Part shown: piece after piece, positions 1 through 64,000 of the stretch
How positions within the stretch are numbered: the stretch's first letter is position 1
How the letters are laid out: each line of letters begins with the position of its first letter
Virus record (IMG/VR): IMGVR_UViG_3300042350_004528
Span: 186,001 to 250,000 of that record
Reading direction: 5' to 3' (one strand)
Length of the DNA: 64,000 bases
Program-made: the position numbers and the translations under genes
Notes under the pieces: model-generated
Seen by the model: only the letters and a program-made list of their open reading frames with translations
Database searches by the model: none
Told to the model about the DNA's origin: nothing

Positions 1-313
1 AGTACTCACACGATAGGTCGCTTTTCTTTGCTACGATAGAGCCGTTAAAGCCGTCATTTACGGGCGTAAACCAATTTTCTTTGGCTACGAAGTCAGCCTC
101 TTTACCCTCACGAATACGGGCGTTATTCACCATATTTTGATAGTTAGCGTTTAACAACATATTGTAGTCAACTAACTTGGTGATAACGGCACTACGCAAA
201 GGGTTGCCCGTCTTTAACATTTTTTGTTCAACCACTGCTAATACTTGGGCGAACTTTGCACTGCCTCCGTCATTGATAAGGCTTGCGATTACTTGTGATT
301 TTTTGTTTTGCAT
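1..313 (-). CDS. Hypothetical protein (3'-truncated by window), paralogue of 10169..10684
   Basis: Manual translation MQNKKSQVIASLINDGGSAKFAQVLAVVEQKMLKTGNPLRSAVITKLVDYNMLLNANYQNMVNNARIREGKEADFVAKENW..; array promoter upstream; absent from ORF track. Confidence 0.88.
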   Translation of the reverse strand, partial: MQNKKSQVIASLINDGGSAKFAQVLAVVEQKMLKTGNPLRSAVITKLVDYNMLLNANYQNMVNNARIREGKEADFVAKENWFTPVNDGFNGSIVAKKSDLSCEY

Positions 314-399
314 ATCTGTTTGTTTTGATTTGATGATACAAATGTAGGTGTAATTTTTTTAACCCGCAAATTTTAACGCAAATTTTTTTATCTTTTTTT

Positions 400-498
400 T
401 TGTTTAACTTTTCGGGCAAAACATTAAACACAAAAAGTATCGTGTAGGTTGGAGTATACTCTCCCGACTTGTTCAGCCCGCCCGTTGTCTTTAACAAC
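400..498 (-). ncRNA. Putative structured small RNA 1 (three-way junction)
   Basis: Array promoter at 503-534 with no ATG-initiated ORF; stem CGGGCGGGC/GUUUUGCCCG enclosing GGAG-AGUAUA-CUCC and ACAC..GUGU hairpins. Confidence 0.55.
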
Positions 499-502
499 AA
501 TA

Positions 503-534
503 CAAAGGTAAATGAAATAAATTTAACTTGCAAA
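503..534 (-). promoter_or_regulatory. Array promoter (representative copy)
   Basis: TTTG(534-531)-20 nt-TACCTTTG(510-503). Confidence 0.85.
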
Positions 535-691
535 CTTTAACACAAATTTCTTTGTTTTTTTTTTGACTCATTTTAAGCCGTTTTAAGACACTCTAACAAC
601 TAAACCATACGAACATATACCTTTGTTCCTTTCGTTTAATCTGAGCATAAAAAAAGGGGCGATTTGCCCCTTTCTTTGTTTCTTGTTTACC

Positions 692-925
692 TTACCAAAC
701 CAAAACCGCTGGGTCTTCCGTTTGGGCGATTTGTTCCGCCTTTGTTTTTAACTCGGTCATTTGAGCGATTAAAACCTCATAGGTCGGTCTTTGATTTGTT
801 TTGTAACCCAAAATTCGTTTGGCACAATCCCTCGCTGAAATTCGGCTCATTTTCATTCCTGTTTTTTTCTCGAACTCTAAGCCGCGAAGGCATACTACGA
901 TTTGAAAAAGTGATGTTGTTGTCAT
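692..925 (-). CDS. Hypothetical protein, 77 aa
   Basis: Start corrected to MTTT after promoter and A-rich leader; terminator ~650-672. Confidence 0.8.
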   Translation of the reverse strand: MTTTSLFQIVVCLRGLEFEKKTGMKMSRISARDCAKRILGYKTNQRPTYEVLIAQMTELKTKAEQIAQTEDPAVLVW

Positions 926-989
926 TGTTTGTTTGTTTTGATAGTTCAAAGATAAACGAAATAAATTTAACTTGCAAATTTTAACATAA

Positions 990-1016
990 AAAAAAGGGGA
1001 ATTTCTTCCCCTTTCT
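990..1016 (-). terminator. Intrinsic terminator GGGGAA-GAAA-TTCCCC + U tract (similar copies ~1240, 2801, 6661, 17538; + strand ~25958)
   Basis: GC stem, GAAA tetraloop, flanking A/T tracts. Confidence 0.85.
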
Positions 1017-1032
1017 TTGTTTCTTGTTTACC

Positions 1033-1173
1033 TTAAAAATTTCTTCCCGAAATTTTATATTTGTCTTCTTTTGGATTACCCCAAAACCAATTGTTAAGTT
1101 TACGAACTATAACTATTGATAGCCAAATGGTAAGAAAAAATATGGGCAATCCGATAATAAAGAAATCTTTCAT
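1033..1173 (-). CDS. Small membrane protein, 46 aa
   Basis: MKDFFIIGLPIFFLTIWLSIVIV TM segment; own promoter and terminator. Confidence 0.75.
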   Translation of the reverse strand: MKDFFIIGLPIFFLTIWLSIVIVRKLNNWFWGNPKEDKYKISGRNF

Positions 1174-1282
1174 AGGTTTGTTTGTTTTGTTGATATAAAG
1201 ATAAGTTAAATTTATTTCATTTGCAAGTTTTAACATAAAAAAAGGGGAATTTCTTCCCCTTTGTTTGCATTAGCACTTTTGT

Positions 1283-1348
1283 TTACATTAGCACAGCCAT
1301 GATTAACAAAGCACCGCAAAAAAGCGTTAAGACGAATAGAATACTCAT
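1283..1348 (-). CDS. 21-aa hydrophobic peptide MSILFVLTLFCGALLIMAVLM
   Basis: Only ORF between an array promoter (1371-1401) and a terminator (~1240-1262). Confidence 0.62.
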   Translation of the reverse strand: MSILFVLTLFCGALLIMAVLM

Positions 1349-1465
1349 TGTTTATTTTGATTTGTTGATACAAAGATAAGTTAAATTTATTTCATTTGCA
1401 AGTTTTAACATAAAAAAAAGGGAACTTTTTTTGTTCCCTCTCTTTTGATCCACAACCCTATTCTT

Positions 1466-2017
1466 TTAATATGAACAACCTTTTGATTTAACAAAGGGAA
1501 TAAAAACCCCGAAGTTTGCACTAACTTGTTTTTGTGTGTTTATATCAACCCTAACCCAACCAACATAATAGTTAAGATACAAACCCCCAACCAAAGTGTT
1601 TATGTTTTTGCGACAACTTAAAACGCTGAACTCCCCGACACTTGTTTTTGTGTAGTTTGTGTATGTTTCTCTTTGATTAAAGTTTAACCCTGCGTGAACC
1701 CCAACCCGAACTGCGTTATCATTGTTCAACACTTTACCAACCAACAACTTTGTGTTTGTTTCTTTTGTTGATATGTTTCTAACCTCGTAATTGTTGTATT
1801 GTGGGTGTTGTTCGGGTGCAACATAATCATATTGAAACAAAGGTGCTTGTTCCCCTTGTTTAATACAACCATAAGAAACTGAACCATAGTAACCCCAATT
1901 GTTTGCGTCAACCCCCAGGGTTATATCGTTTAACTTTGTGTTTGTTCCTACCAACATTTGTCCGTTTGCAACCATTGAAGAAACTCCGAGTGCGATTGAG
2001 AAAATTAACTTTTTCAT
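1466..2017 (-). CDS. Secreted, putative outer-membrane beta-barrel-like protein, 183 aa
   Basis: Signal peptide MKKLIFSIALGVSSMVANG; alternating hydrophobic/aromatic strands. Confidence 0.65.
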   Translation of the reverse strand: MKKLIFSIALGVSSMVANGQMLVGTNTKLNDITLGVDANNWGYYGSVSYGCIKQGEQAPLFQYDYVAPEQHPQYNNYEVRNISTKETNTKLLVGKVLNNDNAVRVGVHAGLNFNQRETYTNYTKTSVGEFSVLSCRKNINTLVGGLYLNYYVGWVRVDINTQKQVSANFGVFIPFVKSKGCSY

Positions 2018-2119
2018 TTGTTTTGTTTGATTTGATAACACAAAGATATGTTAAATTTATTTCATTTGCAAATTTTAACATAAAAAAAGGGGACTTTTTT
2101 GTCCCCCTTTTTTGTTCGG

Positions 2120-2185
2120 TTAATCTAACTTGTTGCTGACAAACGAACCGATAGCAACAAGAATTAAAGCTATTAATAGTCCCAT
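2120..2185 (-). CDS. 21-aa hydrophobic peptide MGLLIALILVAIGSFVSNKLD
   Basis: Between gene 2192..2404 and its terminator; manual translation. Confidence 0.55.
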   Translation of the reverse strand: MGLLIALILVAIGSFVSNKLD

Positions 2186-2191
2186 AGTTTT

Positions 2192-2404
2192 TTATATGTT
2201 ATTTGTTTGACAAAACCTATCAAAATAGGCTTCTTCTTGGGCTTGAACATAACGAGATTCATCCGTTATTGTTTCACTTGGGGAATAACTTGGGTGGTAC
2301 GCTAATTTACGATTTACATCATAAACAATTGTGTCCCCCTTTTGTAGTCTTTTACCACTTGCGGCACATTTGCTACTGAATTTGGCTACGATTATTTTTA
2401 ACAT
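2192..2404 (-). CDS. Hypothetical protein, 70 aa
   Basis: Start corrected to MLKII. Confidence 0.8.
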   Translation of the reverse strand: MLKIIVAKFSSKCAASGKRLQKGDTIVYDVNRKLAYHPSYSPSETITDESRYVQAQEEAYFDRFCQTNNI

Positions 2405-2518
2405 TGTTTGTTTGTTTTGATAGTTCAAAGATAAACGAAATAAATTTAACTTGCAAATTTTAACATAAAAAAAGGGTAAATTTCTTTACCCCCTTTTCAA
2501 ACATTATGAACAACAAAT

Positions 2519-2746
2519 TTATTTTATCTTTTCCGCGAAATAGTTTACAACATCGGGAATGTGTTTTTTGTAGTACGGCTGATTTTCCATGCACCACTTT
2601 TTAACCTCTTCTTTTGTTGTGAAACCTTTGTTACCCCAACTTGAAGCGTTTGATTGAATTTGATTGAATGTTGGCTCCAAGTCGTTGATGAAGTCGCGAA
2701 CTGTCCAACCCTCCCAAATGTGTTTGTCTAAATTTACTTTTGCCAT
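2519..2746 (-). CDS. Hypothetical protein, 75 aa
   Basis: Start corrected to MAKVN. Confidence 0.82.
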   Translation of the reverse strand: MAKVNLDKHIWEGWTVRDFINDLEPTFNQIQSNASSWGNKGFTTKEEVKKWCMENQPYYKKHIPDVVNYFAEKIK

Positions 2747-2830
2747 TGTTTGTTTGATTTGTTGATGCAAAGATAAATGAAATAAATTTAACTTGCAAAT
2801 AAAAAGGGGAATTTCTTCCCCTTTCTTTTT

Positions 2831-3019
2831 TTAGTTATAAGCATCGCAAGTGTGGTGCTTGTGTCTTTCAGGTTTAATCGGTGCATAGTGTGTTTTGTAC
2901 GCATCGCACTGAACATACTTTGTGCGTTTTTTATGTTTCTTTAACTTGATACCATCGTTTGCAAAACTTGTTCCCGTTGCCATAACTGAAACCAACAATA
3001 AAATAAATAACTTTTTCAT
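2831..3019 (-). CDS. Small secreted basic protein with two CDAY motifs, 62 aa
   Basis: Signal peptide ending TSFA; QCDAYK and TCDAYN. Confidence 0.75.
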   Translation of the reverse strand: MKKLFILLLVSVMATGTSFANDGIKLKKHKKRTKYVQCDAYKTHYAPIKPERHKHHTCDAYN

Positions 3020-3132
3020 AGGGTTTGTTTTTGATTATGATGTAAAAGTATATAGATTAAATTTAATGTGCAAATTTTTTGCAAAAAAAAAGGAAGAAAT
3101 TTCTTTCTTCCAATTTTCGTATCAAATCAAAC

Positions 3133-3510
3133 TTAATCTTTCGTTACTTGCATTGTCTTTTCAAGCAACAATATTCGTGGTACAATGTACTCAACATATT
3201 CGGGTGTAAGTTGTTTGTTGTATATCTCCATAACAAAATCAACCGAAGGTGTTGCACCATAGAATGTTCCCAGCAAAACATTTGTTTCTTTGTGTCTTAT
3301 CTCGGTGTAACTTTCCTTTGTGGTTTTCGCCACTTTAATATCAAAGACACAACAAAATTCGGGGTCGGACTGCAAAGCGTTTAGTTTGGCTATATCCGTT
3401 TCGTTTGTGTAGTGAACCTCCAAAACAAGTTTGGGCTCTTTCGGGTTTGTACTCGCTTTAACTCCAACAAAGGTAGTTAAGCAAATGAGTGTTAAAAGTA
3501 TTTGTTTCAT
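3133..3510 (-). CDS. Secreted hypothetical protein, 125 aa
   Basis: Signal peptide ending VKA; ATG 4 nt after -7 box. Confidence 0.8.
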   Translation of the reverse strand: MKQILLTLICLTTFVGVKASTNPKEPKLVLEVHYTNETDIAKLNALQSDPEFCCVFDIKVAKTTKESYTEIRHKETNVLLGTFYGATPSVDFVMEIYNKQLTPEYVEYIVPRILLLEKTMQVTKD

Positions 3511-3546
3511 ACTACAAATATAAACATTTTATTTTTAATATGCAAA

Positions 3547-3699
3547 TTAAACTCTCCCCTCAATGATTGCCGCGAACCAAAGTGATGCGTAAAGAAACGC
3601 AGACATAAAAATCATAAAGGCGACTGAACCATAAAACTCTTTCGGATCTTCCTTGCGAAAATCATTCAGCGTGATGAACATTTCTTTAATATCTTTCAT
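3547..3699 (-). CDS. Small membrane protein, 50 aa
   Basis: Manual translation MKDIKEMF..YGSVAFMIFMSAFLYASLWFAAIIEGRV; own promoter. Confidence 0.72.
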   Translation of the reverse strand: MKDIKEMFITLNDFRKEDPKEFYGSVAFMIFMSAFLYASLWFAAIIEGRV

Positions 3700-3761
3700 T
3701 GTTTGTTTGTTTTTGTTGATACAAAGATAAGTGAAATAAATTTAACTTGCAAATTTTAATT

Positions 3762-3922
3762 CAAAAAAAGGGGAAATTTCTTTCCCCAATTAAATGCATT
3801 TTGCCTTTTTCTGTTTATTGACGGATTACAAAAGACAAACGTCATCCGTTCTCACCCACCTTATAAATCCTTCCCGTGCACGAAACAAGAAACTGGGGCG
3901 GGATTGTTTCTACTTGTTATTT
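3762..3922 (-). ncRNA. Putative small RNA 3 (~160 nt)
   Basis: Array promoter 3927-3958 and terminator ~3762-3790 bracket a GC-richer segment with no ORF at a normal start position; helices AAUCC/GGAUU and ACGGAU/AUCCGU. Confidence 0.5.
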
Positions 3923-3962
3923 AATACAAAGATAAACGAAATAAATTTAATGTGCAAATTTT

Positions 3963-4160
3963 TTACCAAGTGAAATCATTTTTATTCGCATTCAAAGAAA
4001 GGAATAAAATGAATAGAAACAATAAACCTGTTCCGAAGAAGAATGCAAACTCTTCGTTCTTGATGTAACCCTTTGATTGCAGGGCAAGTCCAACGCTTAC
4101 TCCAATGGTTATCAAACCAAGGATTGAAAGCACGAATGGGATAACTTTAACTTTTTTCAT
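3963..4160 (-). CDS. Two-TM membrane protein, 65 aa
   Basis: Start corrected to MKKVK; two hydrophobic helices. Confidence 0.78.
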   Translation of the reverse strand: MKKVKVIPFVLSILGLITIGVSVGLALQSKGYIKNEEFAFFFGTGLLFLFILFLSLNANKNDFTW

Positions 4161-4200
4161 ATTTTTTTGTTTTGATAGTTCAAAGATAAACGAAATAAAT

Positions 4201-4344
4201 TTAACTTGCAAACTTTTGTTTAAGTTTTTTTCGGTTATATGTTTTACCCGAAGGTTTGCTCCTTGTTATCATATTCCTACGAATGATTTGAGCAATGTGT
4301 CTTTCTGACAAACCTTGTTTCCAATCTTGTGTTTCGTTTTTCAT
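4201..4344 (-). CDS. Small basic protein, 47 aa
   Basis: Manual translation MKNETQDW..KLKQKFAS; stop lies inside the next promoter. Confidence 0.68.
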   Translation of the reverse strand: MKNETQDWKQGLSERHIAQIIRRNMITRSKPSGKTYNRKKLKQKFAS

Positions 4345-4382
4345 AACACAAAGATAAATGAAATAAATTTAATGTGCAAATT

Positions 4383-4724
4383 TTATTCTGCAAAATTATC
4401 TTTACCACATTCAGGACAAACTTTTTCCTCATACAAAGTATGGTCTTGTGGATTATGTTCGTTGTCAACCATTACCGATTTCAACTCATCCTTACCACCA
4501 ATCCAACCACAATTTTCGCAATAAAGGTCGTATTCAATTTCAATAACCTCATCAAAAATTTCCTTGTATTCAGTAACCAATTCTTTATCGGTGAAATTCG
4601 CATACCCTTTCATCCCGTATTCAAATATACTGGCAACATAACTATTGTCACCTCGTTCGTGTTCCGATATGATTGTGTTGATGTCGTTATCTACCAACTT
4701 GTCTATGATTTCCTGTCTTTTCAT
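4383..4724 (-). CDS. Hypothetical protein with C-terminal Zn ribbon, 113 aa
   Basis: CENC..CPEC. Confidence 0.8.
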   Translation of the reverse strand: MKRQEIIDKLVDNDINTIISEHERGDNSYVASIFEYGMKGYANFTDKELVTEYKEIFDEVIEIEYDLYCENCGWIGGKDELKSVMVDNEHNPQDHTLYEEKVCPECGKDNFAE

Positions 4725-4751
4725 AACTTAAAAGTTTTTCTTATATTGTAC

Positions 4752-4802
4752 TCATCGCCAACCTTGTTTAACTATTACGTTCTTTCTACCTTGCTTTCGC
4801 CA
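4752..4802 (-). pseudogene. Start-less remnant of the 3' end of a paralogue of 16275..16508
   Basis: WRKQGRKNVIVKQGWR* versus WIKQGKKNVIIKQGWQ*. Confidence 0.7.
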
Positions 4803-4806
4803 TATT

Positions 4807-4917
4807 TTAGTTATATCGTTGTTTACAAATCACCCAAATGCTATAAAGAATAAGTGGTGAAAAAAGAATTAATTGCCCCAAACAAACCATTCTTTGTCTT
4901 GCTGTTAATCTTTTCAT
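4807..4917 (-). CDS. 36-aa membrane peptide
   Basis: MKRLTARQRMVCLGQLILFSPLILYSIWVICKQRYN; ATG 4 nt after variant -7 box TATCTTTA. Confidence 0.6.
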   Translation of the reverse strand: MKRLTARQRMVCLGQLILFSPLILYSIWVICKQRYN

Positions 4918-4941
4918 AGTTTAAAGATAAGTTAAATAAAT

Positions 4942-5106
4942 TTAACTTGCAAACTTTGTTTCAATTTTTTTATCCCCAACAAAGTTATACCCAGAGTTAA
5001 ACCACCATAGGGCCAAACGGATTGACCAGTAAATGCTTCGTTTTTGTTTCCTTCCATTCAGATAGCATTCCCACGCTTTCCGAATTCTAAACTTGTTTAT
5101 TCGCAT
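4942..5106 (-). CDS. Hypothetical protein, 54 aa
   Basis: Manual translation MRINKF..ETKFAS; overlaps stop of upstream gene. Confidence 0.6.
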   Translation of the reverse strand: MRINKFRIRKAWECYLNGRKQKRSIYWSIRLALWWFNSGYNFVGDKKIETKFAS

Positions 5107-5315
5107 AATTCAACCTCAATGATTTCACAATAGTTTTCCAACTCGTCTAACGGAATTCTACCATAGTTCGTTGATGAATAGTAACCTTGAAACTCGTAAC
5201 GCTTCTTCCATTCAGTTAAGGCGTTCTTTGCTTCCTCAACACTATTGTAAGTGTCGCTGAAATGAATGCTAAACCCATCGGGACTTAACACATCGTATTG
5301 CTTGTTTGATTTCAT
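5097..5315 (-). CDS. Hypothetical protein, 72 aa
   Basis: ORF with array promoter. Confidence 0.82.
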   Translation of the reverse strand: MKSNKQYDVLSPDGFSIHFSDTYNSVEEAKNALTEWKKRYEFQGYYSSTNYGRIPLDELENYCEIIEVELCE

Positions 5316-5418
5316 AGTTCAAAGATAAGTGAAATAAATTTAACTTGCAAATTTTAATACAAAAAAAAGGGGCAGATTTCTCCGCCCACCTTTTTCAAAT
5401 ATGAAAACAAATCAAGTT

Positions 5419-5793
5419 CTATGAAAAGTAAGGTTGTATAACCTCTTTGTCGCTCAAATTAGCTCTCATCTTTGCATACGCTTCCGCTTCTTTATCATCT
5501 TTGTTATAGATGAAATCAACATTGCTTGAAGCGATTGCAAATTGTCCGTTCGCAATACCCCAAAAGTAATAACGAACATTGTCATTCACATCAACTGCAT
5601 TCAATGCCCTCTCGCAAACCTCGTTCAGTTCGGGGAATAACTTAACGCTTCCCGTGATACTTGAAACGATTGCAAGTTTCATACTGCCGTTGGCGAATTC
5701 ATCAGCTACCTTGTTCTCACCAATGTTTCTTAAACCCTCAATAAGGATTTGTTTGTAGCTACCCGAAGGTGCTTTTGGAAATGGATTGTTCAT
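5419..5793 (-). CDS. Hypothetical protein, 124 aa
   Basis: ORF, promoter, terminator. Confidence 0.85.
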   Translation of the reverse strand: MNNPFPKAPSGSYKQILIEGLRNIGENKVADEFANGSMKLAIVSSITGSVKLFPELNEVCERALNAVDVNDNVRYYFWGIANGQFAIASSNVDFIYNKDDKEAEAYAKMRANLSDKEVIQPYFS

Positions 5794-5835
5794 ATCGTTT
5801 TGTTTTTTGATACAGCAAAGATAAGTGTAATAAAT

Positions 5836-6006
5836 TTAACTCGCAAGTATTTTTTTAATTTCTTTTAATCGATCCAAAACTTTATCCATTTCTTTTGAAA
5901 TCTTTGTGTGGGTTCTATGTTTGCTATTAGGTTCCCACAACTCGGACAAAGTTTTATATCGTTCTTTGAGCCGTATCTCCTCAACAATCAATACCGAATG
6001 TTCCAT
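5836..6006 (-). CDS. Hypothetical protein, 56 aa
   Basis: Start corrected to MEHS; ends ILAS inside next promoter. Confidence 0.72.
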   Translation of the reverse strand: MEHSVLIVEEIRLKERYKTLSELWEPNSKHRTHTKISKEMDKVLDRLKEIKKILAS

Positions 6007-6008
6007 TG

Positions 6009-6212
6009 TTAATTCAGTATTGATTGGTAAGGGATTGGAAATTCCAAGAAAGGTGCGGACAACCATTTGTCAATTTTGATTGTCTTGTCGGTAATCTTTT
6101 CCTTTCGGTAAACCTTTACGCAAGTTTCCAAGTTTTCATCAGCGAATATGGTTTCGGTGCTTTCATCATCATTTGTGCGAAATACCTCGTACCAAGTTTT
6201 TGTGTTTTCCAT
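6009..6212 (-). CDS. Hypothetical protein, 67 aa
   Basis: ORF with array promoter. Confidence 0.78.
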   Translation of the reverse strand: MENTKTWYEVFRTNDDESTETIFADENLETCVKVYRKEKITDKTIKIDKWLSAPFLEFPIPYQSILN

Positions 6213-6285
6213 TTTTTCTTTTTCCTAATTTTGTGAGTGCAAAGGTATATATAATAAATTTAACTCACAAGTTTTCAACACATTT

Positions 6286-6606
6286 TTACCAAGTTTTTGG
6301 ATATTTGTCCAATGTTTCTTGCGGATATAAAACTTCGTTTCCGTTGTTCAAAACATCTTCCCACCAACGAATACCAATCTGCAATCGTGGTACTGCGAAC
6401 TTCATAACATCTTCATCGTGGACACGAAAGAACAAATCGTTTCTTCCACCTGTTCCCTCTTCGCCAGGTGTTGGCAAAGTTAAAACTTCTTCGCAATAAA
6501 CTCCGCGAACATTAAACTCTTCTTTGAGCCAATTTTCAAAATCTTTGGCACAACTCTTTCCAACAATTGTTCCGTGCCAAACACATACTTGATTAAAATT
6601 TTCCAT
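6286..6606 (-). CDS. Hypothetical protein, 106 aa
   Basis: Start corrected to MENFN; GGRNDLFF motif. Confidence 0.85.
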   Translation of the reverse strand: MENFNQVCVWHGTIVGKSCAKDFENWLKEEFNVRGVYCEEVLTLPTPGEEGTGGRNDLFFRVHDEDVMKFAVPRLQIGIRWWEDVLNNGNEVLYPQETLDKYPKTW

Positions 6607-6694
6607 TTGTTTTGTTTTTGATATAACAAAAATAAATGAAATAAATTTAATGTGCAAATAAAAAGGGGAATTTCTTCCCCTTTCTTATCCACAA

Positions 6695-7099
6695 TTAGCG
6701 GTCAAAATATGTTTCTTTGATACCTTGTTTCTTTTCCATTGACTGCGACATAAGGTACATTGTTTCCCCCATTGGTTTATCGTGGTGAGAAATAACAACT
6801 TCAATGATACCCTTGTTGTCGGTCGGGTGAAACAACATTGTAAACTCCCCAGTGTTCGGTGCAAGTTTACGGATTAAAGTTTCTGCACTATCCGTTTCAA
6901 ATTCGGTGTACCCTGCAACATTTCTCCAAGTCAAAGAAAGTCCGTAACAAAAGAATTTCTTTGTACGCATTTTCTTCATCATTGTTTTTACTTCGTACAC
7001 AAAATCTTCCCAATAGATTTGTGCTTCCATTTCATCTTCAACTTCGGGCATATCCCAACCCGCTAAAATTCTTTTTGTTTCTTTGATTAAAGTTTCCAT
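6695..7099 (-). CDS. Hypothetical protein, 134 aa
   Basis: Start corrected to METLI; SHHDKPMGE motif. Confidence 0.85.
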   Translation of the reverse strand: METLIKETKRILAGWDMPEVEDEMEAQIYWEDFVYEVKTMMKKMRTKKFFCYGLSLTWRNVAGYTEFETDSAETLIRKLAPNTGEFTMLFHPTDNKGIIEVVISHHDKPMGETMYLMSQSMEKKQGIKETYFDR

Positions 7100-7210
7100 T
7101 TGCTTGTTTGTTTTTGTTGATACAAATATAAATGAAATAAATTTAACTTGCAAATTTTAACACAAAAAAAAAGGGCGGATTTCTCCACCCCTTTTTTCAA
7201 TCGGAAAGAA

Positions 7211-7567
7211 TTAAAGTTTATAGAATGTTATGACACACTTATTTTTTTTGTTGTCAATATCGGGTGCTGAACTATTATATTTACTACCCTTTGGTTGCCA
7301 CCTTTCATAATAATAGTTTATGTAGTTTTTAACCAACTCAATATCACTTTCTGCCAAATGCTTTGTGAATGTAGCAACTAATGTTCCGTTACTTGCGTTC
7401 CTTGAAATTGTCATTTCTTCGGAAATGTTTGTTGGCAAAGTAAGTTTGTTTTGTGCTAACTTTGAGCAAGTTTCAAGGGTGTCAACAACATCAACCTTGT
7501 TGGTTGTTTGTGCTTTTGCGGTTGTTACTCCGAACAACACAACTGCGATAAAGAATACTTTTTTCAT
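7211..7567 (-). CDS. Secreted hypothetical protein, 118 aa
   Basis: Signal peptide ending AKA-Q (Bacteroidota Q rule). Confidence 0.82.
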   Translation of the reverse strand: MKKVFFIAVVLFGVTTAKAQTTNKVDVVDTLETCSKLAQNKLTLPTNISEEMTISRNASNGTLVATFTKHLAESDIELVKNYINYYYERWQPKGSKYNSSAPDIDNKKNKCVITFYKL

Positions 7568-7629
7568 CTTGTTTATTTTTGATTATGATACAAAGATAAA
7601 TGAAATAAATTTAACTTGCAAATTTTACC

Positions 7630-7905
7630 TCAAAAATCTTCGGTTGAAAAATCAATGTTAAGTTCGCTAACCATTTGTATTGTTTCAAACTCCGTTTTAA
7701 GTTCATTAACTTCTTCGTTGATAAGACACATCTCAAAGTCCAGTGCGTGTACTTTCATAAGACAAAGAATAGGGTGTATGTGCCCGTTCTCCAACTTAAA
7801 CATCAATGTTGTTTTCTCACCCAAAATTTCTGTTGCTCGGTCATTAAACTTAACCAACTTACTCTTTAGCTCCATTAAACGAATGTCCGTTTGCTTGATT
7901 GCCAT
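7630..7905 (-). CDS. Hypothetical protein, 91 aa
   Basis: Start corrected to MAIKQ. Confidence 0.8.
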   Translation of the reverse strand: MAIKQTDIRLMELKSKLVKFNDRATEILGEKTTLMFKLENGHIHPILCLMKVHALDFEMCLINEEVNELKTEFETIQMVSELNIDFSTEDF

Positions 7906-8045
7906 TTTGTTTGTTTTTGTTGATACAAAGATAAATGAAATAAATTTAACTTGCAAATTTCAGGGATCTAAGTTATCCACATTGTTATAAACAAAAAAGG
8001 GTGGGGATTTCCCCCACCCAATCATCAAATAAACAAACAAGCAAT

Positions 8046-8285
8046 TTAACAAATCAATGATACTTCCATACTTTGAAGTTTTTTGATAAACTTCTCTTCA
8101 TCGGTATCAACCATAAGTTTAATTGTTGGATTGATACTTTGGGCATAACCCCATTTTTGTTTTACCGCCTCAAAGTAATTTCTTGCGGTTTTCAGTTGCA
8201 AAAAGTTGTTACAACTGCTCAACACTTTGAATGCCCTTTCTCGGTCATCGTGGTAATCTTTTGCGAAGTCGGTTACTTTTAACAT
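8046..8285 (-). CDS. Hypothetical protein, 79 aa
   Basis: Start corrected to MLKV. Confidence 0.8.
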   Translation of the reverse strand: MLKVTDFAKDYHDDRERAFKVLSSCNNFLQLKTARNYFEAVKQKWGYAQSINPTIKLMVDTDEEKFIKKLQSMEVSLIC

Positions 8286-8342
8286 ATTTGTTTGTTTTTG
8301 TTGATACAAAGATATGTGTAATAAATTTAACTCGCAAGTTTT

Positions 8343-8693
8343 TTAGTTAAATTGTGCAGCCCATCGGTCGCAAGTGGCTTTGTCCACCCAAATAACCATT
8401 GCTTCCAATTCTTCTTTTGTTGTGATTGGCTCGGTGCTTTCGCCATCATCATCAGTACCTTGTAAGATAGCGTTTCCTACAATAGGGTATTGCCAGTCCG
8501 CCATCATAAACCCACCATCAAACGGATGATACAACCCCTCATCATCGGTGTAGATTGTGTCGTTGTTCTCGAATGTTACAGGACAAGCGAAGGTTTCGCA
8601 ACCATTACCAATAGCAGGTGCAATGTCTTTCCAATCGTTGATTTCAATTTCTTCGATTTTGCGGTCAGCGGTGTTAATCTTAAATGCTTTCAT
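8343..8693 (-). CDS. DUF3846-like protein
   Basis: DDEGL..PIVGNAIL pattern. Confidence 0.65.
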   Translation of the reverse strand: MKAFKINTADRKIEEIEINDWKDIAPAIGNGCETFACPVTFENNDTIYTDDEGLYHPFDGGFMMADWQYPIVGNAILQGTDDDGESTEPITTKEELEAMVIWVDKATCDRWAAQFN

Positions 8694-8729
8694 ATCGTTT
8701 CGTTTTGTTGATACAAAGATAAATGTAAT

Positions 8730-8960
8730 TTATTTAACCTGCAAATTTTCATTCAATTTATTTGCAAAGTTTTCAGCACTTTGTTTATCGTGAAACCAAT
8801 AGTTAGCCAAGTCCTTACCTCTATAAGGTTTTAAGGTTTTGTGGCTTACCACTTGCCCTCGTTCGTTGGTAACATAATAGTATGTCGCACACATAGGCAT
8901 ACCACTCGGTGTGCTTTTACCCTTACGGGGTATGTATTGATTTGATTGTACTTGAAACAT
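8730..8960 (-). CDS. Hypothetical protein, 76 aa
   Basis: Leaderless-type start. Confidence 0.78.
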   Translation of the reverse strand: MFQVQSNQYIPRKGKSTPSGMPMCATYYYVTNERGQVVSHKTLKPYRGKDLANYWFHDKQSAENFANKLNENLQVK

Positions 8961-8984
8961 AATGCAAATATAAGTATAATAAAT

Positions 8985-9200
8985 TTAACTCGCAAATGGT
9001 TTCCAACTTAATGGTTCATCGGTTGAAAGGTCGCAAGCAATTTCAATGTTGTTTAAGTGTGTCCAACACTCGTCAGCCATTCCCGTTGGTTGCTCAAATT
9101 GTTTTGCCAACCCGTTCTCATAGATAAACTTTCGGATAACATCCAAGTCATCTTTAACCATTGCAAGGCGGTGCTTTAATTGATCGATTTCGTTTTCCAT
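8985..9200 (-). CDS. Hypothetical protein, 71 aa
   Basis: Leaderless-type start; ends PFAS. Confidence 0.78.
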   Translation of the reverse strand: MENEIDQLKHRLAMVKDDLDVIRKFIYENGLAKQFEQPTGMADECWTHLNNIEIACDLSTDEPLSWKPFAS

Positions 9201-9236
9201 ATCACAAAGATAAACGAAATAAATTTAATGTGCAAA

Positions 9237-9536
9237 TTAATCAACAACTCCGTTCCCGTAGTAAAGGTCAAACGATTTCTTTTTATAGTCATCGGACTTT
9301 AACCACGCTTGGTACTTTTGTTCCCACTCGTTGTCTTGAAACTTGTAATAACTCCCGTTGCAATATCTTAAACGATTATTCAGTTTATAGAATTGTTCAA
9401 ACAAACCTATCTCGGTTATGTCCGCAATTTCCTTTGTACTGGTGATAACCGATGTCTTATCAAGGTAACAAAAACCCGTTTCGGTTACAACCGTTTCGTT
9501 TCTTGGGTTCCAATAGTTCAATGTCGCTTTGTGCAT
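9237..9536 (-). CDS. Hypothetical protein, 99 aa
   Basis: ORF with array promoter. Confidence 0.82.
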   Translation of the reverse strand: MHKATLNYWNPRNETVVTETGFCYLDKTSVITSTKEIADITEIGLFEQFYKLNNRLRYCNGSYYKFQDNEWEQKYQAWLKSDDYKKKSFDLYYGNGVVD

Positions 9537-9589
9537 ATCGTTTGATTTCTTGATACAAAGATAAGTGTAGTTTTTTTAACTTGCAAATT

Positions 9590-9907
9590 TTATTTCAAAA
9601 TAATACCATCAACAATCAACACTCGGTCATACTTTAAAATCTTAATATCAGCCAATAGTTTAGTTGTTTTACGAAGATACTCCGCTTCAGTCATATTAGA
9701 ATACTCCAATTCATTTTCAATCTTACTTAACTTATTTTGACTTCTTTCGGCTTTTTTAACCATTTCGTGGTAAAGTTCGGAAAGGGTTTCCTTTGTGTCG
9801 CTTGGACTACCTGCGATAATATCTGTTTGTTGGTGGCGAACGCTTGAATAGTCGGTGTCATAAACTCCAACGCAGGTGTAGTCTGTTTTTAATCCGATTA
9901 ATAACAT
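9590..9907 (-). CDS. Hypothetical protein, 105 aa
   Basis: Start corrected to MLLIG. Confidence 0.8.
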   Translation of the reverse strand: MLLIGLKTDYTCVGVYDTDYSSVRHQQTDIIAGSPSDTKETLSELYHEMVKKAERSQNKLSKIENELEYSNMTEAEYLRKTTKLLADIKILKYDRVLIVDGIILK

Positions 9908-10038
9908 ATTGTTTGTTTGTTTTGTTGATACAAAGATAAACAAAATAAATTTAACTTGCAAACTTTATCACAAAAAAAAGATAAAAAAAACTTACATTAA
10001 AGTTTGCACATTAAAAAAAATACATTTACCTTTGTATT

Positions 10039-10150
10039 GTCCAATTAAGGAAGGGCGGGCACTCAAAAGGTGGCTGGGGTGTTCTAAGGGAACCTGCCCT
10101 TTACTCTCGTATTATGTTAAATAAAAAAAAAGGGGATTGCTCCCCTTTTC
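10039..10150 (+). ncRNA. Putative structured small RNA 2 (three-way junction)
   Basis: The only + array promoter in the - block (TTTG 10003, TACCTTTG 10027-10034); stem AAGGGCGGG(10051-59)/CCUGCCCUU(10093-101); internal GCACUC/GGGUGU and GUUC/GAAC hairpins; ends at bidirectional terminator ~10127-10150. Confidence 0.65.
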
Positions 10151-10168
10151 TTGTTTCGGCTTTCTCGC

Positions 10169-10684
10169 TTACTTGAAAGCGATTACATTCTTGTTGGCTC
10201 TCACTTCCTTAATGCCCTCAATCTTGATTGTGCGGAAGATTACTTCATCTGCAACACCTTGATTTGCGGCACTTGAAACTCGCTTAAAGTTCTTGATGAT
10301 TTCCACTTCTTCTGCGGTGGCTTCTTTGCCATCAACAAAGTATTGCAACACTTCTGCACTTTCAACAATGCCCGACAAATACATTTTGTCTTGTGCTTTC
10401 TTGCTTCTTACGATTGCACCATTCTTGCTATCGTAAACTTTCTCGTGCCAATTACTTTTGGCTTGAAAATCGGCTTCTTTGCCCTCACGAACACGCTGAT
10501 TGTTTACTGCATTTTGGTACACAGCATTAAGCAAAAACTTGTAGTTTACAAGTTTGGTAACATTCGCCTTACGCAAAGGATTACCTGTTTTTACCATGTC
10601 TTGTTCAACATTGGCAATGATTGTTGCGAAGGTGGCACTTCCGCCATCGTTAATCGCATTGAAGATGATTTGTTCTTTGTTCAT
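10169..10684 (-). CDS. Hypothetical protein, 171 aa, paralogue of 1..313
   Basis: Shared INDGGSA, KTGNPLR, TKLVxY, REGKEADFxAKxNW. Confidence 0.88.
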   Translation of the reverse strand: MNKEQIIFNAINDGGSATFATIIANVEQDMVKTGNPLRKANVTKLVNYKFLLNAVYQNAVNNQRVREGKEADFQAKSNWHEKVYDSKNGAIVRSKKAQDKMYLSGIVESAEVLQYFVDGKEATAEEVEIIKNFKRVSSAANQGVADEVIFRTIKIEGIKEVRANKNVIAFK

Positions 10685-10760
10685 ATTGTATCGTTTTTTG
10701 ATGATGCAAATATAAGTGCAATAAATTTAACTTGCAAATTTTACTGCAAAAAAATTAAAA

Positions 10761-11078
10761 TTATTCTTCAAGCAATTCCGTAACCTCAAATTCCTTTTCC
10801 TCAATCATCTTCAACAAACAAATAAGTTGGTCGGTTGAAAGGTCTTGCAAAGAAATGGTGTCCATATCGTGTCCACTATCAATAAACACTCGTTCATCAA
10901 GTGTAACCCCACCAATAACCTCGTTCATTTGGTCATCAATGTAGTTAAAGATAATACCACCATGCAGGTTTATCTCTTGTGCGTTGTTGCATATCATTTC
11001 GGTCTTAATATCCTCAATGATTTCCTTTCGTTGCAATTCAATGCGAAGATTGTGTCGGTATGATTTATCTTTGTTCAT
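10761..11078 (-). CDS. Hypothetical protein, 105 aa
   Basis: ORF between identical promoter copies. Confidence 0.82.
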   Translation of the reverse strand: MNKDKSYRHNLRIELQRKEIIEDIKTEMICNNAQEINLHGGIIFNYIDDQMNEVIGGVTLDERVFIDSGHDMDTISLQDLSTDQLICLLKMIEEKEFEVTELLEE

Positions 11079-11129
11079 AGGTTTGTTTTTGATGATGCAA
11101 ATATAAGTGCAATAAATTTAACTCGCAAG

Positions 11130-11369
11130 TTAAACTTCGATTTCACCACTTTTTATTTTCTCGTCAATCAGTTGTTCATACTCGGTTTGTATTTCCTTTG
11201 AACACTGGCTAACTTGGATCGCGACAAACTCACCATGAGGTAAACCCTCAAGTGCGTCATCAACGCTTCCCGCAAAAAACAATTTGTTATCGGACTTCCA
11301 ACGCAAGGGTTGGTCTGTTCCTCTTTCAAACACCAAATAGGTGTTTTCCTTTTTGTATATGTTGTTCAT
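11130..11369 (-). CDS. Hypothetical protein, 79 aa
   Basis: ORF track. Confidence 0.75.
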   Translation of the reverse strand: MNNIYKKENTYLVFERGTDQPLRWKSDNKLFFAGSVDDALEGLPHGEFVAIQVSQCSKEIQTEYEQLIDEKIKSGEIEV

Positions 11370-11547
11370 ACGCTTGGCGTTCTTCTTTGATTTTTATGAG
11401 AGTATTCAACTTGTTCTTTGCACATTCAATCGCTTCTTTCTTCGCACCCTTGTATTCAATAACCCACATTAAGTTTGCTTCTTCTTGGTGAAAGTTATTT
11501 GAACTCAAATTTCGCAACCAATAGTCATAGTTTGAATACATACTCAT
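11326..11547 (-). CDS. Hypothetical protein, 73 aa
   Basis: ORF track. Confidence 0.7.
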   Translation of the reverse strand: MSMYSNYDYWLRNLSSNNFHQEEANLMWVIEYKGAKKEAIECAKNKLNTLIKIKEERQAYEQHIQKGKHLFGV

Positions 11548-11551
11548 AGCG

Positions 11552-11668
11552 TTATAGTTTAGTTAATATACGAAAGATAAGGGCAATAAAATGTAGTGTT
11601 ATTACCAACACTCCAAATATCACAACAAAGTAATAAAAGTAATCGTGTGCTGTCCTTTTCAATTTCAT
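11552..11668 (-). CDS. 38-aa membrane peptide
   Basis: MKLKRTAHDYFYYFVVIFGVLVITLHFIALIFRILTKL; ATG 4 nt after -7 box. Confidence 0.65.
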   Translation of the reverse strand: MKLKRTAHDYFYYFVVIFGVLVITLHFIALIFRILTKL

Positions 11669-11705
11669 AATACAAAGATAAGTGAATTAAATTTAATGTG
11701 CAAAT

Positions 11706-11954
11706 TTACAAGTGAGTAACATGCCCACAATTTAAGCATTCAATATAAGGTTTTCCACCTTGTGCAACAATAACACTTTCTTTGGGAAACAACCACCATT
11801 CATTCTCGCCACATTGTTCACATTCTGCATTCTCACTCCCCATTCTCTCGGTCATTGTCATTTGTCCCTTTCCTTTCAAATGTGGGTACACCAGGTCAAG
11901 TACATTTCCATTCACTTCTTGAAGGACTGCTTGATAAAATTTCGGTTTGCTCAT
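11706..11954 (-). CDS. Zn-ribbon protein, 82 aa
   Basis: CEQC..CLNC. Confidence 0.8.
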   Translation of the reverse strand: MSKPKFYQAVLQEVNGNVLDLVYPHLKGKGQMTMTERMGSENAECEQCGENEWWLFPKESVIVAQGGKPYIECLNCGHVTHL

Positions 11955-12054
11955 ACTCGTTTTGTTTTTGATAGTTCAAAGATAAGTGAATTAAATTTAA
12001 TATGCAAATAAAAAGGGGACTTTCGCCCCCTTTTTTTACCCACAGTTTTATGGT

Positions 12055-12711
12055 TTAATCATCACTATCACTATACTCGTAAACCTCACAATCAACATAC
12101 AACTTCACATACAACTTGCCCTCTTGTTCAACAACCTCTAAACCATTCTCGCCCTCATCTTCTGCCGTATTGTAGTTTACGCTATCATCAGTAATTTCGC
12201 CCTTGTGTTCGGGTGTCCAATCGTTTGCACAATCTTGGAAACTTTCGTGCAACTGCTCAATCATTTGTTCGTTTTCTTCGGTAAGAATGAAATCCTTTTT
12301 GTAGTCAGTATTCTTTCCGTTCCAATTAGTGTGCGACATACCACCAATGTATTCAGTTAGAAAGTCGGCTTGTTCCTTTGTAACCTCACAAAGTACATTA
12401 CCACTATACCTTTCGCACCACTCCGATTGAGCCGATTTTGAGTAAGTGAAATCATCTTCTTCATCACTCAATTCAATACGGACAATACCACTTTCGCCCA
12501 TATAGTGTCCGTCAGACGCTTCATAAAACTGAACTTGGTTGTAAACCTCATTGTCAAAGTAGTCAGTTAAACCACTTTCATCATTCACAATCTCGCCCTT
12601 TTTATCGTGGAACAAAAGGTTTGTGTCATTCATACTATCGCCACCACAACTGAAATGAAATTCAGCGAAAGCGATTTTTTGGGCTTTCCATTTTTCAATA
12701 ATTTCTTGCAT
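12055..12711 (-). CDS. DUF6878-like acidic protein, 218 aa
   Basis: FSCGGDS motif; adjacent to DUF6915-like gene. Confidence 0.6.
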   Translation of the reverse strand: MQEIIEKWKAQKIAFAEFHFSCGGDSMNDTNLLFHDKKGEIVNDESGLTDYFDNEVYNQVQFYEASDGHYMGESGIVRIELSDEEDDFTYSKSAQSEWCERYSGNVLCEVTKEQADFLTEYIGGMSHTNWNGKNTDYKKDFILTEENEQMIEQLHESFQDCANDWTPEHKGEITDDSVNYNTAEDEGENGLEVVEQEGKLYVKLYVDCEVYEYSDSDD

Positions 12712-12754
12712 ATCGTTTTTGTTTTTGATTGGTACAAAGATAAATGAAATAAAT

Positions 12755-13171
12755 TTAACTTGCAAGTTCTTCGTTCTCTTTTCTTAATTTATCCAAGAAA
12801 ACATTTGCAGTTTCAATACTTTCGGGGTTGTCCACCAACTTAACCCCATTGTGTATCCAATCGGGCAAATCAAAGTGTTTAAGATAGTCCTGTGCAGTCG
12901 GCACAAACTTCATACGGAAATCTTCCAAGATATGCAACATAGCAATATCAATCGTGTCTACACTTCTACCACTTGAATTGGTTATATTGTAACCAAACAC
13001 CTTTGGAATGATTGTGTAAGCAAACCAAGTATTGTGTGTTAATACCCTTGCTGAATTGTTGTTCATAGTCGCTTTCGGACTATCAATAAGTTCGTGGATA
13101 GCCAAGTAATCTTCCACTTTACCACCCCAACGCTTAACGCTGGACTTTGAATGAATTAACGGATTAGCCAT
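12755..13171 (-). CDS. DUF6915-like protein
   Basis: MANPLIHSKSSVKRWGGKVEDYLAIH..HILED. Confidence 0.72.
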   Translation of the reverse strand: MANPLIHSKSSVKRWGGKVEDYLAIHELIDSPKATMNNNSARVLTHNTWFAYTIIPKVFGYNITNSSGRSVDTIDIAMLHILEDFRMKFVPTAQDYLKHFDLPDWIHNGVKLVDNPESIETANVFLDKLRKENEELAS

Positions 13172-13294
13172 ATTGTTTTGTTTTTTGATATTGCAAATGT
13201 AAGTGTAATAAATTTAACTCGCAAATTTTAACACAAAAAAAGGGGGAAATTTCTTTCCACCCTCTTTTCTTTATCAAATAAACAAACAAAATCC

Positions 13295-13564
13295 TCAATC
13301 CCAAATTCGTGTAACTTGTTGGCTGAATGGGTTGTACTCAACTTGTTTACCCATTTTCCAATCCCCTTTGTCCACTAACAAGGTTTTGTGTTCGTTACTC
13401 CACGCACCATTCGGTTTTTCGTGTTTCAGTTCACTATCCTCTTTGACAAGGACTTCGGGGAAATCGGTTTTCTCTTGCAAGTCCATAGCGAAATTGCCAT
13501 AGAGTGTGTGTTGGTTTGTTCCCTCGCCCACCAACAAAGTGTGCTTTGTTAAACTCTTTTTCAT
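13295..13564 (-). CDS. Small His-containing protein of the type that partners DUF6745-like proteins, 89 aa
   Basis: GEGTNQH..LKHE..EH..QVEYNP..RIWD. Confidence 0.65.
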   Translation of the reverse strand: MKKSLTKHTLLVGEGTNQHTLYGNFAMDLQEKTDFPEVLVKEDSELKHEKPNGAWSNEHKTLLVDKGDWKMGKQVEYNPFSQQVTRIWD

Positions 13565-13626
13565 ATCATTTATGTTTTTGATTGGTACAAAGATAAGTAT
13601 AATTTTTTTAATGTGCAAGTATTTTT

Positions 13627-14304
13627 TTAACTTTCTGCAACAAGTAATGTTTTGTACTCTTTCTCGGTCAAGTGTCTTGCACTACCCAAAGATTGGTATT
13701 TACCCTTTGGTTTAATCATAATACAATCCCCTTGTCGGATAATCTTCTCAATCTTACCCATTGGAATATCGGTTTGGATAGTCCACGCAATACATTGTAT
13801 AGCGTTTACTTTCTTTTTGTCAAACTTCCACATATCCCCCAAATCGTTTGTGCGATATACGGACTGCAAATCAACCCAAATAAGATATTCTCTATCGGTG
13901 CTTGTATCTTTGCAACGGACATAATGACAACTTTCCATACCCCTACCATTCAACCCCTCGTTAAAATAACTACCCTCAACCTCGTACAATTCATAAGTAT
14001 CGTTAAACTTGTGTTCAACCAATTTACCATTGGTATCAACCCAAGTGGTTGATTTTTTGAGTGTTTTTTTGGATAACAATTTTGGGTTTACATCAGCGAC
14101 AATTTTGTCCAAACCCAAATGTAAAACACCAATTCGCCTTTGTTCAAGGTTGTTTAATCGTGCAATCTCATTGAAAGACAAGGGAACAATATCGTTCCAA
14201 AAATCTTCAAGTTGTTCCATTGGACAATCCTCTTTGTGTTTCAGTTTTAGAACACGACACCCCAAGTCAAAGGGGAACTCTACATTGTTGATTACTAATT
14301 TCAT
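13627..14304 (-). CDS. DUF6745-like protein, 225 aa
   Basis: NLEQRR, CKDTSTDREY, IAWT, RQGD motifs. Confidence 0.55.
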   Translation of the reverse strand: MKLVINNVEFPFDLGCRVLKLKHKEDCPMEQLEDFWNDIVPLSFNEIARLNNLEQRRIGVLHLGLDKIVADVNPKLLSKKTLKKSTTWVDTNGKLVEHKFNDTYELYEVEGSYFNEGLNGRGMESCHYVRCKDTSTDREYLIWVDLQSVYRTNDLGDMWKFDKKKVNAIQCIAWTIQTDIPMGKIEKIIRQGDCIMIKPKGKYQSLGSARHLTEKEYKTLLVAES

Positions 14305-14452
14305 ATTGTTTCGTTTTTGATAGTGCAAATGTAAGTGTAATAAATTTAACTTGCAAGTATTCACAAAAAATAATTTGAAATACTTTTCTTTTCTCTGGCA
14401 ATCAAGTTAAAAAGAAAAAGGGGACTTTCGCCCCCTTATCTTGTTCATACTT

Positions 14453-15280
14453 TTAGTTATTCCAACAAGCGTTGAAAAATTCAAGGTAATCTTCTTTGCG
14501 ACCATAGGTTTTTCCGTTAAAGTCGCGTTTCTTCATACCCCTTTTAATACATTCAATAAACTTGTTTTGGCTCTTGTAGTATTTCTCAACTCCCAAGTTA
14601 CCCATAAAGTTAATCAACCCCGTTGTCGCATATTGACTGCGAACAAACCCCGTTGCATTGTAGAAGAAATCAATCGCATTGATACGCTTAATTGCTTCTT
14701 GCATATCAACAACTTTGAAACTCCCGTTTATGATTTGCTTCTTTGCCAAAGCGGTGGTTGAATTTGTGAGCAAAGCGGCAATCGTTGTGTGGGTGAGAGA
14801 GAAATCCTCCGTTAATTGACTAATAACTTTTACATCTTTGTTGAAATCCGACCAACCACAAATAAAGTCGGATATACCCCAATTACGAGAACTGCTATTT
14901 AATTTCGTTACAACAATCAACGCTTCCTTTTCGTCTTTCACCTCAATAAGTTTGCAACGAATAGGTAATTCAACACCCTTTAAGGCGGTGGTTAAATGTT
15001 GTCCATCAGCCACATTGTAAGACATACCGATTTTAACAACAACCACATCACGAAGAACTGCACCTAATTGTGTAACGCTTGAAGCCATTTTTTGGACATG
15101 AGAAGGTGATACTTTTCGGTTAAACTTTAATAGTTTTAACAACTCATAATTAGTTGTTTCAACAATCGCAGGGTAACAAATTACATTACCATTCACATCA
15201 TACTCAATCGTTTCTTTGAGTAAGGTTTTGAACGCAAAATTCCTTGAATTTTTACGCCCGATTTTCTCTGTTTTTTTCAT
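14453..15280 (-). CDS. ParB/Srx-like N-terminal domain protein, 275 aa
   Basis: FNRKV..HV and VADGQH (canonical DGQHR; R replaced by L). Confidence 0.7.
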   Translation of the reverse strand: MKKTEKIGRKNSRNFAFKTLLKETIEYDVNGNVICYPAIVETTNYELLKLLKFNRKVSPSHVQKMASSVTQLGAVLRDVVVVKIGMSYNVADGQHLTTALKGVELPIRCKLIEVKDEKEALIVVTKLNSSSRNWGISDFICGWSDFNKDVKVISQLTEDFSLTHTTIAALLTNSTTALAKKQIINGSFKVVDMQEAIKRINAIDFFYNATGFVRSQYATTGLINFMGNLGVEKYYKSQNKFIECIKRGMKKRDFNGKTYGRKEDYLEFFNACWNN

Positions 15281-15452
15281 AAAGAATTATTTTTTGTTTT
15301 TGATTGGTGCAAATATGAGTGTAATTTTTTTAACTCGCAAATTTTATCACAAAAAAATTTAAAAAACTTTTCAAACCTGGTGGATCCATAAAAAGAAAGG
15401 GGCAATGTTTCCACCGCCCCCTATTGTTGTAATCAAAAAACGCAACAATATA

Positions 15453-16058
15453 TTATTCTGTAAGGTCAAAAATGAACTCTGTATATCCTTTCGGTATTCT
15501 ATTTCCAACCGAAATTGAATGACGAGCCCAAACTCCAACCTGCCCTCTTTCATCCCCTCTAAAATCTCCACCGCCTCGCCCGTTGCCCTCGCAAGTTAGC
15601 AAAGGTAAAGGGTGAATTGTGAACGGCCACTTTTTCCCGTTCTTATCTTCCCAATAATCGCTAACGGGTACTTTTGTTTTATCAACATACTGCTTTTTGG
15701 TATGGTTGATAATGTACTGATACCTTGAACGATTAACACGGGTAGGTGCGAGCTCGTTATCATCATCGCAAAGGTCGTAAAGATTAACCTCTCTAACTTT
15801 CCCCTCTTCGTCTTGGTGAGTTAAACCTTTTTCCCCGTCTGCATAATCACCAGCCCAAACTACACGGGCTTTGTTAAACTTTCCTCTCGGTGATAACAAC
15901 TTTTCAAAAGTGTTCACAAAATCGTTACGCATCCACGAGTGCTCCATAAGTTTGAGCCCGTTGTTGTACTTGTGTGAATACATCCACCCTAAGACCGTTT
16001 CTTTTTCATCATCGCCCGTCTTTTCAGCGAGAATACAAGGTTTGTAATACTGTCCCAT
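15453..16058 (-). CDS. Phage hypothetical protein, 201 aa
   Basis: MGQYY, GLKLMEHSW, HPLPLLTCEGNGRGGGD. Confidence 0.85.
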   Translation of the reverse strand: MGQYYKPCILAEKTGDDEKETVLGWMYSHKYNNGLKLMEHSWMRNDFVNTFEKLLSPRGKFNKARVVWAGDYADGEKGLTHQDEEGKVREVNLYDLCDDDNELAPTRVNRSRYQYIINHTKKQYVDKTKVPVSDYWEDKNGKKWPFTIHPLPLLTCEGNGRGGGDFRGDERGQVGVWARHSISVGNRIPKGYTEFIFDLTE

Positions 16059-16113
16059 ATCTGTTTTGATTTATGAATACAAAGGTAAGTGTAATTTTTT
16101 TAATGTGCAAATT

Positions 16114-16278
16114 TTAATTCAATAATTTTATCCAACCTTGTGAGTGTGCTTCATTTATAAGATACTCATCACTAACACTATTATAGTTCTCATCACCTTG
16201 GGAACGCAAAAACTCTACCATTGCTTCATCACCTTTATAGGTAATCCCTGTGTTATTGTCTATCCAAATGTTCATCAT
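16114..16278 (-). CDS. Hypothetical protein, 54 aa
   Basis: Manual translation MMNIWIDN..; ATGA overlap with upstream stop. Confidence 0.65.
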   Translation of the reverse strand: MMNIWIDNNTGITYKGDEAMVEFLRSQGDENYNSVSDEYLINEAHSQGWIKLLN

Positions 16279-16508
16279 TGCCACCCTTGTTTTATTATTA
16301 CATTTTTTTTACCCTGTTTAATCCAGTGTTCAAACCATTCGCCCCATTCACCTCTCCTGTGTCGGTAAACGCAAATGTATTCATCAAAACTATCGTTCAT
16401 AAATGCATTCATACGCTTCTTAACTTCTGCGTATGTATTCACCCTCAAAGAAACATCTTTTCCTTGTTGGTTTCTATAACTCACCGAAGGTTTAAATGCT
16501 TTTGCCAT
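16275..16508 (-). CDS. Hypothetical protein, 77 aa
   Basis: RRGEWGEWFEHW motif. Confidence 0.82.
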   Translation of the reverse strand: MAKAFKPSVSYRNQQGKDVSLRVNTYAEVKKRMNAFMNDSFDEYICVYRHRRGEWGEWFEHWIKQGKKNVIIKQGWQ

Positions 16509-16509
16509 A

Positions 16510-16860
16510 TTACTTCCACAAATTTTCGTAAGACATCAATGAAGCGGTAATCCTTTCAATAAACAAATCACCCCACTCAACATCACTCATCGTTCCGATA
16601 CCCTTTTGGTTTTTGTAATCTTTCAAATCATTGTTCATTTCAAACAAAATAGTTTTACAAGCAATTAACCTTTCGGGTATTTCAAAATCGGTGCTTTCGT
16701 TACTCTCTCTGCGATAATACTCCGCAATGTTGATAACCTCATCAACCAATTGTTCATCGGACATCTTCGCATACTTAACCATATCTTGCGGTGTTTCGAT
16801 TTCATCCCCCGCCATATCCACAATGGCGTCTATTAGTTTTTCTCTCATTGTTTGTTTCAT
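16510..16860 (-). CDS. Hypothetical protein, 116 aa
   Basis: Leaderless-type start. Confidence 0.8.
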   Translation of the reverse strand: MKQTMREKLIDAIVDMAGDEIETPQDMVKYAKMSDEQLVDEVINIAEYYRRESNESTDFEIPERLIACKTILFEMNNDLKDYKNQKGIGTMSDVEWGDLFIERITASLMSYENLWK

Positions 16861-16953
16861 AGTACAAAGATAAGTGTAATAAATTTAATGTGCAAATTTT
16901 TTTACAAAAAAAAGGGATAATTTCTTATCCCCTTTGTATTCAATCGTTACGGA

Positions 16954-17469
16954 TTAATAAGCGTATTCAACTTCCCAACCCGCATTTGTTTTCTTCTTCT
17001 GCAAGAAAGGTTTAAGGTCTTTAATGAACTTCTTTTCCGCCTCGCTATCAAAGAATGAACCCAAAGCACTCTTAACCACTTCAAGTATCGGTGTGTTGGT
17101 TGTTGTATCAGCGAATGTGCAATACAAATCAGCACTCCAATCTTTTGGTATTGAGCCGTGTTCTTGGTGTGATACCTTTGCTTTCTTCAAACCTCTCTCA
17201 ATACGAACAATCGGTGTTTCGTAAATGTCGGTCATATCATCGTACCAATCAATTTCGCTGAATGATACTGACATTGACAACAACTTTTTGGTCTTGATTG
17301 ACTTCCAAAAGTTTTCAACTTCCTCAGCAATTCGTTTCTCGTTCACATACAACTGCGACTTGCGTGATGAACCCGAATAGTCCGAACTGATACATAAACG
17401 GATTTTGTTTTCATTCAATCGGTTCACGCTAACCGAAAGCGACTCCTTGGTGAAAAGATTTTTTATCAT
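16954..17469 (-). CDS. Hypothetical protein, 171 aa
   Basis: Start corrected to MIKNL. Confidence 0.82.
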   Translation of the reverse strand: MIKNLFTKESLSVSVNRLNENKIRLCISSDYSGSSRKSQLYVNEKRIAEEVENFWKSIKTKKLLSMSVSFSEIDWYDDMTDIYETPIVRIERGLKKAKVSHQEHGSIPKDWSADLYCTFADTTTNTPILEVVKSALGSFFDSEAEKKFIKDLKPFLQKKKTNAGWEVEYAY

Positions 17470-17575
17470 ATCTTGTTTTGTTTTTGTTGATGCAAAGATA
17501 AGTACAATAAATTTAATGTGCAAATTTTAAGATAAAAAAAAGGGGAATTTCTTCCCCTTTCTTTTCAATGTTTTA

Positions 17576-17908
17576 TTACTCAACCACTTCTTCTTCTTTT
17601 GTTTCAATGTTGCTGAACAACTCTCCGATGTCGTGTGTGATTGCATTCACATAATGTGATGCATCAAAATCGGCATCATCAATCTCAATCTCGTTTCCGT
17701 TGGTAATTCGGAATGTAGTGCGGTATCCACTGATTTCAATATCACTTGGATCCGCTTCCTCAACGATCGCGATAACTCTTTCGCGTAACTCGTTAAGGTC
17801 TACCGAACTTTCACCCTCAACCTTGTTAATAAGATTGATGACATCTTCCTTTGTGAACAATGAACCTGCGGACTCGTTCACTAACTTAATAACTTCATTT
17901 TTTTTCAT
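17576..17908 (-). CDS. Acidic hypothetical protein, 110 aa
   Basis: Start corrected to MKKNE. Confidence 0.82.
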   Translation of the reverse strand: MKKNEVIKLVNESAGSLFTKEDVINLINKVEGESSVDLNELRERVIAIVEEADPSDIEISGYRTTFRITNGNEIEIDDADFDASHYVNAITHDIGELFSNIETKEEEVVE

Positions 17909-17969
17909 AGGTATTATATGTTTTTGATTATGATACAAATATAAGTGCAATAAATTTAATGTGCAAATT

Positions 17970-18440
17970 TTAACCCAAAAACTTTGGGTTTAATTTGAAC
18001 TCCAATTTGTATGTAGGGTTATAGCGACCACCCGAACAAAAACCGCAAGAAGATGTATTGCGTGTTGCTCTATGTTTCTTATGAGTATGACCACAACCCG
18101 AACAAACTGCAATATAGCGTGATTCGGGCGTTGTAACACTCTTACCACTATAACATCTATCGCCTGAGCAACCAATTTCTTGTGCTTTGGCTTTCCATAC
18201 TCTATCGTGGTGATGACCTGGTGTGAGGGCGTGTGCAATCTCGTGTAGGATTGTATTTCTAACTTCTTTTTCATCGTTCAAATGTGTTAAATACTTTGAT
18301 AATGTAATTACCTTTGCTCGGTACTTGCAACAACCAAATCTGCGTCTTGCGTTGTCAAAGGTGAAACGCCAACCTTGTTGTTTGATACCATGCTTTTGCA
18401 TGAGTTCGTTTGCGAGTGTTTGTGCTTTGTATAAGTCCAT
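17970..18440 (-). CDS. SprT-like zinc metalloprotease
   Basis: HEIAH, H..W, C-terminal CSGC..CGFC ribbon. Confidence 0.88.
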   Translation of the reverse strand: MDLYKAQTLANELMQKHGIKQQGWRFTFDNARRRFGCCKYRAKVITLSKYLTHLNDEKEVRNTILHEIAHALTPGHHHDRVWKAKAQEIGCSGDRCYSGKSVTTPESRYIAVCSGCGHTHKKHRATRNTSSCGFCSGGRYNPTYKLEFKLNPKFLG

Positions 18441-18460
18441 TGCTTTGTTTTTTGATGATG

Positions 18461-18557
18461 CAAATATAAGTGTGATAAATTTAACTTGCAAATTTTACTG
18501 TAAAAAAAATTTTTTTGTAAAAAAGTTTGCGGGTTAAAAATATTGTATGTACATTTG
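18461..18557. promoter_or_regulatory. Back-to-back array promoters at the main strand switch
   Basis: - promoter ~18461-18492 and + promoter 18526-18557. Confidence 0.85.
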
Positions 18558-18785
18558 TATTACAAAACAATTAAAATGGATTTAAATCAAAAATCATCAG
18601 CAGACCACATTATCGAACATCTATTAGCTATTGATGTGGATGGGGAAACAATGGAATATATCATCAATGGGGTTTGTATGGATGAACAGGTATTCAGACA
18701 ATTATTTCTTAAAGCATCGCTCTCGCAAATTAATCAGTTGATGGATGTAAAAAAGTTTGCGGGTTAAAAATATTGTATGTACATT
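18516..18785 (+). repeat. Exact 40-bp direct repeat (18516-18555 and 18746-18785) flanking one gene
   Basis: TGTAAAAAAGTTTGCGGGTTAAAAATATTGTATGTACATT twice. Confidence 0.95.
18576..18767 (+). CDS. Hypothetical protein, 63 aa
   Basis: Start corrected to MDLNQ; ends KFAG in next promoter. Confidence 0.78.
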   Translation: MDLNQKSSADHIIEHLLAIDVDGETMEYIINGVCMDEQVFRQLFLKASLSQINQLMDVKKFAG

Positions 18786-18791
18786 CGCAAC

Positions 18792-19091
18792 ATGAAAACA
18801 AAAGACATAAACACGAGTATCGGTCTGTCAATCTATAAAGGTGATTGGGACGGGGCTGAATGGACGATAACGGGCTTTCCCAAAGCCGAGGTCATCGGAC
18901 ATAAATATGAAAGTGCATACGATTTCGAAGAAGCCGTTAAACGCAATGTGAATTGTAGCGGTATTAAGTTTGATAGTGAGATGTGCCAGTTCTTTGCATA
19001 CGCCAAAACCAAAGCAAGGTTGGTTAGTTTCGCGAAGCAAATTGAGAAGCACTACGCTAAAGCGAATGAGTTGAAAGAAAAAATGTTTTAA
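18792..19091 (+). CDS. Hypothetical protein, 99 aa
   Basis: Start corrected to MKTKD. Confidence 0.82.
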   Translation: MKTKDINTSIGLSIYKGDWDGAEWTITGFPKAEVIGHKYESAYDFEEAVKRNVNCSGIKFDSEMCQFFAYAKTKARLVSFAKQIEKHYAKANELKEKMF

Positions 19092-19144
19092 TACTTGCAC
19101 ATTAAATTTATTTCATTTACATTTGCCTCCAAATCAAAAACGCA

Positions 19145-19360
19145 ATGGAAGATATTATTAAAATCAACAAGTTGGAACTCGCAAGTGAGTTAGCCAACGA
19201 AGCCACAAAGGATGAGATGTTCTCAAAGGGTCTTATCGTGGATGAGGATGAAATGTATCGTGAGGACAATGGTTGCTCAATCTATACAGAGGAAGCACAA
19301 GACATCTTCAACGATTACTACGATTATTTCTTAACCAAGATTGAGGAGGTTGCGATATGA
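19145..19360 (+). CDS. Acidic hypothetical protein, 71 aa
   Basis: YTEEAQDIFNDYYD. Confidence 0.8.
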   Translation: MEDIIKINKLELASELANEATKDEMFSKGLIVDEDEMYREDNGCSIYTEEAQDIFNDYYDYFLTKIEEVAI

Positions 19361-19551
19361 GTAAGGTAGCAAAACTGGTTACAATATCCCTGATGACAAG
19401 AGTCATCGTGGATGAGAATGCAAGTGAGGAAGAGATTTTGAATTCTGCCAGACCTAAATTCATTCAGAAGGTTCAGGAAGAACTGAATGAAAACATCGAG
19501 GAAATTTGGTACGACAATGAATGTCCCTACGACCCTGAATTCGACAATTAA
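19357..19551 (+). CDS. Hypothetical protein, 64 aa
   Basis: ATGA-coupled. Confidence 0.78.
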   Translation: MSKVAKLVTISLMTRVIVDENASEEEILNSARPKFIQKVQEELNENIEEIWYDNECPYDPEFDN

Positions 19552-19605
19552 AATCTTTTTGTATTCAAATTTGCACATTAAAAAAATTATACTTATCTTT
19601 GCTGT

Positions 19606-19926
19606 ATGGAAAAATCAATGAGAACAGCGGCTGTATGTTCAAACTACGCCCTGAAAATAAAAGAAGCCCTTGTTCAAATGGCTGTTGAGGATAAACTCCC
19701 AATGGATATGACCACTTTGAATACGGATGAATTCGAAAACATTCTCGAACCGCTTGTTCGCAAGGTTGTCCGTGACGAGGACGAGAATGCAATCCCTGAG
19801 AGCATTCAGGTTGGTGTTTACTACTATGAGGATGATGAAACAGGGAAGCCTGTGTTTGATACTGATAGTATGATGGATGAATTCGAAAATGAGTTGAAAA
19901 AACTTGAAGACAAGTTTGCGAGTTAA
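19606..19926 (+). CDS. Acidic hypothetical protein, 106 aa
   Basis: Leaderless-type start; ends KFAS. Confidence 0.8.
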   Translation: MEKSMRTAAVCSNYALKIKEALVQMAVEDKLPMDMTTLNTDEFENILEPLVRKVVRDEDENAIPESIQVGVYYYEDDETGKPVFDTDSMMDEFENELKKLEDKFAS

Positions 19927-19955
19927 ATTAAATTCACTTATATTTGCATAACACA

Positions 19956-20258
19956 ATGACAAACTATACTGATTTCAATGAAGAGGTTGGCAAGATTCGG
20001 GTGAGGCTAGCCCAACAAACCGAAGCTTTACTTAAGCCCGCGATTCCGCCAGCCATTTACAACTGCAAGAACGAAGGCATTGCCATATCGACAGCAGAAG
20101 GTACGATGAAAGTTGAAACCATTGGTTACGACAACGGCGGAGTATTCGTTAAAACCGAAACAGGTGAGGTATGGGATTACATGGATTTGGACACTGATGA
20201 TATGGTCGCGATTTACGAGCATGTTTGGTACCAAATTAATTCCGCACCTATGAGGTGA
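19956..20258 (+). CDS. Hypothetical protein, 100 aa
   Basis: Start corrected to MTNYT. Confidence 0.8.
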   Translation: MTNYTDFNEEVGKIRVRLAQQTEALLKPAIPPAIYNCKNEGIAISTAEGTMKVETIGYDNGGVFVKTETGEVWDYMDLDTDDMVAIYEHVWYQINSAPMR

Positions 20259-20405
20259 GTCTTTGTGTGATGTTTTGTTTTGATGATGAAGAGGAGACCT
20301 AGTGTCTCCTTTTCTGATTATACCAGGATCAACAGCAAAAAAAGTTGATTTCAGATTTGCACATTAAATTTAATTCATTTATATTTGCATTCAAAACAAA
20401 ACGAA

Positions 20406-20621
20406 ATGGCTAAACCAAAATTTTACGAGTGTGTGATTTCATTTACATACGAAGCGGAGAACCCAACAGACGCCGCGAGGCAGTTTATCGCAAACATTCA
20501 GAACAATCCAAACTGGAATGTACTGGTGAAAGATTGTGAGAACTTTGAGAACACCTTTAATGTTGATACGGAAACAGGTGAGTGTGAAACCAATTCAATC
20601 GAGGATTATGACGACCTGTAA
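20406..20621 (+). CDS. Hypothetical protein, 71 aa
   Basis: Start corrected to MAKPKFY. Confidence 0.8.
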   Translation: MAKPKFYECVISFTYEAENPTDAARQFIANIQNNPNWNVLVKDCENFENTFNVDTETGECETNSIEDYDDL

Positions 20622-20820
20622 AGCCCTGACAGCACATATTGTTGAAGAAGGAAACCTGATCGACAGGTGGCCCTGTGATGTTAACGAAGAGAATGAGATG
20701 CAATCAAACGGGTCTCAGGAATTTCTTTATGAATATAACGGGAACAAGTACTGTGTCTGGATGGACTGGAACGACAATCCAATCCTACCTGGTGAAATTT
20801 TATCACCAATTCCTGAATAA
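20608..20820 (+). CDS. Hypothetical protein, 70 aa
   Basis: Start corrected to MTTCK. Confidence 0.7.
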   Translation: MTTCKALTAHIVEEGNLIDRWPCDVNEENEMQSNGSQEFLYEYNGNKYCVWMDWNDNPILPGEILSPIPE

Positions 20821-20875
20821 AATTTGCAGGTTAAAAAAATTATACTTATATTTGCATCATTAAATCAAAACAAAT

Positions 20876-21160
20876 ATGTCAAAGCCCACAGCAAAAGAAA
20901 CGGTAGAAACCGTAACCAATTACCTGAACAGTTTCTCGAGCAAAGAGAAGGAATTCATTGAGGAAATGAACAGGGAACATCGCACACTTCAACAGTCATT
21001 CACAAAACTATGTCTGGCATGGCTTGAGAACTGCGCCAATGAAGAATATCGTTTTGATGGAAGGAATGAAGCGAGTCACACTGTATCGAAGGAACTCGTT
21101 GAGAACTTCAAGTGGAACAAGGATGGTTTCAAACCATCTGAATTCTTACCCTGTATATAA
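20876..21160 (+). CDS. Hypothetical protein, 94 aa
   Basis: EHRTLQQSF..DGRNEAS. Confidence 0.85.
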   Translation: MSKPTAKETVETVTNYLNSFSSKEKEFIEEMNREHRTLQQSFTKLCLAWLENCANEEYRFDGRNEASHTVSKELVENFKWNKDGFKPSEFLPCI

Positions 21161-21193
21161 AAAAAAGAGGGGACTTTTACATCCCCTCATTTT

Positions 21194-21364
21194 TTATTGT
21201 ACCGAGTCTGTGGTTGTGGAAACATTCGTAGTGTCTACGCTTGTGGTATCGGTAACAACAGCGGTTGAGTCCGTAGCTGTTGTTGACTCGGTGGATTCCG
21301 ATCCGCAAGATACAACTGTCAACATTGAAGCGACAATTGCAAGTGTCATGAGAATTCTTTTCAT
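21194..21364 (-). CDS. Short Thr/Ser/Asp-rich lipoprotein, 56 aa
   Basis: Lipobox VVSC; four D-(S/T)-(T/V) sequons. Confidence 0.8.
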   Translation of the reverse strand: MKRILMTLAIVASMLTVVSCGSESTESTTATDSTAVVTDTTSVDTTNVSTTTDSVQ

Positions 21365-21470
21365 GTCCACAATATTAAACAAAAAATAGATAAATGTCAA
21401 GCAAATTAGACAAAAAAAAATTTGCAGGTTAAAAAAATTACATTTACATTTGTATTCAAAATCAAAAGCA

Positions 21471-21815
21471 ATGAAATATAAACAGCAAGCTCCAATTGAT
21501 GATTGGTCAGACATCGACAAGTGCATCAAGAATTCTGAAATCAACCTGAAACATTTACAGGACATTGACAAAGCTCAGGAAGCCAAAGGTGAACCCTTAC
21601 TTTACCGTTACTTTTACAGGCCTGTCGCTGACGGTCGAGCTTGGTATCAGGTGACGAAGGTTACATCTAGAACAGCTACCGTCACATGGTGCGCAGGGAT
21701 TTGTCTTGACGACTATGTTGATATGATGTTGGGTGAGGAAGCTACGATATCTCGCGGCATGATTGAGAACATGGTGAATGGAAGAATTGCACTTGAAAAA
21801 TTATTTGCACATTAA
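21471..21815 (+). CDS. Hypothetical protein, 114 aa
   Basis: PVADGRAWYQV; ends LFAH. Confidence 0.83.
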   Translation: MKYKQQAPIDDWSDIDKCIKNSEINLKHLQDIDKAQEAKGEPLLYRYFYRPVADGRAWYQVTKVTSRTATVTWCAGICLDDYVDMMLGEEATISRGMIENMVNGRIALEKLFAH

Positions 21816-21860
21816 ATTTTTTCCATTTATATTTGTATTCATAAATCAAAAACAAAATAT

Positions 21861-22484
21861 ATGCACAAAGGAGTAATCTTATTAGTAAAAGCGGATGACC
21901 GCGATGACGCCATTGGCCAAGCCAACGAGTTTCTTGACCACTATGGGGATGGCGATGTATGGGATTGGTTCGTAATCGGTGGCCGTTGGAGCGGTAACCT
22001 GAACACCCTATCGAAAACTTTCTACGAGAAAGCAAAGGTTCTTTTCGAACAAGCATATCCAAATGAGGATAGCCCATTCTTGTCAACCAAAATGGTTGAG
22101 GAGCAAGCACAGGGTTTGCAAGAGATTTGGGAAAGCATTGGCGGGAAAGGTCAGAACCCATATTCTCGCAGCAGTTATATCAGTGACGGATTTGAGGATG
22201 ATTGTCTCCCGTTGACTGATTGCATTCCCGTCATTCAGGATTGGAAGAAAGATATGGTGGCGGAGGCTGAAACCATTTGGAATAAAATGATTGAGGCCAA
22301 GAAAGATAGTGCGGACAAGTACGATATGTCAGGGTACTACGCAGGTATCTATCGTGACTTAAAGTATGATAATTTCTCTTTCGAGAGTAATGTCTACGAT
22401 GTCGTCAATCACACGAACGACCCCTCGCAGGCTTTGGAGAACCCCGAGCAGTGGTGGGCGGTTCAAATTGATATGCACAATTAA
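21861..22484 (+). CDS. Phage hypothetical protein, 207 aa
   Basis: WDWFVIGGRWSG..IDMHN. Confidence 0.87.
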   Translation: MHKGVILLVKADDRDDAIGQANEFLDHYGDGDVWDWFVIGGRWSGNLNTLSKTFYEKAKVLFEQAYPNEDSPFLSTKMVEEQAQGLQEIWESIGGKGQNPYSRSSYISDGFEDDCLPLTDCIPVIQDWKKDMVAEAETIWNKMIEAKKDSADKYDMSGYYAGIYRDLKYDNFSFESNVYDVVNHTNDPSQALENPEQWWAVQIDMHN

Positions 22485-22572
22485 TATTCCTCTTATCATT
22501 CCACAAAGGGGAGGTTTTTAAAATCTCCCTTTTTTTTTATCACATTTGTAAAATCAATTAATAACAGAGCAT

Positions 22573-22680
22573 ATGTCTAAGTCAGTAAAAGTAAAAATCA
22601 CGAAGAGTACATTCAAGTATGTAAGCAAACCAACAACTAAACAGGGCCGTGTGCCAAAACCCTCATCCAAAAAAAGATAG
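22573..22680 (+). CDS. 35-aa Lys-rich peptide
   Basis: MSKSVKVKITKSTFKYVSKPTTKQGRVPKPSSKKR. Confidence 0.55.
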   Translation: MSKSVKVKITKSTFKYVSKPTTKQGRVPKPSSKKR

Positions 22681-22740
22681 ATTCACATTTGCAAGTTAAA
22701 AAAATTATACTTATCTTTGTCCCAATCAAAACAAAATAAT

Positions 22741-22995
22741 ATGGAACTTTTAGTTGGAACCAACCTTGAGGTTATGAGTAGGACAATTTACATCGCCGTT
22801 GATGTACAATTTGACAAGAACGGTGAAACCTACGAGGCTAATCTCACCTGTTGTTTATCGGAAGATATAAACATTGGATTTGATTCCTGGGATATCACAA
22901 TTGCAAACGAGGAAGAACTTCCTGAGTTAACGGCGGAAGAAACTGAGCAACTTAAAGAATTTGCAAAAAAATATGCCCAAGTACTTGCAAATTAA
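22741..22995 (+). CDS. Hypothetical protein, 84 aa
   Basis: Start corrected to MELLV; ends VLAN. Confidence 0.8.
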   Translation: MELLVGTNLEVMSRTIYIAVDVQFDKNGETYEANLTCCLSEDINIGFDSWDITIANEEELPELTAEETEQLKEFAKKYAQVLAN

Positions 22996-23034
22996 ATTTA
23001 TTACACTTATATTTGTAACCTAAATCAAAACAAT

Positions 23035-23649
23035 ATGTCAAAAGTATTCAAAGTAACTTCAGGTACAATGGTGTGTTCCGACCCTTGTTACGAAATCCCG
23101 ACTTGGTGTCAGGGTATCGTGAGTAATGTGAAAAACGGAAATTGGGAAGCGGGTATTGAAACTTCCGATGAAGGCTCTTGGGGTGAGCGTATCGCTCGTC
23201 TTTGGGTTTACAACTTGGAAGCGGCTATCAAAGACCCAAGTATAGTTAAAGCCATTGAGAATGGTGGTGGACACGAAATGCCTTTCAGTGCGGGTGTTGA
23301 TAGTGGTCAGTTCGGTTTCTTCGACCACGCCAACTATCGCAAAGATGATAGTGCGAAAGATTTACCACAATACGACTTCGGTGGTGACTTTGGAATGGGT
23401 ACTAACGAGGGTGATGCTTGGTATGGTGCTTGTTGTCATTTAACACTTGGTGAAGAAAATTGGGGTGTCCTACCAAATGGTGTTGTTTCTTCTTCAGGAT
23501 ATGGTGATGGCTCTTATGCAGTCACAGGTATCAAGAACGATGAGGGTGAGTATGTTGCGTTCTGCATTGTCTTTATCGGTAACGATGATGAGGAGGATAA
23601 CGATGATTTGGATTGGGGTGATTGGAACGAAACTACCGATGAGGATTAA
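23035..23649 (+). CDS. DUF4241-like protein
   Basis: SDPCY, GVDSGQ, SSGYGDGSY. Confidence 0.72.
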   Translation: MSKVFKVTSGTMVCSDPCYEIPTWCQGIVSNVKNGNWEAGIETSDEGSWGERIARLWVYNLEAAIKDPSIVKAIENGGGHEMPFSAGVDSGQFGFFDHANYRKDDSAKDLPQYDFGGDFGMGTNEGDAWYGACCHLTLGEENWGVLPNGVVSSSGYGDGSYAVTGIKNDEGEYVAFCIVFIGNDDEEDNDDLDWGDWNETTDED

Positions 23650-23763
23650 ATTGGGTTTTTAGGTTGGAGCCTCCTGATCAATTCAGGGGGCTTTTTTTTT
23701 CTTAAAAAATTTGCATATTAAATTTATTTCATTTATCTTTGCATTCATAAAATCAAAAACAAA

Positions 23764-24342
23764 ATGAATATTTTACCAAAATCAATTACTGACCGAGTGT
23801 CAATCAAGAATGTGAAAGAAAACTTCGGACACGACTTGGGTGGTTTCTTCTGCGACATCTACTTCGACAACAAGAAAGTAGGTTACCTGAACAATGATGG
23901 TTGGGGTGGTTGCCCTGACATTCGTACCTATGGTTTCGATGCAAAGCACAAAGCGATGATGAAATCATTTGAGGACTTCCTGACCGAGCAGAACTTCGCC
24001 CAGTTTGTTGCTGATGATTACAACAAACCGCACCCGCAAATGCCCAATGGTAAGAATGATTGGGTTGCTGATGATTTCAGGTTTGACAGCCAAGTTGAAT
24101 TCCTTTGTGAACGCCTGAACTTTATGAAAAGTATTGAACGCCAAACAAAGAAAGCAATCCTTTATGGTAACCCTCGTTCAACCAATTACAAGATAGTATC
24201 TTGGAAAGGTGCAAAGACACTTGAAGATGTTGTGAAGAGTATCGGTAATGCTCGTTTCAAGGTTGTTGTTGATGGTATCAAAGCCAAACTTGTTGAGGGG
24301 GAAATGATTTACAACACAAACCTCGAAAAGTTTTTGCAATAA
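23764..24342 (+). CDS. Hypothetical protein, 192 aa
   Basis: NDGWGG motif. Confidence 0.87.
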   Translation: MNILPKSITDRVSIKNVKENFGHDLGGFFCDIYFDNKKVGYLNNDGWGGCPDIRTYGFDAKHKAMMKSFEDFLTEQNFAQFVADDYNKPHPQMPNGKNDWVADDFRFDSQVEFLCERLNFMKSIERQTKKAILYGNPRSTNYKIVSWKGAKTLEDVVKSIGNARFKVVVDGIKAKLVEGEMIYNTNLEKFLQ

Positions 24343-24398
24343 AATTTGCACATTAAATTTATTTCACTTATCTTTGTACCAACAAAATCAAAAAACAT

Positions 24399-25016
24399 AT
24401 GGGATATTCAACCGATTTCTTTGGCTCATTGTCTTTGAGCCGACCAGCGACCATCGTAGAGAAGAACTACTTGGATAAACTCGCTGACACTCGCAGAATG
24501 AAACGCGATGTTAACAAACTCATGGAACTCTACAAAGGGGAACATGGCAATCCATTTGCTAAAGACAAGAACAACCCTGACGATATCTATGGTTTCAAAG
24601 GGGAATACTTTGTTGGGGCAGATGGTTTCAAGGGTCAGAATGGCGATGATAGTGTTATCGACCACAACAGCGCCAGTGGCGAGATTGGATGGGGAGAATA
24701 CAAAGGCGATTGGGTTTTGCGTGATAAATTACAAACCGAACTCAACGCTGATAAAATCAAACAGCCAGGTCTTTGGTTGCAATGGGTGCTTAACGAGGAT
24801 GGTACTGAACTATCATGGGATGGTAACGAAAAGTTTTACCACTACACCGAATGGTTGCAGTATCTTATCGCCCATTTCTTTGAGCCATGGGGTATCAAAC
24901 TCAATGGCGAGATTGAATGGGTTGGCGAGGACAGCAATGACCGAGGAAAGATTGTTGTGTCCGACAACCATGTTGAAATTCTTGACGCTGTTATAGGATA
25001 TCAGAAGAGGGGTTAA
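24399..25016 (+). CDS. Phage hypothetical protein, 205 aa
   Basis: MGYSTDF, QPGLWLQW, WDGNEKFY. Confidence 0.87.
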   Translation: MGYSTDFFGSLSLSRPATIVEKNYLDKLADTRRMKRDVNKLMELYKGEHGNPFAKDKNNPDDIYGFKGEYFVGADGFKGQNGDDSVIDHNSASGEIGWGEYKGDWVLRDKLQTELNADKIKQPGLWLQWVLNEDGTELSWDGNEKFYHYTEWLQYLIAHFFEPWGIKLNGEIEWVGEDSNDRGKIVVSDNHVEILDAVIGYQKRG

Positions 25017-25123
25017 TCCCCTCTTTTCCTGAATTCTGGATCGGATCAAAAAAAAATGTAAAAAAGTTTGCGTATTAAATTTATTCCACTTATCTTTGTA
25101 TCATAATTAAAAACCAAAATAAA

Positions 25124-25936
25124 ATGTACGAACTCGAAAAAATCAAAGAACTTGCACCTGCGGCTTTCCGTATGCCTGAAGACGGTGCTCAGGACGGTGT
25201 GTCAAAGCACTACCAATTCATGACCACCGCTGAAATCATTGACGGTCTTGGTGGAATGGGTTGGGATGTTCACTCGGCTATGCAACAAAAGTCGAAGAAG
25301 AACCCTGAAACCACAAAGCACATGTTGCGCTTCCGTAATGACAACTACGGTTCACTGGGTGTTAAGGGGAATGTTCCTGAAATCCTGTTAGTGAATTCTC
25401 ACGACCGCACAACCTCATTGAACTTTCATGTGGGTATCTTCCGCATCATCTGTTCGAACGGCTTGGTGGTTGCTGATGAAACATTCAACAAGTTCCGTAT
25501 TCGTCACATGGGTACAACATTCGATGAGGTTAAGGGATTAATCAACAACATCACTGAGAACCTACCAACTGTGTTCAATACAATCAACCGCTTCGAGGGT
25601 GTGATTATGAGTGAGGAGGCACAAACCGAGTTCGCTATGCGAGCATTCGCTATCCGCTTCCCTGAGTACATCAACCCAAAGACAAACGCTTTGGACACCA
25701 AGAAAGTAATGAAGAATGTATCAGTTGATGAAATCCTGAAAGCAGTTCGTCCTGAGGACAATGGCCCTGACTTGTGGAGAGTTTACAACCGAGTTCAGGA
25801 GAAACTCATCAAGGGTGGCTTCCAACATCAAGGCGAGGGGCAGAAGCCTCGTGCTTCACGCCCTATCAGCAACATTCGTATGAATGTCCTGATTAACAAA
25901 GGCCTGTGGAACTTGGCGGAGGAGTTCGCTAACTAA
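25124..25936 (+). CDS. DUF932/DUF945 family protein
   Basis: KHMLRFR, NSHD, GIFRIICSNG, LWRVYNRVQE. Confidence 0.85.
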   Translation: MYELEKIKELAPAAFRMPEDGAQDGVSKHYQFMTTAEIIDGLGGMGWDVHSAMQQKSKKNPETTKHMLRFRNDNYGSLGVKGNVPEILLVNSHDRTTSLNFHVGIFRIICSNGLVVADETFNKFRIRHMGTTFDEVKGLINNITENLPTVFNTINRFEGVIMSEEAQTEFAMRAFAIRFPEYINPKTNALDTKKVMKNVSVDEILKAVRPEDNGPDLWRVYNRVQEKLIKGGFQHQGEGQKPRASRPISNIRMNVLINKGLWNLAEEFAN

Positions 25937-26037
25937 CTCACAATACACTTGAAAGAAAGGGGGAAGAAATTCCCTCTTTTTTTTTGCACATTAAATTTAA
26001 TTTACTTATCTTTGTTATCGAAATCAAAAACAATAAT

Positions 26038-26607
26038 ATGAAGTTACTTAATTTTGTGATGGTCGCCAAACACCTGACAGGTGACAGCGAAGTTTATTTC
26101 TTTCCTACAAAGGAGGAAGCAAGAACATTCTACAACAACAGAGTTAAACCGCTGTTGGATATTTGTATGAAGAACGAATTGGAGGAAGATGAGGCGTACT
26201 CATTCGGACAAACCAAAGATTGTGTTCGTTTCGATTGTGGTTACGATGAGGAACTTGATGCGATGCTTAACGAGTGTAATCATTACTATCGTGTGGACAG
26301 CGTTGAAGTTCCTGAAAATGTTACACACTATGTGGCTGACTTTTCCGAGTGGGTTGATGAGAGTGTTATCGAGTTCCACACCGAACAACAGGCAAAGGAA
26401 GTTTGGAACGATAAGATTGATGAGGAAATCAGGTTGGCTTCCGAGTATCATGGGATTGAGATTAGCAGACATCACCAAGAAACTTGGGAAGATAAATCAG
26501 GTATGACCTTGTTTCAGGAAACACATTACAGCGATATGTATTCCGATGCTTACTTTGGTCATTCAATGGATATGACTTGGACATTCAGGATTGGACAAAT
26601 AAATTAA
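26038..26607 (+). CDS. Hypothetical protein, 189 aa
   Basis: Start corrected to MKLLN. Confidence 0.83.
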   Translation: MKLLNFVMVAKHLTGDSEVYFFPTKEEARTFYNNRVKPLLDICMKNELEEDEAYSFGQTKDCVRFDCGYDEELDAMLNECNHYYRVDSVEVPENVTHYVADFSEWVDESVIEFHTEQQAKEVWNDKIDEEIRLASEYHGIEISRHHQETWEDKSGMTLFQETHYSDMYSDAYFGHSMDMTWTFRIGQIN

Positions 26608-26611
26608 TCTT

Positions 26612-26839
26612 ATGGCGATAAAAATCATTTACTACTCGGAGGTTATAGATAACTGGGGTAGAACAGAAAGTTCAATGAAAGGTGATATCATCTTCGCGGC
26701 CCTGAACAATGTTGAGGACTGGACTGACGATATGATGTTCGAGGGTGATGACGGTCGCAAGTATTCAATAGATGAGCTTGCAGGTAAAGAAGTTTGTGTA
26801 CCAGACATCGGGATATTCACCGTACCAGAAGAAGAATAA
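26612..26839 (+). CDS. Hypothetical protein, 75 aa
   Basis: ORF track. Confidence 0.78.
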   Translation: MAIKIIYYSEVIDNWGRTESSMKGDIIFAALNNVEDWTDDMMFEGDDGRKYSIDELAGKEVCVPDIGIFTVPEEE

Positions 26840-26896
26840 TTAACGGGGCTTAAAAGCCCCTTTATTTTTTTATCTGGGACGTTATATTTATCATGG

Positions 26897-27379
26897 ATGG
26901 TGAAGTCCCAGATTTTAAATGAGAGATCTTTTGATATAACAGACGGTGAACGATATTTAATTGTCGTGATCACCCCAGATAGATCGTACTCAGTTTTCAC
27001 CAGAAAGTACCAGAGCAAACCAGTTGTCTCTGTGGAATTCAAAGAAGCAAAACTTTATAAGGAGCTGAAGACAGCTCAGAATGTTGTGAAGGAAATCTTC
27101 CAGAACAATGAACACTACCAGGAATCTGTAATAAAGATATTCCAGGTGAAGGATCTATTCGAACCCAGATATTTTGTACAGTATATTAAAAAAGCTTACA
27201 TGAATTCTCCTGAGCTTAAGTGTTACATCGACTGGTACGTGATCGGCGAGAACCAGGTTGATACTTATCTGGATTACAGCGAAGCTCAAAAACATCTGGA
27301 CAAATACAAACGCGATCTACTTGAATTCTATTACAGCCAGATCATGAACATCAGGAGCTTCGACTTAAAAAAAATATAA
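26897..27379 (+). CDS. Hypothetical protein, 160 aa
   Basis: Preceded by TATTTAT rather than the array promoter. Confidence 0.8.
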   Translation: MVKSQILNERSFDITDGERYLIVVITPDRSYSVFTRKYQSKPVVSVEFKEAKLYKELKTAQNVVKEIFQNNEHYQESVIKIFQVKDLFEPRYFVQYIKKAYMNSPELKCYIDWYVIGENQVDTYLDYSEAQKHLDKYKRDLLEFYYSQIMNIRSFDLKKI

Positions 27380-27435
27380 AAAAAAACGGCTCCATTTCTG
27401 GAACCGTCTCTTCACCACTAAATCAAAAACAAAAA

Positions 27436-27702
27436 TCAATACTGGTAGTATGTGTATTCAATTGTGTCCCCCACCCTGTAACGGGCATGTTGAGGATCAA
27501 CTGTAACTGGAGCTGTGCTGTCCCAGAATTCATATCGGTAGCGCTTCTTGTAATTCAGTGTTGTTGGATCGTACTGTTCGATCGTGTCAACTTTCTTAAT
27601 CACATGTGGCACCACATGAATTGACTTCGGTGGTCTCTGGACACACCCTGTCACCAGGACAGTGAATACAAATATTAGTTTACGCACCTTTGGTAAATAC
27701 AT
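27436..27702 (-). CDS. Putative lipoprotein (start uncertain)
   Basis: LIFVFTVLVTGC lipobox. Confidence 0.65.
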   Translation of the reverse strand: MYLPKVRKLIFVFTVLVTGCVQRPPKSIHVVPHVIKKVDTIEQYDPTTLNYKKRYRYEFWDSTAPVTVDPQHARYRVGDTIEYTYYQY

Positions 27703-27913
27703 CTGGGTTTTCAAAATCAGTTTCAGTATCCAGAAACATGAATGAATCCTCCAACTCCTCATCGGTGAGTTTAACATCTTCCGACAAAGAATTCAGAAAG
27801 TCCATTGCTTCCCGTTTGCTGTTGAAATACTTGTAGTCTGTGTTGTCCTCATTCATAAGGTACTCCAAACCATTTAACGATATGCCCTCAATGGGTCTTC
27901 CAATTATTATCAT
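27680..27913 (-). CDS. Hypothetical protein, 77 aa
   Basis: GRPIEGISLNGLEYL; leaderless-type start. Confidence 0.82.
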   Translation of the reverse strand: MIIIGRPIEGISLNGLEYLMNEDNTDYKYFNSKREAMDFLNSLSEDVKLTDEELEDSFMFLDTETDFENPDVFTKGA

Positions 27914-27991
27914 ATGACAAAGGTAATTTAAATTTATTTAATATGCAAGAAACTGGGGAAGTTTTTTTCTCCCCCAGTTAATTTTATTACA

Positions 27992-28837
27992 TTATTCCCA
28001 AGGTGTATCAAAGTTATCGAATGGGTTTTCTGGGAAGCAAGAGTTCTCATCATTCCATTCTTCTTCCGAAATTACATTTCCGTCCTCACCAACATAAACT
28101 CTTTGTTCAACATTGTAGTTATATACAACGCCATCCAAAACATATTCTGGTTCACCCTCCGCTAACATAAGTTCACCATCCTCGCTGTAAGCACAACCCG
28201 CGAACCAGTTTCCAGTTTCCATAAACACCAGTTTGAAGTTCAAGTTCGGAAACATTTTGATAACTTTTCCCAACCAGTTGATTGGTGGCGACCAGGCGGA
28301 GTTGAAGTTAATTGTAATATAGTTTTCGTTATCTGTATCGAAACCCATTTCCTCTGACGAGCAATCCCACTTTGTTCCCCAGTTCATAACATTCCAGTCG
28401 TACCAGTTGTCAGTCCCATACTCTTCAATAAGAGCCTCTCGCTTCTCTTCTGTACCATTGGCACATTCAATTAGTTCTGGAATTTCAATTGGTATCTTTG
28501 CTTCATTCAATTGGTTGTTGATGAAGTCCCTGTCGGTTTTGTCTGTGGTCTCCAGAAGTTTTTTCTCCAGATCAGCGATCAACTCTTGTTGTTTCTCGAT
28601 ACGATTTTTTGCGTGGTTCACATCCCACTCGTTCACCCATTCACAATCACGAGGTGGTGATATGGTTCTGGAAAGTGGTTCTGGTGTCGGTAAGTAGTTC
28701 GACATTCTCCAGACAAGTTCTGTTTCACCTGTTTTGCTGTAACGCACAGGTTCTTCGGTAATTCCCATTGCAAGGAATTGTTTGAATTCTTTGGTATCAC
28801 CCGATACCTCTAAACGATTTTCGCACCAGTTTGGCAT
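27992..28837 (-). CDS. YubB/DUF1281 ferredoxin-like domain protein
   Basis: MPNWCEN, WYDW..NWGTKW, FNSAWSPP. Confidence 0.82.
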   Translation of the reverse strand: MPNWCENRLEVSGDTKEFKQFLAMGITEEPVRYSKTGETELVWRMSNYLPTPEPLSRTISPPRDCEWVNEWDVNHAKNRIEKQQELIADLEKKLLETTDKTDRDFINNQLNEAKIPIEIPELIECANGTEEKREALIEEYGTDNWYDWNVMNWGTKWDCSSEEMGFDTDNENYITINFNSAWSPPINWLGKVIKMFPNLNFKLVFMETGNWFAGCAYSEDGELMLAEGEPEYVLDGVVYNYNVEQRVYVGEDGNVISEEEWNDENSCFPENPFDNFDTPWE

Positions 28838-28979
28838 AGTATATTGTTTTTGATTTCGAGAGCAAATATACACCATATATTTTTAACTCGCAAACTTTAT
28901 CACAAAAAACTTTTTTCATTTTTATTTGCACATTAAATTTATTGCACTTATCTTTGTGTCGAAATCAAAAATAAAAATC

Positions 28980-29723
28980 ATGTTTAATCTAGGGTACACG
29001 TACAAGAAGCCTACCACACTGTTTGGTACGCAGAATGCAAAGACAAAGAAAGGTGAAAAACTGGGGTATACAACCTATATCCTGTATATGTCACCAGAAA
29101 AACAAAACACGCTTGGCAAGAACATTTGCCCGAAAGCCACAGCAGGCTGTTCGAAGTCATGTCTCTTCACAGCGGGTCGTGGCAAGTTTAGCAATGTCAT
29201 GAAAGGTCGTCTGAATAAGACTGAATACTTTCTTCGTGACAAGGTGAACTTCATGGACGATGTTGTTAAGGAAATTAAAAAGGGTATTAAAAAACATGGT
29301 GCGGGTGCAATGTGCGTTCGTCTCAATGGTACCTCTGATATTCCTTACGAGAACATTCCAGTGGGTGGTTTTAAAAATGTCATGGAAATGTTTCCTGATG
29401 TGCAATTTTACGATTACACAAAGATCTATTCAAGGTTGACAAAGCAATTGCCTGCGAACTATCACCTTACCTTTTCCAGGGCGGAGACAGAGGACAACCA
29501 ACGCGAAGCGGACAAAGCACTCGCACTTGGTTTCAATGTCGCTGTTGTTTTCGCTGTTAAGGACGAGACAGAACTTCCCGCTGAATACAACAATGCAAAG
29601 GTTATCAATGGTGACGAGCACGATCTTACTTTCTTACATGGCAATGGTGTTGTCGTGGGGTTGAAAGCAAAGGGTGAAGCAAAGAAAGATGATACAGGTT
29701 TCGTAGTAAGGGGTTGTAACTAA
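28980..29723 (+). CDS. Gp88-like phage protein (Cys cluster, radical-SAM-like)
   Basis: CPKATAGCSKSCL, RLNGTSD, FYDYTK, NYHLTFS, GLKAKG. Confidence 0.78.
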   Translation: MFNLGYTYKKPTTLFGTQNAKTKKGEKLGYTTYILYMSPEKQNTLGKNICPKATAGCSKSCLFTAGRGKFSNVMKGRLNKTEYFLRDKVNFMDDVVKEIKKGIKKHGAGAMCVRLNGTSDIPYENIPVGGFKNVMEMFPDVQFYDYTKIYSRLTKQLPANYHLTFSRAETEDNQREADKALALGFNVAVVFAVKDETELPAEYNNAKVINGDEHDLTFLHGNGVVVGLKAKGEAKKDDTGFVVRGCN

Positions 29724-29784
29724 CCCCTTATTTTTTTTTGCATTCAGACTTGCAAGTTAAATTAAATTCATATACCTTTGTCAT

Positions 29785-30102
29785 ATGAAAGCAAAACAAA
29801 ACAATTATCCAAAGTTTATCATCCGTTGGAACGGTCGATTCCATAAGGGTCTGATAACCGAAGACTTCGTCTTCTACTGTAACTACCAGGAAGGAGATGA
29901 TAACGGCAATGTTGAGATGTATCGCAGGGTTGAATCTAACCCGCATGACAGGGACAACAGCGGGCTAGAATTGGTATCGAACAATTACTTTGCTAGCGTT
30001 GGTCTCTTCGAAGCGCTCGAGGCGGGCGTCTGGGAATACATCTCACCAACCATGAAACTGAATTATAAACTAGCAAAAGAAGCGGGACAATTCGATGAGT
30101 AA
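29785..30102 (+). CDS. Hypothetical protein, 105 aa
   Basis: Leaderless-type start. Confidence 0.8.
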   Translation: MKAKQNNYPKFIIRWNGRFHKGLITEDFVFYCNYQEGDDNGNVEMYRRVESNPHDRDNSGLELVSNNYFASVGLFEALEAGVWEYISPTMKLNYKLAKEAGQFDE

Positions 30103-30406
30103 GAAAGAAAGAAAAATATACGAGACCTCTGTAATATACAGAGGGTACCAGACATTTAAACTGTGCTGGGCCACCTCATATGCTGAAGCTGCCAGGATCT
30201 TGGATGTGGCCCCTAGTTACCTTAAGAATTACGGCCTGTCTTATAAACGCGATCGGGATTTTGACTTCGAGGGTTGTTATGGGTATATCGATTCAGGTGA
30301 GATCATCTTTGGTGAACCAGGACGACCTGATCTGATGAGAAAACTTATGCCATGGGCGGAGTTGACGGAGATCGTTGATACTTATATTAAAGAGAAATAC
30401 GAATGA
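30095..30406 (+). CDS. Hypothetical protein, 103 aa
   Basis: Coupled ORF. Confidence 0.75.
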   Translation: MSKKERKIYETSVIYRGYQTFKLCWATSYAEAARILDVAPSYLKNYGLSYKRDRDFDFEGCYGYIDSGEIIFGEPGRPDLMRKLMPWAELTEIVDTYIKEKYE

Positions 30407-30768
30407 GACCAGAATTCAAGATATACAGGAATCTACACAGAGACTGTTTCAGTGTGATGAGATGGAACCAGGAGAAGAGAGGGTACCGTCTGTATCAGCA
30501 TGTCAAGGATCTAGAAGCTTACGGCGTAACGTTCAGGGTATCTCAGGCTGGACGGGCCAGGGTTCTGGAGACGAAGCAAAAGAATGTACATGCATTCGTA
30601 TGCTGCCAAGAATTCAAGCTTGCTTCTGGGGCCGCGAACCTGGGTGAGGAGATCTACTACAATCCATACAAGATGGAAACGTTCAGGATCAAGAGCTCGG
30701 ACGAATCGATTCTGAATGCAGATTCGGTTATCATGACGAATAATAAATGTTATTTAAATGTGATCTGA
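30403..30768 (+). CDS. Phage hypothetical protein, 121 aa
   Basis: YRNLH..FSV, KNVHAFV, YNPY. Confidence 0.82.
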   Translation: MRPEFKIYRNLHRDCFSVMRWNQEKRGYRLYQHVKDLEAYGVTFRVSQAGRARVLETKQKNVHAFVCCQEFKLASGAANLGEEIYYNPYKMETFRIKSSDESILNADSVIMTNNKCYLNVI

Positions 30769-30772
30769 ATTC

Positions 30773-31324
30773 ATGGGCGGAGATGAGAGAAGCGCGATAG
30801 AAGTGATCGCTGAATTCACGTCACCATTTGAGGATTCACTTAACGTGTTAATCCTAGGTGATCATATAGATGATCTTGAGGCTGCTGAAGTAAAGGCGGC
30901 GTTCGATCGAACCAGGAATGAATTCCTGAGTCTGCCATCGGTGGACGAGGAGAAGATGGCCCCGATCAAATATATTAAAATTAATACATCCGAATTTTTC
31001 AGGGGGAAGATCAGTAATAAAATTAAGAAGGAACCCTGTGTTGTATATCTGGATCACGAGCTCAGCAAAAATGCTTTGAACATCCTCACCAATAATAACA
31101 GTGAGGTGGATGATCTGGAGGAAATGCTTCTGGAGAAATATCTTTTCGGGATCAACCAGGAAAAATTTATTCTGGATCTCACCAGCTGTCTGGATGAAAG
31201 GATCGAACTTCTCATGAGTGCCATGGACGCCAGAGCTGGGGAATTCAATTATGTTCTGGTGGAAAAGTATCTGGCGATCTGGATATATGCGCTTGACGAA
31301 TTCGCCCCATTTCAGTTCGATTAA
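30773..31324 (+). CDS. Hypothetical protein, 183 aa
   Basis: ORF track. Confidence 0.75.
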   Translation: MGGDERSAIEVIAEFTSPFEDSLNVLILGDHIDDLEAAEVKAAFDRTRNEFLSLPSVDEEKMAPIKYIKINTSEFFRGKISNKIKKEPCVVYLDHELSKNALNILTNNNSEVDDLEEMLLEKYLFGINQEKFILDLTSCLDERIELLMSAMDARAGEFNYVLVEKYLAIWIYALDEFAPFQFD

Positions 31325-31386
31325 AAAAAAGATAAAAAAAGTTTCAAAAAAACTTGCATAATAAAAAAAGTTGTATTACATTTGTA

Positions 31387-31470
31387 GTCCTTAAGAGTTC
31401 AGGCCTGGGAGGCAACCCTTTCTCTCTGTTTTGTTTTTGATTTCAAAAAGTCCTCCCAGGTTCTGTTCTC
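31387..31470 (+). ncRNA. Putative small RNA 4 (hairpin with anti-leader loop)
   Basis: Array-type promoter 31353-31384 with no ORF; CCUGGGAGG(31404-12)/CCUCCCAGG(31452-60) stem; loop UUUUGUUUUUGAUUUC. Confidence 0.62.
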
Positions 31471-31609
31471 GAATTCAAGTTTAAGTTTCTACTAGAATTC
31501 AACCCCGTATAATTTTTAGAATTCATATTGCTGGATCTTCCAGAATTCATATCCGTAACTTTTTTAGAATTCATATATAAATAAAAAAGGTGAACCCTTT
31601 TAGAATTCA
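31471..31609. repeat. GAATTCA repeats at 24-bp period
   Basis: GAATTCA at 31471, 31495, 31519, 31543, 31567, then 31603. Confidence 0.9.
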
Positions 31610-31634
31610 CCTTTCAGTTTTTTTATGTATTCAC

Positions 31635-31892
31635 TTATTCGTCATCCGCTTCTTTCTTGCGTCTGGTCTTTCTGGTTGGTAAACCTCTTTTCTCACGTAT
31701 CCTGTCCCTGAGTTCCATCACCTTCAGGATGGCTGTGATCACCGCGATGAAAAGACCGAGGATCACACCGATCAATTGTAGGAGATCTGTTGCACTCATG
31801 GTGATTGATAACATTGATGATAATATTCCGTATTCAGGTTTTTTAGTTAGTGTATCCGTTAATTGGGTGATGAGTGTGTCCTTCATTTTCAA
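31635..31892 (-). CDS. Holin-like small membrane protein
   Basis: TM helix followed by very basic tail; ACTATTTAT upstream. Confidence 0.5.
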   Translation of the reverse strand: MKMKDTLITQLTDTLTKKPEYGILSSMLSITMSATDLLQLIGVILGLFIAVITAILKVMELRDRIREKRGLPTRKTRRKKEADDE

Positions 31893-32037
31893 TACTGTTT
31901 TTGTTTATTTTTTTGTATACAAATAAATAGTATGAATGAATAGAAAACGCCCGTTGTTAACTCGAATACATTATTTTTTTTTAAAAAAATTTGCACATTA
32001 AATTTTAATGTGTTATCTTTGATTAAATTAAAATAAT

Positions 32038-32331
32038 ATGAATGCAATAAATACAGCCTATACATTGGGTTTGGTCGCCATGTATTTTATCATGGGCGGA
32101 GAATTCACATTCTGGGTGTTCATGACCTCGGTCTTGATCGCACTGATTCCACTGACAACTTCGAACCTGTTATTCGCGACCCCGATCGTGGTTCTGATCT
32201 GGTGTTTCTTTTTCACCAGCAGTACAGTTTACGATTCCGACTTCGCGTGGTTATGCATCCTGTATGCACCCTTCCATTACACCTCATTCATATCCCATGT
32301 CATAGACGCCATCGAGGGCATTTTCGATTAA
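32038..32331 (+). CDS. Multi-TM membrane protein, 97 aa
   Basis: Hydrophobic; last array promoter 31990-32021. Confidence 0.78.
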   Translation: MNAINTAYTLGLVAMYFIMGGEFTFWVFMTSVLIALIPLTTSNLLFATPIVVLIWCFFFTSSTVYDSDFAWLCILYAPFHYTSFISHVIDAIEGIFD

Positions 32332-32409
32332 ATTTACGCCGTTTTTTTAATAATTTAAAAAAAATATATCGAAAACTGTCGAGGGGCTCAAATTTTTTTC
32401 ACTTGTTCC

Positions 32410-32462
32410 TGGGTGGGAAATGGGATTTTGTGGGGGTAAGTGGGGGATTGTGGGAAATAGTG
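32410..32462 (+). repeat. TGGG repeats at 10-bp period
   Basis: TGGG at 32421, 32431, 32441, 32451, plus 32410 and 32414. Confidence 0.85.
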
Positions 32463-32608
32463 TAAGTAACTGATTATCAGGTAATTCAGTGACTGTCAGT
32501 GAGTTATCTGAATGCACTCATTTTCAGTCAGTTGCGGGTATGTGTGTTTCTCGGCAGAATTCACATGGGATCCTGGGCAATATAATGTAAAATGAATGCA
32601 TTTTAAGG

Positions 32609-32905
32609 CTATTTAAGCGCACTTCGTGCTGCTGTGGTAGCCTCTATCATTTTATTGTATTCAATCCACTGAAGGTATGTTTTCTCCTCGAATACTCTGG
32701 TGTATTTATTACAGTTTTTCACTCCGTACTTCCATACAACCTTCATGATATTTTCATCCTCAGCCAGAGAGCTGTACCATGTGAGTATTCTTTTTTTACC
32801 CTTCATGTATACAAACTCATCTCCTTCTTTCAGACTGTGAATTCCATTCTCAAGCTCCTGAAGAATGAATACACCTTTCATATGATTCACTCTTATTGTA
32901 TTCAC
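32609..32905 (-). CDS. Hypothetical protein, 98 aa
   Basis: Last gene of the - strand block. Confidence 0.75.
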   Translation of the reverse strand: MNTIRVNHMKGVFILQELENGIHSLKEGDEFVYMKGKKRILTWYSSLAEDENIMKVVWKYGVKNCNKYTRVFEEKTYLQWIEYNKMIEATTAARSALK

Positions 32906-33132
32906 TTCTTCTGTACGATATCAATATATTCTTTTAATCTATTCGCAGCCCTCTGACTCGGTTTTCCATTCTCAACCGTGAACAAATACTTCTCAAAGAA
33001 ATACCTCAGCGCTTCCACGTCCGATAGTTTTGCATCTGGCAATGTTTCCTTGTTCGATTCCTTACATTCTCCTGTGCAAGATTCCCCACAACTGTAAAGA
33101 CATCCTTGCGTTCCTGAATAACCTATACCCAT
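32902..33132 (-). CDS. Hypothetical protein with Cys-rich N-terminus
   Basis: CLYSCGESCTGEC. Confidence 0.75.
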   Translation of the reverse strand: MGIGYSGTQGCLYSCGESCTGECKESNKETLPDAKLSDVEALRYFFEKYLFTVENGKPSQRAANRLKEYIDIVQKK

Positions 33133-33272
33133 ATCTTATTATTTTACATTGGATGTATTTCATTTATTATAGCTTTAACAAGTAATCCATAAGTTATAAT
33201 TAATGATATAACTATAATTATCTCAAATAGATTTTGCCACTTTTTTGGTGTTTTTCTTACCCACATAATTTT

Positions 33273-33551
33273 TTAATATTCGGTTATTGTATAATTGTTG
33301 CAGACGATGCGTTTAATTCCAAATCCATCCTTAAAGGTAATGCACCCGCTCTTTTCATCCCTGGTATATTCTCTGGTGAAATATGTCTCCATGGTTTGAA
33401 AATTGTTCACGCTTACCTGATACAAGGTTTCGTTTGACTTGACCCCCTTGTAAATAAAATATGCTCTGGAGCCCACCAAAGCAATCACGGCGATGATCGT
33501 GAATACCATAATCATCTTAATCAACGAATGTGTTCTGTCGTATGTTCTCAT
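33273..33551 (-). CDS. Membrane-anchored hypothetical protein
   Basis: N-terminal TM. Confidence 0.75.
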   Translation of the reverse strand: MRTYDRTHSLIKMIMVFTIIAVIALVGSRAYFIYKGVKSNETLYQVSVNNFQTMETYFTREYTRDEKSGCITFKDGFGIKRIVCNNYTITEY

Positions 33552-33568
33552 TGTTTTTATTTATTTTT

Positions 33569-33865
33569 TTAATCCATTGGAATCTCAAGAACTCTCCCCC
33601 CAGAAATATCAACCCAGGTTTTGCATACAATCAGATCCAATCCAATCATATAACCCCTGACATGATTATCTTTGCTGAACACCTTCTTCGCCACCCATGG
33701 GCCAGTTGGTTTTCCAACCGCAAGATATGGTTTTACCCAGATACCCAGTTCATATTCCTTTCTGAGTTTCCATACGGTGTAATTATCCATACCCTTGTTC
33801 TTCTCCCACCTGTGTCTCAACACAAAGGTCATTCTAAACCACTTTGTTCTTATTCTTCCAATCAT
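33569..33865 (-). CDS. Hypothetical protein, 98 aa
   Basis: ORF track. Confidence 0.75.
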   Translation of the reverse strand: MIGRIRTKWFRMTFVLRHRWEKNKGMDNYTVWKLRKEYELGIWVKPYLAVGKPTGPWVAKKVFSKDNHVRGYMIGLDLIVCKTWVDISGGRVLEIPMD

Positions 33866-33868
33866 CCT

Positions 33869-34117
33869 TTATTGTTTCATTCCATACACACCCATCACCA
33901 ACAACATCAAGATCAACCCAGCCGTCACCAACATTGATAATACGGATATCTTCTCGCTATCCTCAACTTGTTGTGGTGTTCTTCCTTGGTACTCCACGGT
34001 GTTATCCTTTGGTTTATTATTGTCAACCAGACTGCGAACCTTTTCACCCAATTCGGAATCATTTGGTGTCTCCCACACCATCTCCGTTAATTTCTTCATT
34101 AATTCTTGATTATCCAT
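33869..34117 (-). CDS. Membrane-anchored hypothetical protein
   Basis: PNDSELGEKVR; C-terminal TM. Confidence 0.78.
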   Translation of the reverse strand: MDNQELMKKLTEMVWETPNDSELGEKVRSLVDNNKPKDNTVEYQGRTPQQVEDSEKISVLSMLVTAGLILMLLVMGVYGMKQ

Positions 34118-34123
34118 GTGTTT

Positions 34124-34348
34124 TTATTTTTTATCTATTTTAATATTTTGACTGAAATAATATTTTCCGCAAGTATCAATAAACTCATCTCTGTATGGCA
34201 AACCAACCTTAACCCATTGAACCACCATGTATTCGCATTGGTTGTCACCAATATCTTTGATTCCAACAACCTCCCACGGTTTATTCGGGTCTGGTTGCGA
34301 ACAGGAAACCAAGAACAAAATTAATAACGATGCAAATTTTTTTGTCAT
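34124..34348 (-). CDS. Putative lipoprotein
   Basis: LFLVSC lipobox. Confidence 0.72.
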   Translation of the reverse strand: MTKKFASLLILFLVSCSQPDPNKPWEVVGIKDIGDNQCEYMVVQWVKVGLPYRDEFIDTCGKYYFSQNIKIDKK

Positions 34349-34358
34349 AACCAAATTT

Positions 34359-34628
34359 TTATTGTTTTACTTTTACCATATGATCGTTGAAACTATCCAC
34401 ATCCACAAACTCCCGCTCAAGATATTCAATCACCTCACGCATTGCCTTGGCATCATTGTCAGAACTCTTTATTGTCAGAGCGACTGCACCAGCCAGAATC
34501 ATTCTTATCTCATGAAGAGTTAATTCATCCTGTTCTTTGGGTTGTACAATATTAAAATAAGACATCCCATCCCTTCGTGTCATCTGAACAACAACCGTCC
34601 GTGTCGTTTCATCGAATTTACTGTCCAT
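34359..34628 (-). CDS. Hypothetical protein, 89 aa
   Basis: ORF track. Confidence 0.78.
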   Translation of the reverse strand: MDSKFDETTRTVVVQMTRRDGMSYFNIVQPKEQDELTLHEIRMILAGAVALTIKSSDNDAKAMREVIEYLEREFVDVDSFNDHMVKVKQ

Positions 34629-34804
34629 GTTTTATTTATTGTTCAAACGTTTTTGCTTCTCGTAATAAATCGAATCGTGCTTTCCTTTCCAAGCCACCCA
34701 TTGCACATCACCCCTCTTTATATCCCTGTGCGTTTTCCTCGCACCAAGATAACTCAACCCCACGATGAAACCAATTCCAATTTTAAACCATAGCGCTGCC
34801 ATAA

Positions 34805-35032
34805 TTATTTCCTTAAATGTTCTGGGTGAATGGGATTCTTGCAATTACCCTTATGTTCAAAGATCGCCCCCCTATCATAATCAGCAAAGAAATATTCACA
34901 ACCCTCAATCTCAACAATGTTTAATTTGGAATGTCCGTTGTTGATCACAATGTTTGTTTGTCTCTTCTCAACCGTTGATTGTGTGCAAGAAACCAATCCG
35001 ATTAAAATCACCGCAATTAATATCTTTCTCAT
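34805..35032 (-). CDS. Putative lipoprotein
   Basis: LVSC lipobox; EGCEY..HKGNCKNPIH. Confidence 0.8.
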   Translation of the reverse strand: MRKILIAVILIGLVSCTQSTVEKRQTNIVINNGHSKLNIVEIEGCEYFFADYDRGAIFEHKGNCKNPIHPEHLRK

Positions 35033-35889
35033 GCTGTTTCCCTTTCCGCATTAAGAGACTTCAATTTCAATCCTGGTGTGGACAACCATTTGATGATTTC
35101 CTCAGCGGTGTACCAACCAAAGTTATCATCATCGTCAGAGTAGTTCACCCAAAACATAATATCATACTCCGTGTTCGCTTTTCTCTTCTTCTCTTCCCTC
35201 GCAACAGCATCCTTATAATCAATCCACCTCGGTGAACAAGCCATAAAATACTTATTACCTTTGTAACCACTGTTACGTCTTGTCTCCTCCTTCAACTTGG
35301 TGACGCCAATCTCTTTCTCATACTCAATGAGATCATATGCTTCCTTATCCACGTTGTACATCTCATCCAATACGTCTTGTGGCAACTTATCCAGAATGAG
35401 AACGGACAATGATGAATTTGAGAACGCTGGCACCTCAGACTTTAGAAATGTGATGGCGATGTTCTTATTCTTGAACGCCTCATACAACTCCCTCATCTTA
35501 GGGAAATCTTCCTTGTTCTTGCTAGCGATACAAAAGTCACCCTCGTCCCAAGCGCACTCAAGGTCGTTGTAAACATTCTTAATGTCATAGCCCAAAAGAT
35601 CCTTGGCCTTATACTTCTCCTTCAACCCATATGGTCTTTCAGATGTCAACACACAAAGGTCTTTATCTTCTTTGAACAGAACCTCACCGATTGTCATTCT
35701 TCGGTTATCAATCCCAAGCAATGGTTTCTTAATCCCCAAGATGTTTGTCTTGTCGGACTTCAATCCAAACTTGTTTTTGATTCCCCTGATTCCCCATTCG
35801 TGTTCCGATGTGAAATCCCAACCGAGTGATACCCCATAAAAGTTATCACCCTCAACGATGAACGATACGTTTTGATATGCTCTTCTCAT
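35029..35889 (-). CDS. Phage hypothetical protein, 286 aa
   Basis: GWDFTSEHEWGI. Confidence 0.87.
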   Translation of the reverse strand: MRRAYQNVSFIVEGDNFYGVSLGWDFTSEHEWGIRGIKNKFGLKSDKTNILGIKKPLLGIDNRRMTIGEVLFKEDKDLCVLTSERPYGLKEKYKAKDLLGYDIKNVYNDLECAWDEGDFCIASKNKEDFPKMRELYEAFKNKNIAITFLKSEVPAFSNSSLSVLILDKLPQDVLDEMYNVDKEAYDLIEYEKEIGVTKLKEETRRNSGYKGNKYFMACSPRWIDYKDAVAREEKKRKANTEYDIMFWVNYSDDDDNFGWYTAEEIIKWLSTPGLKLKSLNAERETA

Positions 35890-36106
35890 GATATATTATT
35901 TTTTTGTGTATTTTTTTAAATCCTTTGCTGAAATATTCAACTCACAATTTCCGTGTGCTTTCAATGAAACGAAAATTTCGCCACGCTCGGTTATCCAGAC
36001 ATTGGTTGCCTTGGTTTTCACACCATCGATGTAAAAATCCTTATCCTTTATGTTTGTTGCGTCTCGCATGTCGCAAATATATAACAGGAATTTTTAATAC
36101 GCAAAT

Positions 36107-36343
36107 TTATTTCGTTAATTTTATAAAGATTCCAGCTGGCCCATGTGATACATGATAACCACAACATCTATTGTCCAAAGTCATACCATACGATTTAAGA
36201 CGAAATATTATCGCGGACTCAGCCTCACCATAAAAAATAGCGTGAACCGTGCTATCAGCGTAATCAATTGAAACGCCAATTATTTTATTTATTGCCCAAG
36301 ATGGGTTTATGTCCAACTCTTCAACTGGTATGTGTACTAACAT
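36107..36343 (-). CDS. Hypothetical protein, 78 aa
   Basis: ORF track. Confidence 0.7.
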   Translation of the reverse strand: MLVHIPVEELDINPSWAINKIIGVSIDYADSTVHAIFYGEAESAIIFRLKSYGMTLDNRCCGYHVSHGPAGIFIKLTK

Positions 36344-37167
36344 TGTATTCTTTTTAATACGTCTAATATTCTTGAGTATGCTTCAACACCAACTGGTATC
36401 GACATTAATGAGACCAAAAAGTTACTGATGTATGAGTACATTGCGATGATATCCCCTTGAGATAACTTGTCAGATGTCTTGATGAAGACAATCAAAGCTG
36501 TCACAAGAAATGTATATTTAACCGCATTCACCCAGAACCAATTCTTTCCTTGTAATGTTGAACCGTATATCCATAACTTTCTTCTTCTGTTAAAGAAACT
36601 TGTTATCTCATCCTTATTGGAACGATTGATAACATCAACTTTTTTCTCATATTGATTGTTCCCAACAACAGTTGCTTGTTTTATCTTCTTGTAAAACTTA
36701 AACACAATAAACATAATTGGGAACACACAACCCAACACAATGAAACCTGTTATCAAACTTCCCCTCATCACAAAAACCAAACTACCCAGAACCGTGACAA
36801 TAACGGAAATGTAATAATGAACGTAACTCTCGAGAACATCCACAATCTGGTGAGCCATATCTGTCCTGGCTACCTTAGATGAGTTATCAACATCGGTCTT
36901 ATGTATAAACTCCATCACGATGTTGTTATATATCTTTGTGTATACCTTTGTGTCATAAACCATTCTCTTGTATATGAACATGGTTGATCCAGCGTAAACC
37001 AGAACCAAACCAATCAACCAATTCCAGTTACCAACCAACAAACCATCAATCGTCTTTCCAAGAAAATAGGGTTGCAATAAAAGCAAACCCTCGGCAATTA
37101 ACATGTAAGTGTATATTAATAATAACTCATACTTATATTGCTTAAATATATTAATCAGATGTTTCAT
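36337..37167 (-). CDS. ABC transporter six-TM domain protein (no ATPase domain)
   Basis: PYFLGKTIDGLL, RMVYDTKVY, six hydrophobic segments. Confidence 0.75.
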   Translation of the reverse strand: MKHLINIFKQYKYELLLIYTYMLIAEGLLLLQPYFLGKTIDGLLVGNWNWLIGLVLVYAGSTMFIYKRMVYDTKVYTKIYNNIVMEFIHKTDVDNSSKVARTDMAHQIVDVLESYVHYYISVIVTVLGSLVFVMRGSLITGFIVLGCVFPIMFIVFKFYKKIKQATVVGNNQYEKKVDVINRSNKDEITSFFNRRRKLWIYGSTLQGKNWFWVNAVKYTFLVTALIVFIKTSDKLSQGDIIAMYSYISNFLVSLMSIPVGVEAYSRILDVLKRIQC

Positions 37168-37717
37168 CGTTTTCAGTTTCCCCTTTCAGTTTTTCATAAT
37201 AATCTTTTAGTTCACATAAGCTATACCAGTCCTTATCGAATGTCGGTTCCATTTCCTTTATGTTCTCAACCAGCTCGGCTTTGTAGCCTCTGTGATATAC
37301 ATAATGTTCTATCGCATCAGCCAAATCCTGAAGATGCTTCGGTGCCCCTATGCTTATTCTCAAATCGTAATCAGACCATTTAGTTTTATAATCCCACATT
37401 CGAATCCCCTTGGTTATTTTTCTCTCAATATTATGTAAGAACCTGTTCCTTACTCTAACGATTGAGTTATCCGATCCAAATAAATGCAAGAACCTTAGGA
37501 ACCACCTTGGGCACCACCAGGGTTTGGCTTCAGCATCCATTGCCATTACCAATGCGTGAATCATTCCACGCTTCTCGTAAGCATCCTCGAAAGGAACATA
37601 GCCTAGGTAGCCATACTTTTCATGGAAATTCTTTGGAAAGAAAACCGCTCGCAGGTCATCCAACCTTATATCCATTGTGTGGATCATCCCTTTATTTTTA
37701 CCCTTGAATATTTTCAT
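37151..37717 (-). CDS. Hypothetical protein, 188 aa
   Basis: ORF track. Confidence 0.82.
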   Translation of the reverse strand: MKIFKGKNKGMIHTMDIRLDDLRAVFFPKNFHEKYGYLGYVPFEDAYEKRGMIHALVMAMDAEAKPWWCPRWFLRFLHLFGSDNSIVRVRNRFLHNIERKITKGIRMWDYKTKWSDYDLRISIGAPKHLQDLADAIEHYVYHRGYKAELVENIKEMEPTFDKDWYSLCELKDYYEKLKGETENDETSD

Positions 37718-38054
37718 TTCGAATGTTGTTAAATTCTTCTCTTATTCTTCTGATTATTTCAGCATCGATATTTCTCATTAGTTCTTCTGTCAATGCTCTG
37801 GTCAATTCTTTCTCAACATCTTCATCACATCTAACACGAGTTATTAATTTATCTTTCTCATAAAACCAAATAACCTTGAATCTTTCATATGAAAAGTTCG
37901 ATTTGATTTTTGGATATCTAAACTCTTCGGTTTTGGGAAATGGTTCTTCAAGTTCATTGTTGAATAAAATAACATAATGGTCACCAACATCAATGATATC
38001 ATCACACAATAGGTAGGTTCCATACTCATCATTTAATAACCATTCTTTAGACAT
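37698..38054 (-). CDS. Hypothetical protein, 118 aa
   Basis: ORF track. Confidence 0.78.
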   Translation of the reverse strand: MSKEWLLNDEYGTYLLCDDIIDVGDHYVILFNNELEEPFPKTEEFRYPKIKSNFSYERFKVIWFYEKDKLITRVRCDEDVEKELTRALTEELMRNIDAEIIRRIREEFNNIRNENIQG

Positions 38055-38057
38055 AAA

Positions 38058-38423
38058 TTACTTCTTAGTGTCATCCTTTATGACAATACTGTAATCCAAT
38101 TTATTTAGTTCATCAGATAATCTTTTCAAGAAAGTTTCTTCACCATCATCACCAGACAATAACCAATCAACACGCTGTGCGTATATCTCAGCAATTCTCA
38201 AAATCTTTACAGCATCCCTGAATTTTTTGATGACCTCATCGGGATATTTGTGGTGGGTTCTCTCATCTGGGTATCTTTCAAAATACTCAACGCCATACCA
38301 TCTAACCTTTTCTCTGAACTCCTCATCGGTTAAAGGTCTGCCACTTCGTTCTATTTCACTTTCAATGCTATCAGCAATGTTGCGAATCTTATATTGGTCG
38401 TAATCAAATGCTCCTCCACTCAT
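38058..38423 (-). CDS. Phage hypothetical protein
   Basis: MSGGAFDY..DWLLSGDDGEE. Confidence 0.85.
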   Translation of the reverse strand: MSGGAFDYDQYKIRNIADSIESEIERSGRPLTDEEFREKVRWYGVEYFERYPDERTHHKYPDEVIKKFRDAVKILRIAEIYAQRVDWLLSGDDGEETFLKRLSDELNKLDYSIVIKDDTKK

Positions 38424-38974
38424 ATTTTATTTGTATAAATTTCTTTTATTGTACCATCTTTATAAAAAATTCTGCAATCAGGTTTTGTCCACCCATAGAG
38501 GTTAGCCATAACTTGCGCATACTGCTCAATGCTATCCAATTTAAGTCTACCAACAACTCTTGTTGAACTATATTTATTTTCAACAATTGGTTCAACCAAC
38601 CAAGTGGCGCCAGGATATTGGCTCTTCAAGTTTTTAATAGCGACATCTTTCTGAATGGTTCCTTTTTTACCATCGGTCAGCCATTGAGAAACCTCGTAAC
38701 CATTCCATTTTGTGTTCATCTCCTCGATGTTGGTGGCATAAGATGCTGGGTACCAACGATCGCCACAGCAAGGGCAATCCATACCCTCATCACAACCATT
38801 CCAATAACAACCCAAGTCCTCGGCAATTCTTAGAGCCTCATCCTCCGAAACGGCCTCAATGTACAATCTGTGGCATAGTTTATCATCGGTGATGAATGAA
38901 CCACCACTGTTGTTCTGTGTAATTTCGTAAAATTCGGTTGATTTTGCCTTAATCGCTGATTTTTCGCTGACCAT
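38420..38974 (-). CDS. Phage hypothetical protein with CPCCGDRW motif
   Basis: QNNSGG..DCPCCGDRW. Confidence 0.85.
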   Translation of the reverse strand: MVSEKSAIKAKSTEFYEITQNNSGGSFITDDKLCHRLYIEAVSEDEALRIAEDLGCYWNGCDEGMDCPCCGDRWYPASYATNIEEMNTKWNGYEVSQWLTDGKKGTIQKDVAIKNLKSQYPGATWLVEPIVENKYSSTRVVGRLKLDSIEQYAQVMANLYGWTKPDCRIFYKDGTIKEIYTNKI

Positions 38975-39039
38975 AATTTTTATTTTAGGTCACAAATATA
39001 AAGAAATATTTTTAAATATCCAAATCTTATTGAAACATT

Positions 39040-39300
39040 TTAATCAAAATTATATTTGACTGTAACCAGATAATTTTTTTTGATATCTTCTGGTATAAAA
39101 CACCAGACAATATTAATCATCTTGTGGCGCGAAAAAAATGTTGATGGTTTCTCATCTATTTGTTTCAACGCATCGGAATTTTCTATAATATGTTTCTCAT
39201 CGTTTGATATCCAAACGTATTGATCACCGATTCTATTTGGTTTTTTATCATCAACCAAAAGAACCATCTTGTCAAGCATTATAAATCTCTCATTCAGCAT
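39040..39300 (-). CDS. Hypothetical protein
   Basis: ORF track. Confidence 0.7.
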   Translation of the reverse strand: MLNERFIMLDKMVLLVDDKKPNRIGDQYVWISNDEKHIIENSDALKQIDEKPSTFFSRHKMINIVWCFIPEDIKKNYLVTVKYNFD

Positions 39301-39329
39301 AATCGTATTGAAAATCTAAGTAAAACAAT

Positions 39330-39578
39330 TCACCCCCTTGGGCTGTCCATTGGTTGGACAGCCACTAAATCTTGTGAAATAAATGTATGCGTAACACCAG
39401 TCGCATAAGGCATAAAGATCATGTCATAGTAAACGGAAACGTGTGTACCGAATGTTTCGTAATACCAAACTACTTTGTGGTTTACACCATCGATTGTGAT
39501 GTACTCATCACCATCTTTTAATTGATCATCCGTAACAATATAATGATTGCCCTGGTACTTTATGAACTCACCAATCAT
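39330..39578 (-). CDS. Hypothetical protein
   Basis: ORF track. Confidence 0.72.
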   Translation of the reverse strand: MIGEFIKYQGNHYIVTDDQLKDGDEYITIDGVNHKVVWYYETFGTHVSVYYDMIFMPYATGVTHTFISQDLVAVQPMDSPRG

Positions 39579-39829
39579 ATTGAAATGTCATCATTCTTTG
39601 GGGATGCGAAAGTATAATTAGCTGCCATAGCAACTTCAAACTTAGTTAAAAGTTCTTTTATATCAGTCGCACCCCAACCCGTACCAACCGTTCTGTTTTT
39701 TGCGGTGTGTTCGATTGTGTATCGCACAACTCTATCGTGTGTTACACTAACGGACACTCGGAAGTCAGACCTATCAGTGTATTTCCTTTCAATCTCAGCA
39801 ACTTTATCCGCTAGTTCAAGTAATGTCAT
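39575..39829 (-). CDS. Hypothetical protein
   Basis: ORF track. Confidence 0.72.
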   Translation of the reverse strand: MTLLELADKVAEIERKYTDRSDFRVSVSVTHDRVVRYTIEHTAKNRTVGTGWGATDIKELLTKFEVAMAANYTFASPKNDDISI

Positions 39830-39830
39830 A

Positions 39831-40070
39831 TCAGTCCCACTCTGTTATGTCCATATCTCTGTCGTTGATCACACAATCTAATGCTCTTTCAATGTCCCAA
39901 AAATATGTAACGAAATTACCATCAATCATTGTAATTGTGTTCACACCAAGTGCAGTGTAAAACTTGTCTGGGTCAATATCGTTATCGACTAACATTGTGA
40001 CGATCTCATCACTAGTGAAACCGACCTCATATTTTCTTTTGCTATTTTTAATTATTTCTTCTGCCGTCAT
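39831..40070 (-). CDS. Hypothetical protein, 79 aa
   Basis: Start corrected to MTAEE. Confidence 0.75.
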   Translation of the reverse strand: MTAEEIIKNSKRKYEVGFTSDEIVTMLVDNDIDPDKFYTALGVNTITMIDGNFVTYFWDIERALDCVINDRDMDITEWD

Positions 40071-40148
40071 ATTATTTCTTATTTTTACGAGCATTCGGTA
40101 GCACCAGGAAAAAATACCATAGTATTACCAGTATCGTTAATGTATGCA

Positions 40149-40754
40149 TTAATTAATTTTTTCTATGTAACTTAAAACCTCTTCTTTAGTATTAACCCAA
40201 TCCAATAGTTCGTAGTGTTCGCCTTTGGCGTTTATAAACTCGGCGTTGATTATTTGCAAACTATCTTCAACATTGTGAATGTTTCCGATGTATCGCTCAC
40301 GTGCTTCATCGTCATATTCAAAAAGACAACCATCGGAATCTTCCTCAACTCTGATCGTGCTTCCCCATTTAACAATGTTCCAGAAAGCGCCACCCTCGGA
40401 TATTGATGTTGCAAAATCATCCACATCGAATGATTCAGCATCTTCTTTGATTGGCATGTCCCAAGTTTCTTTCAACATTGGTAGCAACTCGTTCCACCAT
40501 TTAACATCACCATCAAAATTATCCTCAACGGTAACAACAACCTCGGCAATACCATGCTCTTCTTCATCATCCCAGTATAATTCATCACCCTCGGTGGATA
40601 TCCATTTCTTGGTGAAATCCTCTGAGAATCTGATTGAATCGAGTAGTTCTGTTAAAAATCTAACCCACGCTGACTCATCCGATTCTAACTCCTCAAACAA
40701 ATCGTAATCAGTAATTTTGTAAGTTAATGTGTAGGATACTTTAAACTTTTTCAT
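40149..40754 (-). CDS. Acidic hypothetical protein, 201 aa
   Basis: ORF track. Confidence 0.8.
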   Translation of the reverse strand: MKKFKVSYTLTYKITDYDLFEELESDESAWVRFLTELLDSIRFSEDFTKKWISTEGDELYWDDEEEHGIAEVVVTVEDNFDGDVKWWNELLPMLKETWDMPIKEDAESFDVDDFATSISEGGAFWNIVKWGSTIRVEEDSDGCLFEYDDEARERYIGNIHNVEDSLQIINAEFINAKGEHYELLDWVNTKEEVLSYIEKIN

Positions 40755-40758
40755 TGTA

Positions 40759-42210
40759 TTAAATTTTAATCTTTATGTTTTCGATAATTAAATCACCAGT
40801 GTGAATACCGTTATGTTTATAAATTTCAACATGGTATCTGTTAGATGAGTTGACCTCAAATTCAAATTGCATTGTTGGTCTACCGTCAGCGTTGAGTGTT
40901 CTACAACAACCCTTTTCACAAGACTCACCAGGCATTTTATGATCGGCTCCGAAGAAAGACATATAACCCGCGAAGCTCTCAACCATATTCGGGTGTGCTG
41001 TTGTTAATTTATTTCGATTAACGTAAACCTCATAGACACCTTTAGGTATCTTCGTGAATGAAACGGTTAATACTAATTTAACTCTATTTGGCGCACCTAG
41101 CTGGCCACTTGTTGGCGTAACCTGTGTGACAGCATCTGTGATTTGACCATTAATTGGTATGCTGAAATTATTGCTATGTAAAACATTGTTGTATGCTCTA
41201 GCCATCATCGGTTGATCAGCTTTTTCATATACCTCAACATCATCATAATCATAATCAAGTTTGTATATTATCTTTATCACATCTTCCATTGTATAGGTAA
41301 CTTTCTTACCATTCTCATCGAAGAAAACATAAGACCAGTCAGCTGATTTTAACATCTCCAATGTAACTTTCTCCCCATTCGGAGAATTAGTCCATTGCTG
41401 CCATAGTCTATCAATGTTTGAGTGATGTGTCCAGAAAACTGGATCAAACCCAGCTGTCGGAACCCAACCCATCAACCCTGTCTCACTAATTTTACCAGTG
41501 ATTGGGTTGTTGAACAACTTACCAGTTTGTACATTACCAGCGCCGATGTAATCGTGCATCGCACCATGTGGGGCATTGTTAATCTGCGAGTTAAACATTT
41601 CGTATGAGGTGTAACTCATTAATTTATCTGTCTCCAAAGCTCTTTGGATTTCACCTGCAATAGGATAACCATAGTTCAAGCTATCAAATCTACAACGTTC
41701 ATATAGGGATGATTTCGGATCTCTGAATTTTTCTTGTAAAAATTTGTCGTAGTCAAAATTATTTGTGTAGCCCCAATAAGGTAATGCGAAATCTTTATAT
41801 CCAGACAATTTTCTAACTATCTTTTCTAAATGGTGAATGTATAATCTATGCCAAACCAAGAAATGAATTTTTTCTTTACCACTTGGTGTATGTGTACAAT
41901 TATCCCAAGCTTCTTTTAAATCGGCTGGGGTCTTATAGCTTGGGCACAGTGGGTTATATAAGATTGTGTCGGGAACCCAATGAATTGCACCTTGATAATA
42001 CCAACTCAATGGGTTATCACAAGGCATATTACGCATAATTTTAAAGGCTTTGTCCATGGCTTCAACGTCCATTTGTGCCTCTGGTGTGTGAATTTCTTTT
42101 CGGAGATATCGTTTTCCAACAACATCTCCAACGCTTTCGGTTCTGTCTTTACATGATATTAGCCATAATAGGCCAAACATCAAAATGAATAGTATTAATA
42201 TTTTTTTCAT
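40759..42210 (-). CDS. Tyrosinase / polyphenol oxidase (type-3 copper), lipoprotein
   Basis: CuA AIHW..CTH..FLVWHRLY; LPYW; CuB PHGAMH..DPVFWTHHSNIDRLW; LISC lipobox. Confidence 0.93.
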   Translation of the reverse strand: MKKILILFILMFGLLWLISCKDRTESVGDVVGKRYLRKEIHTPEAQMDVEAMDKAFKIMRNMPCDNPLSWYYQGAIHWVPDTILYNPLCPSYKTPADLKEAWDNCTHTPSGKEKIHFLVWHRLYIHHLEKIVRKLSGYKDFALPYWGYTNNFDYDKFLQEKFRDPKSSLYERCRFDSLNYGYPIAGEIQRALETDKLMSYTSYEMFNSQINNAPHGAMHDYIGAGNVQTGKLFNNPITGKISETGLMGWVPTAGFDPVFWTHHSNIDRLWQQWTNSPNGEKVTLEMLKSADWSYVFFDENGKKVTYTMEDVIKIIYKLDYDYDDVEVYEKADQPMMARAYNNVLHSNNFSIPINGQITDAVTQVTPTSGQLGAPNRVKLVLTVSFTKIPKGVYEVYVNRNKLTTAHPNMVESFAGYMSFFGADHKMPGESCEKGCCRTLNADGRPTMQFEFEVNSSNRYHVEIYKHNGIHTGDLIIENIKIKI

Positions 42211-42220
42211 AATTTTTAAT

Positions 42221-42397
42221 TTATTTTACAACATTAAGTAAAAAAAGTGTGATGTAAACCATAGATACAACTGTCATAAATTTAATTGTCATGGCGATGA
42301 TGGGTTTAGTACCGTTAACTTTAGCAACAAGCATGAAGGATCCTGTTGCATAGAACCAAATGATGGTTATGATCTTAGCAATGTCTAATATGTTCAT
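42221..42397 (-). CDS. Two-TM small membrane protein
   Basis: Hydrophobic, 58 aa. Confidence 0.65.
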   Translation of the reverse strand: MNILDIAKIITIIWFYATGSFMLVAKVNGTKPIIAMTIKFMTVVSMVYITLFLLNVVK

Positions 42398-42401
42398 AGT
42401 T

Positions 42402-42965
42402 TTAATTTTTAAATAAATCACTCAGGTATTGAAACATTTCAAAGTAAGGTTCGGTGGCATACCAAGTAAACCCCAACTTAGTCATGAATTCCTCATTTTC
42501 TTTTTTATACATCTCAAACATACGACTACCAGTCATCTTAGAGTATTGTACATTAGCGATACGATCACATAATTTAACAAATACAGCGCCTTTGGTATTA
42601 CGAATACCCTCATAGTATTTGTCATTGGCACGTTCCTTACGGTTCTTACCCTTTTCATTGGTTACAGCATAAATAATCTCAGCCGCTTCCTGACCCAAAA
42701 TATCTTTAACATCGTTATATGACACACGACAATCTTCGATCAAATCGTGGCCCCAACAAGCAAGCATACATGCGTGTTTAGTCGAAACCTGTGTGGTTGG
42801 ATTAACAACCACATCACCAGTAAAGTATTCTTTATCGTCTAAAAGATGGTTGTACTTCTCACCGACATGGGCCACCATTCTCAAGTGGAACTCATACGGT
42901 AAGTATGTGTCGTACATGTGGTTTGTTTCATTGTGCTTCTCAATGCACCATTTTTTCTTATCCAT
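42402..42965 (-). CDS. HD-domain (p)ppGpp hydrolase-like protein (SpoT/Mesh1 type)
   Basis: PYEFHL, HDLIED, VKLCDRIAN. Confidence 0.82.
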   Translation of the reverse strand: MDKKKWCIEKHNETNHMYDTYLPYEFHLRMVAHVGEKYNHLLDDKEYFTGDVVVNPTTQVSTKHACMLACWGHDLIEDCRVSYNDVKDILGQEAAEIIYAVTNEKGKNRKERANDKYYEGIRNTKGAVFVKLCDRIANVQYSKMTGSRMFEMYKKENEEFMTKLGFTWYATEPYFEMFQYLSDLFKN

Positions 42966-43064
42966 AATTTCTCTTGTTGTTACAAAGGTAAGAAAGAAAA
43001 ATTTAATAACCAAAAAAAGGGGATAATTATTTCTAATTACCCCCCAGCACTTGACATGGCATGC

Positions 43065-43421
43065 TTAAGATTTTTTGTAATAGATCGTATCAGGTAAAGA
43101 CCCAAACACGAACTTGGTTACGTCACATAACCACATTTTAATATCAAATGGTATACCCATGTAAGACTCAACCTTATATGTGGCACCAGAACCATTCCCC
43201 TCATCATACAACCAACCATCCGAAATTTTTTTGAGCTCCTCAGCACCCTCAAATGGTTTATCGGACAATGCTATCCAAATATACCACTCACCTTCACATA
43301 GCAAATCAAGCCAGGTGTCAGCACCAAGAACCATTTGTAGATCGGCTTTAGATCCTTCCCATTCTGGAAGATCAACAAACCAACCATTAAATTCTTTATC
43401 AAATCTTAATCTTTGTTTCAT
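43065..43421 (-). CDS. DUF6717-like protein
   Basis: WFVDLP..MVLGAD..WLCDVTKFVFG. Confidence 0.7.
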   Translation of the reverse strand: MKQRLRFDKEFNGWFVDLPEWEGSKADLQMVLGADTWLDLLCEGEWYIWIALSDKPFEGAEELKKISDGWLYDEGNGSGATYKVESYMGIPFDIKMWLCDVTKFVFGSLPDTIYYKKS

Positions 43422-43804
43422 AAACTACATTTAAACATATAGTTAAATATCTCACAATTTGAATTTAGTTTAGATAAATCTGGAAAGGTCACATCACCTA
43501 TATAGTTATTATCTATATGTGATATGTGTAACTCGGTGAACATGTGTGCATATTTTTCATATGTTTTTTTGCCACCAATGCACCAATCAATAACTTCGAT
43601 ATCTGGATTCCAAAGTCCCCTGGTATCGATTACAACTTCACGACCCTTCAATGGTGGTAACTCTAGTGATGTGTTGTAGCCAACGAGTAATCTACCACCC
43701 ATGGTTTTTTCTTTGAAATGTTTGAAATCTTCGGAACTACGCCATAGCATTTTATTACCGATTCCTATGAACCCGAGATTATTTACAGCAATTATAGCTT
43801 TCAT
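43418..43804 (-). CDS. folA: Dihydrofolate reductase (short)
   Basis: AVNNLGFIG..LW..EDFKHFKEKT, PLKGR, IGG, GDVTFP. Confidence 0.88.
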   Translation of the reverse strand: MKAIIAVNNLGFIGIGNKMLWRSSEDFKHFKEKTMGGRLLVGYNTSLELPPLKGREVVIDTRGLWNPDIEVIDWCIGGKKTYEKYAHMFTELHISHIDNNYIGDVTFPDLSKLNSNCEIFNYMFKCSL

Positions 43805-44115
43805 TTTGATAATAAATCAATTAGTATGTAAGACAATTTATAACCAGCGAATGCACCTAAAGCTGATGGTATTGGAAACACAATTAACTTACCAAGTGAT
43901 GTAACATACTTCGGTCGGTTAACAATTCTACCCATATAAAAGTAGTAGGTTATATAACCAAGAAGAACCGCTAGATCTGTTTTGGTTGCGATAAACACAA
44001 CCAACATAGCACCGATAAAACCAAACGTAAAATTGTCTCTGGACTCGGTAAAAACCTCACCAGGAGTTGCATCTTTATATTCTTTAACTATTTGTTTTAT
44101 CGTTGTCTTGCCCAT
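43801..44115 (-). CDS. Membrane protein, 104 aa
   Basis: Three hydrophobic segments. Confidence 0.78.
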   Translation of the reverse strand: MGKTTIKQIVKEYKDATPGEVFTESRDNFTFGFIGAMLVVFIATKTDLAVLLGYITYYFYMGRIVNRPKYVTSLGKLIVFPIPSALGAFAGYKLSYILIDLLSK

Positions 44116-44371
44116 TTTGTTTTATTTTCTCAAGATATTCAATCATAGTTTCGGCGTCTTTTGGGTTAATGATTATTTCATCAAATGCGCCGTAATTTGA
44201 CTGTCTACCGAATATATAATCAATAGCATATAAAATCCTATCACGCAATGATTTACGTTTCAAGTGTGGCTCGATGTATAGCGTATTATCTTCATCATCA
44301 TACCAAATGGCAAATTGATGTTCGAGCGATTCACATTCACACACCAAGATTTCTCTATTAATCTTTTCCAT
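44084..44371 (-). CDS. Hypothetical protein
   Basis: CECESLEH. Confidence 0.8.
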   Translation of the reverse strand: MEKINREILVCECESLEHQFAIWYDDEDNTLYIEPHLKRKSLRDRILYAIDYIFGRQSNYGAFDEIIINPKDAETMIEYLEKIKQNGQDNDKTNS

Positions 44372-44588
44372 CTTCTTTTTTAATATCCTCTCGAGTTAAT
44401 TCTTTTTCAGCTTGGTGCATGAAGATAATCTCTTTTGTTTGTTCATCAACTGTGCAAGCGGCAATTGGTTTATCAACTCGGTAATGATATTCTTCTCCTA
44501 GCATACCAACTTCTCCGTTGACAACTTCAAAGGCATCAAACTCCTCTGGTAGGGTGTTGAGCCACGTTTTTAATTCTCCTAAATTCAT
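44358..44588 (-). CDS. Hypothetical protein
   Basis: ORF track. Confidence 0.75.
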   Translation of the reverse strand: MNLGELKTWLNTLPEEFDAFEVVNGEVGMLGEEYHYRVDKPIAACTVDEQTKEIIFMHQAEKELTREDIKKEDGKD

Positions 44589-45592
44589 ATATCGTAAGGT
44601 GTTGTACTGAATGTTATCTTCTCGATACTCAAACAGTTTGTGTTTATTATTTTTTCGATAAACATAATAAAATCAGAAACAATATCAAATGATTTTATTT
44701 GTTTGTTCAGGTATAGGTTGTAAACCCCAATTTCTTGAAGAACATCTGATTTATTGATTATTAAATCAGTCACACCGTTGATGTTAATTGCTTTGATCAT
44801 ATCGTCCAAGTCCAACCAATCAACTTGCCTCGGTCTACCAGTTGTTGCACCAAACTCATTACCAACTTCTCTTATCTTCACAAACAATGGGTCTGCACCT
44901 TCAAAGTTTTTGGCACCAACATATGTGCGATAAGCTTTTGCAACGCCGTACACTCTGTCAATTTTTTGTGCTGGTATTCCATTAAGGATGGCCCCACCAA
45001 TTGTGCAATGTGATGATGTAACATATGGGTAATCACCCCAATCAATATCCAACTCAAAACCCTGAGCCCCTTCGCAAAGTATACTACAACCGTCTTGCCC
45101 ATTAAATAATCCGTATGTATCAACAACCATGTCGGCTAACATAGGAACATCAACAGCTCTAAGACCTTTTCGATAATACTTATCTCGGTAAGCTGGGCCA
45201 TTCCCAGTTTTAGTCGTACCGATTTTACTATCCAAACTATCTTCGTGTAGATGTTGCTCGGTGATGATGTGAACACGTTTATCAATCAATAAGTTCTCAC
45301 GAACTTTAAATCCAGCTAATTCGAGTTCATCAATTTCTTGAATAAGTTTGTCTGGGTTGACCACACAACCAAGTCCAATAATTGATTTGATTCCATACAA
45401 TACACCAACTGGTATGAAATGTGTTACATATTTTTCACCATTGTGATATATCGTGTGACCAGCATTACCACCACCATTGTAGCGCATAACATAATCATAC
45501 TCATCTGGCTTCTTAGCCAGAGCGTGGGCAACCTTGCCCTTTCCAGTGTCACCCGCTTGCAGGTCAACAATTACATCAGCTTTGCGTATCAT
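44585..45592 (-). CDS. purA: Adenylosuccinate synthetase (short form, 335 aa)
   Basis: GDTGKGK, GGGNAGHT, GTTKTGNGPAY, EGAQG, YPYVTSS, EFGATTGRPR, NKSD. Confidence 0.92.
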   Translation of the reverse strand: MIRKADVIVDLQAGDTGKGKVAHALAKKPDEYDYVMRYNGGGNAGHTIYHNGEKYVTHFIPVGVLYGIKSIIGLGCVVNPDKLIQEIDELELAGFKVRENLLIDKRVHIITEQHLHEDSLDSKIGTTKTGNGPAYRDKYYRKGLRAVDVPMLADMVVDTYGLFNGQDGCSILCEGAQGFELDIDWGDYPYVTSSHCTIGGAILNGIPAQKIDRVYGVAKAYRTYVGAKNFEGADPLFVKIREVGNEFGATTGRPRQVDWLDLDDMIKAININGVTDLIINKSDVLQEIGVYNLYLNKQIKSFDIVSDFIMFIEKIINTNCLSIEKITFSTTPYDI

Positions 45593-46047
45593 AGTGCGTG
45601 GTTTTCCCAATAACCGTTAGGGTAATCAATATTAACATAAAGCATATAAGTTGTGTAACCTTTGCGCTCATCTTTTTTATAGTGATTCCAGGTAGCATCT
45701 TCATCCATAAATGGTCGCAAACCAATAGCTTTGAATTTCTCAACAAACCACTTACAAAGTTCATGGTGAATGACCATATCTTTTGTCTCGAGTTCAAAAC
45801 GAACACAAACCCATGGTGTTGTCATATAACCATCGGATCCCCCACCATAACTCAAAAGTTCTGGATATAAAACGATACCGATTTTTGGTTTCCATTCGTC
45901 ATTTTTAGAGTCTGGGTTAATCAAAAAAGGTGTTTTAACTTCCAAGTAATGTTCATCAACCTGTTTAAAATTTGGGTCGTGTAATTGTAATCGATCAATA
46001 ATTTGGTCGATTTCTTTGTCGATTTGTTCTCTTATATTTACTAACAT
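45589..46047 (-). CDS. Hypothetical protein
   Basis: Start corrected to MLVNI. Confidence 0.75.
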   Translation of the reverse strand: MLVNIREQIDKEIDQIIDRLQLHDPNFKQVDEHYLEVKTPFLINPDSKNDEWKPKIGIVLYPELLSYGGGSDGYMTTPWVCVRFELETKDMVIHHELCKWFVEKFKAIGLRPFMDEDATWNHYKKDERKGYTTYMLYVNIDYPNGYWENHAL

Positions 46048-46099
46048 AATTTTATTTAAAATAGGATTGGGTTGTTTCCAACCCAATCCATTGTTTTAA

Positions 46100-47962
46100 T
46101 TATTTTACCTCGGTTACAGTACCCTGTTCAGATTCTTTTTTCTCTTGGATTTGCTTTAACAATTCCATTCCAAGTAAGCCATTGATTGGGCTACTATCAC
46201 CACTACCTGTGATAAGAATCTCAGGGATGATTTTGATACCATTTGTACCAATCATTTCGGTAACTTTAAGTTTACCAAAGTTTTCAACACCCATAGCTTT
46301 AACTTGCTTTTCGTAAGCCTCAGCAGTTGATTTACCAATCGCGGAAATCTTAGATGCTTCAGCATCACCAGTCAATTTAATCTGCGTAGCATCAGCTTCA
46401 GCGTTCAATTTCTTAGCTTCAGCTTGAGCGGCAGCTTTTAATTTCAAGGCTTGTGCTTCACCCTCAGATTTCTTAACAGCGGCCTCAGCTTCACGTTGAG
46501 AAATCTCAACCGATTGTTGTGCTGACACCATTTGTCCTTGCATATCGGCAAGTGCTTTAGCCGATTCAAGCGTCTTACGTTTATCTTGAGCTTTGCGTTG
46601 AGTGTCAAATGTTACCTCTTCTTCTTGTGCAATCTTACGGTCAGTAAGAGTTTTCATCAGAGAGTCTGGTGGTGTGATGTCACCAATAAGCGTATCAACC
46701 GCATGCACGTTGTATTCTTCAAGAACCGTGCTGATCTTATCTTTAGCAGCATTCTGTCTTTGTTGACGAGTTGATAAGAACGCAATCACATCAGAATCTT
46801 GTGCCGAGTTACGGAAATAGTTACCGATGGTTGGTTCAAGAACTTGTGACACAAGGTTCTGCATTGAGCCGAAACGAGCAATTACTTTAGGCGCTTCGGT
46901 TGATGGGATGTGGATAATCTGTGAAACATCCAAATTGAATGGGAAACCGTCTTGTGAACGTACTGTGATGGTACTCAAGTTCTTATCAAGATTGTGTGAT
47001 TCATTACGAGCATTTGCCCAGTTAAGAACCAAGTTTGTTGTTGGTACTATCTCAATCTTCTGTGTATAAGGATTGATTGCGTATTTACCTGGATCCAATG
47101 GGGTTGCCCACACACCTTTCTGACCTTTTTTAACGATGTTACCGTGTTTAAAATCACTTCCAGTGGTGTCTTCACCATCTTCACCAACATAAGAGATAAC
47201 AACACCAACATGACCGATAGGAATGGATGTCATTTCTTTCTTCTCAACTTCGATTGCCCATGGGTTCAATGAATAAGAACCAGCTTGAATAACTTGGATT
47301 TGTAAACCCCTTTGTCCACCATTAGCCAAAAACTTATCAAAGTCTTGGAAATTATTGTGACCGCTAACCACAGAACCAGCGATTGAACCAATCTCAAGTG
47401 GTGTACCATCAAGTGCTGTAACAACGCCAACCATACCATCTTCAATGTATGTGATGTCAGCGAGGAATATCTCGAATAAATGGGTATTAACACGATACAC
47501 ACCGTTGTTTAAATAACCAACTTGTTTACCACGTTGTCCACCTGTTGATAAAAACGCTCTAGCATCTTGGTAATCATCACAATCAACGTGTCGAGCCAAG
47601 ATAGCACCCTTTGGTAACTGTGCGCCATCTTTAGCTGATAACAAGCCGATCTTACCTTTAGGTATTGTTGTTAAAGGGGCTTGTTCGATTTCGAATTGCC
47701 ATATCCAGTAAGCCCAATATAAACCTGGGGCTAATGTGTCGGCCTGAAAGCCTGGTTCATTGTTTAAGGCGATAATCTTACCATCGGGTAATTGTTTATT
47801 GGGGCCAAAAAGTACAAATTTTTTGGTCACCAAACCAATTTTGTCTTCAGGTATGATAACCATACCAAAGAACACTCGTAGTACGAACTTGTAGAATACT
47901 ACCATGAGGATCGGGATTAAAACCCATGCGTAACCCAATACGCTAGTTAATTGTTCTGTCAT
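46100..47962 (-). CDS. SPFH/band-7 flotillin-like membrane protein, 620 aa
   Basis: N-terminal TM, repeated GQRG..PG.Y units, VRSQDGF SPFH core, Ala/Glu coiled coil. Confidence 0.9.
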   Translation of the reverse strand: MTEQLTSVLGYAWVLIPILMVVFYKFVLRVFFGMVIIPEDKIGLVTKKFVLFGPNKQLPDGKIIALNNEPGFQADTLAPGLYWAYWIWQFEIEQAPLTTIPKGKIGLLSAKDGAQLPKGAILARHVDCDDYQDARAFLSTGGQRGKQVGYLNNGVYRVNTHLFEIFLADITYIEDGMVGVVTALDGTPLEIGSIAGSVVSGHNNFQDFDKFLANGGQRGLQIQVIQAGSYSLNPWAIEVEKKEMTSIPIGHVGVVISYVGEDGEDTTGSDFKHGNIVKKGQKGVWATPLDPGKYAINPYTQKIEIVPTTNLVLNWANARNESHNLDKNLSTITVRSQDGFPFNLDVSQIIHIPSTEAPKVIARFGSMQNLVSQVLEPTIGNYFRNSAQDSDVIAFLSTRQQRQNAAKDKISTVLEEYNVHAVDTLIGDITPPDSLMKTLTDRKIAQEEEVTFDTQRKAQDKRKTLESAKALADMQGQMVSAQQSVEISQREAEAAVKKSEGEAQALKLKAAAQAEAKKLNAEADATQIKLTGDAEASKISAIGKSTAEAYEKQVKAMGVENFGKLKVTEMIGTNGIKIIPEILITGSGDSSPINGLLGMELLKQIQEKKESEQGTVTEVK

Positions 47963-48031
47963 TTTTTTATTTTTTTAAATGTTGTACAAAGGTAAGTTAA
48001 AATTTTTAAATCACCAAATTTTTTTATAAAA

Positions 48032-48286
48032 TTATTTAATGGTTTTGTTGAGTGAATCAATCATATGCATCGCATCATTCCAAGTAACTTCTTTTGAAAG
48101 CTGGATTGTGTAATCAGCGGCATTTTCAACATTTACGTTGATGGCTGGTACTCCGTGTGAGTACCTACCATCAAGTTCGTATGCTACAACTTTTTTTGGT
48201 GATAGAATAAAATAAATCCCAACCGATAGGACTGATGCTACAACTAGCATCAAAAAGTATAACCAAGATTTTTCCATTGTGCTCAT
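48032..48286 (-). CDS. Membrane-anchored hypothetical protein
   Basis: N-terminal TM. Confidence 0.72.
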   Translation of the reverse strand: MSTMEKSWLYFLMLVVASVLSVGIYFILSPKKVVAYELDGRYSHGVPAINVNVENAADYTIQLSKEVTWNDAMHMIDSLNKTIK

Positions 48287-48287
48287 C

Positions 48288-49817
48288 TTATAATTTATTT
48301 AAACGTTCACGAATTTCAGTTAATGTTGTTTGGTTGTGGAACTTACCATCTTCATAAATGGTTTGTAAGATTCCAGTTCCCTCTTGCTCCCAAGTACATT
48401 GAGTTAATACCTCATGGTCTTCAGTTACACAGATCAAACCTTTCAAAGATTTCTTGGTACCATCATCAGTTACTGGATCTTTGTAGATGTTGTAACCAAC
48501 CTTTCCTTTTGGAATTAAAGCACTTCCCAAAAGTCCATCGGCTGAAGGTATAGTATCAAACTCCTCAACTTCAAACCAAGCACCTTTGGCTGCGAAACCT
48601 AAAGTGTCACGGGTATTCATTTGGTAAGTAAATGAACCAACACCCAATACAATGTTTGTTGCCGCAAATCCTTTTGCTTCCAATCTCTTGTAGATTTCAA
48701 TTTGACGGTCTAATGTGATTGAATCTCCGTAGATTGCTCCGATGTGTGGGTCAAGAACCTTGTAACCTTGTTCATTGATTGTTCCACCAAAGATGTCCCA
48801 AAGTAATTCTATTACCCCGACTTCAGCAGGTGTTTTATACTCACCAGGCGCATCGGATAATTGTTCTTCTCTACCACAAATAATATCAACTGGATCACCA
48901 GAGTCAGGACGAATTACTAACTTACCGTCACGAGCCATGATAGCTTCTTTGTTTGCTGGTAAGTATTCAGTAATCAACTTCCACAAATCAAATGTGTCAG
49001 ATACAATTGATAGGATTCCATTCGGAAAATCTACCAACCAATCGGCAATCATTTGTTGTTCACCAACAGTAAAGATTTTTGTTGTTGATACAGAGTGTTC
49101 AGATGCGTTAACCGAGTTAATGCACACTTCGTCTTTTGGTTCATTATAGAAATAACGAGCCCCTGGAATACAGATGATTGTATCTGAACCACGGAACGAT
49201 GTTGCATGTCCCATTCCACTAGTCAACATATCCCATGGTGATAAACCACGTGCTGAAAAGTCATGACACATAAAAGGAATTAACCAAGCTGTTGATGGGT
49301 CGGTTTTCATAACCCACTCAACAACATTACGTTTGTATTGCAATGCTATTGTTGCTGATGTGGATGGTTTCCAAGCCAACGAACTGATAATTGTTTCCAA
49401 ATACAATGTCAACCACGCAAACCCATCGACAGTATTGATGAAAGTCATGTGTGGAACATTTGGGTTTGTTTCAATACCTTCAGGTAGTGCTTTAACACGA
49501 ATAGGTAAGTAACCTAATCTGTGTAGTGCAACGAAGTGTGATGCATCGTAATCCATTCCAAGATACAATGACATATCTTTTCCAAAGTTAACCGCAACTT
49601 CCTCGGGTAAACTGAAAAAGTTCTCTTGAAATTCATCATGTAACCATTTAACAACCAATTGTTGTCCGAATGAAACGATTTTTGACACGCCTTTAGGTGC
49701 ATACTTAACACTACGTGGAATCCATGTGCCGTACAAACGGGTGGTTCCAGGAGCTAACATTTTCTTGTGACCGATCTTATATCCGTCAGTGTAAAATAAA
49801 CTTGTTGGTTTGAACAT
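48288..49817 (-). CDS. Nicotinamide phosphoribosyltransferase-like (NadV/Nampt; probable Namat)
   Basis: TDGYKIGH, HDFSARG, ASEHSV, SIVSDTFD, VIRPDSGDP, IYGDSIT, KKSLKG. Confidence 0.92.
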   Translation of the reverse strand: MFKPTSLFYTDGYKIGHKKMLAPGTTRLYGTWIPRSVKYAPKGVSKIVSFGQQLVVKWLHDEFQENFFSLPEEVAVNFGKDMSLYLGMDYDASHFVALHRLGYLPIRVKALPEGIETNPNVPHMTFINTVDGFAWLTLYLETIISSLAWKPSTSATIALQYKRNVVEWVMKTDPSTAWLIPFMCHDFSARGLSPWDMLTSGMGHATSFRGSDTIICIPGARYFYNEPKDEVCINSVNASEHSVSTTKIFTVGEQQMIADWLVDFPNGILSIVSDTFDLWKLITEYLPANKEAIMARDGKLVIRPDSGDPVDIICGREEQLSDAPGEYKTPAEVGVIELLWDIFGGTINEQGYKVLDPHIGAIYGDSITLDRQIEIYKRLEAKGFAATNIVLGVGSFTYQMNTRDTLGFAAKGAWFEVEEFDTIPSADGLLGSALIPKGKVGYNIYKDPVTDDGTKKSLKGLICVTEDHEVLTQCTWEQEGTGILQTIYEDGKFHNQTTLTEIRERLNKL

Positions 49818-49836
49818 AATAATTATTATTTTGGGG

Positions 49837-50808
49837 TTAAAATACGTTTAATTGTTTAACTAATGAGTGAATTGTTTTGTGCCTTGAAAGCGTGTCAACG
49901 ATAGTTCCGTCTTGAACATCCTTCACACTATTTGTTGTGTAGATACCATCAAAATATTCACTTAGGAAATCAAACCCAGCGCTGAAGATGCCATGAGTAA
50001 CTATCAAATAGTTTTTACCGTGGTGTTTTGGGTGAACAGTACTTGATATTTTTCTGGCATCATTGACAGCTTTAGCGATTTCAATGAATGTTCTACCACC
50101 ATCGCAGATGTCATCAATAATGAAAATATCTTTGTCGGCATCGTTTACTGAAATTGGTACGTTAGTGTAATCAATCTTACCAGTTTCAATATTACGATGT
50201 TTTGATGCGATGATAACTTCATGTCTATATTTGAGTTGTTCAGCACAATGAAACACTTTTTTCAAAGCACCAGCATCGGGTGATACTAAACGTACACCAT
50301 CGAAATTCATGGAGTCCCAAATTTCAAATCCTTTTGATAAAAAGTAATCTTTAAATGCGAAATAAAGTAAAACGGTATTGTCCCGTTTCTCAAAGTTATT
50401 GATGCATGCCTCAAGAACATCTGAGTGTGGGTCAAGGACTGTTACCTTTTCGTAACCCTGTGAGTTAATGATTGGTGCGATTACGTTCTTAACATAATTG
50501 ATACCACCTTCCGTAAACTTACGGTCGCTTCTAGCACCCATACAATAAGGAATGTAAAGACGAATACGATTAACACCAACCTCTTTTAACGCTTGTGTTG
50601 CACAGATAATAATTTCCAAATCCTGGAATGTATTTAAACGAGATTTGATTGTTATACCTTGCGAATTATCTTTAAGTGAACAAAAGGTATTGTATCCATT
50701 TTCAACCAATCTCAATGATTGTTGTCCATCGGGAAAACGACTAATCTCATATTTGAATGATAGCTTATCGTTATCGTTATGGTTAACTAAATTTAAAAGT
50801 TCCGCCAT
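49837..50808 (-). CDS. Ribose-phosphate pyrophosphokinase-like (probable Adps)
   Basis: FPDGQ, PYCMGARSDR, DPHS, SPDAGA, IDDICDGGRTF, VTHGIFS. Confidence 0.9.
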   Translation of the reverse strand: MAELLNLVNHNDNDKLSFKYEISRFPDGQQSLRLVENGYNTFCSLKDNSQGITIKSRLNTFQDLEIIICATQALKEVGVNRIRLYIPYCMGARSDRKFTEGGINYVKNVIAPIINSQGYEKVTVLDPHSDVLEACINNFEKRDNTVLLYFAFKDYFLSKGFEIWDSMNFDGVRLVSPDAGALKKVFHCAEQLKYRHEVIIASKHRNIETGKIDYTNVPISVNDADKDIFIIDDICDGGRTFIEIAKAVNDARKISSTVHPKHHGKNYLIVTHGIFSAGFDFLSEYFDGIYTTNSVKDVQDGTIVDTLSRHKTIHSLVKQLNVF

Positions 50809-50865
50809 TTTTTTATTTTCTTTAAATGTTGTACAAAGATAAGTTAAAATTTTTAAACCACCAAA

Positions 50866-51375
50866 TTATTTAATTTTTCCAATGATATCCAACATTCTTT
50901 CGAGTTGTGGATTCTTGTGGGCTGTGGACTCATTTAAATTTGAAGTGCCCTTGGAGATGTTAACTGGTGCTATGTTCGCACCGCTACTGAGTAAGTCTTG
51001 TAATTCACTATCCGATAATTTTTCAGCATCTATTTCTACAAATGTACGTGGGTCATACCTTCTACCACGAAAAGATATTGGTCTATCGTAAGACTGTTGA
51101 TATGCTGTACTTGCGAATGGCATCATGGACGTCCCATTATTACCAATAGTTTCAGATCTAACCATGGTTGTTGCCCCAGTTAAAATATCACCACTAGTGC
51201 CAGTTTTTTTACTTATGAACTCCTGTGACGCAGCGCTAGTTTGCTTTGGGTTATTGTTCTTTATTTTTATCGCAGATACAGTTTCGTGATTTATAGTTGC
51301 ACTCGAACTCTTGGGTTCGCCAGTTTGATTTATCAACTTGATAAATTTTGCAAGTAATCTAAAAAGAATATTCAT
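50866..51375 (-). CDS. Hypothetical protein, 169 aa
   Basis: ORF track. Confidence 0.72.
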   Translation of the reverse strand: MNILFRLLAKFIKLINQTGEPKSSSATINHETVSAIKIKNNNPKQTSAASQEFISKKTGTSGDILTGATTMVRSETIGNNGTSMMPFASTAYQQSYDRPISFRGRRYDPRTFVEIDAEKLSDSELQDLLSSGANIAPVNISKGTSNLNESTAHKNPQLERMLDIIGKIK

Positions 51376-51495
51376 TTAATCTCTATCAAAAAATGTTGTA
51401 AATACCGATAAAATAAAAATACAAACGACAATACCAATAACTATTATCGCTGTGACTTGAGCTGCTGGGTGTAAACTTTCCATATTATTAATTTT

Positions 51496-52050
51496 TTAAT
51501 TATCAAACCAAACTATCATTCTAGAAACATAACCATTTTCCTCAAAGGTTTTCATGGCCGATAGCAAAACCACATACTCAATAGGTGCACCAAAATCATA
51601 CTCAGATGATGAGCAATATTTAGTGTAGCGATTGATTGCGGTTTCAAATTCTTTTGTGGTTAACCAAGTGTGTGAGTGCCAATCAGGATGTTCGACCCAA
51701 CAAGGTTTATCATTTCTGTCCTTGATTATTTTAAGACGACCACTCTCAGCCCATCTCATCGCAGTTTCTAATGTAACGCTATTCTCAGATGGCGAATCAC
51801 TTATGTAACAAACAGAATCGTTCCTCGAATAGTAACCAAGTTCCTCAAATGGTGGTAATCCTTTAGGTAATAATCCATTTTTATGATTGGATCTAACACC
51901 CTGTGAGATAAAGCCAAACATATCATAGTTTCTACCTGGATTAATGGCACCAGCAAAATCACGCCAATATGCTGGTTTACCAGTTTTTTTAGCTTCTTTT
52001 AATTCTTCTTTTGTGGTGTACTCAAGGTACATATGAATATCACATCCCAT
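51496..52050 (-). CDS. Phage hypothetical protein
   Basis: MGCDIH..RNY..HSHTWLT..WFDN. Confidence 0.87.
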   Translation of the reverse strand: MGCDIHMYLEYTTKEELKEAKKTGKPAYWRDFAGAINPGRNYDMFGFISQGVRSNHKNGLLPKGLPPFEELGYYSRNDSVCYISDSPSENSVTLETAMRWAESGRLKIIKDRNDKPCWVEHPDWHSHTWLTTKEFETAINRYTKYCSSSEYDFGAPIEYVVLLSAMKTFEENGYVSRMIVWFDN

Positions 52051-52065
52051 ATTATTTTCTATTAG

Positions 52066-52139
52066 TGGGCCCTGCTGGGTTCGAACCAGCGACCACCTGA
52101 TTATGAGTCAGACGCTCTAACCGACTGAGCTAAGGGCCC
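52066..52139 (-). tRNA. tRNA-Ile2 (CAT anticodon, lysidine type), CCA not encoded
   Basis: Cloverleaf GGGCCCT..TAGCTCAG..GACTCATAATC..GGTTCGAA..AGGGCCCA; resembles ileX-type rather than Met tRNAs. Confidence 0.88.
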
Positions 52140-52169
52140 TAATTTTATACAAAGATAGTAATTAATTTT

Positions 52170-52673
52170 TTATTTTCCAAATCCAGTATCGGTAAAAAAT
52201 CTGAGCGTCTCGGCCATAAATGTATTTGTATCAAAATTTGGGTCGAATGTTAAATTATCATCCACAATAATATTATCATCCTCATCAACTTTATATTGGT
52301 ACATTTCAAAACTGTTTGGGGTAGTTTTTATAGGATCAACTTTAATAATATCACCCTCAAATTGAACCCCACATAGTTCACAAAAATGTACAACTTTATA
52401 ACTATTCGTATCAGGCATTGGGATTAGAATGTCTTTATGTGTTAAACTCATCGCCTTTGAACCATCTTCATTTGTGTGATTGCAACTCAATTTTATCTCA
52501 TAAATTTGTTTTTCATACGAAGTTATGTGATTATTTTTCGATTCGATTAAAATATCAACTTTTTTCTTGAGCTCTCGTTCAATGGAGTTTAGATCTCGAG
52601 TAACCTTTTCTTTATTAATCTCAAGTTCGATTATTTTTTTACGGCCCTCTATAAACGGATTCTTTGATTCCAT
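52170..52673 (-). CDS. Hypothetical protein, 167 aa
   Basis: Coiled coil, CNH..CELC. Confidence 0.78.
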   Translation of the reverse strand: MESKNPFIEGRKKIIELEINKEKVTRDLNSIERELKKKVDILIESKNNHITSYEKQIYEIKLSCNHTNEDGSKAMSLTHKDILIPMPDTNSYKVVHFCELCGVQFEGDIIKVDPIKTTPNSFEMYQYKVDEDDNIIVDDNLTFDPNFDTNTFMAETLRFFTDTGFGK

Positions 52674-52678
52674 AAAGA

Positions 52679-53113
52679 TTAACCATTTGTATTTTTTAAT
52701 TCTAATTCATAATATTTTACCATCAGAGATGCGCTGGCATAATTGGTGGCAAGTGGTATGTTATGTACATTACATATCCTCAAAAGCATGCTCACATCCA
52801 CCTGATGTGGGTGGGCTTCAAGTGGGTCGATGAAAAAAACAACACCGTCAATTTTACCGTTAACAATCATAGATGCTATCTCCGCATCACCACCGTAAGG
52901 CCCAGAGTTTAACTTGGTTACATTCGTCAAACCAGCGTGTTCAACGTGTTTACCTGTGGTTCCAGTAGCATATATGTTTACGTTGTTTTTAAAGAAATCG
53001 AGACGTTTCATAATGAATGAGACCATATCCGCTTTCTTACCATCATGTGCGATAATAGCAACATTAAGTTTTTTCCGATTCTCTTTGTCAGCTAAAAATT
53101 TATTCAACAACAT
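52679..53113 (-). CDS. mgsA: Methylglyoxal synthase
   Basis: IAHDGKK, ATGTTG, SGPYGGD, FFIDP..HPHQVD, IPLATN. Confidence 0.94.
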   Translation of the reverse strand: MLLNKFLADKENRKKLNVAIIAHDGKKADMVSFIMKRLDFFKNNVNIYATGTTGKHVEHAGLTNVTKLNSGPYGGDAEIASMIVNGKIDGVVFFIDPLEAHPHQVDVSMLLRICNVHNIPLATNYASASLMVKYYELELKNTNG

Positions 53114-53115
53114 AA

Positions 53116-53637
53116 TTAAAATTTAATTCTAAGACCCATTTTTTGCATAGCCAATAATGCCTCGGCGTTACCCATAGCATCATCAACGGGATTGTGAGTA
53201 TGTTTTGTTTTTCTATACAAACGTTTCCACTCCTGGTTCTTACTAGCATCCTTAACCAAACCACAATACAAATCACCGATACGTCTGCCAGAAAACCCGA
53301 ATGGGTTTCTACCGCAGTACTTATGCATGTACCAGTTAATCCACTGCCAATCAAAGGCTAAGTTATCGCTGATAAAGGTTGGTTTACCTTCGGAATTTTT
53401 AACTAACCATTTTTCGAACTCGCTCATAACCTCATATGGTTCCCCAAACTGTTCATGCTCAGACCTTGAAAACCCACTGACAGCTAACGCATCTGGTTTG
53501 TATTGATCAGTTAATGGTCTGATCTTACCATAAAACGTTTTTGATGTGTCGGACACTTTAACAACACCGAAACATACAATTGAATGTGTACCAACTAATT
53601 CACCATCAGCCTCAACATCCACTACAAAATAACTCAT
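53116..53637 (-). CDS. DEDDh 3'-5' exonuclease
   Basis: VDVEADG, FD, HNPVDDA. Confidence 0.85.
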   Translation of the reverse strand: MSYFVVDVEADGELVGTHSIVCFGVVKVSDTSKTFYGKIRPLTDQYKPDALAVSGFSRSEHEQFGEPYEVMSEFEKWLVKNSEGKPTFISDNLAFDWQWINWYMHKYCGRNPFGFSGRRIGDLYCGLVKDASKNQEWKRLYRKTKHTHNPVDDAMGNAEALLAMQKMGLRIKF

Positions 53638-54068
53638 ATCTTTACTAATTTTTTAATTTCTCTGTCAATATCGCGCTTTTTAATTGTCTCGCGTTTATCG
53701 TAATTCTTTTTACCCCTAGCAATAGCGATTCTACATTTTATCTTACCAGAACCATTCAAGTAAAACCAAAACGGAACGATTGTTAAACCTTTTGTCAAAC
53801 TGTTCTGAATCTTTCGGATTTCTGTTCTGTGTAAAAGTAATTTTTTATCACGATTCTCATCATGACCAAAAAATTCGCTATTTGTGGTTATTTTAAAATT
53901 TTTGATGAACATTTCGTCATCCTTGATATAGCAAAACGCATCAACTATGCTAATTTTACCATCCTTAATTGCTTTAACTTCAGAGCCAAAAAGAATAATA
54001 CCAGCCTCATACTCTTGAAGGTATTCATAATCAAATTTTGCTTTTCTATTTGTAACTAAAGTTTTCAC
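53634..54068 (-). CDS. smpB: SsrA-binding protein SmpB
   Basis: NRKAKFDY, EAGI.L.GSEVK, KLLLH, ARGKK.YDKRE. Confidence 0.94.
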   Translation of the reverse strand: MKTLVTNRKAKFDYEYLQEYEAGIILFGSEVKAIKDGKISIVDAFCYIKDDEMFIKNFKITTNSEFFGHDENRDKKLLLHRTEIRKIQNSLTKGLTIVPFWFYLNGSGKIKCRIAIARGKKNYDKRETIKKRDIDREIKKLVKI

Positions 54069-54154
54069 AATACAAATATAGTAAATGATTTGAATAAAAA
54101 CAAAAAAACCCCGTAATTTTTTACGGGGTTTAGTTTATTCGATGATACGCTCGA

Positions 54155-54790
54155 TTAAAAGTAAGTTTGTTCGAAATACAATACTTCAAATTTGTTCTCT
54201 TCGTTAATTAATTCAATTGCATTAATTAAATCATTATATTCAACGACAGATTCTTTTTGACCAGTTCTATAAGTTTGTAAGAAATCAAATGTAGTTAAGT
54301 CATTCCCGAATAGTTTTGAAGATGTTGTGTTGTACTTCATCATCAAACCTAACTCTAACTTATAAGCTTCTCTAACTATCTCACATAATCCAGAGAAAGT
54401 TCTCTTAGTATCAACTGATGGTATAGTTGGGATAATATTAAATCCAACCATATACTCTTGTAACCCTTTAGCGTGTACTAATTCGGTATCAGCCTCAGCG
54501 TCAAAGAAAGCGCCAGCTTTTTTATAGTTTCTATCGTGACACCAGTTAGCGGCGTTTCTATAAAAATAATGGGCTTCATATTCATCGGCAATTCTACTAG
54601 TCAATTCAGCGACAGTTTCGCCAGGTAAGTTATACAACATTTGGCCCTCATCTTCCATCGGTTCAACGGAAACAGCAACGGGGGTGACATCTTCAGCATC
54701 TGGTGTCATTGTAACCTCAGCCTCAGGTAATTTATTATCCCTTGCAATGTTCATAATCTTACTTTTCATTTCTTCTTTTGTAACATTCAT
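54155..54790 (-). CDS. Ferritin-like protein
   Basis: E..AHYFY, E..HA, EAYKLE, TFDFLQ. Confidence 0.8.
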   Translation of the reverse strand: MNVTKEEMKSKIMNIARDNKLPEAEVTMTPDAEDVTPVAVSVEPMEDEGQMLYNLPGETVAELTSRIADEYEAHYFYRNAANWCHDRNYKKAGAFFDAEADTELVHAKGLQEYMVGFNIIPTIPSVDTKRTFSGLCEIVREAYKLELGLMMKYNTTSSKLFGNDLTTFDFLQTYRTGQKESVVEYNDLINAIELINEENKFEVLYFEQTYF

Positions 54791-54835
54791 GATTAAATCT
54801 TTTACATAAATAGTTTGATTTTATAATAAATCCCC

Positions 54836-55603
54836 TTACAAATCATTAAATAACTTGATCATATCCGAGATATCAACAACACCCTTTTTCTGAATCACAT
54901 GAGTTGCACATTCGTTTGCAAAGAAAATGCTAGTCTCAACATGCCTTGTTTTAATTAACGCAGCGGTGAACGCGGCGATAAAAGTATCACCAGCCCCAGC
55001 CACATCCCTAACATCAACCTTTTTTGTTGGATAGTTATTGCCATTAAGGTCACAACCATCACCACCTTTAGTGATTAATAATTTATTACTTATCTTATTG
55101 ATAACGTTATTATTATGCGCTGGGTTCTTACTTTCTGAATGATTAACTTTGATATATGTTGCATTAGTTATCCACGACCCGAAAGGTTTCTTAGTGTCAA
55201 CTGTCGATATGTTGCTATTCGCTATGATATACTCAATCATCTCTGTCGTTAAAAATCCCTTGTCGTAATCGGATATAATAACAGCATCATAGTTAGCAAA
55301 CTCAACGCTTGATATTTTACTGAAAACCAGCGGTTCAACAACATCACCATCATCAACTCTCAATAAAATGTAATTGGATTTCTCATCTACATAACGAGTC
55401 TTAACCATGTTTGTTTCTTGGTAAATAAAATCAACATCAATACCCAATGATTTTAAATTAGCAACAACATTACCAGCCATACCTGGATTAGTTTTGGTAT
55501 CGATTGGTTTAAATACTGGTGTGGGGGCTTCTGGGTTTAACCTGGAACACTCTCCATAGATAAATTTATCTATACAAATTTCACCGATAACTAAAATTTT
55601 CAT
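54836..55603 (-). CDS. PfkB-family kinase similar to HldE heptose-7-phosphate kinase domain
   Basis: RLNPEAPTP, GMAGNV, SDYDKG, DVAGAGDT. Confidence 0.85.
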   Translation of the reverse strand: MKILVIGEICIDKFIYGECSRLNPEAPTPVFKPIDTKTNPGMAGNVVANLKSLGIDVDFIYQETNMVKTRYVDEKSNYILLRVDDGDVVEPLVFSKISSVEFANYDAVIISDYDKGFLTTEMIEYIIANSNISTVDTKKPFGSWITNATYIKVNHSESKNPAHNNNVINKISNKLLITKGGDGCDLNGNNYPTKKVDVRDVAGAGDTFIAAFTAALIKTRHVETSIFFANECATHVIQKKGVVDISDMIKLFNDL

Positions 55604-55785
55604 ATTAAATAACAAAATTGCGATTCTTTTTCTGAAGACCTAACCTGATGAATTATACCTCGGTCTGTCCTCACAACTAATTTATTTTCTTTTGGTAGCA
55701 CTTCTAAAACTACACCTGTTTTATGTTCACCGAGGAACGAGAAATTAACTGGATCCCCAACTTTATAGTCCGAAATCTTTTTCAT
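55600..55785 (-). CDS. Small beta-barrel hypothetical protein
   Basis: KVGD.V..GVV. Confidence 0.7.
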   Translation of the reverse strand: MKKISDYKVGDPVNFSFLGEHKTGVVLEVLPKENKLVVRTDRGIIHQVRSSEKESQFCYLI

Positions 55786-56430
55786 TTAATCCCACCAACC
55801 TCTAATGTCTCTGTTTAATAACTTGAACAAAATATCCTGAGCCCTTTTTTCGTTGTAGTGACTAAGATTCATCGCCAATCTTCTTTTATATTCATCTTTG
55901 GTTAATTCAAAAATTTGATGTTTTTTATTGGCCAAAACTTTCCTAACAGCAGCTTTATGTTGATTAAAATACTCGTCATATCTCTCAGAGACCTCAACAA
56001 TTTCTAGTTCCTTGTAATCAGGTTTATCATCCATATCCAACCAATTGTAATTTGATTCGTGATAATCCATGTATTCCATTGAATAATATTCTTCTTGAAT
56101 TTTATCAATAAGCCTAACACATAACATCATTCTTTGAGCATCGTATTTGGCTGATGTATGGATATCCCTATCACCAATATATTTGGATTGATTTTTAAGT
56201 TTAAACTTTAATATCTCCCAGATAAAATGATCATCCCAATCCCTATCTTTCCAGATAACTGGGAACCATCTGACTAAATTTTTAATGTTACGCGAAAATT
56301 CCCTGAATCTCCACCCCAGGTTTTTCCAATAATAATCGTAAGTTTTATCCCATAAAACTTTTAATTTATTGGGTTCCTTAACATTTTCATCAGTATCAAA
56401 ATCAATATTTAGTTTATGGCTATTTCTCAT
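55786..56430 (-). CDS. Phage hypothetical protein
   Basis: WFPVIWKDRDWD..GWWD. Confidence 0.85.
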   Translation of the reverse strand: MRNSHKLNIDFDTDENVKEPNKLKVLWDKTYDYYWKNLGWRFREFSRNIKNLVRWFPVIWKDRDWDDHFIWEILKFKLKNQSKYIGDRDIHTSAKYDAQRMMLCVRLIDKIQEEYYSMEYMDYHESNYNWLDMDDKPDYKELEIVEVSERYDEYFNQHKAAVRKVLANKKHQIFELTKDEYKRRLAMNLSHYNEKRAQDILFKLLNRDIRGWWD

Positions 56431-56811
56431 TCAGTTAAATAATTTAAGTTTTGTGTGTTTAAATGTTTTCTTTGTGTAAATACTTACTCGGCGTTTAAAA
56501 CAACGGAATCTAATTTTCAACTCATCAATACCATCAACACCAGCACAAACTGTTTTGTGAAACTTTAGTAGTTCTCTGATCATTTGTGGCCTCTTCTTAG
56601 CTGACTTTAAAAAGACATCGTTAAACTTACCAAAGTGCTTAATTTCGTACTTGCAACCATCAAAGTCAGCCACATTGTATGTGATGGAAAATTGATGGTC
56701 TGTGACCATAATTGATGTGGTGTCAGGTACATTTGACGTAATCCAAACGGTTAACCCATCTTCCGTATGAAAGATAGATTTGGAAACTTTTTGATTTACA
56801 TTACTTTCCAT
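56431..56811 (-). CDS. Hypothetical protein
   Basis: ORF track. Confidence 0.72.
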   Translation of the reverse strand: MESNVNQKVSKSIFHTEDGLTVWITSNVPDTTSIMVTDHQFSITYNVADFDGCKYEIKHFGKFNDVFLKSAKKRPQMIRELLKFHKTVCAGVDGIDELKIRFRCFKRRVSIYTKKTFKHTKLKLFN

Positions 56812-56819
56812 TTTTATAT

Positions 56820-57428
56820 TTATATTAGATGTTTCAATATTTTTTCTTTAATACCAGATTGTTTTATACCCTCGAAATCTCTAGGCGTCCAGACAAAATT
56901 TTCTAAACCCCAATCGCGATCAAATGGGCCATATGAACTATTCTCAACATGTATACCCATGTGTAAATCATCAACAGCGACCCAATGAGTAACTTCTGGA
57001 TGATCTCTTAACCAACGAAGGATTTCAAAATGTCTTTCTTGCTCCCTATCAGAGGTTCGAGTCCACGGAAAATCGTTATGGTCAGGGACAAACCCTTCCT
57101 CTAACCAATTTGTAAAATGAAACACCTCTGTTCCATCAATTGGTCTTTTAATAATACCTTTAGATTCATAGTAGTCACCTAATTCTTCAATTGTCGCGTG
57201 TAATCGCCAATCGGAACTAACAACAATTTCAGCGCCAGTTTCTTCAAGTATTTCATTGAGCACTTTAACAGCTTTATCGTCAAAATTATCGAACCTATAT
57301 TCAACAGGAATCTCTTTCGAGGTCATGGACAACTTTCTACCACCCCACTTTTCTTGTTTTTTGTATCGACTACCCCAATTGTTTGACAAACAAATGACCC
57401 CGTCATTATCTAAAAATATAACTTTCAT
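56820..57428 (-). CDS. HAD-superfamily phosphatase (HAD_SAK_2-like)
   Basis: FLDNDGV, IVVSSDWR, AVDD. Confidence 0.85.
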   Translation of the reverse strand: MKVIFLDNDGVICLSNNWGSRYKKQEKWGGRKLSMTSKEIPVEYRFDNFDDKAVKVLNEILEETGAEIVVSSDWRLHATIEELGDYYESKGIIKRPIDGTEVFHFTNWLEEGFVPDHNDFPWTRTSDREQERHFEILRWLRDHPEVTHWVAVDDLHMGIHVENSSYGPFDRDWGLENFVWTPRDFEGIKQSGIKEKILKHLI

Positions 57429-57429
57429 C

Positions 57430-58002
57430 TTAATAATTTAAATCAATGATATCTTTTTCCAACATTGCTTTTGCAATTTCATAGTAATGTTGGTTAAACC
57501 CATCTTTATTTCTTGGTGATGGTAATACATGCACAAAATGATTACGTTGCCCGTAAAGCATATCAGAATCATCATCTATGATGATATAGTTTTCAACACC
57601 AGACTTATCCATGTACTCTTGCTGTACAACTTCATCCCAATTAATATGGTGGAATTGTAGATCGTTATTTAGGTAATACTCTATCTCCATTCCTCGCGGA
57701 ATTGAATAACCTTTGGCTCTCATACTAGGCGTGATGCCAATGATTTTACCTGCCATCTCTTCCATCTCCCAAACCTTTCTCATAAAGTCTATACCACCGT
57801 GTCTCCAGGTTGAACTAACGACAATTTCGGCGCCAGTTTCAAGAATTAATTTGTTCATTAACTCTTTACTCCAAGAGCAAAATGTTTGATAATGATCTTT
57901 GCGGCCATCTTCCCAAACCCATTCTTTGTATTGACACTCACCACTTCGATAAGCATTCTCGCAGTTCAACACACCGTCTATGTCAAGGAATATTACTTTC
58001 AT
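57430..58002 (-). CDS. HAD-superfamily phosphatase (HAD_SAK_2-like)
   Basis: FLDIDGVLN, IVVSSTWR, RGMEI, IIDDDSD. Confidence 0.87.
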   Translation of the reverse strand: MKVIFLDIDGVLNCENAYRSGECQYKEWVWEDGRKDHYQTFCSWSKELMNKLILETGAEIVVSSTWRHGGIDFMRKVWEMEEMAGKIIGITPSMRAKGYSIPRGMEIEYYLNNDLQFHHINWDEVVQQEYMDKSGVENYIIIDDDSDMLYGQRNHFVHVLPSPRNKDGFNQHYYEIAKAMLEKDIIDLNY

Positions 58003-58211
58003 TTTTTATCATTTGATGAGAGTGAAGAATAACCGAGCAAACCAATTAATACTTTGATACCAAGAGCTTGCCAAAACCCAATCTTTACTAAGATAGTGGG
58101 CATAGCTGGAACCAAACAAAAGTTCCATAACCACATTATAGGTAACGCCAAGATAACCGCTAAAAGAAGCAGTAATCCGATCACAATCAAGAACGCTAAT
58201 AATTTTTCCAT
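57999..58211 (-). CDS. Small membrane protein
   Basis: MWLWN..IGFWQALG. Confidence 0.8.
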   Translation of the reverse strand: MEKLLAFLIVIGLLLLLAVILALPIMWLWNFCLVPAMPTILVKIGFWQALGIKVLIGLLGYSSLSSNDKK

Positions 58212-58254
58212 GTTACAAATATAATATTTTTTTATTTAACAACAAAATTTATTT

Positions 58255-58584
58255 TTATTTTATAGTTACTTTTATGCTAACACCAATCGTATCTATTTGA
58301 TAATCCGAATATATCTTGATTGTTTTTTCATTATCTTCGTAGGTACCAGCATCACCATTAAAAAACAAAATAAACTTTTCACCAAAATAAACCTCGTTAG
58401 ATTTATAATTTGTATCTTTATTGATTATCTCGTACTTATATTCTAGTTTGTCTTTTTTATGATGGTTGTATAATAAAAAAGAAAATCCTATCAATATATG
58501 CACTGATAGGAACACACTTAAAATGAGTTTAAAATTTTCTTTGAAAAATTCTAAGATTCGATTAGTTTTCGTCTCCTGGTTCAT
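58255..58584 (-). CDS. Membrane-anchored hypothetical protein
   Basis: One TM. Confidence 0.7.
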   Translation of the reverse strand: MNQETKTNRILEFFKENFKLILSVFLSVHILIGFSFLLYNHHKKDKLEYKYEIINKDTNYKSNEVYFGEKFILFFNGDAGTYEDNEKTIKIYSDYQIDTIGVSIKVTIK

Positions 58585-59107
58585 AATTCAATTGTTTAAG
58601 TATTATATAGTCGTTCGTTTGAATGTATAAGTTGTTTTTACGCATCAGGGTAATAAATGAGTCTAACGGACTTGTTAATGGGAAATATTCGATGACATCG
58701 GATGGTATCCCATAATTTATATAATTAAACCCAGATAATCTGCGATATTTCTTCTCTCTACCCATTTGTTTATAAGGTCGACCAGAATCATCAATAAAAT
58801 TAAACTCTTCCCAGCCATCTGGATCGCGTTTAGGTATATCCCAAGTTTCCTCGTATTTTGGTAACTTTTCAATAACCTCATTCAATAATTCTGGGTTTTC
58901 ACCACATTGTGTGACAGTACCCATTAGTTTGTAATTTTTCGATTCCCCTGGATTAAATTCAAACAAGATGTTACCATCGCTGGTGATTTTGCCCCATGCG
59001 TGATCCATTGTGATGTTTTCTCTAGGTGAATCAATCTCTATCAACAATAATTTGTTCTTTATTGTGTATACTTCAATTGGATTCCATATCGCTTTTAAGT
59101 CTTGCAT
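58562..59107 (-). CDS. Hypothetical protein
   Basis: ORF track. Confidence 0.78.
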   Translation of the reverse strand: MQDLKAIWNPIEVYTIKNKLLLIEIDSPRENITMDHAWGKITSDGNILFEFNPGESKNYKLMGTVTQCGENPELLNEVIEKLPKYEETWDIPKRDPDGWEEFNFIDDSGRPYKQMGREKKYRRLSGFNYINYGIPSDVIEYFPLTSPLDSFITLMRKNNLYIQTNDYIILKQLNYEPGDEN

Positions 59108-59108
59108 A

Positions 59109-59570
59109 TTAACTATTCTTTAATGTACTATCCCAAGCTACATAACAAACTAGATCGTAATTAACTTTACTGGCATCATTGTTCAATATATATGGTTCAC
59201 TTGGTTTAAATTTAACGTATTCGAGTATATCCTCAGCGGGTAATAACTCACTAAGTTGTACTAATTGTTTTAAACTTAATGACTTAAAAACCAATTTACT
59301 CAACATCAAATTCTCTGGATGGAGTCTACTTGAGAAGTGATAAAAGATATTGTCTTTAGTTACTAAGTGTTCGTTTAAACAATAGTCAACCAAATACATG
59401 AACCTCAGATCTTTGAACCATTTCGGTATTGCCTGATCATTCACATCAATACCATGGACAATCTTAAATTGAATCTGGTCAATATAAACACCACGCTCAA
59501 ATTTACCAGCAGTCAAGCCGTTAAATGATGGGTTTTTGGGATTCGTGGTTATGTAATTGTTTAAATCCAT
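59109..59570 (-). CDS. Hypothetical protein
   Basis: Leaderless-type start. Confidence 0.78.
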   Translation of the reverse strand: MDLNNYITTNPKNPSFNGLTAGKFERGVYIDQIQFKIVHGIDVNDQAIPKWFKDLRFMYLVDYCLNEHLVTKDNIFYHFSSRLHPENLMLSKLVFKSLSLKQLVQLSELLPAEDILEYVKFKPSEPYILNNDASKVNYDLVCYVAWDSTLKNS

Positions 59571-59597
59571 ACCACAAATATAATCAAAATTTTTTAA

Positions 59598-60221
59598 TTA
59601 CAAAACTTTAATGACATTTTCTGGACTAATTGCATGATAATTAGTGCCAACCGTTATTATCTTAATCCCATCAATCTCCATAATAATAGGTTTTGGGGCA
59701 TCGTTTGATAAAATCATTAACTCGGAATCATGGGTGTAGCCACACTCAACCAAAGCGGTTGTTAGCCTATGAATAATATAAACGCTGAGGTAATAATCTA
59801 AAACTTTCATATGGTAATTATAATCAAGCTCCTTTTTACCCGTCATACTACCCTGTCCGCTACCATCACATTCTTTACAATCAACAATACTCTCGCAACA
59901 TTCGCACTCAATCTTACCATCACCATCACATGCATAACAATCATCGTATTCATCAATCATTGGAACCGTGTTCAACTTAGTAATTAAATCACCTAATTTT
60001 ACTGGTACATTATTATCCAGTTTCTGGTTCTTTAATACAAATGAAAAATCTGGCATACCATCGGTTTTAATTGTGATCTCATCATCTGGTATTTGCTCTT
60101 TTGGTACCATAATTAAAAGTCGAGAGTCTGTTGCGCAATAATAATCTTCGTACTCAAAATACGCATTTAGTTTGTCCGCTGCAAACATTTTAGCTGCATC
60201 TAGTAATTTAATCTTACTCAT
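59598..60221 (-). CDS. Protein with DnaJ-type CxxCxGxG zinc finger
   Basis: CYACDGDG..CECC..CKECDGSG; start corrected to MSKIK. Confidence 0.8.
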   Translation of the reverse strand: MSKIKLLDAAKMFAADKLNAYFEYEDYYCATDSRLLIMVPKEQIPDDEITIKTDGMPDFSFVLKNQKLDNNVPVKLGDLITKLNTVPMIDEYDDCYACDGDGKIECECCESIVDCKECDGSGQGSMTGKKELDYNYHMKVLDYYLSVYIIHRLTTALVECGYTHDSELMILSNDAPKPIIMEIDGIKIITVGTNYHAISPENVIKVL

Positions 60222-60504
60222 GTTGTCTTTTATTTTTAAATTCTTCAAGTTGTTTTTCCACAATTCTATTCCAATCCATTTCATCGTACTTTGAGCCAAT
60301 GGTTCCAAAATCTTTCTTATACTCGAATATTTCTTTAACCATTAAATCTTTATCAATTGGTGTAAACTTGTCCCAGTTTGTTAATATCATATCAACCGTT
60401 CGGCTAACAATAGGGGTTCTTCTCCCTAATGCATATCTAAAAGCTGATATCATTATAACAGAGTCGACTCTAAATATTTTTCTAAATCTCGGATCTTTCG
60501 TCAT
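60214..60504 (-). CDS. Phage hypothetical protein
   Basis: AFRYALGRRT. Confidence 0.8.
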   Translation of the reverse strand: MTKDPRFRKIFRVDSVIMISAFRYALGRRTPIVSRTVDMILTNWDKFTPIDKDLMVKEIFEYKKDFGTIGSKYDEMDWNRIVEKQLEEFKNKRQHE

Positions 60505-60505
60505 G

Positions 60506-60907
60506 TTATTCTCTATAATAATCGTTTTTTATATGAATATGGCCATTATATATTGGTGAAAACCCATCGAAAGATTCAGCAGGTTCTTCCAATGCAAATC
60601 CCAGTAAAACCAATTTGACATCAAATTTATCGTTCACCGATGAGTAAACCAATTCTTTACCACAAAAAAATAAACAATTTTCTAAAAAATCTGGTATTAT
60701 TTTTTTAAAATCGTAAGAAGCATCAAATGCTTCAATCACATCAATACCCACCCTATCAACAATATAATCAATTTTAACACCGAAATAATTTTTTCTAATC
60801 GATGTTAATGACTTAAGTGATAAAACATAAGCACCCAGTTTACCTGTGAGTTTGTTTAATGGATCGTCTATATTAAAATTAGTATCAAGATAATGAAAAA
60901 TATTCAT
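60506..60907 (-). CDS. Hypothetical protein
   Basis: ORF track. Confidence 0.72.
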   Translation of the reverse strand: MNIFHYLDTNFNIDDPLNKLTGKLGAYVLSLKSLTSIRKNYFGVKIDYIVDRVGIDVIEAFDASYDFKKIIPDFLENCLFFCGKELVYSSVNDKFDVKLVLLGFALEEPAESFDGFSPIYNGHIHIKNDYYRE

Positions 60908-61205
60908 GGTTTTTTATTACAATGTAATTTATAATCTTATGTTTCAACACCAAATCGACAATATTTTTTTTCAAAACAAGTTTTTTAACTTTAGATTTGG
61001 ATCCATCATATATGTGAAAATAAAAATCAAAGATTTCTTTATCATAGTAATGGTAGGGCCCGATTAAATCCACCAACCCAGCTTTTTTTAGCGCCAGATA
61101 GTATTCCTCGATTTTTTCATAGTCACTTTCAGATAACGGATTCTTTATGTTATCTAACAAAATTTTGTTGACAGAAACTTCTCTTTCTATTTCTAATACA
61201 TCCAT
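60885..61205 (-). CDS. Hypothetical protein
   Basis: ORF track. Confidence 0.72.
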   Translation of the reverse strand: MDVLEIEREVSVNKILLDNIKNPLSESDYEKIEEYYLALKKAGLVDLIGPYHYYDKEIFDFYFHIYDGSKSKVKKLVLKKNIVDLVLKHKIINYIVIKNHEYFSLS

Positions 61206-61206
61206 A

Positions 61207-61803
61207 TTAAATTATTTGATCGATAACACCATTTTTCAAAGCTTCTTCTGCCGAAAAATACCAATCTTTTTTAAGATTTTTGATTTGGTCAAGTTGTTTC
61301 TGTTTCAGACGAGTACAATCAATTAAATGTGCGTCATAAACCATCATAATCCTTTTGGTTTCTTCAAGATTTTCCTTCAATATACTAAGTTTATCGTATG
61401 GCATTTGATCCAAACACTCATGATACATGTATGTCGATAACTTGTGTCCGTATCTTTTATCCCCAGATACTAATACAAGTAGAGCCATCGACATAGCAGA
61501 ACCAAAACAATAAGTATAGACCTCGGTATTCGAACTCTCTATTGCCGCGATTAAAGCAAAGCCATCATATACCGATCCCCCAAAGCTATTCACAATCAAT
61601 TTTATTGGCTTACGTTCATAATCAACCAAATTCTCTTGGTTCTCGTCATCATACTCATTAATCTCAGCAATATATTGGATTATATCGCCTACGGAAGATT
61701 CATCTATCTCGCTACTTAGTGTGATCGTCCTTGATGGATTTTCCCTATCAAAAGAAAAATACCTATTCTTCTTTTTGTTCTGGTTTTTTAATTTCATATT
61801 CAT
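61207..61803 (-). CDS. clpP: ClpP-like protease subunit
   Basis: VNSFGGSV, AMSM (Ser), MYH (His), DWYFSAEEA. Confidence 0.87.
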   Translation of the reverse strand: MNMKLKNQNKKKNRYFSFDRENPSRTITLSSEIDESSVGDIIQYIAEINEYDDENQENLVDYERKPIKLIVNSFGGSVYDGFALIAAIESSNTEVYTYCFGSAMSMALLVLVSGDKRYGHKLSTYMYHECLDQMPYDKLSILKENLEETKRIMMVYDAHLIDCTRLKQKQLDQIKNLKKDWYFSAEEALKNGVIDQII

Positions 61804-62101
61804 ATGTCAACCATGGTTTTTTTTGTTGGGTGTTTAGTGCCTCAACTATCTTATTATAATTTTCTTCATAAAATCTTTCACCGTCTTCCGAATTTGCCCA
61901 AAATAGAAATCCTGGTTCAGTCTGCGTCCTCCCCAGGATTTCTTTTGTTGCTCTTCTATCTTTTTTAAGAAATGAAATACTAACATAGTTCAGTATAAAC
62001 TTCCCATCAGTCTTTGACCAATACGCCAGTTGGCCAAATTTTTGTTTGTTCTTTACTCTGGCATTTTCAATAATCTCTATTAAAAATTTAACATTTCCCA
62101 T
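61763..62101 (-). CDS. Hypothetical protein
   Basis: ORF track. Confidence 0.72.
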   Translation of the reverse strand: MGNVKFLIEIIENARVKNKQKFGQLAYWSKTDGKFILNYVSISFLKKDRRATKEILGRTQTEPGFLFWANSEDGERFYEENYNKIVEALNTQQKKPWLTYEYEIKKPEQKEE

Positions 62102-63432
62102 TAACTAGATTCTTCCATATCAACCACACCCGAGTCTTTAACTATACCCTCAAGAACCTTAAACTCAAAAGATTTGTGTTTGTAAATTCTAGGTACCAGA
62201 CCAGATTCTAATCTGACACATACACCCTCACGGATATGGGTATCATCGAGCATTGATTTACCTTTAGAATAAATATCAACAAGTTCAGTAATCTTGTCAT
62301 TAAAATCCCTATCACCGTTTATACTTGGATAGGTTAATTCCATTTCAATTCTTCTGAAACGTGTTATCTCTGGAACATGTTTTACACCTATCTCATTACA
62401 TCTTTTAACAACATCATCCCAAGTGTAATCAACTGATTGGCCATCTGGGTTGGTCATTGTCATACGGTACACATAAAAGTCTTGTTGGGCTGTCGAACAA
62501 CCATATGAGTAAACCATGTGCTTTTTATCGCCCATGTTGGAATACTGTTTCGTGAATTCCTTATCACCCATTTTACTTGTATCAACAGATGGCATGATTG
62601 GCGTATTCTCATTCTCATAACCAACAATCTCAAGATAAACAGTCTCACCTTTTCTTAGATTACCTTTGAAAAGAGCGAAAGCTTTATCTCTTATGGTTGG
62701 ATCATGGAATTGGGTTGCATTTGATTTAGCCTCCTCCAAAACAACTCTGCGTGTACCAGTTAAATAAGCCCATTCAGTCTCGTTTATCTTGATACCAAGC
62801 TTAATCAATAATCTTTCAAACCAATTTAAATCACGGTCAACCAACACATGCCCAACTCTATGAGAAGTTCCGTGTAGTTTTTCTGTGATGACAACCAAAT
62901 CCTCACGATTTATTTGATGTACATTCTTACCAAAATGTTCGGTATCAATATGTTCCTTGAACATAACCGAAGTTTTTGCCACTCTGGTTTTTTTACCTTG
63001 GTTTTGTTGAGCGGCTTTTATTGTGTTCGGGTTGATGTACTTATTACAAATTGGTACACCACCCCATTCATCAATCTCAAGACCCTCATCAACCAGACCA
63101 GTCACATAAATGAAACCAAAACTGTGTAATGGTGTCCAGAAACCATCTGAGATTTCCCCACGAAATCTCTGGGCCCTAACCCTACGGTTATCATCAAACA
63201 TACCAGCTTTATCATCTGGGAATTTGTTCTTTGTTTTATCTCGATATAAGTTATTCGCATGGCAAAACTCATGAGATAACTGACCATCACATGGGAAGTA
63301 TACCCCCCAATGATCTTCTTTGCAATCTAAACCAACCACCACTTGATTACCGTGGCATGTCGCTAATTGCACCTTATCCGCATTAGGATGCGGTCTAACG
63401 TTTTTAAGTTTTGTTACTATTCCTTTATACAT
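62101..63432 (-). CDS. RNA ligase (DRB0094-like: OB fold + Rnl2-type domain)
   Basis: HPNADKV, TEKLHGTS, EIVG, REGVCVR, YKHKS. Confidence 0.85.
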   Translation of the reverse strand: MYKGIVTKLKNVRPHPNADKVQLATCHGNQVVVGLDCKEDHWGVYFPCDGQLSHEFCHANNLYRDKTKNKFPDDKAGMFDDNRRVRAQRFRGEISDGFWTPLHSFGFIYVTGLVDEGLEIDEWGGVPICNKYINPNTIKAAQQNQGKKTRVAKTSVMFKEHIDTEHFGKNVHQINREDLVVITEKLHGTSHRVGHVLVDRDLNWFERLLIKLGIKINETEWAYLTGTRRVVLEEAKSNATQFHDPTIRDKAFALFKGNLRKGETVYLEIVGYENENTPIMPSVDTSKMGDKEFTKQYSNMGDKKHMVYSYGCSTAQQDFYVYRMTMTNPDGQSVDYTWDDVVKRCNEIGVKHVPEITRFRRIEMELTYPSINGDRDFNDKITELVDIYSKGKSMLDDTHIREGVCVRLESGLVPRIYKHKSFEFKVLEGIVKDSGVVDMEESS

Positions 63433-63437
63433 ATTTT

Positions 63438-63719
63438 TTACTTTGATTCTACCATTACGTAAGTACCCTCTACCATACCCCATGAAGATTCTTCATGAAA
63501 GTAATATGTTTCTGGTACGTCTTTGTCTGTCATAGGTCTTGTCAGATACCATAATTGTGACCCTTTCCAAGTGACATTTAACAATTTTTGACCTTTTGGT
63601 AAATGCAATGTGGCCTCACCGCCCCAGTTTTTAACCCGAGAGTTATCAGTACAGGATGTAAATAAACAAACTGAAATAATGGCCGCCCAAATAGATGCGA
63701 TGATAATAATTTTTCTCAT
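63438..63719 (-). CDS. Putative lipoprotein
   Basis: LFTSC lipobox; KL.NVTWK..LWYLTRPM. Confidence 0.82.
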   Translation of the reverse strand: MRKIIIIASIWAAIISVCLFTSCTDNSRVKNWGGEATLHLPKGQKLLNVTWKGSQLWYLTRPMTDKDVPETYYFHEESSWGMVEGTYVMVESK

Positions 63720-63818
63720 ATTATTTTTATTAAGGTACAAAGATAGTGATTATTTTTTTAATTCGCAAATAAAAAAACCCCACAGAGGGGGTTTTTTAAA
63801 AAAAAATTCATATTAAAT

Positions 63819-64000
63819 TTAAATAGAGAATATTTCTGCGAGTTGATCTATGAATTTATTCTTTGGTACATAACCGCTTTTAGTAGCGATTTTTGCCCCA
63901 TTCTTGTAATATAAAAGGGTTGGAATTCCTCTTACATTATTTTTTGCAGCTAACTCTGGACAATTATCCACGTTAACTTTGCATATTTTAACGATACCAA
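63819..64000 (-). CDS. Thioredoxin, C-terminal part (5'-truncated by window)
   Basis: Manual translation KVNVDNCPELAAKNNVRGIPTLLYYKNG. Confidence 0.8.
   Translation of the reverse strand, partial: GIVKICKVNVDNCPELAAKNNVRGIPTLLYYKNGAKIATKSGYVPKNKFIDQLAEIFSI

What the first reader, a model, noticed from the sequence alone, without database searches (positions are those of the whole stretch)
40759..42210. Phage-encoded lipoprotein tyrosinase with plant-PPO-like C-terminal motifs
Seen: complete CuA and CuB His sets, a lipobox, then DWSYVFFDENG..LDYDY and YEVYVN segments resembling the DWL and KFDV domains of polyphenol oxidases. Type-3 copper oxidases are unusual phage cargo. Inference: melanin or quinone production at the infected-cell envelope for UV/oxidative shielding, cross-linking, or phenolic detoxification.
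Basis: partly seen in the sequence, partly recalled or inferred. Interest (0 to 1): 0.62.

Follow-up and report, generated by a model that had tools for sequence, protein, structure and literature searches.

The report
Jumbo-phage membrane-anchored latent tyrosinase
A 299-kb lake-water phage encodes an intact, exported, lipid-anchored copper tyrosinase with a built-in lid domain. It belongs to a large clade found so far only on phage-like contigs, which would make tyrosinases a previously undescribed kind of phage cargo whose role in infection is still unknown.

Summary
ORF 40759-42210 (-) encodes 483 aa with a textbook lipobox (L-I-S-C20). Pfam finds a Tyrosinase domain (E 1.5e-26) and a PPO1_DWL linker just above its cut-off. 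The C-terminal domain is an all-beta lid. The AlphaFold model (pLDDT 87) superposes over both domains on latent two-domain tyrosinases: Hahella HcTyr1 Z 29.3, tomato and apple PPO Z about 27.

All Cu ligands are invariant: H77, H107, H121 and H215, H219, H263. So is C105, in the thioether position.

The genome is a real jumbo myophage with sheath, baseplate, DNA polymerase and RNR genes. It occurs in lake metagenomes from 20 studies.

The new result is the clade. The 120 closest homologue clusters form one group (100/99 support) that excludes the Flavobacterium and Mucilaginibacter genes. Every context examined is phage-like. The clade marker is a C-x3-C-C loop after an invariant Phe-Phe, where cellular kin have His/Met-rich loops. 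Fungal pro-tyrosinases have the same layout: a plug residue, then a copper-loading Cys loop.

dN/dS is 0.044. No homologue was found in 50,697 deposited phage genomes, PHROGs or BFVD.

The biochemical identity and the export signal are well supported. The physiological role (envelope melanisation or quinone tanning, phenol detoxification, exclusion of other phages) is untested inference.

The parts
40759..42210 (-). Complete CDS of the phage tyrosinase (483 aa plus stop codon at 40759-40761)
   Evidence: ORF list and translation. Pfam Tyrosinase E 1.5e-26. dN/dS 0.044 against a 92%-identical relative.
42151..42210 (-). Sec-type signal peptide ending in lipobox L-I-S-C20 (residues 1-20). Cys20 is the predicted lipidation site.
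   Evidence: Sequence. Modelled as a helix at 2-19. 48 of 121 clade members have a lipobox, 67 have a hydrophobic anchor without Cys and 6 are truncated. The bacterial kin are also lipoproteins.
42112..42150 (-). Flexible tether between the lipid anchor and the enzyme (residues 21-33)
   Evidence: pLDDT is below 50 for residues 20-30.
41356..42111 (-). Catalytic four-helix-bundle tyrosinase domain (residues 34-285)
   Evidence: Pfam PF00264. VIA-align Z 22-23 to the catalytic cores of walnut, grape, sweet potato and Verrucomicrobium tyrosinases. dN/dS 0.023.
41848..41982 (-). CuA site: H77 (HisA1), C105-x-H107 (thioether-type Cys plus HisA2 on a loop) and W-H121-R (HisA3). There is a 5-residue insertion between HisA2 and HisA3.
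   Evidence: Invariant columns. The assignment of HisA2 comes from alignment with distant relatives that keep the canonical 9-residue spacing.
41422..41568 (-). CuB site: H215, H219 and H263, plus the 7th His H262. Activity controllers are G216 and D220, the gate residue is V250, and the water-keeper column holds N211 (just upstream, residue 211).
   Evidence: The His residues are conserved 126/126. G216, D220 and V250 are near-invariant in the clade. Column 211 is N or D in the clade and E in 71 of 126 wider relatives. The roles of these positions are taken from PMC11608171.
41191..41355 (-). DWL-type linker (residues 286-340) with the D-W-x-Y-V-F-F-D-E-N-G and L-D-Y-D-Y motifs
   Evidence: Pfam PPO1_DWL 22.7 bits against a cut-off of 20.8. 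Found in 57 of 75 relatives.
40762..41190 (-). C-terminal beta-sandwich lid domain (residues 341-483)
   Evidence: Eight strands at 343-482. Both domains superpose together on latent two-domain tyrosinases: 8b74 Z 29.3, 6hqi 26.8, 6els 26.7, 7xio 26.4. DUF7868 is found in 34 of 75 relatives and PPO1_KFDV in 3 of 75. dN/dS 0.040.
40903..40974 (-). Invariant F-x-G-[FY]-M-x-F-F-G strand and turn (candidate active-site plug F419/F420), followed by a flexible D-H-K-M-x-G-x-S-C431-x3-C435-C436 loop (candidate copper-loading loop). This is the clade marker.
   Evidence: The C-x3-C-C motif is present in 120 of 121 clade proteins. It is absent from the bacterial kin and all other 50%-identity representatives inspected, which have His/Met-rich loops there. 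pLDDT is below 50 at 426-435. abPPO4 has the same layout: plug Phe454, then a disordered loop with CXXC (PMC4157443).
42221..42397 (-). Upstream small two-TM membrane protein (58 aa). It is a neighbour conserved only in the closest relatives.
   Evidence: Translation. A homologue sits in the same position in L052 (69%-identical tyrosinase) but not in more distant phages.
40149..40754 (-). Downstream acidic 201-aa protein with no known family. It is a neighbour conserved only in the closest relatives.
   Evidence: No Pfam, PHROG or NCBIfam match. Homologues lie downstream in L052 and L053 only.
43018..43045 (-). Terminator-like hairpin with a T-run upstream of the HD gene. It may mark the start of the transcription unit HD hydrolase, small membrane protein, tyrosinase.
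   Evidence: Consensus scan: 12-bp stem followed by TTTTTTGG. This is a pattern match only.

Best explanation
The gene encodes a functional type-3 (binuclear) copper phenol oxidase of the lid-bearing bacterial/plant PPO architecture. A lake jumbo myophage makes it in the infected cell.

Proposed mechanism:
1. The pre-protein is exported unfolded through Sec.
2. It is lipidated at Cys20 and tethered to a membrane by a roughly 13-residue linker, facing the periplasm or cell surface.
3. The C-terminal beta-sandwich lid sits over the active site, with an invariant Phe-Phe turn (F419/F420) as the probable plug.
4. The adjacent flexible His/Met/Cys loop (C431-x3-C435-C436) captures copper and hands it to the six His ligands. 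C105 can then form the thioether to HisA2.
5. When the lid is displaced or cleaved, the enzyme uses O2 to oxidise o-diphenols (and possibly monophenols) to o-quinones at the envelope. These quinones polymerise to melanin-like material or cross-link nearby nucleophiles.

Status of each step:
- Shown here: family, fold, ligand set, export signal, phage location, purifying selection and a clade found only on phage-like contigs.
- Inferred by analogy: latency, the plug residue and copper loading by the Cys loop.
- Inferred only: the benefit to the phage. In my order of preference, this is protective tanning or melanisation of the virocell envelope against light/ROS, oxidation of inhibitory lake phenolics, or blocking of superinfecting phages.
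For: Family and fold:
- Pfam Tyrosinase E 1.5e-26 plus PPO1_DWL above its cut-off.
- AlphaFold pLDDT 87, pTM 0.88.
- Z 29.3 to Hahella HcTyr1 and Z 26-27 to latent tomato and apple PPO and Ralstonia TYR, spanning residues 34-483. Catalytic-only structures give Z about 23.
- HcTyr1 is an active tyrosinase whose lid lowers activity about 10-fold (PMC11609597).

Active site:
- All six His ligands, the 7th His and C105 are invariant.
- Characterised bacterial tyrosinases with a C-terminal domain all carry the thioether (PMC11608171).
- The plug-then-Cys-loop layout matches abPPO4, where Phe454 is followed by a CXXC 'copper grappler' (PMC4157443).

Export:
- Lipobox.
- Every full-length clade member has an N-terminal export or anchor segment.

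Phage origin:
- Sheath, baseplate, DNA polymerase, DnaB and RNR.
- 100%-identical contigs in other IMG/VR samples.
- 20 lake and freshwater runs hold the sequence.

Clade found only on phage-like contigs:
- Monophyletic at 100/99 and in 100% of bootstrap trees, excluding Flavobacterium and Mucilaginibacter.
- Contexts L004-L011, L036, L037, L039, L049-L052, L135 and L136 are phage-like.
- The sister lineage sits beside Terminase_6N and Portal_T4.
- The nearest ESM Atlas cluster is 61% Viruses.

Selection:
- dN/dS 0.044 overall, 0.023 for the catalytic domain and 0.040 for the lid.
Against: - No activity, localisation or expression data exist. No RNA run holds the sequence and read laying gave no usable coverage of the gene.
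- The water-keeper column holds Asn211, not the Glu that is almost universal in characterised PPOs. Catalysis may therefore be weak or altered.
The contact of F419/F420 and the Cys loop with the copper site is inferred from layout, not measured.
- In an oxidising periplasm the three Cys may simply form a disulfide.
- No conserved partner gene or pathway points to a substrate.
- This phage lacks UvdE and photolyase, so the UV-related neighbourhood seen in some relatives is not general.
- The host is not identified. The phage is distant from all cultured phages.
Confidence: 0.7

Rival explanations
1. It is a chemical superinfection-exclusion or armour factor. Many phage lipoproteins act at the envelope. 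This enzyme would oxidise exposed Tyr residues or phenolic groups on envelope proteins and polysaccharides. That would cross-link or mask receptors so that other phages, or grazers' enzymes, cannot act on the infected cell.
For: The protein is membrane-anchored and exported in all clade members. Tyrosinases oxidise protein-bound and small phenols (general knowledge; substrate breadth of HcTyr1 in PMC11609597). The gene sits among early/auxiliary genes, not structural ones. No small-molecule pathway genes lie nearby.
Against: This is pure inference. No known exclusion protein is a copper oxidase. The lid would have to open on a macromolecular substrate. No receptor or adsorption data exist.
Confidence: 0.15
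2. It detoxifies or transforms environmental phenolics (humic and algal polyphenols in lake water) that would otherwise inhibit host enzymes or inactivate progeny virions.
For: The habitat is lake and fresh water. Related lid-bearing bacterial tyrosinases oxidise diverse phenolics and are discussed in the phenolic 'latch' context (PMC11609597). The protein has an outward-facing location signal.
Against: No evidence shows that phenolics limit infection. Quinone products are themselves reactive. There is no associated transporter or quinone reductase.
Confidence: 0.15
3. It is a permanently capped type-3 copper protein that does not act as an oxidase. It would work like a haemocyanin functional unit, binding O2 or buffering copper.
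For: The best PDB sequence matches are mollusc haemocyanin units (E 1.4e-42, summed over units). A lid with a hydrophobic plug is present. The water-keeper Glu is replaced by Asn.
Against: The best structural matches are enzymes. The gate residue Val250 and the controllers G216 and D220 are typical of active tyrosinases. A single-unit, membrane-tethered O2 carrier has no obvious use to a phage.
Confidence: 0.05
4. It is a neutral passenger gene recently picked up from a Bacteroidota host, or the contig is cellular or chimeric.
For: The sister groups are Flavobacterium and Mucilaginibacter lipoprotein tyrosinases at 45-51% identity. IMG/VR labels one carrier, the 476-kb record, as a provirus.
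Against: The clade is deep and diversified, with its own marker loop, and all contexts examined are phage-like. dN/dS is 0.044. The same locus is assembled identically in other samples. Phage hallmark genes lie on the same 299-kb contig. Only 6 of 401 sampled Bacteroidota genomes have any homologue.
Confidence: 0.03

Closest known systems
HcTyr1, lid-bearing tyrosinase of Hahella sp. CCB MM4 (PDB 8B74; PMC11609597)
   Same: Best structural match: Z 29.3, 365 residues aligned, both domains. Shared features are the catalytic core plus C-terminal lid, an aromatic plug (Phe397 in HcTyr1), and a latent form that is less active than the cleaved form.
   Different: Only about 22% identical. HcTyr1 is a soluble bacterial enzyme. 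The phage protein is lipid-anchored, has a 5-residue insertion between HisA2 and HisA3, has Asn in the water-keeper column, and has a C-x3-C-C loop after the plug.
Plant latent polyphenol oxidases (tomato SlPPO1 6HQI, apple MdPPO1 6ELS, aurone synthase 4Z11)
   Same: Three-part architecture of Tyrosinase, DWL linker and beta-sandwich lid. Z 24.6-26.8 over residues about 20-483. Pfam DWL match. A thioether-type Cys is present. An E-x-F-A-G-like motif is present in the lid.
   Different: The plant gate residue Phe is Val250 here. The Cys is two residues before HisA2 (fungal/mollusc position), not after HisA1. The KFDV model is not matched by this protein. Targeting differs: a Sec lipoprotein signal rather than plastid/thylakoid transit peptides.
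Fungal pro-tyrosinases abPPO4 and Aspergillus oryzae MelB (PMC4157443)
   Same: A plug Phe on the loop after a lid strand, followed by a disordered loop carrying a Cys motif implicated in copper insertion. The C-x-H thioether motif is at HisA2.
   Different: Weaker overall structural match (Z 17-21). The motif is C-x3-C-C rather than CXXC. The proteins are larger, eukaryotic and not membrane-anchored by lipid.
Uncharacterised lipoprotein tyrosinases of Flavobacterium and Mucilaginibacter (loci L012-L018)
   Same: Nearest cellular relatives at 45-51% identity with the same domain order, a lipobox, all ligands, G216 and V250. They are sister groups in the tree.
   Different: They have His/Met-rich loops instead of the Cys loop. 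Their contexts are ordinary chromosomal ones. They are rare: 6 of 401 sampled Bacteroidota genomes.
Known virus-encoded cuproproteins (cyanophage plastocyanin, chlorovirus Cu-Zn SOD; PMC9402790)
   Same: Copper proteins carried by aquatic viruses as auxiliary genes.
   Different: Different folds and chemistry. That survey found few or no viral sequences for other cuproprotein families, tyrosinase included.

Membership tests
Type-3 copper tyrosinase / polyphenol oxidase (Pfam PF00264) | Profile match above the curated threshold | tested here: met
   94.5 bits against a cut-off of 22.6, E 1.5e-26. 75 of 75 relatives match.
Type-3 copper tyrosinase / polyphenol oxidase (Pfam PF00264) | Six His ligands (3 CuA, 3 CuB), with HisA2 on a loop and the others on helices | tested here: met
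   H77, H107, H121 and H215, H219, H263 are invariant. H107 lies in the loop before helix 112-136.
Type-3 copper tyrosinase / polyphenol oxidase (Pfam PF00264) | Four-helix-bundle catalytic fold | tested here: met
   Z 22-23 at rmsd 2.4-3.3 Å to the catalytic cores of plant and bacterial tyrosinases.
Type-3 copper tyrosinase / polyphenol oxidase (Pfam PF00264) | Glutamate 'water keeper' near CuB (almost universal in characterised PPOs) | tested here: not met
   The column (HisB1-4) holds N211. The clade has N (46) or D (19). Wider relatives have E 71, D 27, N 22 of 126. The rule is from PMC11608171. The column was assigned from sequence, not from coordinates.
Type-3 copper tyrosinase / polyphenol oxidase (Pfam PF00264) | Monophenolase and/or diphenolase activity with O2 | not testable with these tools
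   Needs an enzyme assay.
Latent (lid-bearing) PPO of plant/bacterial type | DWL linker domain (PF12142) | tested here: met
   22.7 bits against a cut-off of 20.8. 57 of 75 relatives match.
Latent (lid-bearing) PPO of plant/bacterial type | C-terminal KFDV-type domain by profile (PF12143) | tested here: inconclusive
   This protein has no hit at E <= 1. Three of 75 relatives hit KFDV (best E 3.1e-5) and 34 of 75 hit DUF7868.
Latent (lid-bearing) PPO of plant/bacterial type | Beta-sandwich lid packed over the catalytic domain as in latent structures | tested here: met
   Both domains align at once to 8b74, 6hqi, 6els, 7xio and 4z11 (360-372 residues, Z 24.6-29.3). Catalytic-only entries align about 250 residues at Z about 23.
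Latent (lid-bearing) PPO of plant/bacterial type | Placeholder residue inserted into the active site | tested here: inconclusive
   The candidates are the invariant F419/F420, at the turn after strand 413-418.
Latent (lid-bearing) PPO of plant/bacterial type | Cys positioned for a thioether to HisA2 | tested here: met
   C105-x-H107 is invariant in 124 and 123 of 126 sequences. Formation of the bond itself cannot be tested here.
Plant PPO specifically | Phe gate keeper above CuA | tested here: not met
   The HisB3-13 position holds V250 (V in 64 of 65 clade members). The rule is from PMC11608171.
Streptomyces MelC2/MelC1 type tyrosinase | MelC2 equivalog score and a separate caddie gene | tested here: not met
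   NCBIfam MelC2 gives 36 bits against a cut-off of 450. No conserved neighbouring gene exists across the clade.
Bacterial lipoprotein | Signal peptide with lipobox and Cys+1 | tested here: met
   MKK, a hydrophobic stretch, then L-I-S-C20. LPAM_1 is hit in 3 relatives. Actual lipidation and surface exposure cannot be tested here.
Phage auxiliary (host-derived) gene | Located on a bona fide phage genome, conserved and under selection in phages | tested here: met
   Hallmark genes on the same contig. A clade found only on phage-like contigs. dN/dS 0.044.
Phage auxiliary (host-derived) gene | Expressed during infection | not tested
   No RNA run holds the sequence.

The most novel reading that the evidence does not exclude
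Large lake phages of Bacteroidota-like hosts have carried their own tyrosinase lineage for a long time. They use it to chemically remodel the infected cell's envelope. Quinone tanning or melanisation would act as armour against light, oxidants, grazers or competing phages. This would be a new class of phage envelope-modifying function, with a phage-specific cysteine loop that makes the enzyme self-sufficient for copper loading.
Probability: 0.2. Interest if true: 0.85.

Novelty: new variant of a known kind. Interest (0 to 1): 0.62.

Why it matters
Tyrosinases are among the best-studied copper enzymes, yet none has been described from a phage. I found none in 50,697 deposited phage genomes, PHROGs, BFVD or the searched literature.

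This work shows a deep clade of membrane-anchored, lid-bearing tyrosinases found only on phage-like contigs. They occur in abundant uncultured lake jumbo phages and are under strong purifying selection. That adds oxidative phenol chemistry at the cell envelope to the list of things phages may do to their hosts. It bears on lake carbon and phenolic turnover and on virocell physiology.

It also offers compact, self-contained bacterial-type tyrosinases for enzymology. They carry a natural swap from a His/Met loop to a Cys loop in the lid, and a natural Glu-to-Asn change at the water-keeper position. Both are directly testable questions about copper loading and catalysis.

Tried and rejected
- Z-genome idea. 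A short PurA-like gene (44585-45610) lies near an HD hydrolase. PHROG names it as a PurZ-like family. NCBIfam scores PurA at 273 bits against PurZ at 123 bits (cut-off 300), and the HD protein looks SpoT-like. The idea is not supported.
- UV-repair linkage. UvdE, a UvrC-like gene and Fpg lie near the tyrosinase in L036, L049 and L051. G000 has no UvdE or photolyase. This is only a weak lead.
- Conserved partner or caddie gene. The flanking small membrane protein and the acidic 201-aa protein are conserved only in the closest kin. The bacterial contexts are unrelated to each other.
- Direct KFDV profile hit for this protein: none. The C-terminal part alone has no sequence match in the PDB.
- Read laying (3,001 bases, within the operators' 6,000-letter limit). 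There was almost no coverage over the gene in the four runs chosen, and the tool warns that filters leave holes. No conclusion was drawn.
- RNA evidence: none among the 24 listed runs.
- Presence or absence in sheath-defined relatives. The four large IMG/VR fragments tested lack the gene but are only 16-43% complete, so the result is uninformative. Five tyrosinase-carrying records did not match this phage's sheath, so the carriers are diverse.
- H116 as a copper ligand: rejected, because it is not conserved outside the subfamily.
- Technical failures: a MAFFT run timed out, and two calls had parameter errors.
- No alternative genetic code was used or needed. No contig looked human.
Full report
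**1. The observation**

The window holds an uninterrupted minus-strand ORF at 40759-42210 encoding 483 residues.

- Pfam gives Tyrosinase (PF00264) at 94.5 bits, E 1.5e-26.
- Pfam gives PPO1_DWL (PF12142) at 22.7 bits, just above its 20.8-bit cut-off.
- NCBIfam gives only weak, sub-threshold matches to MelC2 and BagH/FevF.
- PHROGs gives nothing.
- The N-terminus is MKK, then a 14-residue hydrophobic stretch, then L-I-S-C20. This is a canonical lipobox.

**2. Is it on a phage?**

The window is bases 186001-250000 of a 298,833-bp IMG/VR record that CheckV rates complete.

- Outside the window I found a tail sheath, baseplate wedge, family-B DNA polymerase, DnaB helicase, SNF2-type helicase, RNR large subunit, SbcC and a peptidase/endolysin-like protein.
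- Inside the window, the neighbours are typical auxiliary genes. They include DHFR, DUF6717, an HD hydrolase, a short PurA-like synthetase, an SPFH/Band-7 protein, NAMPT, PRPP synthetase, RNA ligase and a tRNA-Met.
- Two other IMG/VR contigs from different samples are 100% identical over 9.7 and 16.9 kb around the gene.
- Twenty lake or freshwater runs from 20 studies hold the stretch, and eight of them may be the source.

The phage is far from every deposited phage: sheath identity is at most 35% and polymerase at most 29%. Its sheath has at least 600 relatives at about 44% identity in IMG/VR. It therefore belongs to a large uncultured group. The contig is a jumbo myophage, not a cell.

**3. 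Anatomy of the protein**

The AlphaFold model, built from a 75-sequence alignment, has mean pLDDT 87 and pTM 0.88. It shows these segments:

| Residues | Feature |
|---|---|
| 2-19 | Signal helix |
| 20-30 | Disordered tether |
| 34-330 | Helical core |
| 343-482 | Eight-strand beta domain |

VIA-align results:

| Target | Z | Notes |
|---|---|---|
| Hahella HcTyr1 (8b74) | 29.3 | 365 residues aligned, model range 34-483 |
| Tomato PPO (6hqi) | 26.8 | Latent two-domain form |
| Latent apple tyrosinase (6els) | 26.7 | Latent two-domain form |
| Ralstonia TYR (7xio) | 26.4 | Two-domain form |
| Latent aurone synthase (4z11) | 24.6 | Latent two-domain form |
| Catalytic-only entries | about 23 | About 250 residues aligned |

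Both domains superpose at once on latent forms. The predicted arrangement is therefore the closed, lid-on state.

Copper ligands:
- Across 126 representatives of the wider family, H77, C105, H107, W120-H121-R122, E129, H215, H219, H262 and H263 are conserved in 122-126 sequences.
- Distant relatives keep the canonical nine-residue HisA2-HisA3 spacing counted from the C-x-H histidine. HisA2 is therefore H107. This subfamily has a five-residue insertion, and H116 is not a ligand.

Reading the active-site modifiers by the rules in PMC11608171:
- The gate residue is Val250, as in bacterial tyrosinases. Plants have Phe.
- The first activity controller is Gly216.
- The second activity controller is Asp220.
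- The water-keeper column holds Asn211. The clade has N or D there, and wider relatives mostly have E. This is the one clear departure from characterised enzymes.

The review also states that every characterised bacterial tyrosinase with a C-terminal domain has the thioether Cys, as this protein does.

**4. The lid and its loop**

- In the lid, F413, G415, M417, F419 and F420 are invariant in the clade.
- They form strand 413-418 and the turn after it.
- Next comes a low-confidence loop with the pattern D-H-K-M-x-G-x-S-C-x-x-G-C-C.
- In mushroom abPPO4 the plug Phe454 sits on the loop right after a lid strand. A disordered loop follows, carrying the CXXC motif held responsible for copper insertion (PMC4157443).
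- The layout here is the same, so I propose F419/F420 as the plug and the Cys loop as the copper-loading element.
- The C-x3-C-C motif is present in 120 of 121 clade proteins.
- It is absent from the bacterial kin and from the other 50%-identity representatives inspected. Most of these that keep the F-F-G motif have His/Met-rich loops at that spot.
- I could not read the model coordinates, so the contacts are inferred.

Family-level Pfam scans give DWL in 57 of 75 relatives, DUF7868 in 34 of 75 and KFDV in 3 of 75. This particular sequence does not match that profile.

**5. Relatives and origin**

Homologue counts:
- The 5.8-billion-protein search found 988 homologues. The top 120 are 50-92% identical over the full length.
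- The exhaustive search of 50%-identity representatives found 3,738 hits at E <= 0.001. It collapsed the close group into a few representatives.

Cellular relatives:
- The closest named relatives are Mucilaginibacter and Flavobacterium lipoproteins at 45-51% identity.
- Only 6 of 401 evenly sampled Bacteroidota genomes have any match at E <= 1e-10.

Trees:
- A 136-row tree places all 120 metagenomic hits and every known viral copy in one clade (SH-aLRT 99), excluding all named bacteria.
- A careful 61-row tree recovers the Cys-loop group as monophyletic at 100/99, and in 100% of 200 bootstrap trees.
- In that tree the sister is representative P0123 (90/92). Flavobacterium plus Mucilaginibacter come next (92/93).

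Genomic contexts spread across the clade:
- L039 (347 kb) is syntenic with G000 at 50-72% protein identity.
- L050 and L011 share several genes with G000.
- L052 keeps the order DHFR, DUF6717, tyrosinase.
- L036, L037, L051, L135 and L136 are dense arrays of small unannotated ORFs. They also carry thymidylate synthase, DNA ligase, HNH, GIY-YIG, ClpP, HU, SLT and similar genes.
- L049 is phage-like but less certain.
- The sister lineage (P0324, L054) lies next to Terminase_6N and Portal_T4.
- No clade member is on a contig longer than 476 kb.
- The nearest ESM Atlas cluster is 61% Viruses (Uroviricota) and the second is Bacteroidota.

In L039 the gene sits between homologues of G000 genes at 158.4 and 160.4 kb. 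G000 has a Laminin_G_3 protein at that position instead. The gene has therefore moved within related genomes.

The simplest reading is one ancient capture from a Bacteroidota-like cell followed by long diversification in phages. The direction of transfer depends on the outgroup rooting.

**6. Is it functional in the phage?**

dN/dS values:

| Comparison or region | dN/dS |
|---|---|
| Against the 92%-identical relative (dS 0.82) | 0.044 |
| Catalytic domain | 0.023 |
| DWL linker | 0.113 |
| Lid | 0.040 |
| Against the 69%-identical relative | 0.117 |

All ligands are invariant in 65 clade sequences. The passenger-gene explanation is not tenable.

**7. Export**

- Every full-length clade member starts with a hydrophobic export or anchor segment.
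- By a simple pattern count, 48 have a lipobox, 67 have a signal-anchor-like segment without the Cys, and 6 are truncated. A few of the lipobox calls may be false.
- The bacterial kin are lipoproteins or carry cleavable signals.
- There is no twin-arginine motif. The apo-protein must therefore be exported unfolded and metallated outside the cytoplasm. This fits a built-in copper-capturing loop.
- Many clade lipoproteins have acidic residues just after the Cys. This is reminiscent of Bacteroidota surface-export signals (my recollection of the literature, not tested). For this protein the residues are K-D-R-T-E, which is ambiguous.

**8. What it does for the phage**

Nothing in the neighbourhood defines a substrate.
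- The two flanking genes are conserved only in the closest relatives.
- A terminator-like hairpin at 43018-43045 suggests a transcription unit of HD hydrolase, small membrane protein and tyrosinase. This is a pattern match only.
- UV-damage and oxidative-damage repair genes (UvdE twice, a UvrC-like gene, Fpg) lie within a few kb of the tyrosinase in three other phages. This phage has neither UvdE nor photolyase.

I commit to the following account. The protein is an exported, tethered, initially latent o-diphenol oxidase or tyrosinase. It generates quinones at the envelope of the infected cell. The most likely benefit is protective tanning or melanisation. Oxidation of lake phenolics and exclusion of other phages are live alternatives. 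Confidence is high for the biochemistry and the export signal, moderate for latency and copper loading, and low for the ecological role.

**9. Comparison with what is known, and novelty**

The enzyme is a member of the tyrosinase family and of its lid-bearing subgroup. Structurally it is closest to HcTyr1 and plant latent PPOs. Its active site is bacterial-type, and its plug and Cys-loop layout is fungal-like.

New elements:
- (a) Phage carriage. There is no tblastn hit in 50,697 deposited phage genomes, no PHROG and no tyrosinase fold in BFVD. Four literature searches turned up no paper describing it. A marine survey of cuproproteins listed only plastocyanin and Cu-Zn SOD as notably viral.
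- (b) A deep clade found only on phage-like contigs, with its own marker loop.
- (c) Membrane anchoring throughout.
- (d) Loss of the water-keeper Glu.

I rate it a new variant of a known kind.

Read laying was given 3,001 letters. Only table 11 was used. Nothing here concerns toxins or animal or plant viruses.

Noticed in passing
window 44585-45610 (-) and 42402-43013 (-): A short (341 aa) adenylosuccinate-synthetase-like gene lies near an HD-domain hydrolase. The best PHROG is a PurZ-like family. NCBIfam scores PurA (273 bits) well above PurZ (123 bits, cut-off 300), and the HD protein resembles the SpoT/RelA hydrolase domain. A Z-genome cluster is therefore not supported. A possible (p)ppGpp hydrolase is worth a look.
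   Followed up: partly
window 48288-50808 (-): NAMPT and PRPP synthetase lie side by side, forming a phage NAD+ salvage pair. NAMPT is 75% identical at the DNA level to Tenacibaculum phages PTm1 and PTm5. This is the only megablast hit to a deposited phage for window 30000-50000, the only stretch of the window searched this way.
   Followed up: no
window 46100-47962 (-): A 620-aa protein with an SPFH/Band-7 domain (PHROG 'lipoprotein' family 200). It is another envelope-associated protein in the same gene block.
   Followed up: no
G000:C1:139607-155557 (-), outside the window (locus L030): A giant ORF of 5,316 aa has a 4,779-aa ORF open on the opposite strand over most of its length. This suggests highly biased or repetitive sequence.
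   Followed up: no
G000:C1:158640-160325 (+) (L031:41-1723) versus L039:10001-11431: In the syntenic 347-kb relative, the tyrosinase occupies the slot next to thymidylate synthase. This phage has a 561-aa Laminin_G_3 (concanavalin-like) protein there instead. The slot looks like a cargo-exchange site.
   Followed up: partly
L036:12357-13331, L049:3850-4761, L051:7809-9080, L036:17095-17901: UV and oxidative DNA-damage repair genes (UvdE twice, a UvrC-like gene, Fpg) lie within 1-7 kb of the tyrosinase in three other phages. G000 itself has no UvdE or photolyase.
   Followed up: partly
L012:3880-5802: In Mucilaginibacter the cellular homologue is preceded by an MbnB/TglH/ChrH (DUF692) enzyme and a DUF2063 protein. 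Such pairs are associated with copper-binding RiPPs. This hints at a copper-handling neighbourhood in the bacterial kin.
   Followed up: no
L054 (66-kb contig), gene at 10001-11350: The sister lineage of the Cys-loop clade keeps the His/Met-rich loop. It sits on a T4-like phage contig with Terminase_6N, Portal_T4 and SegE. At least two kinds of phage therefore carry tyrosinases.
   Followed up: partly
L036:5665-5853; L135:17815-18252; L136:17735-18034: The tyrosinase-carrying large phages also encode ribosomal protein S21, an RNase P protein component, HU and ClpP. These are cell-like genes typical of huge phages.
   Followed up: no
window about 18000-32000: Coding strand and GC skew flip to the plus strand for about 14 kb inside an otherwise minus-strand window. 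This looks like a divergent module boundary.
   Followed up: no
L055-L134 (IMG/VR): At least 600 viral contigs encode a sheath about 44% identical to this phage's. This is a very large uncultured jumbo-phage group with no cultured relative (best deposited match 35%).
   Followed up: partly
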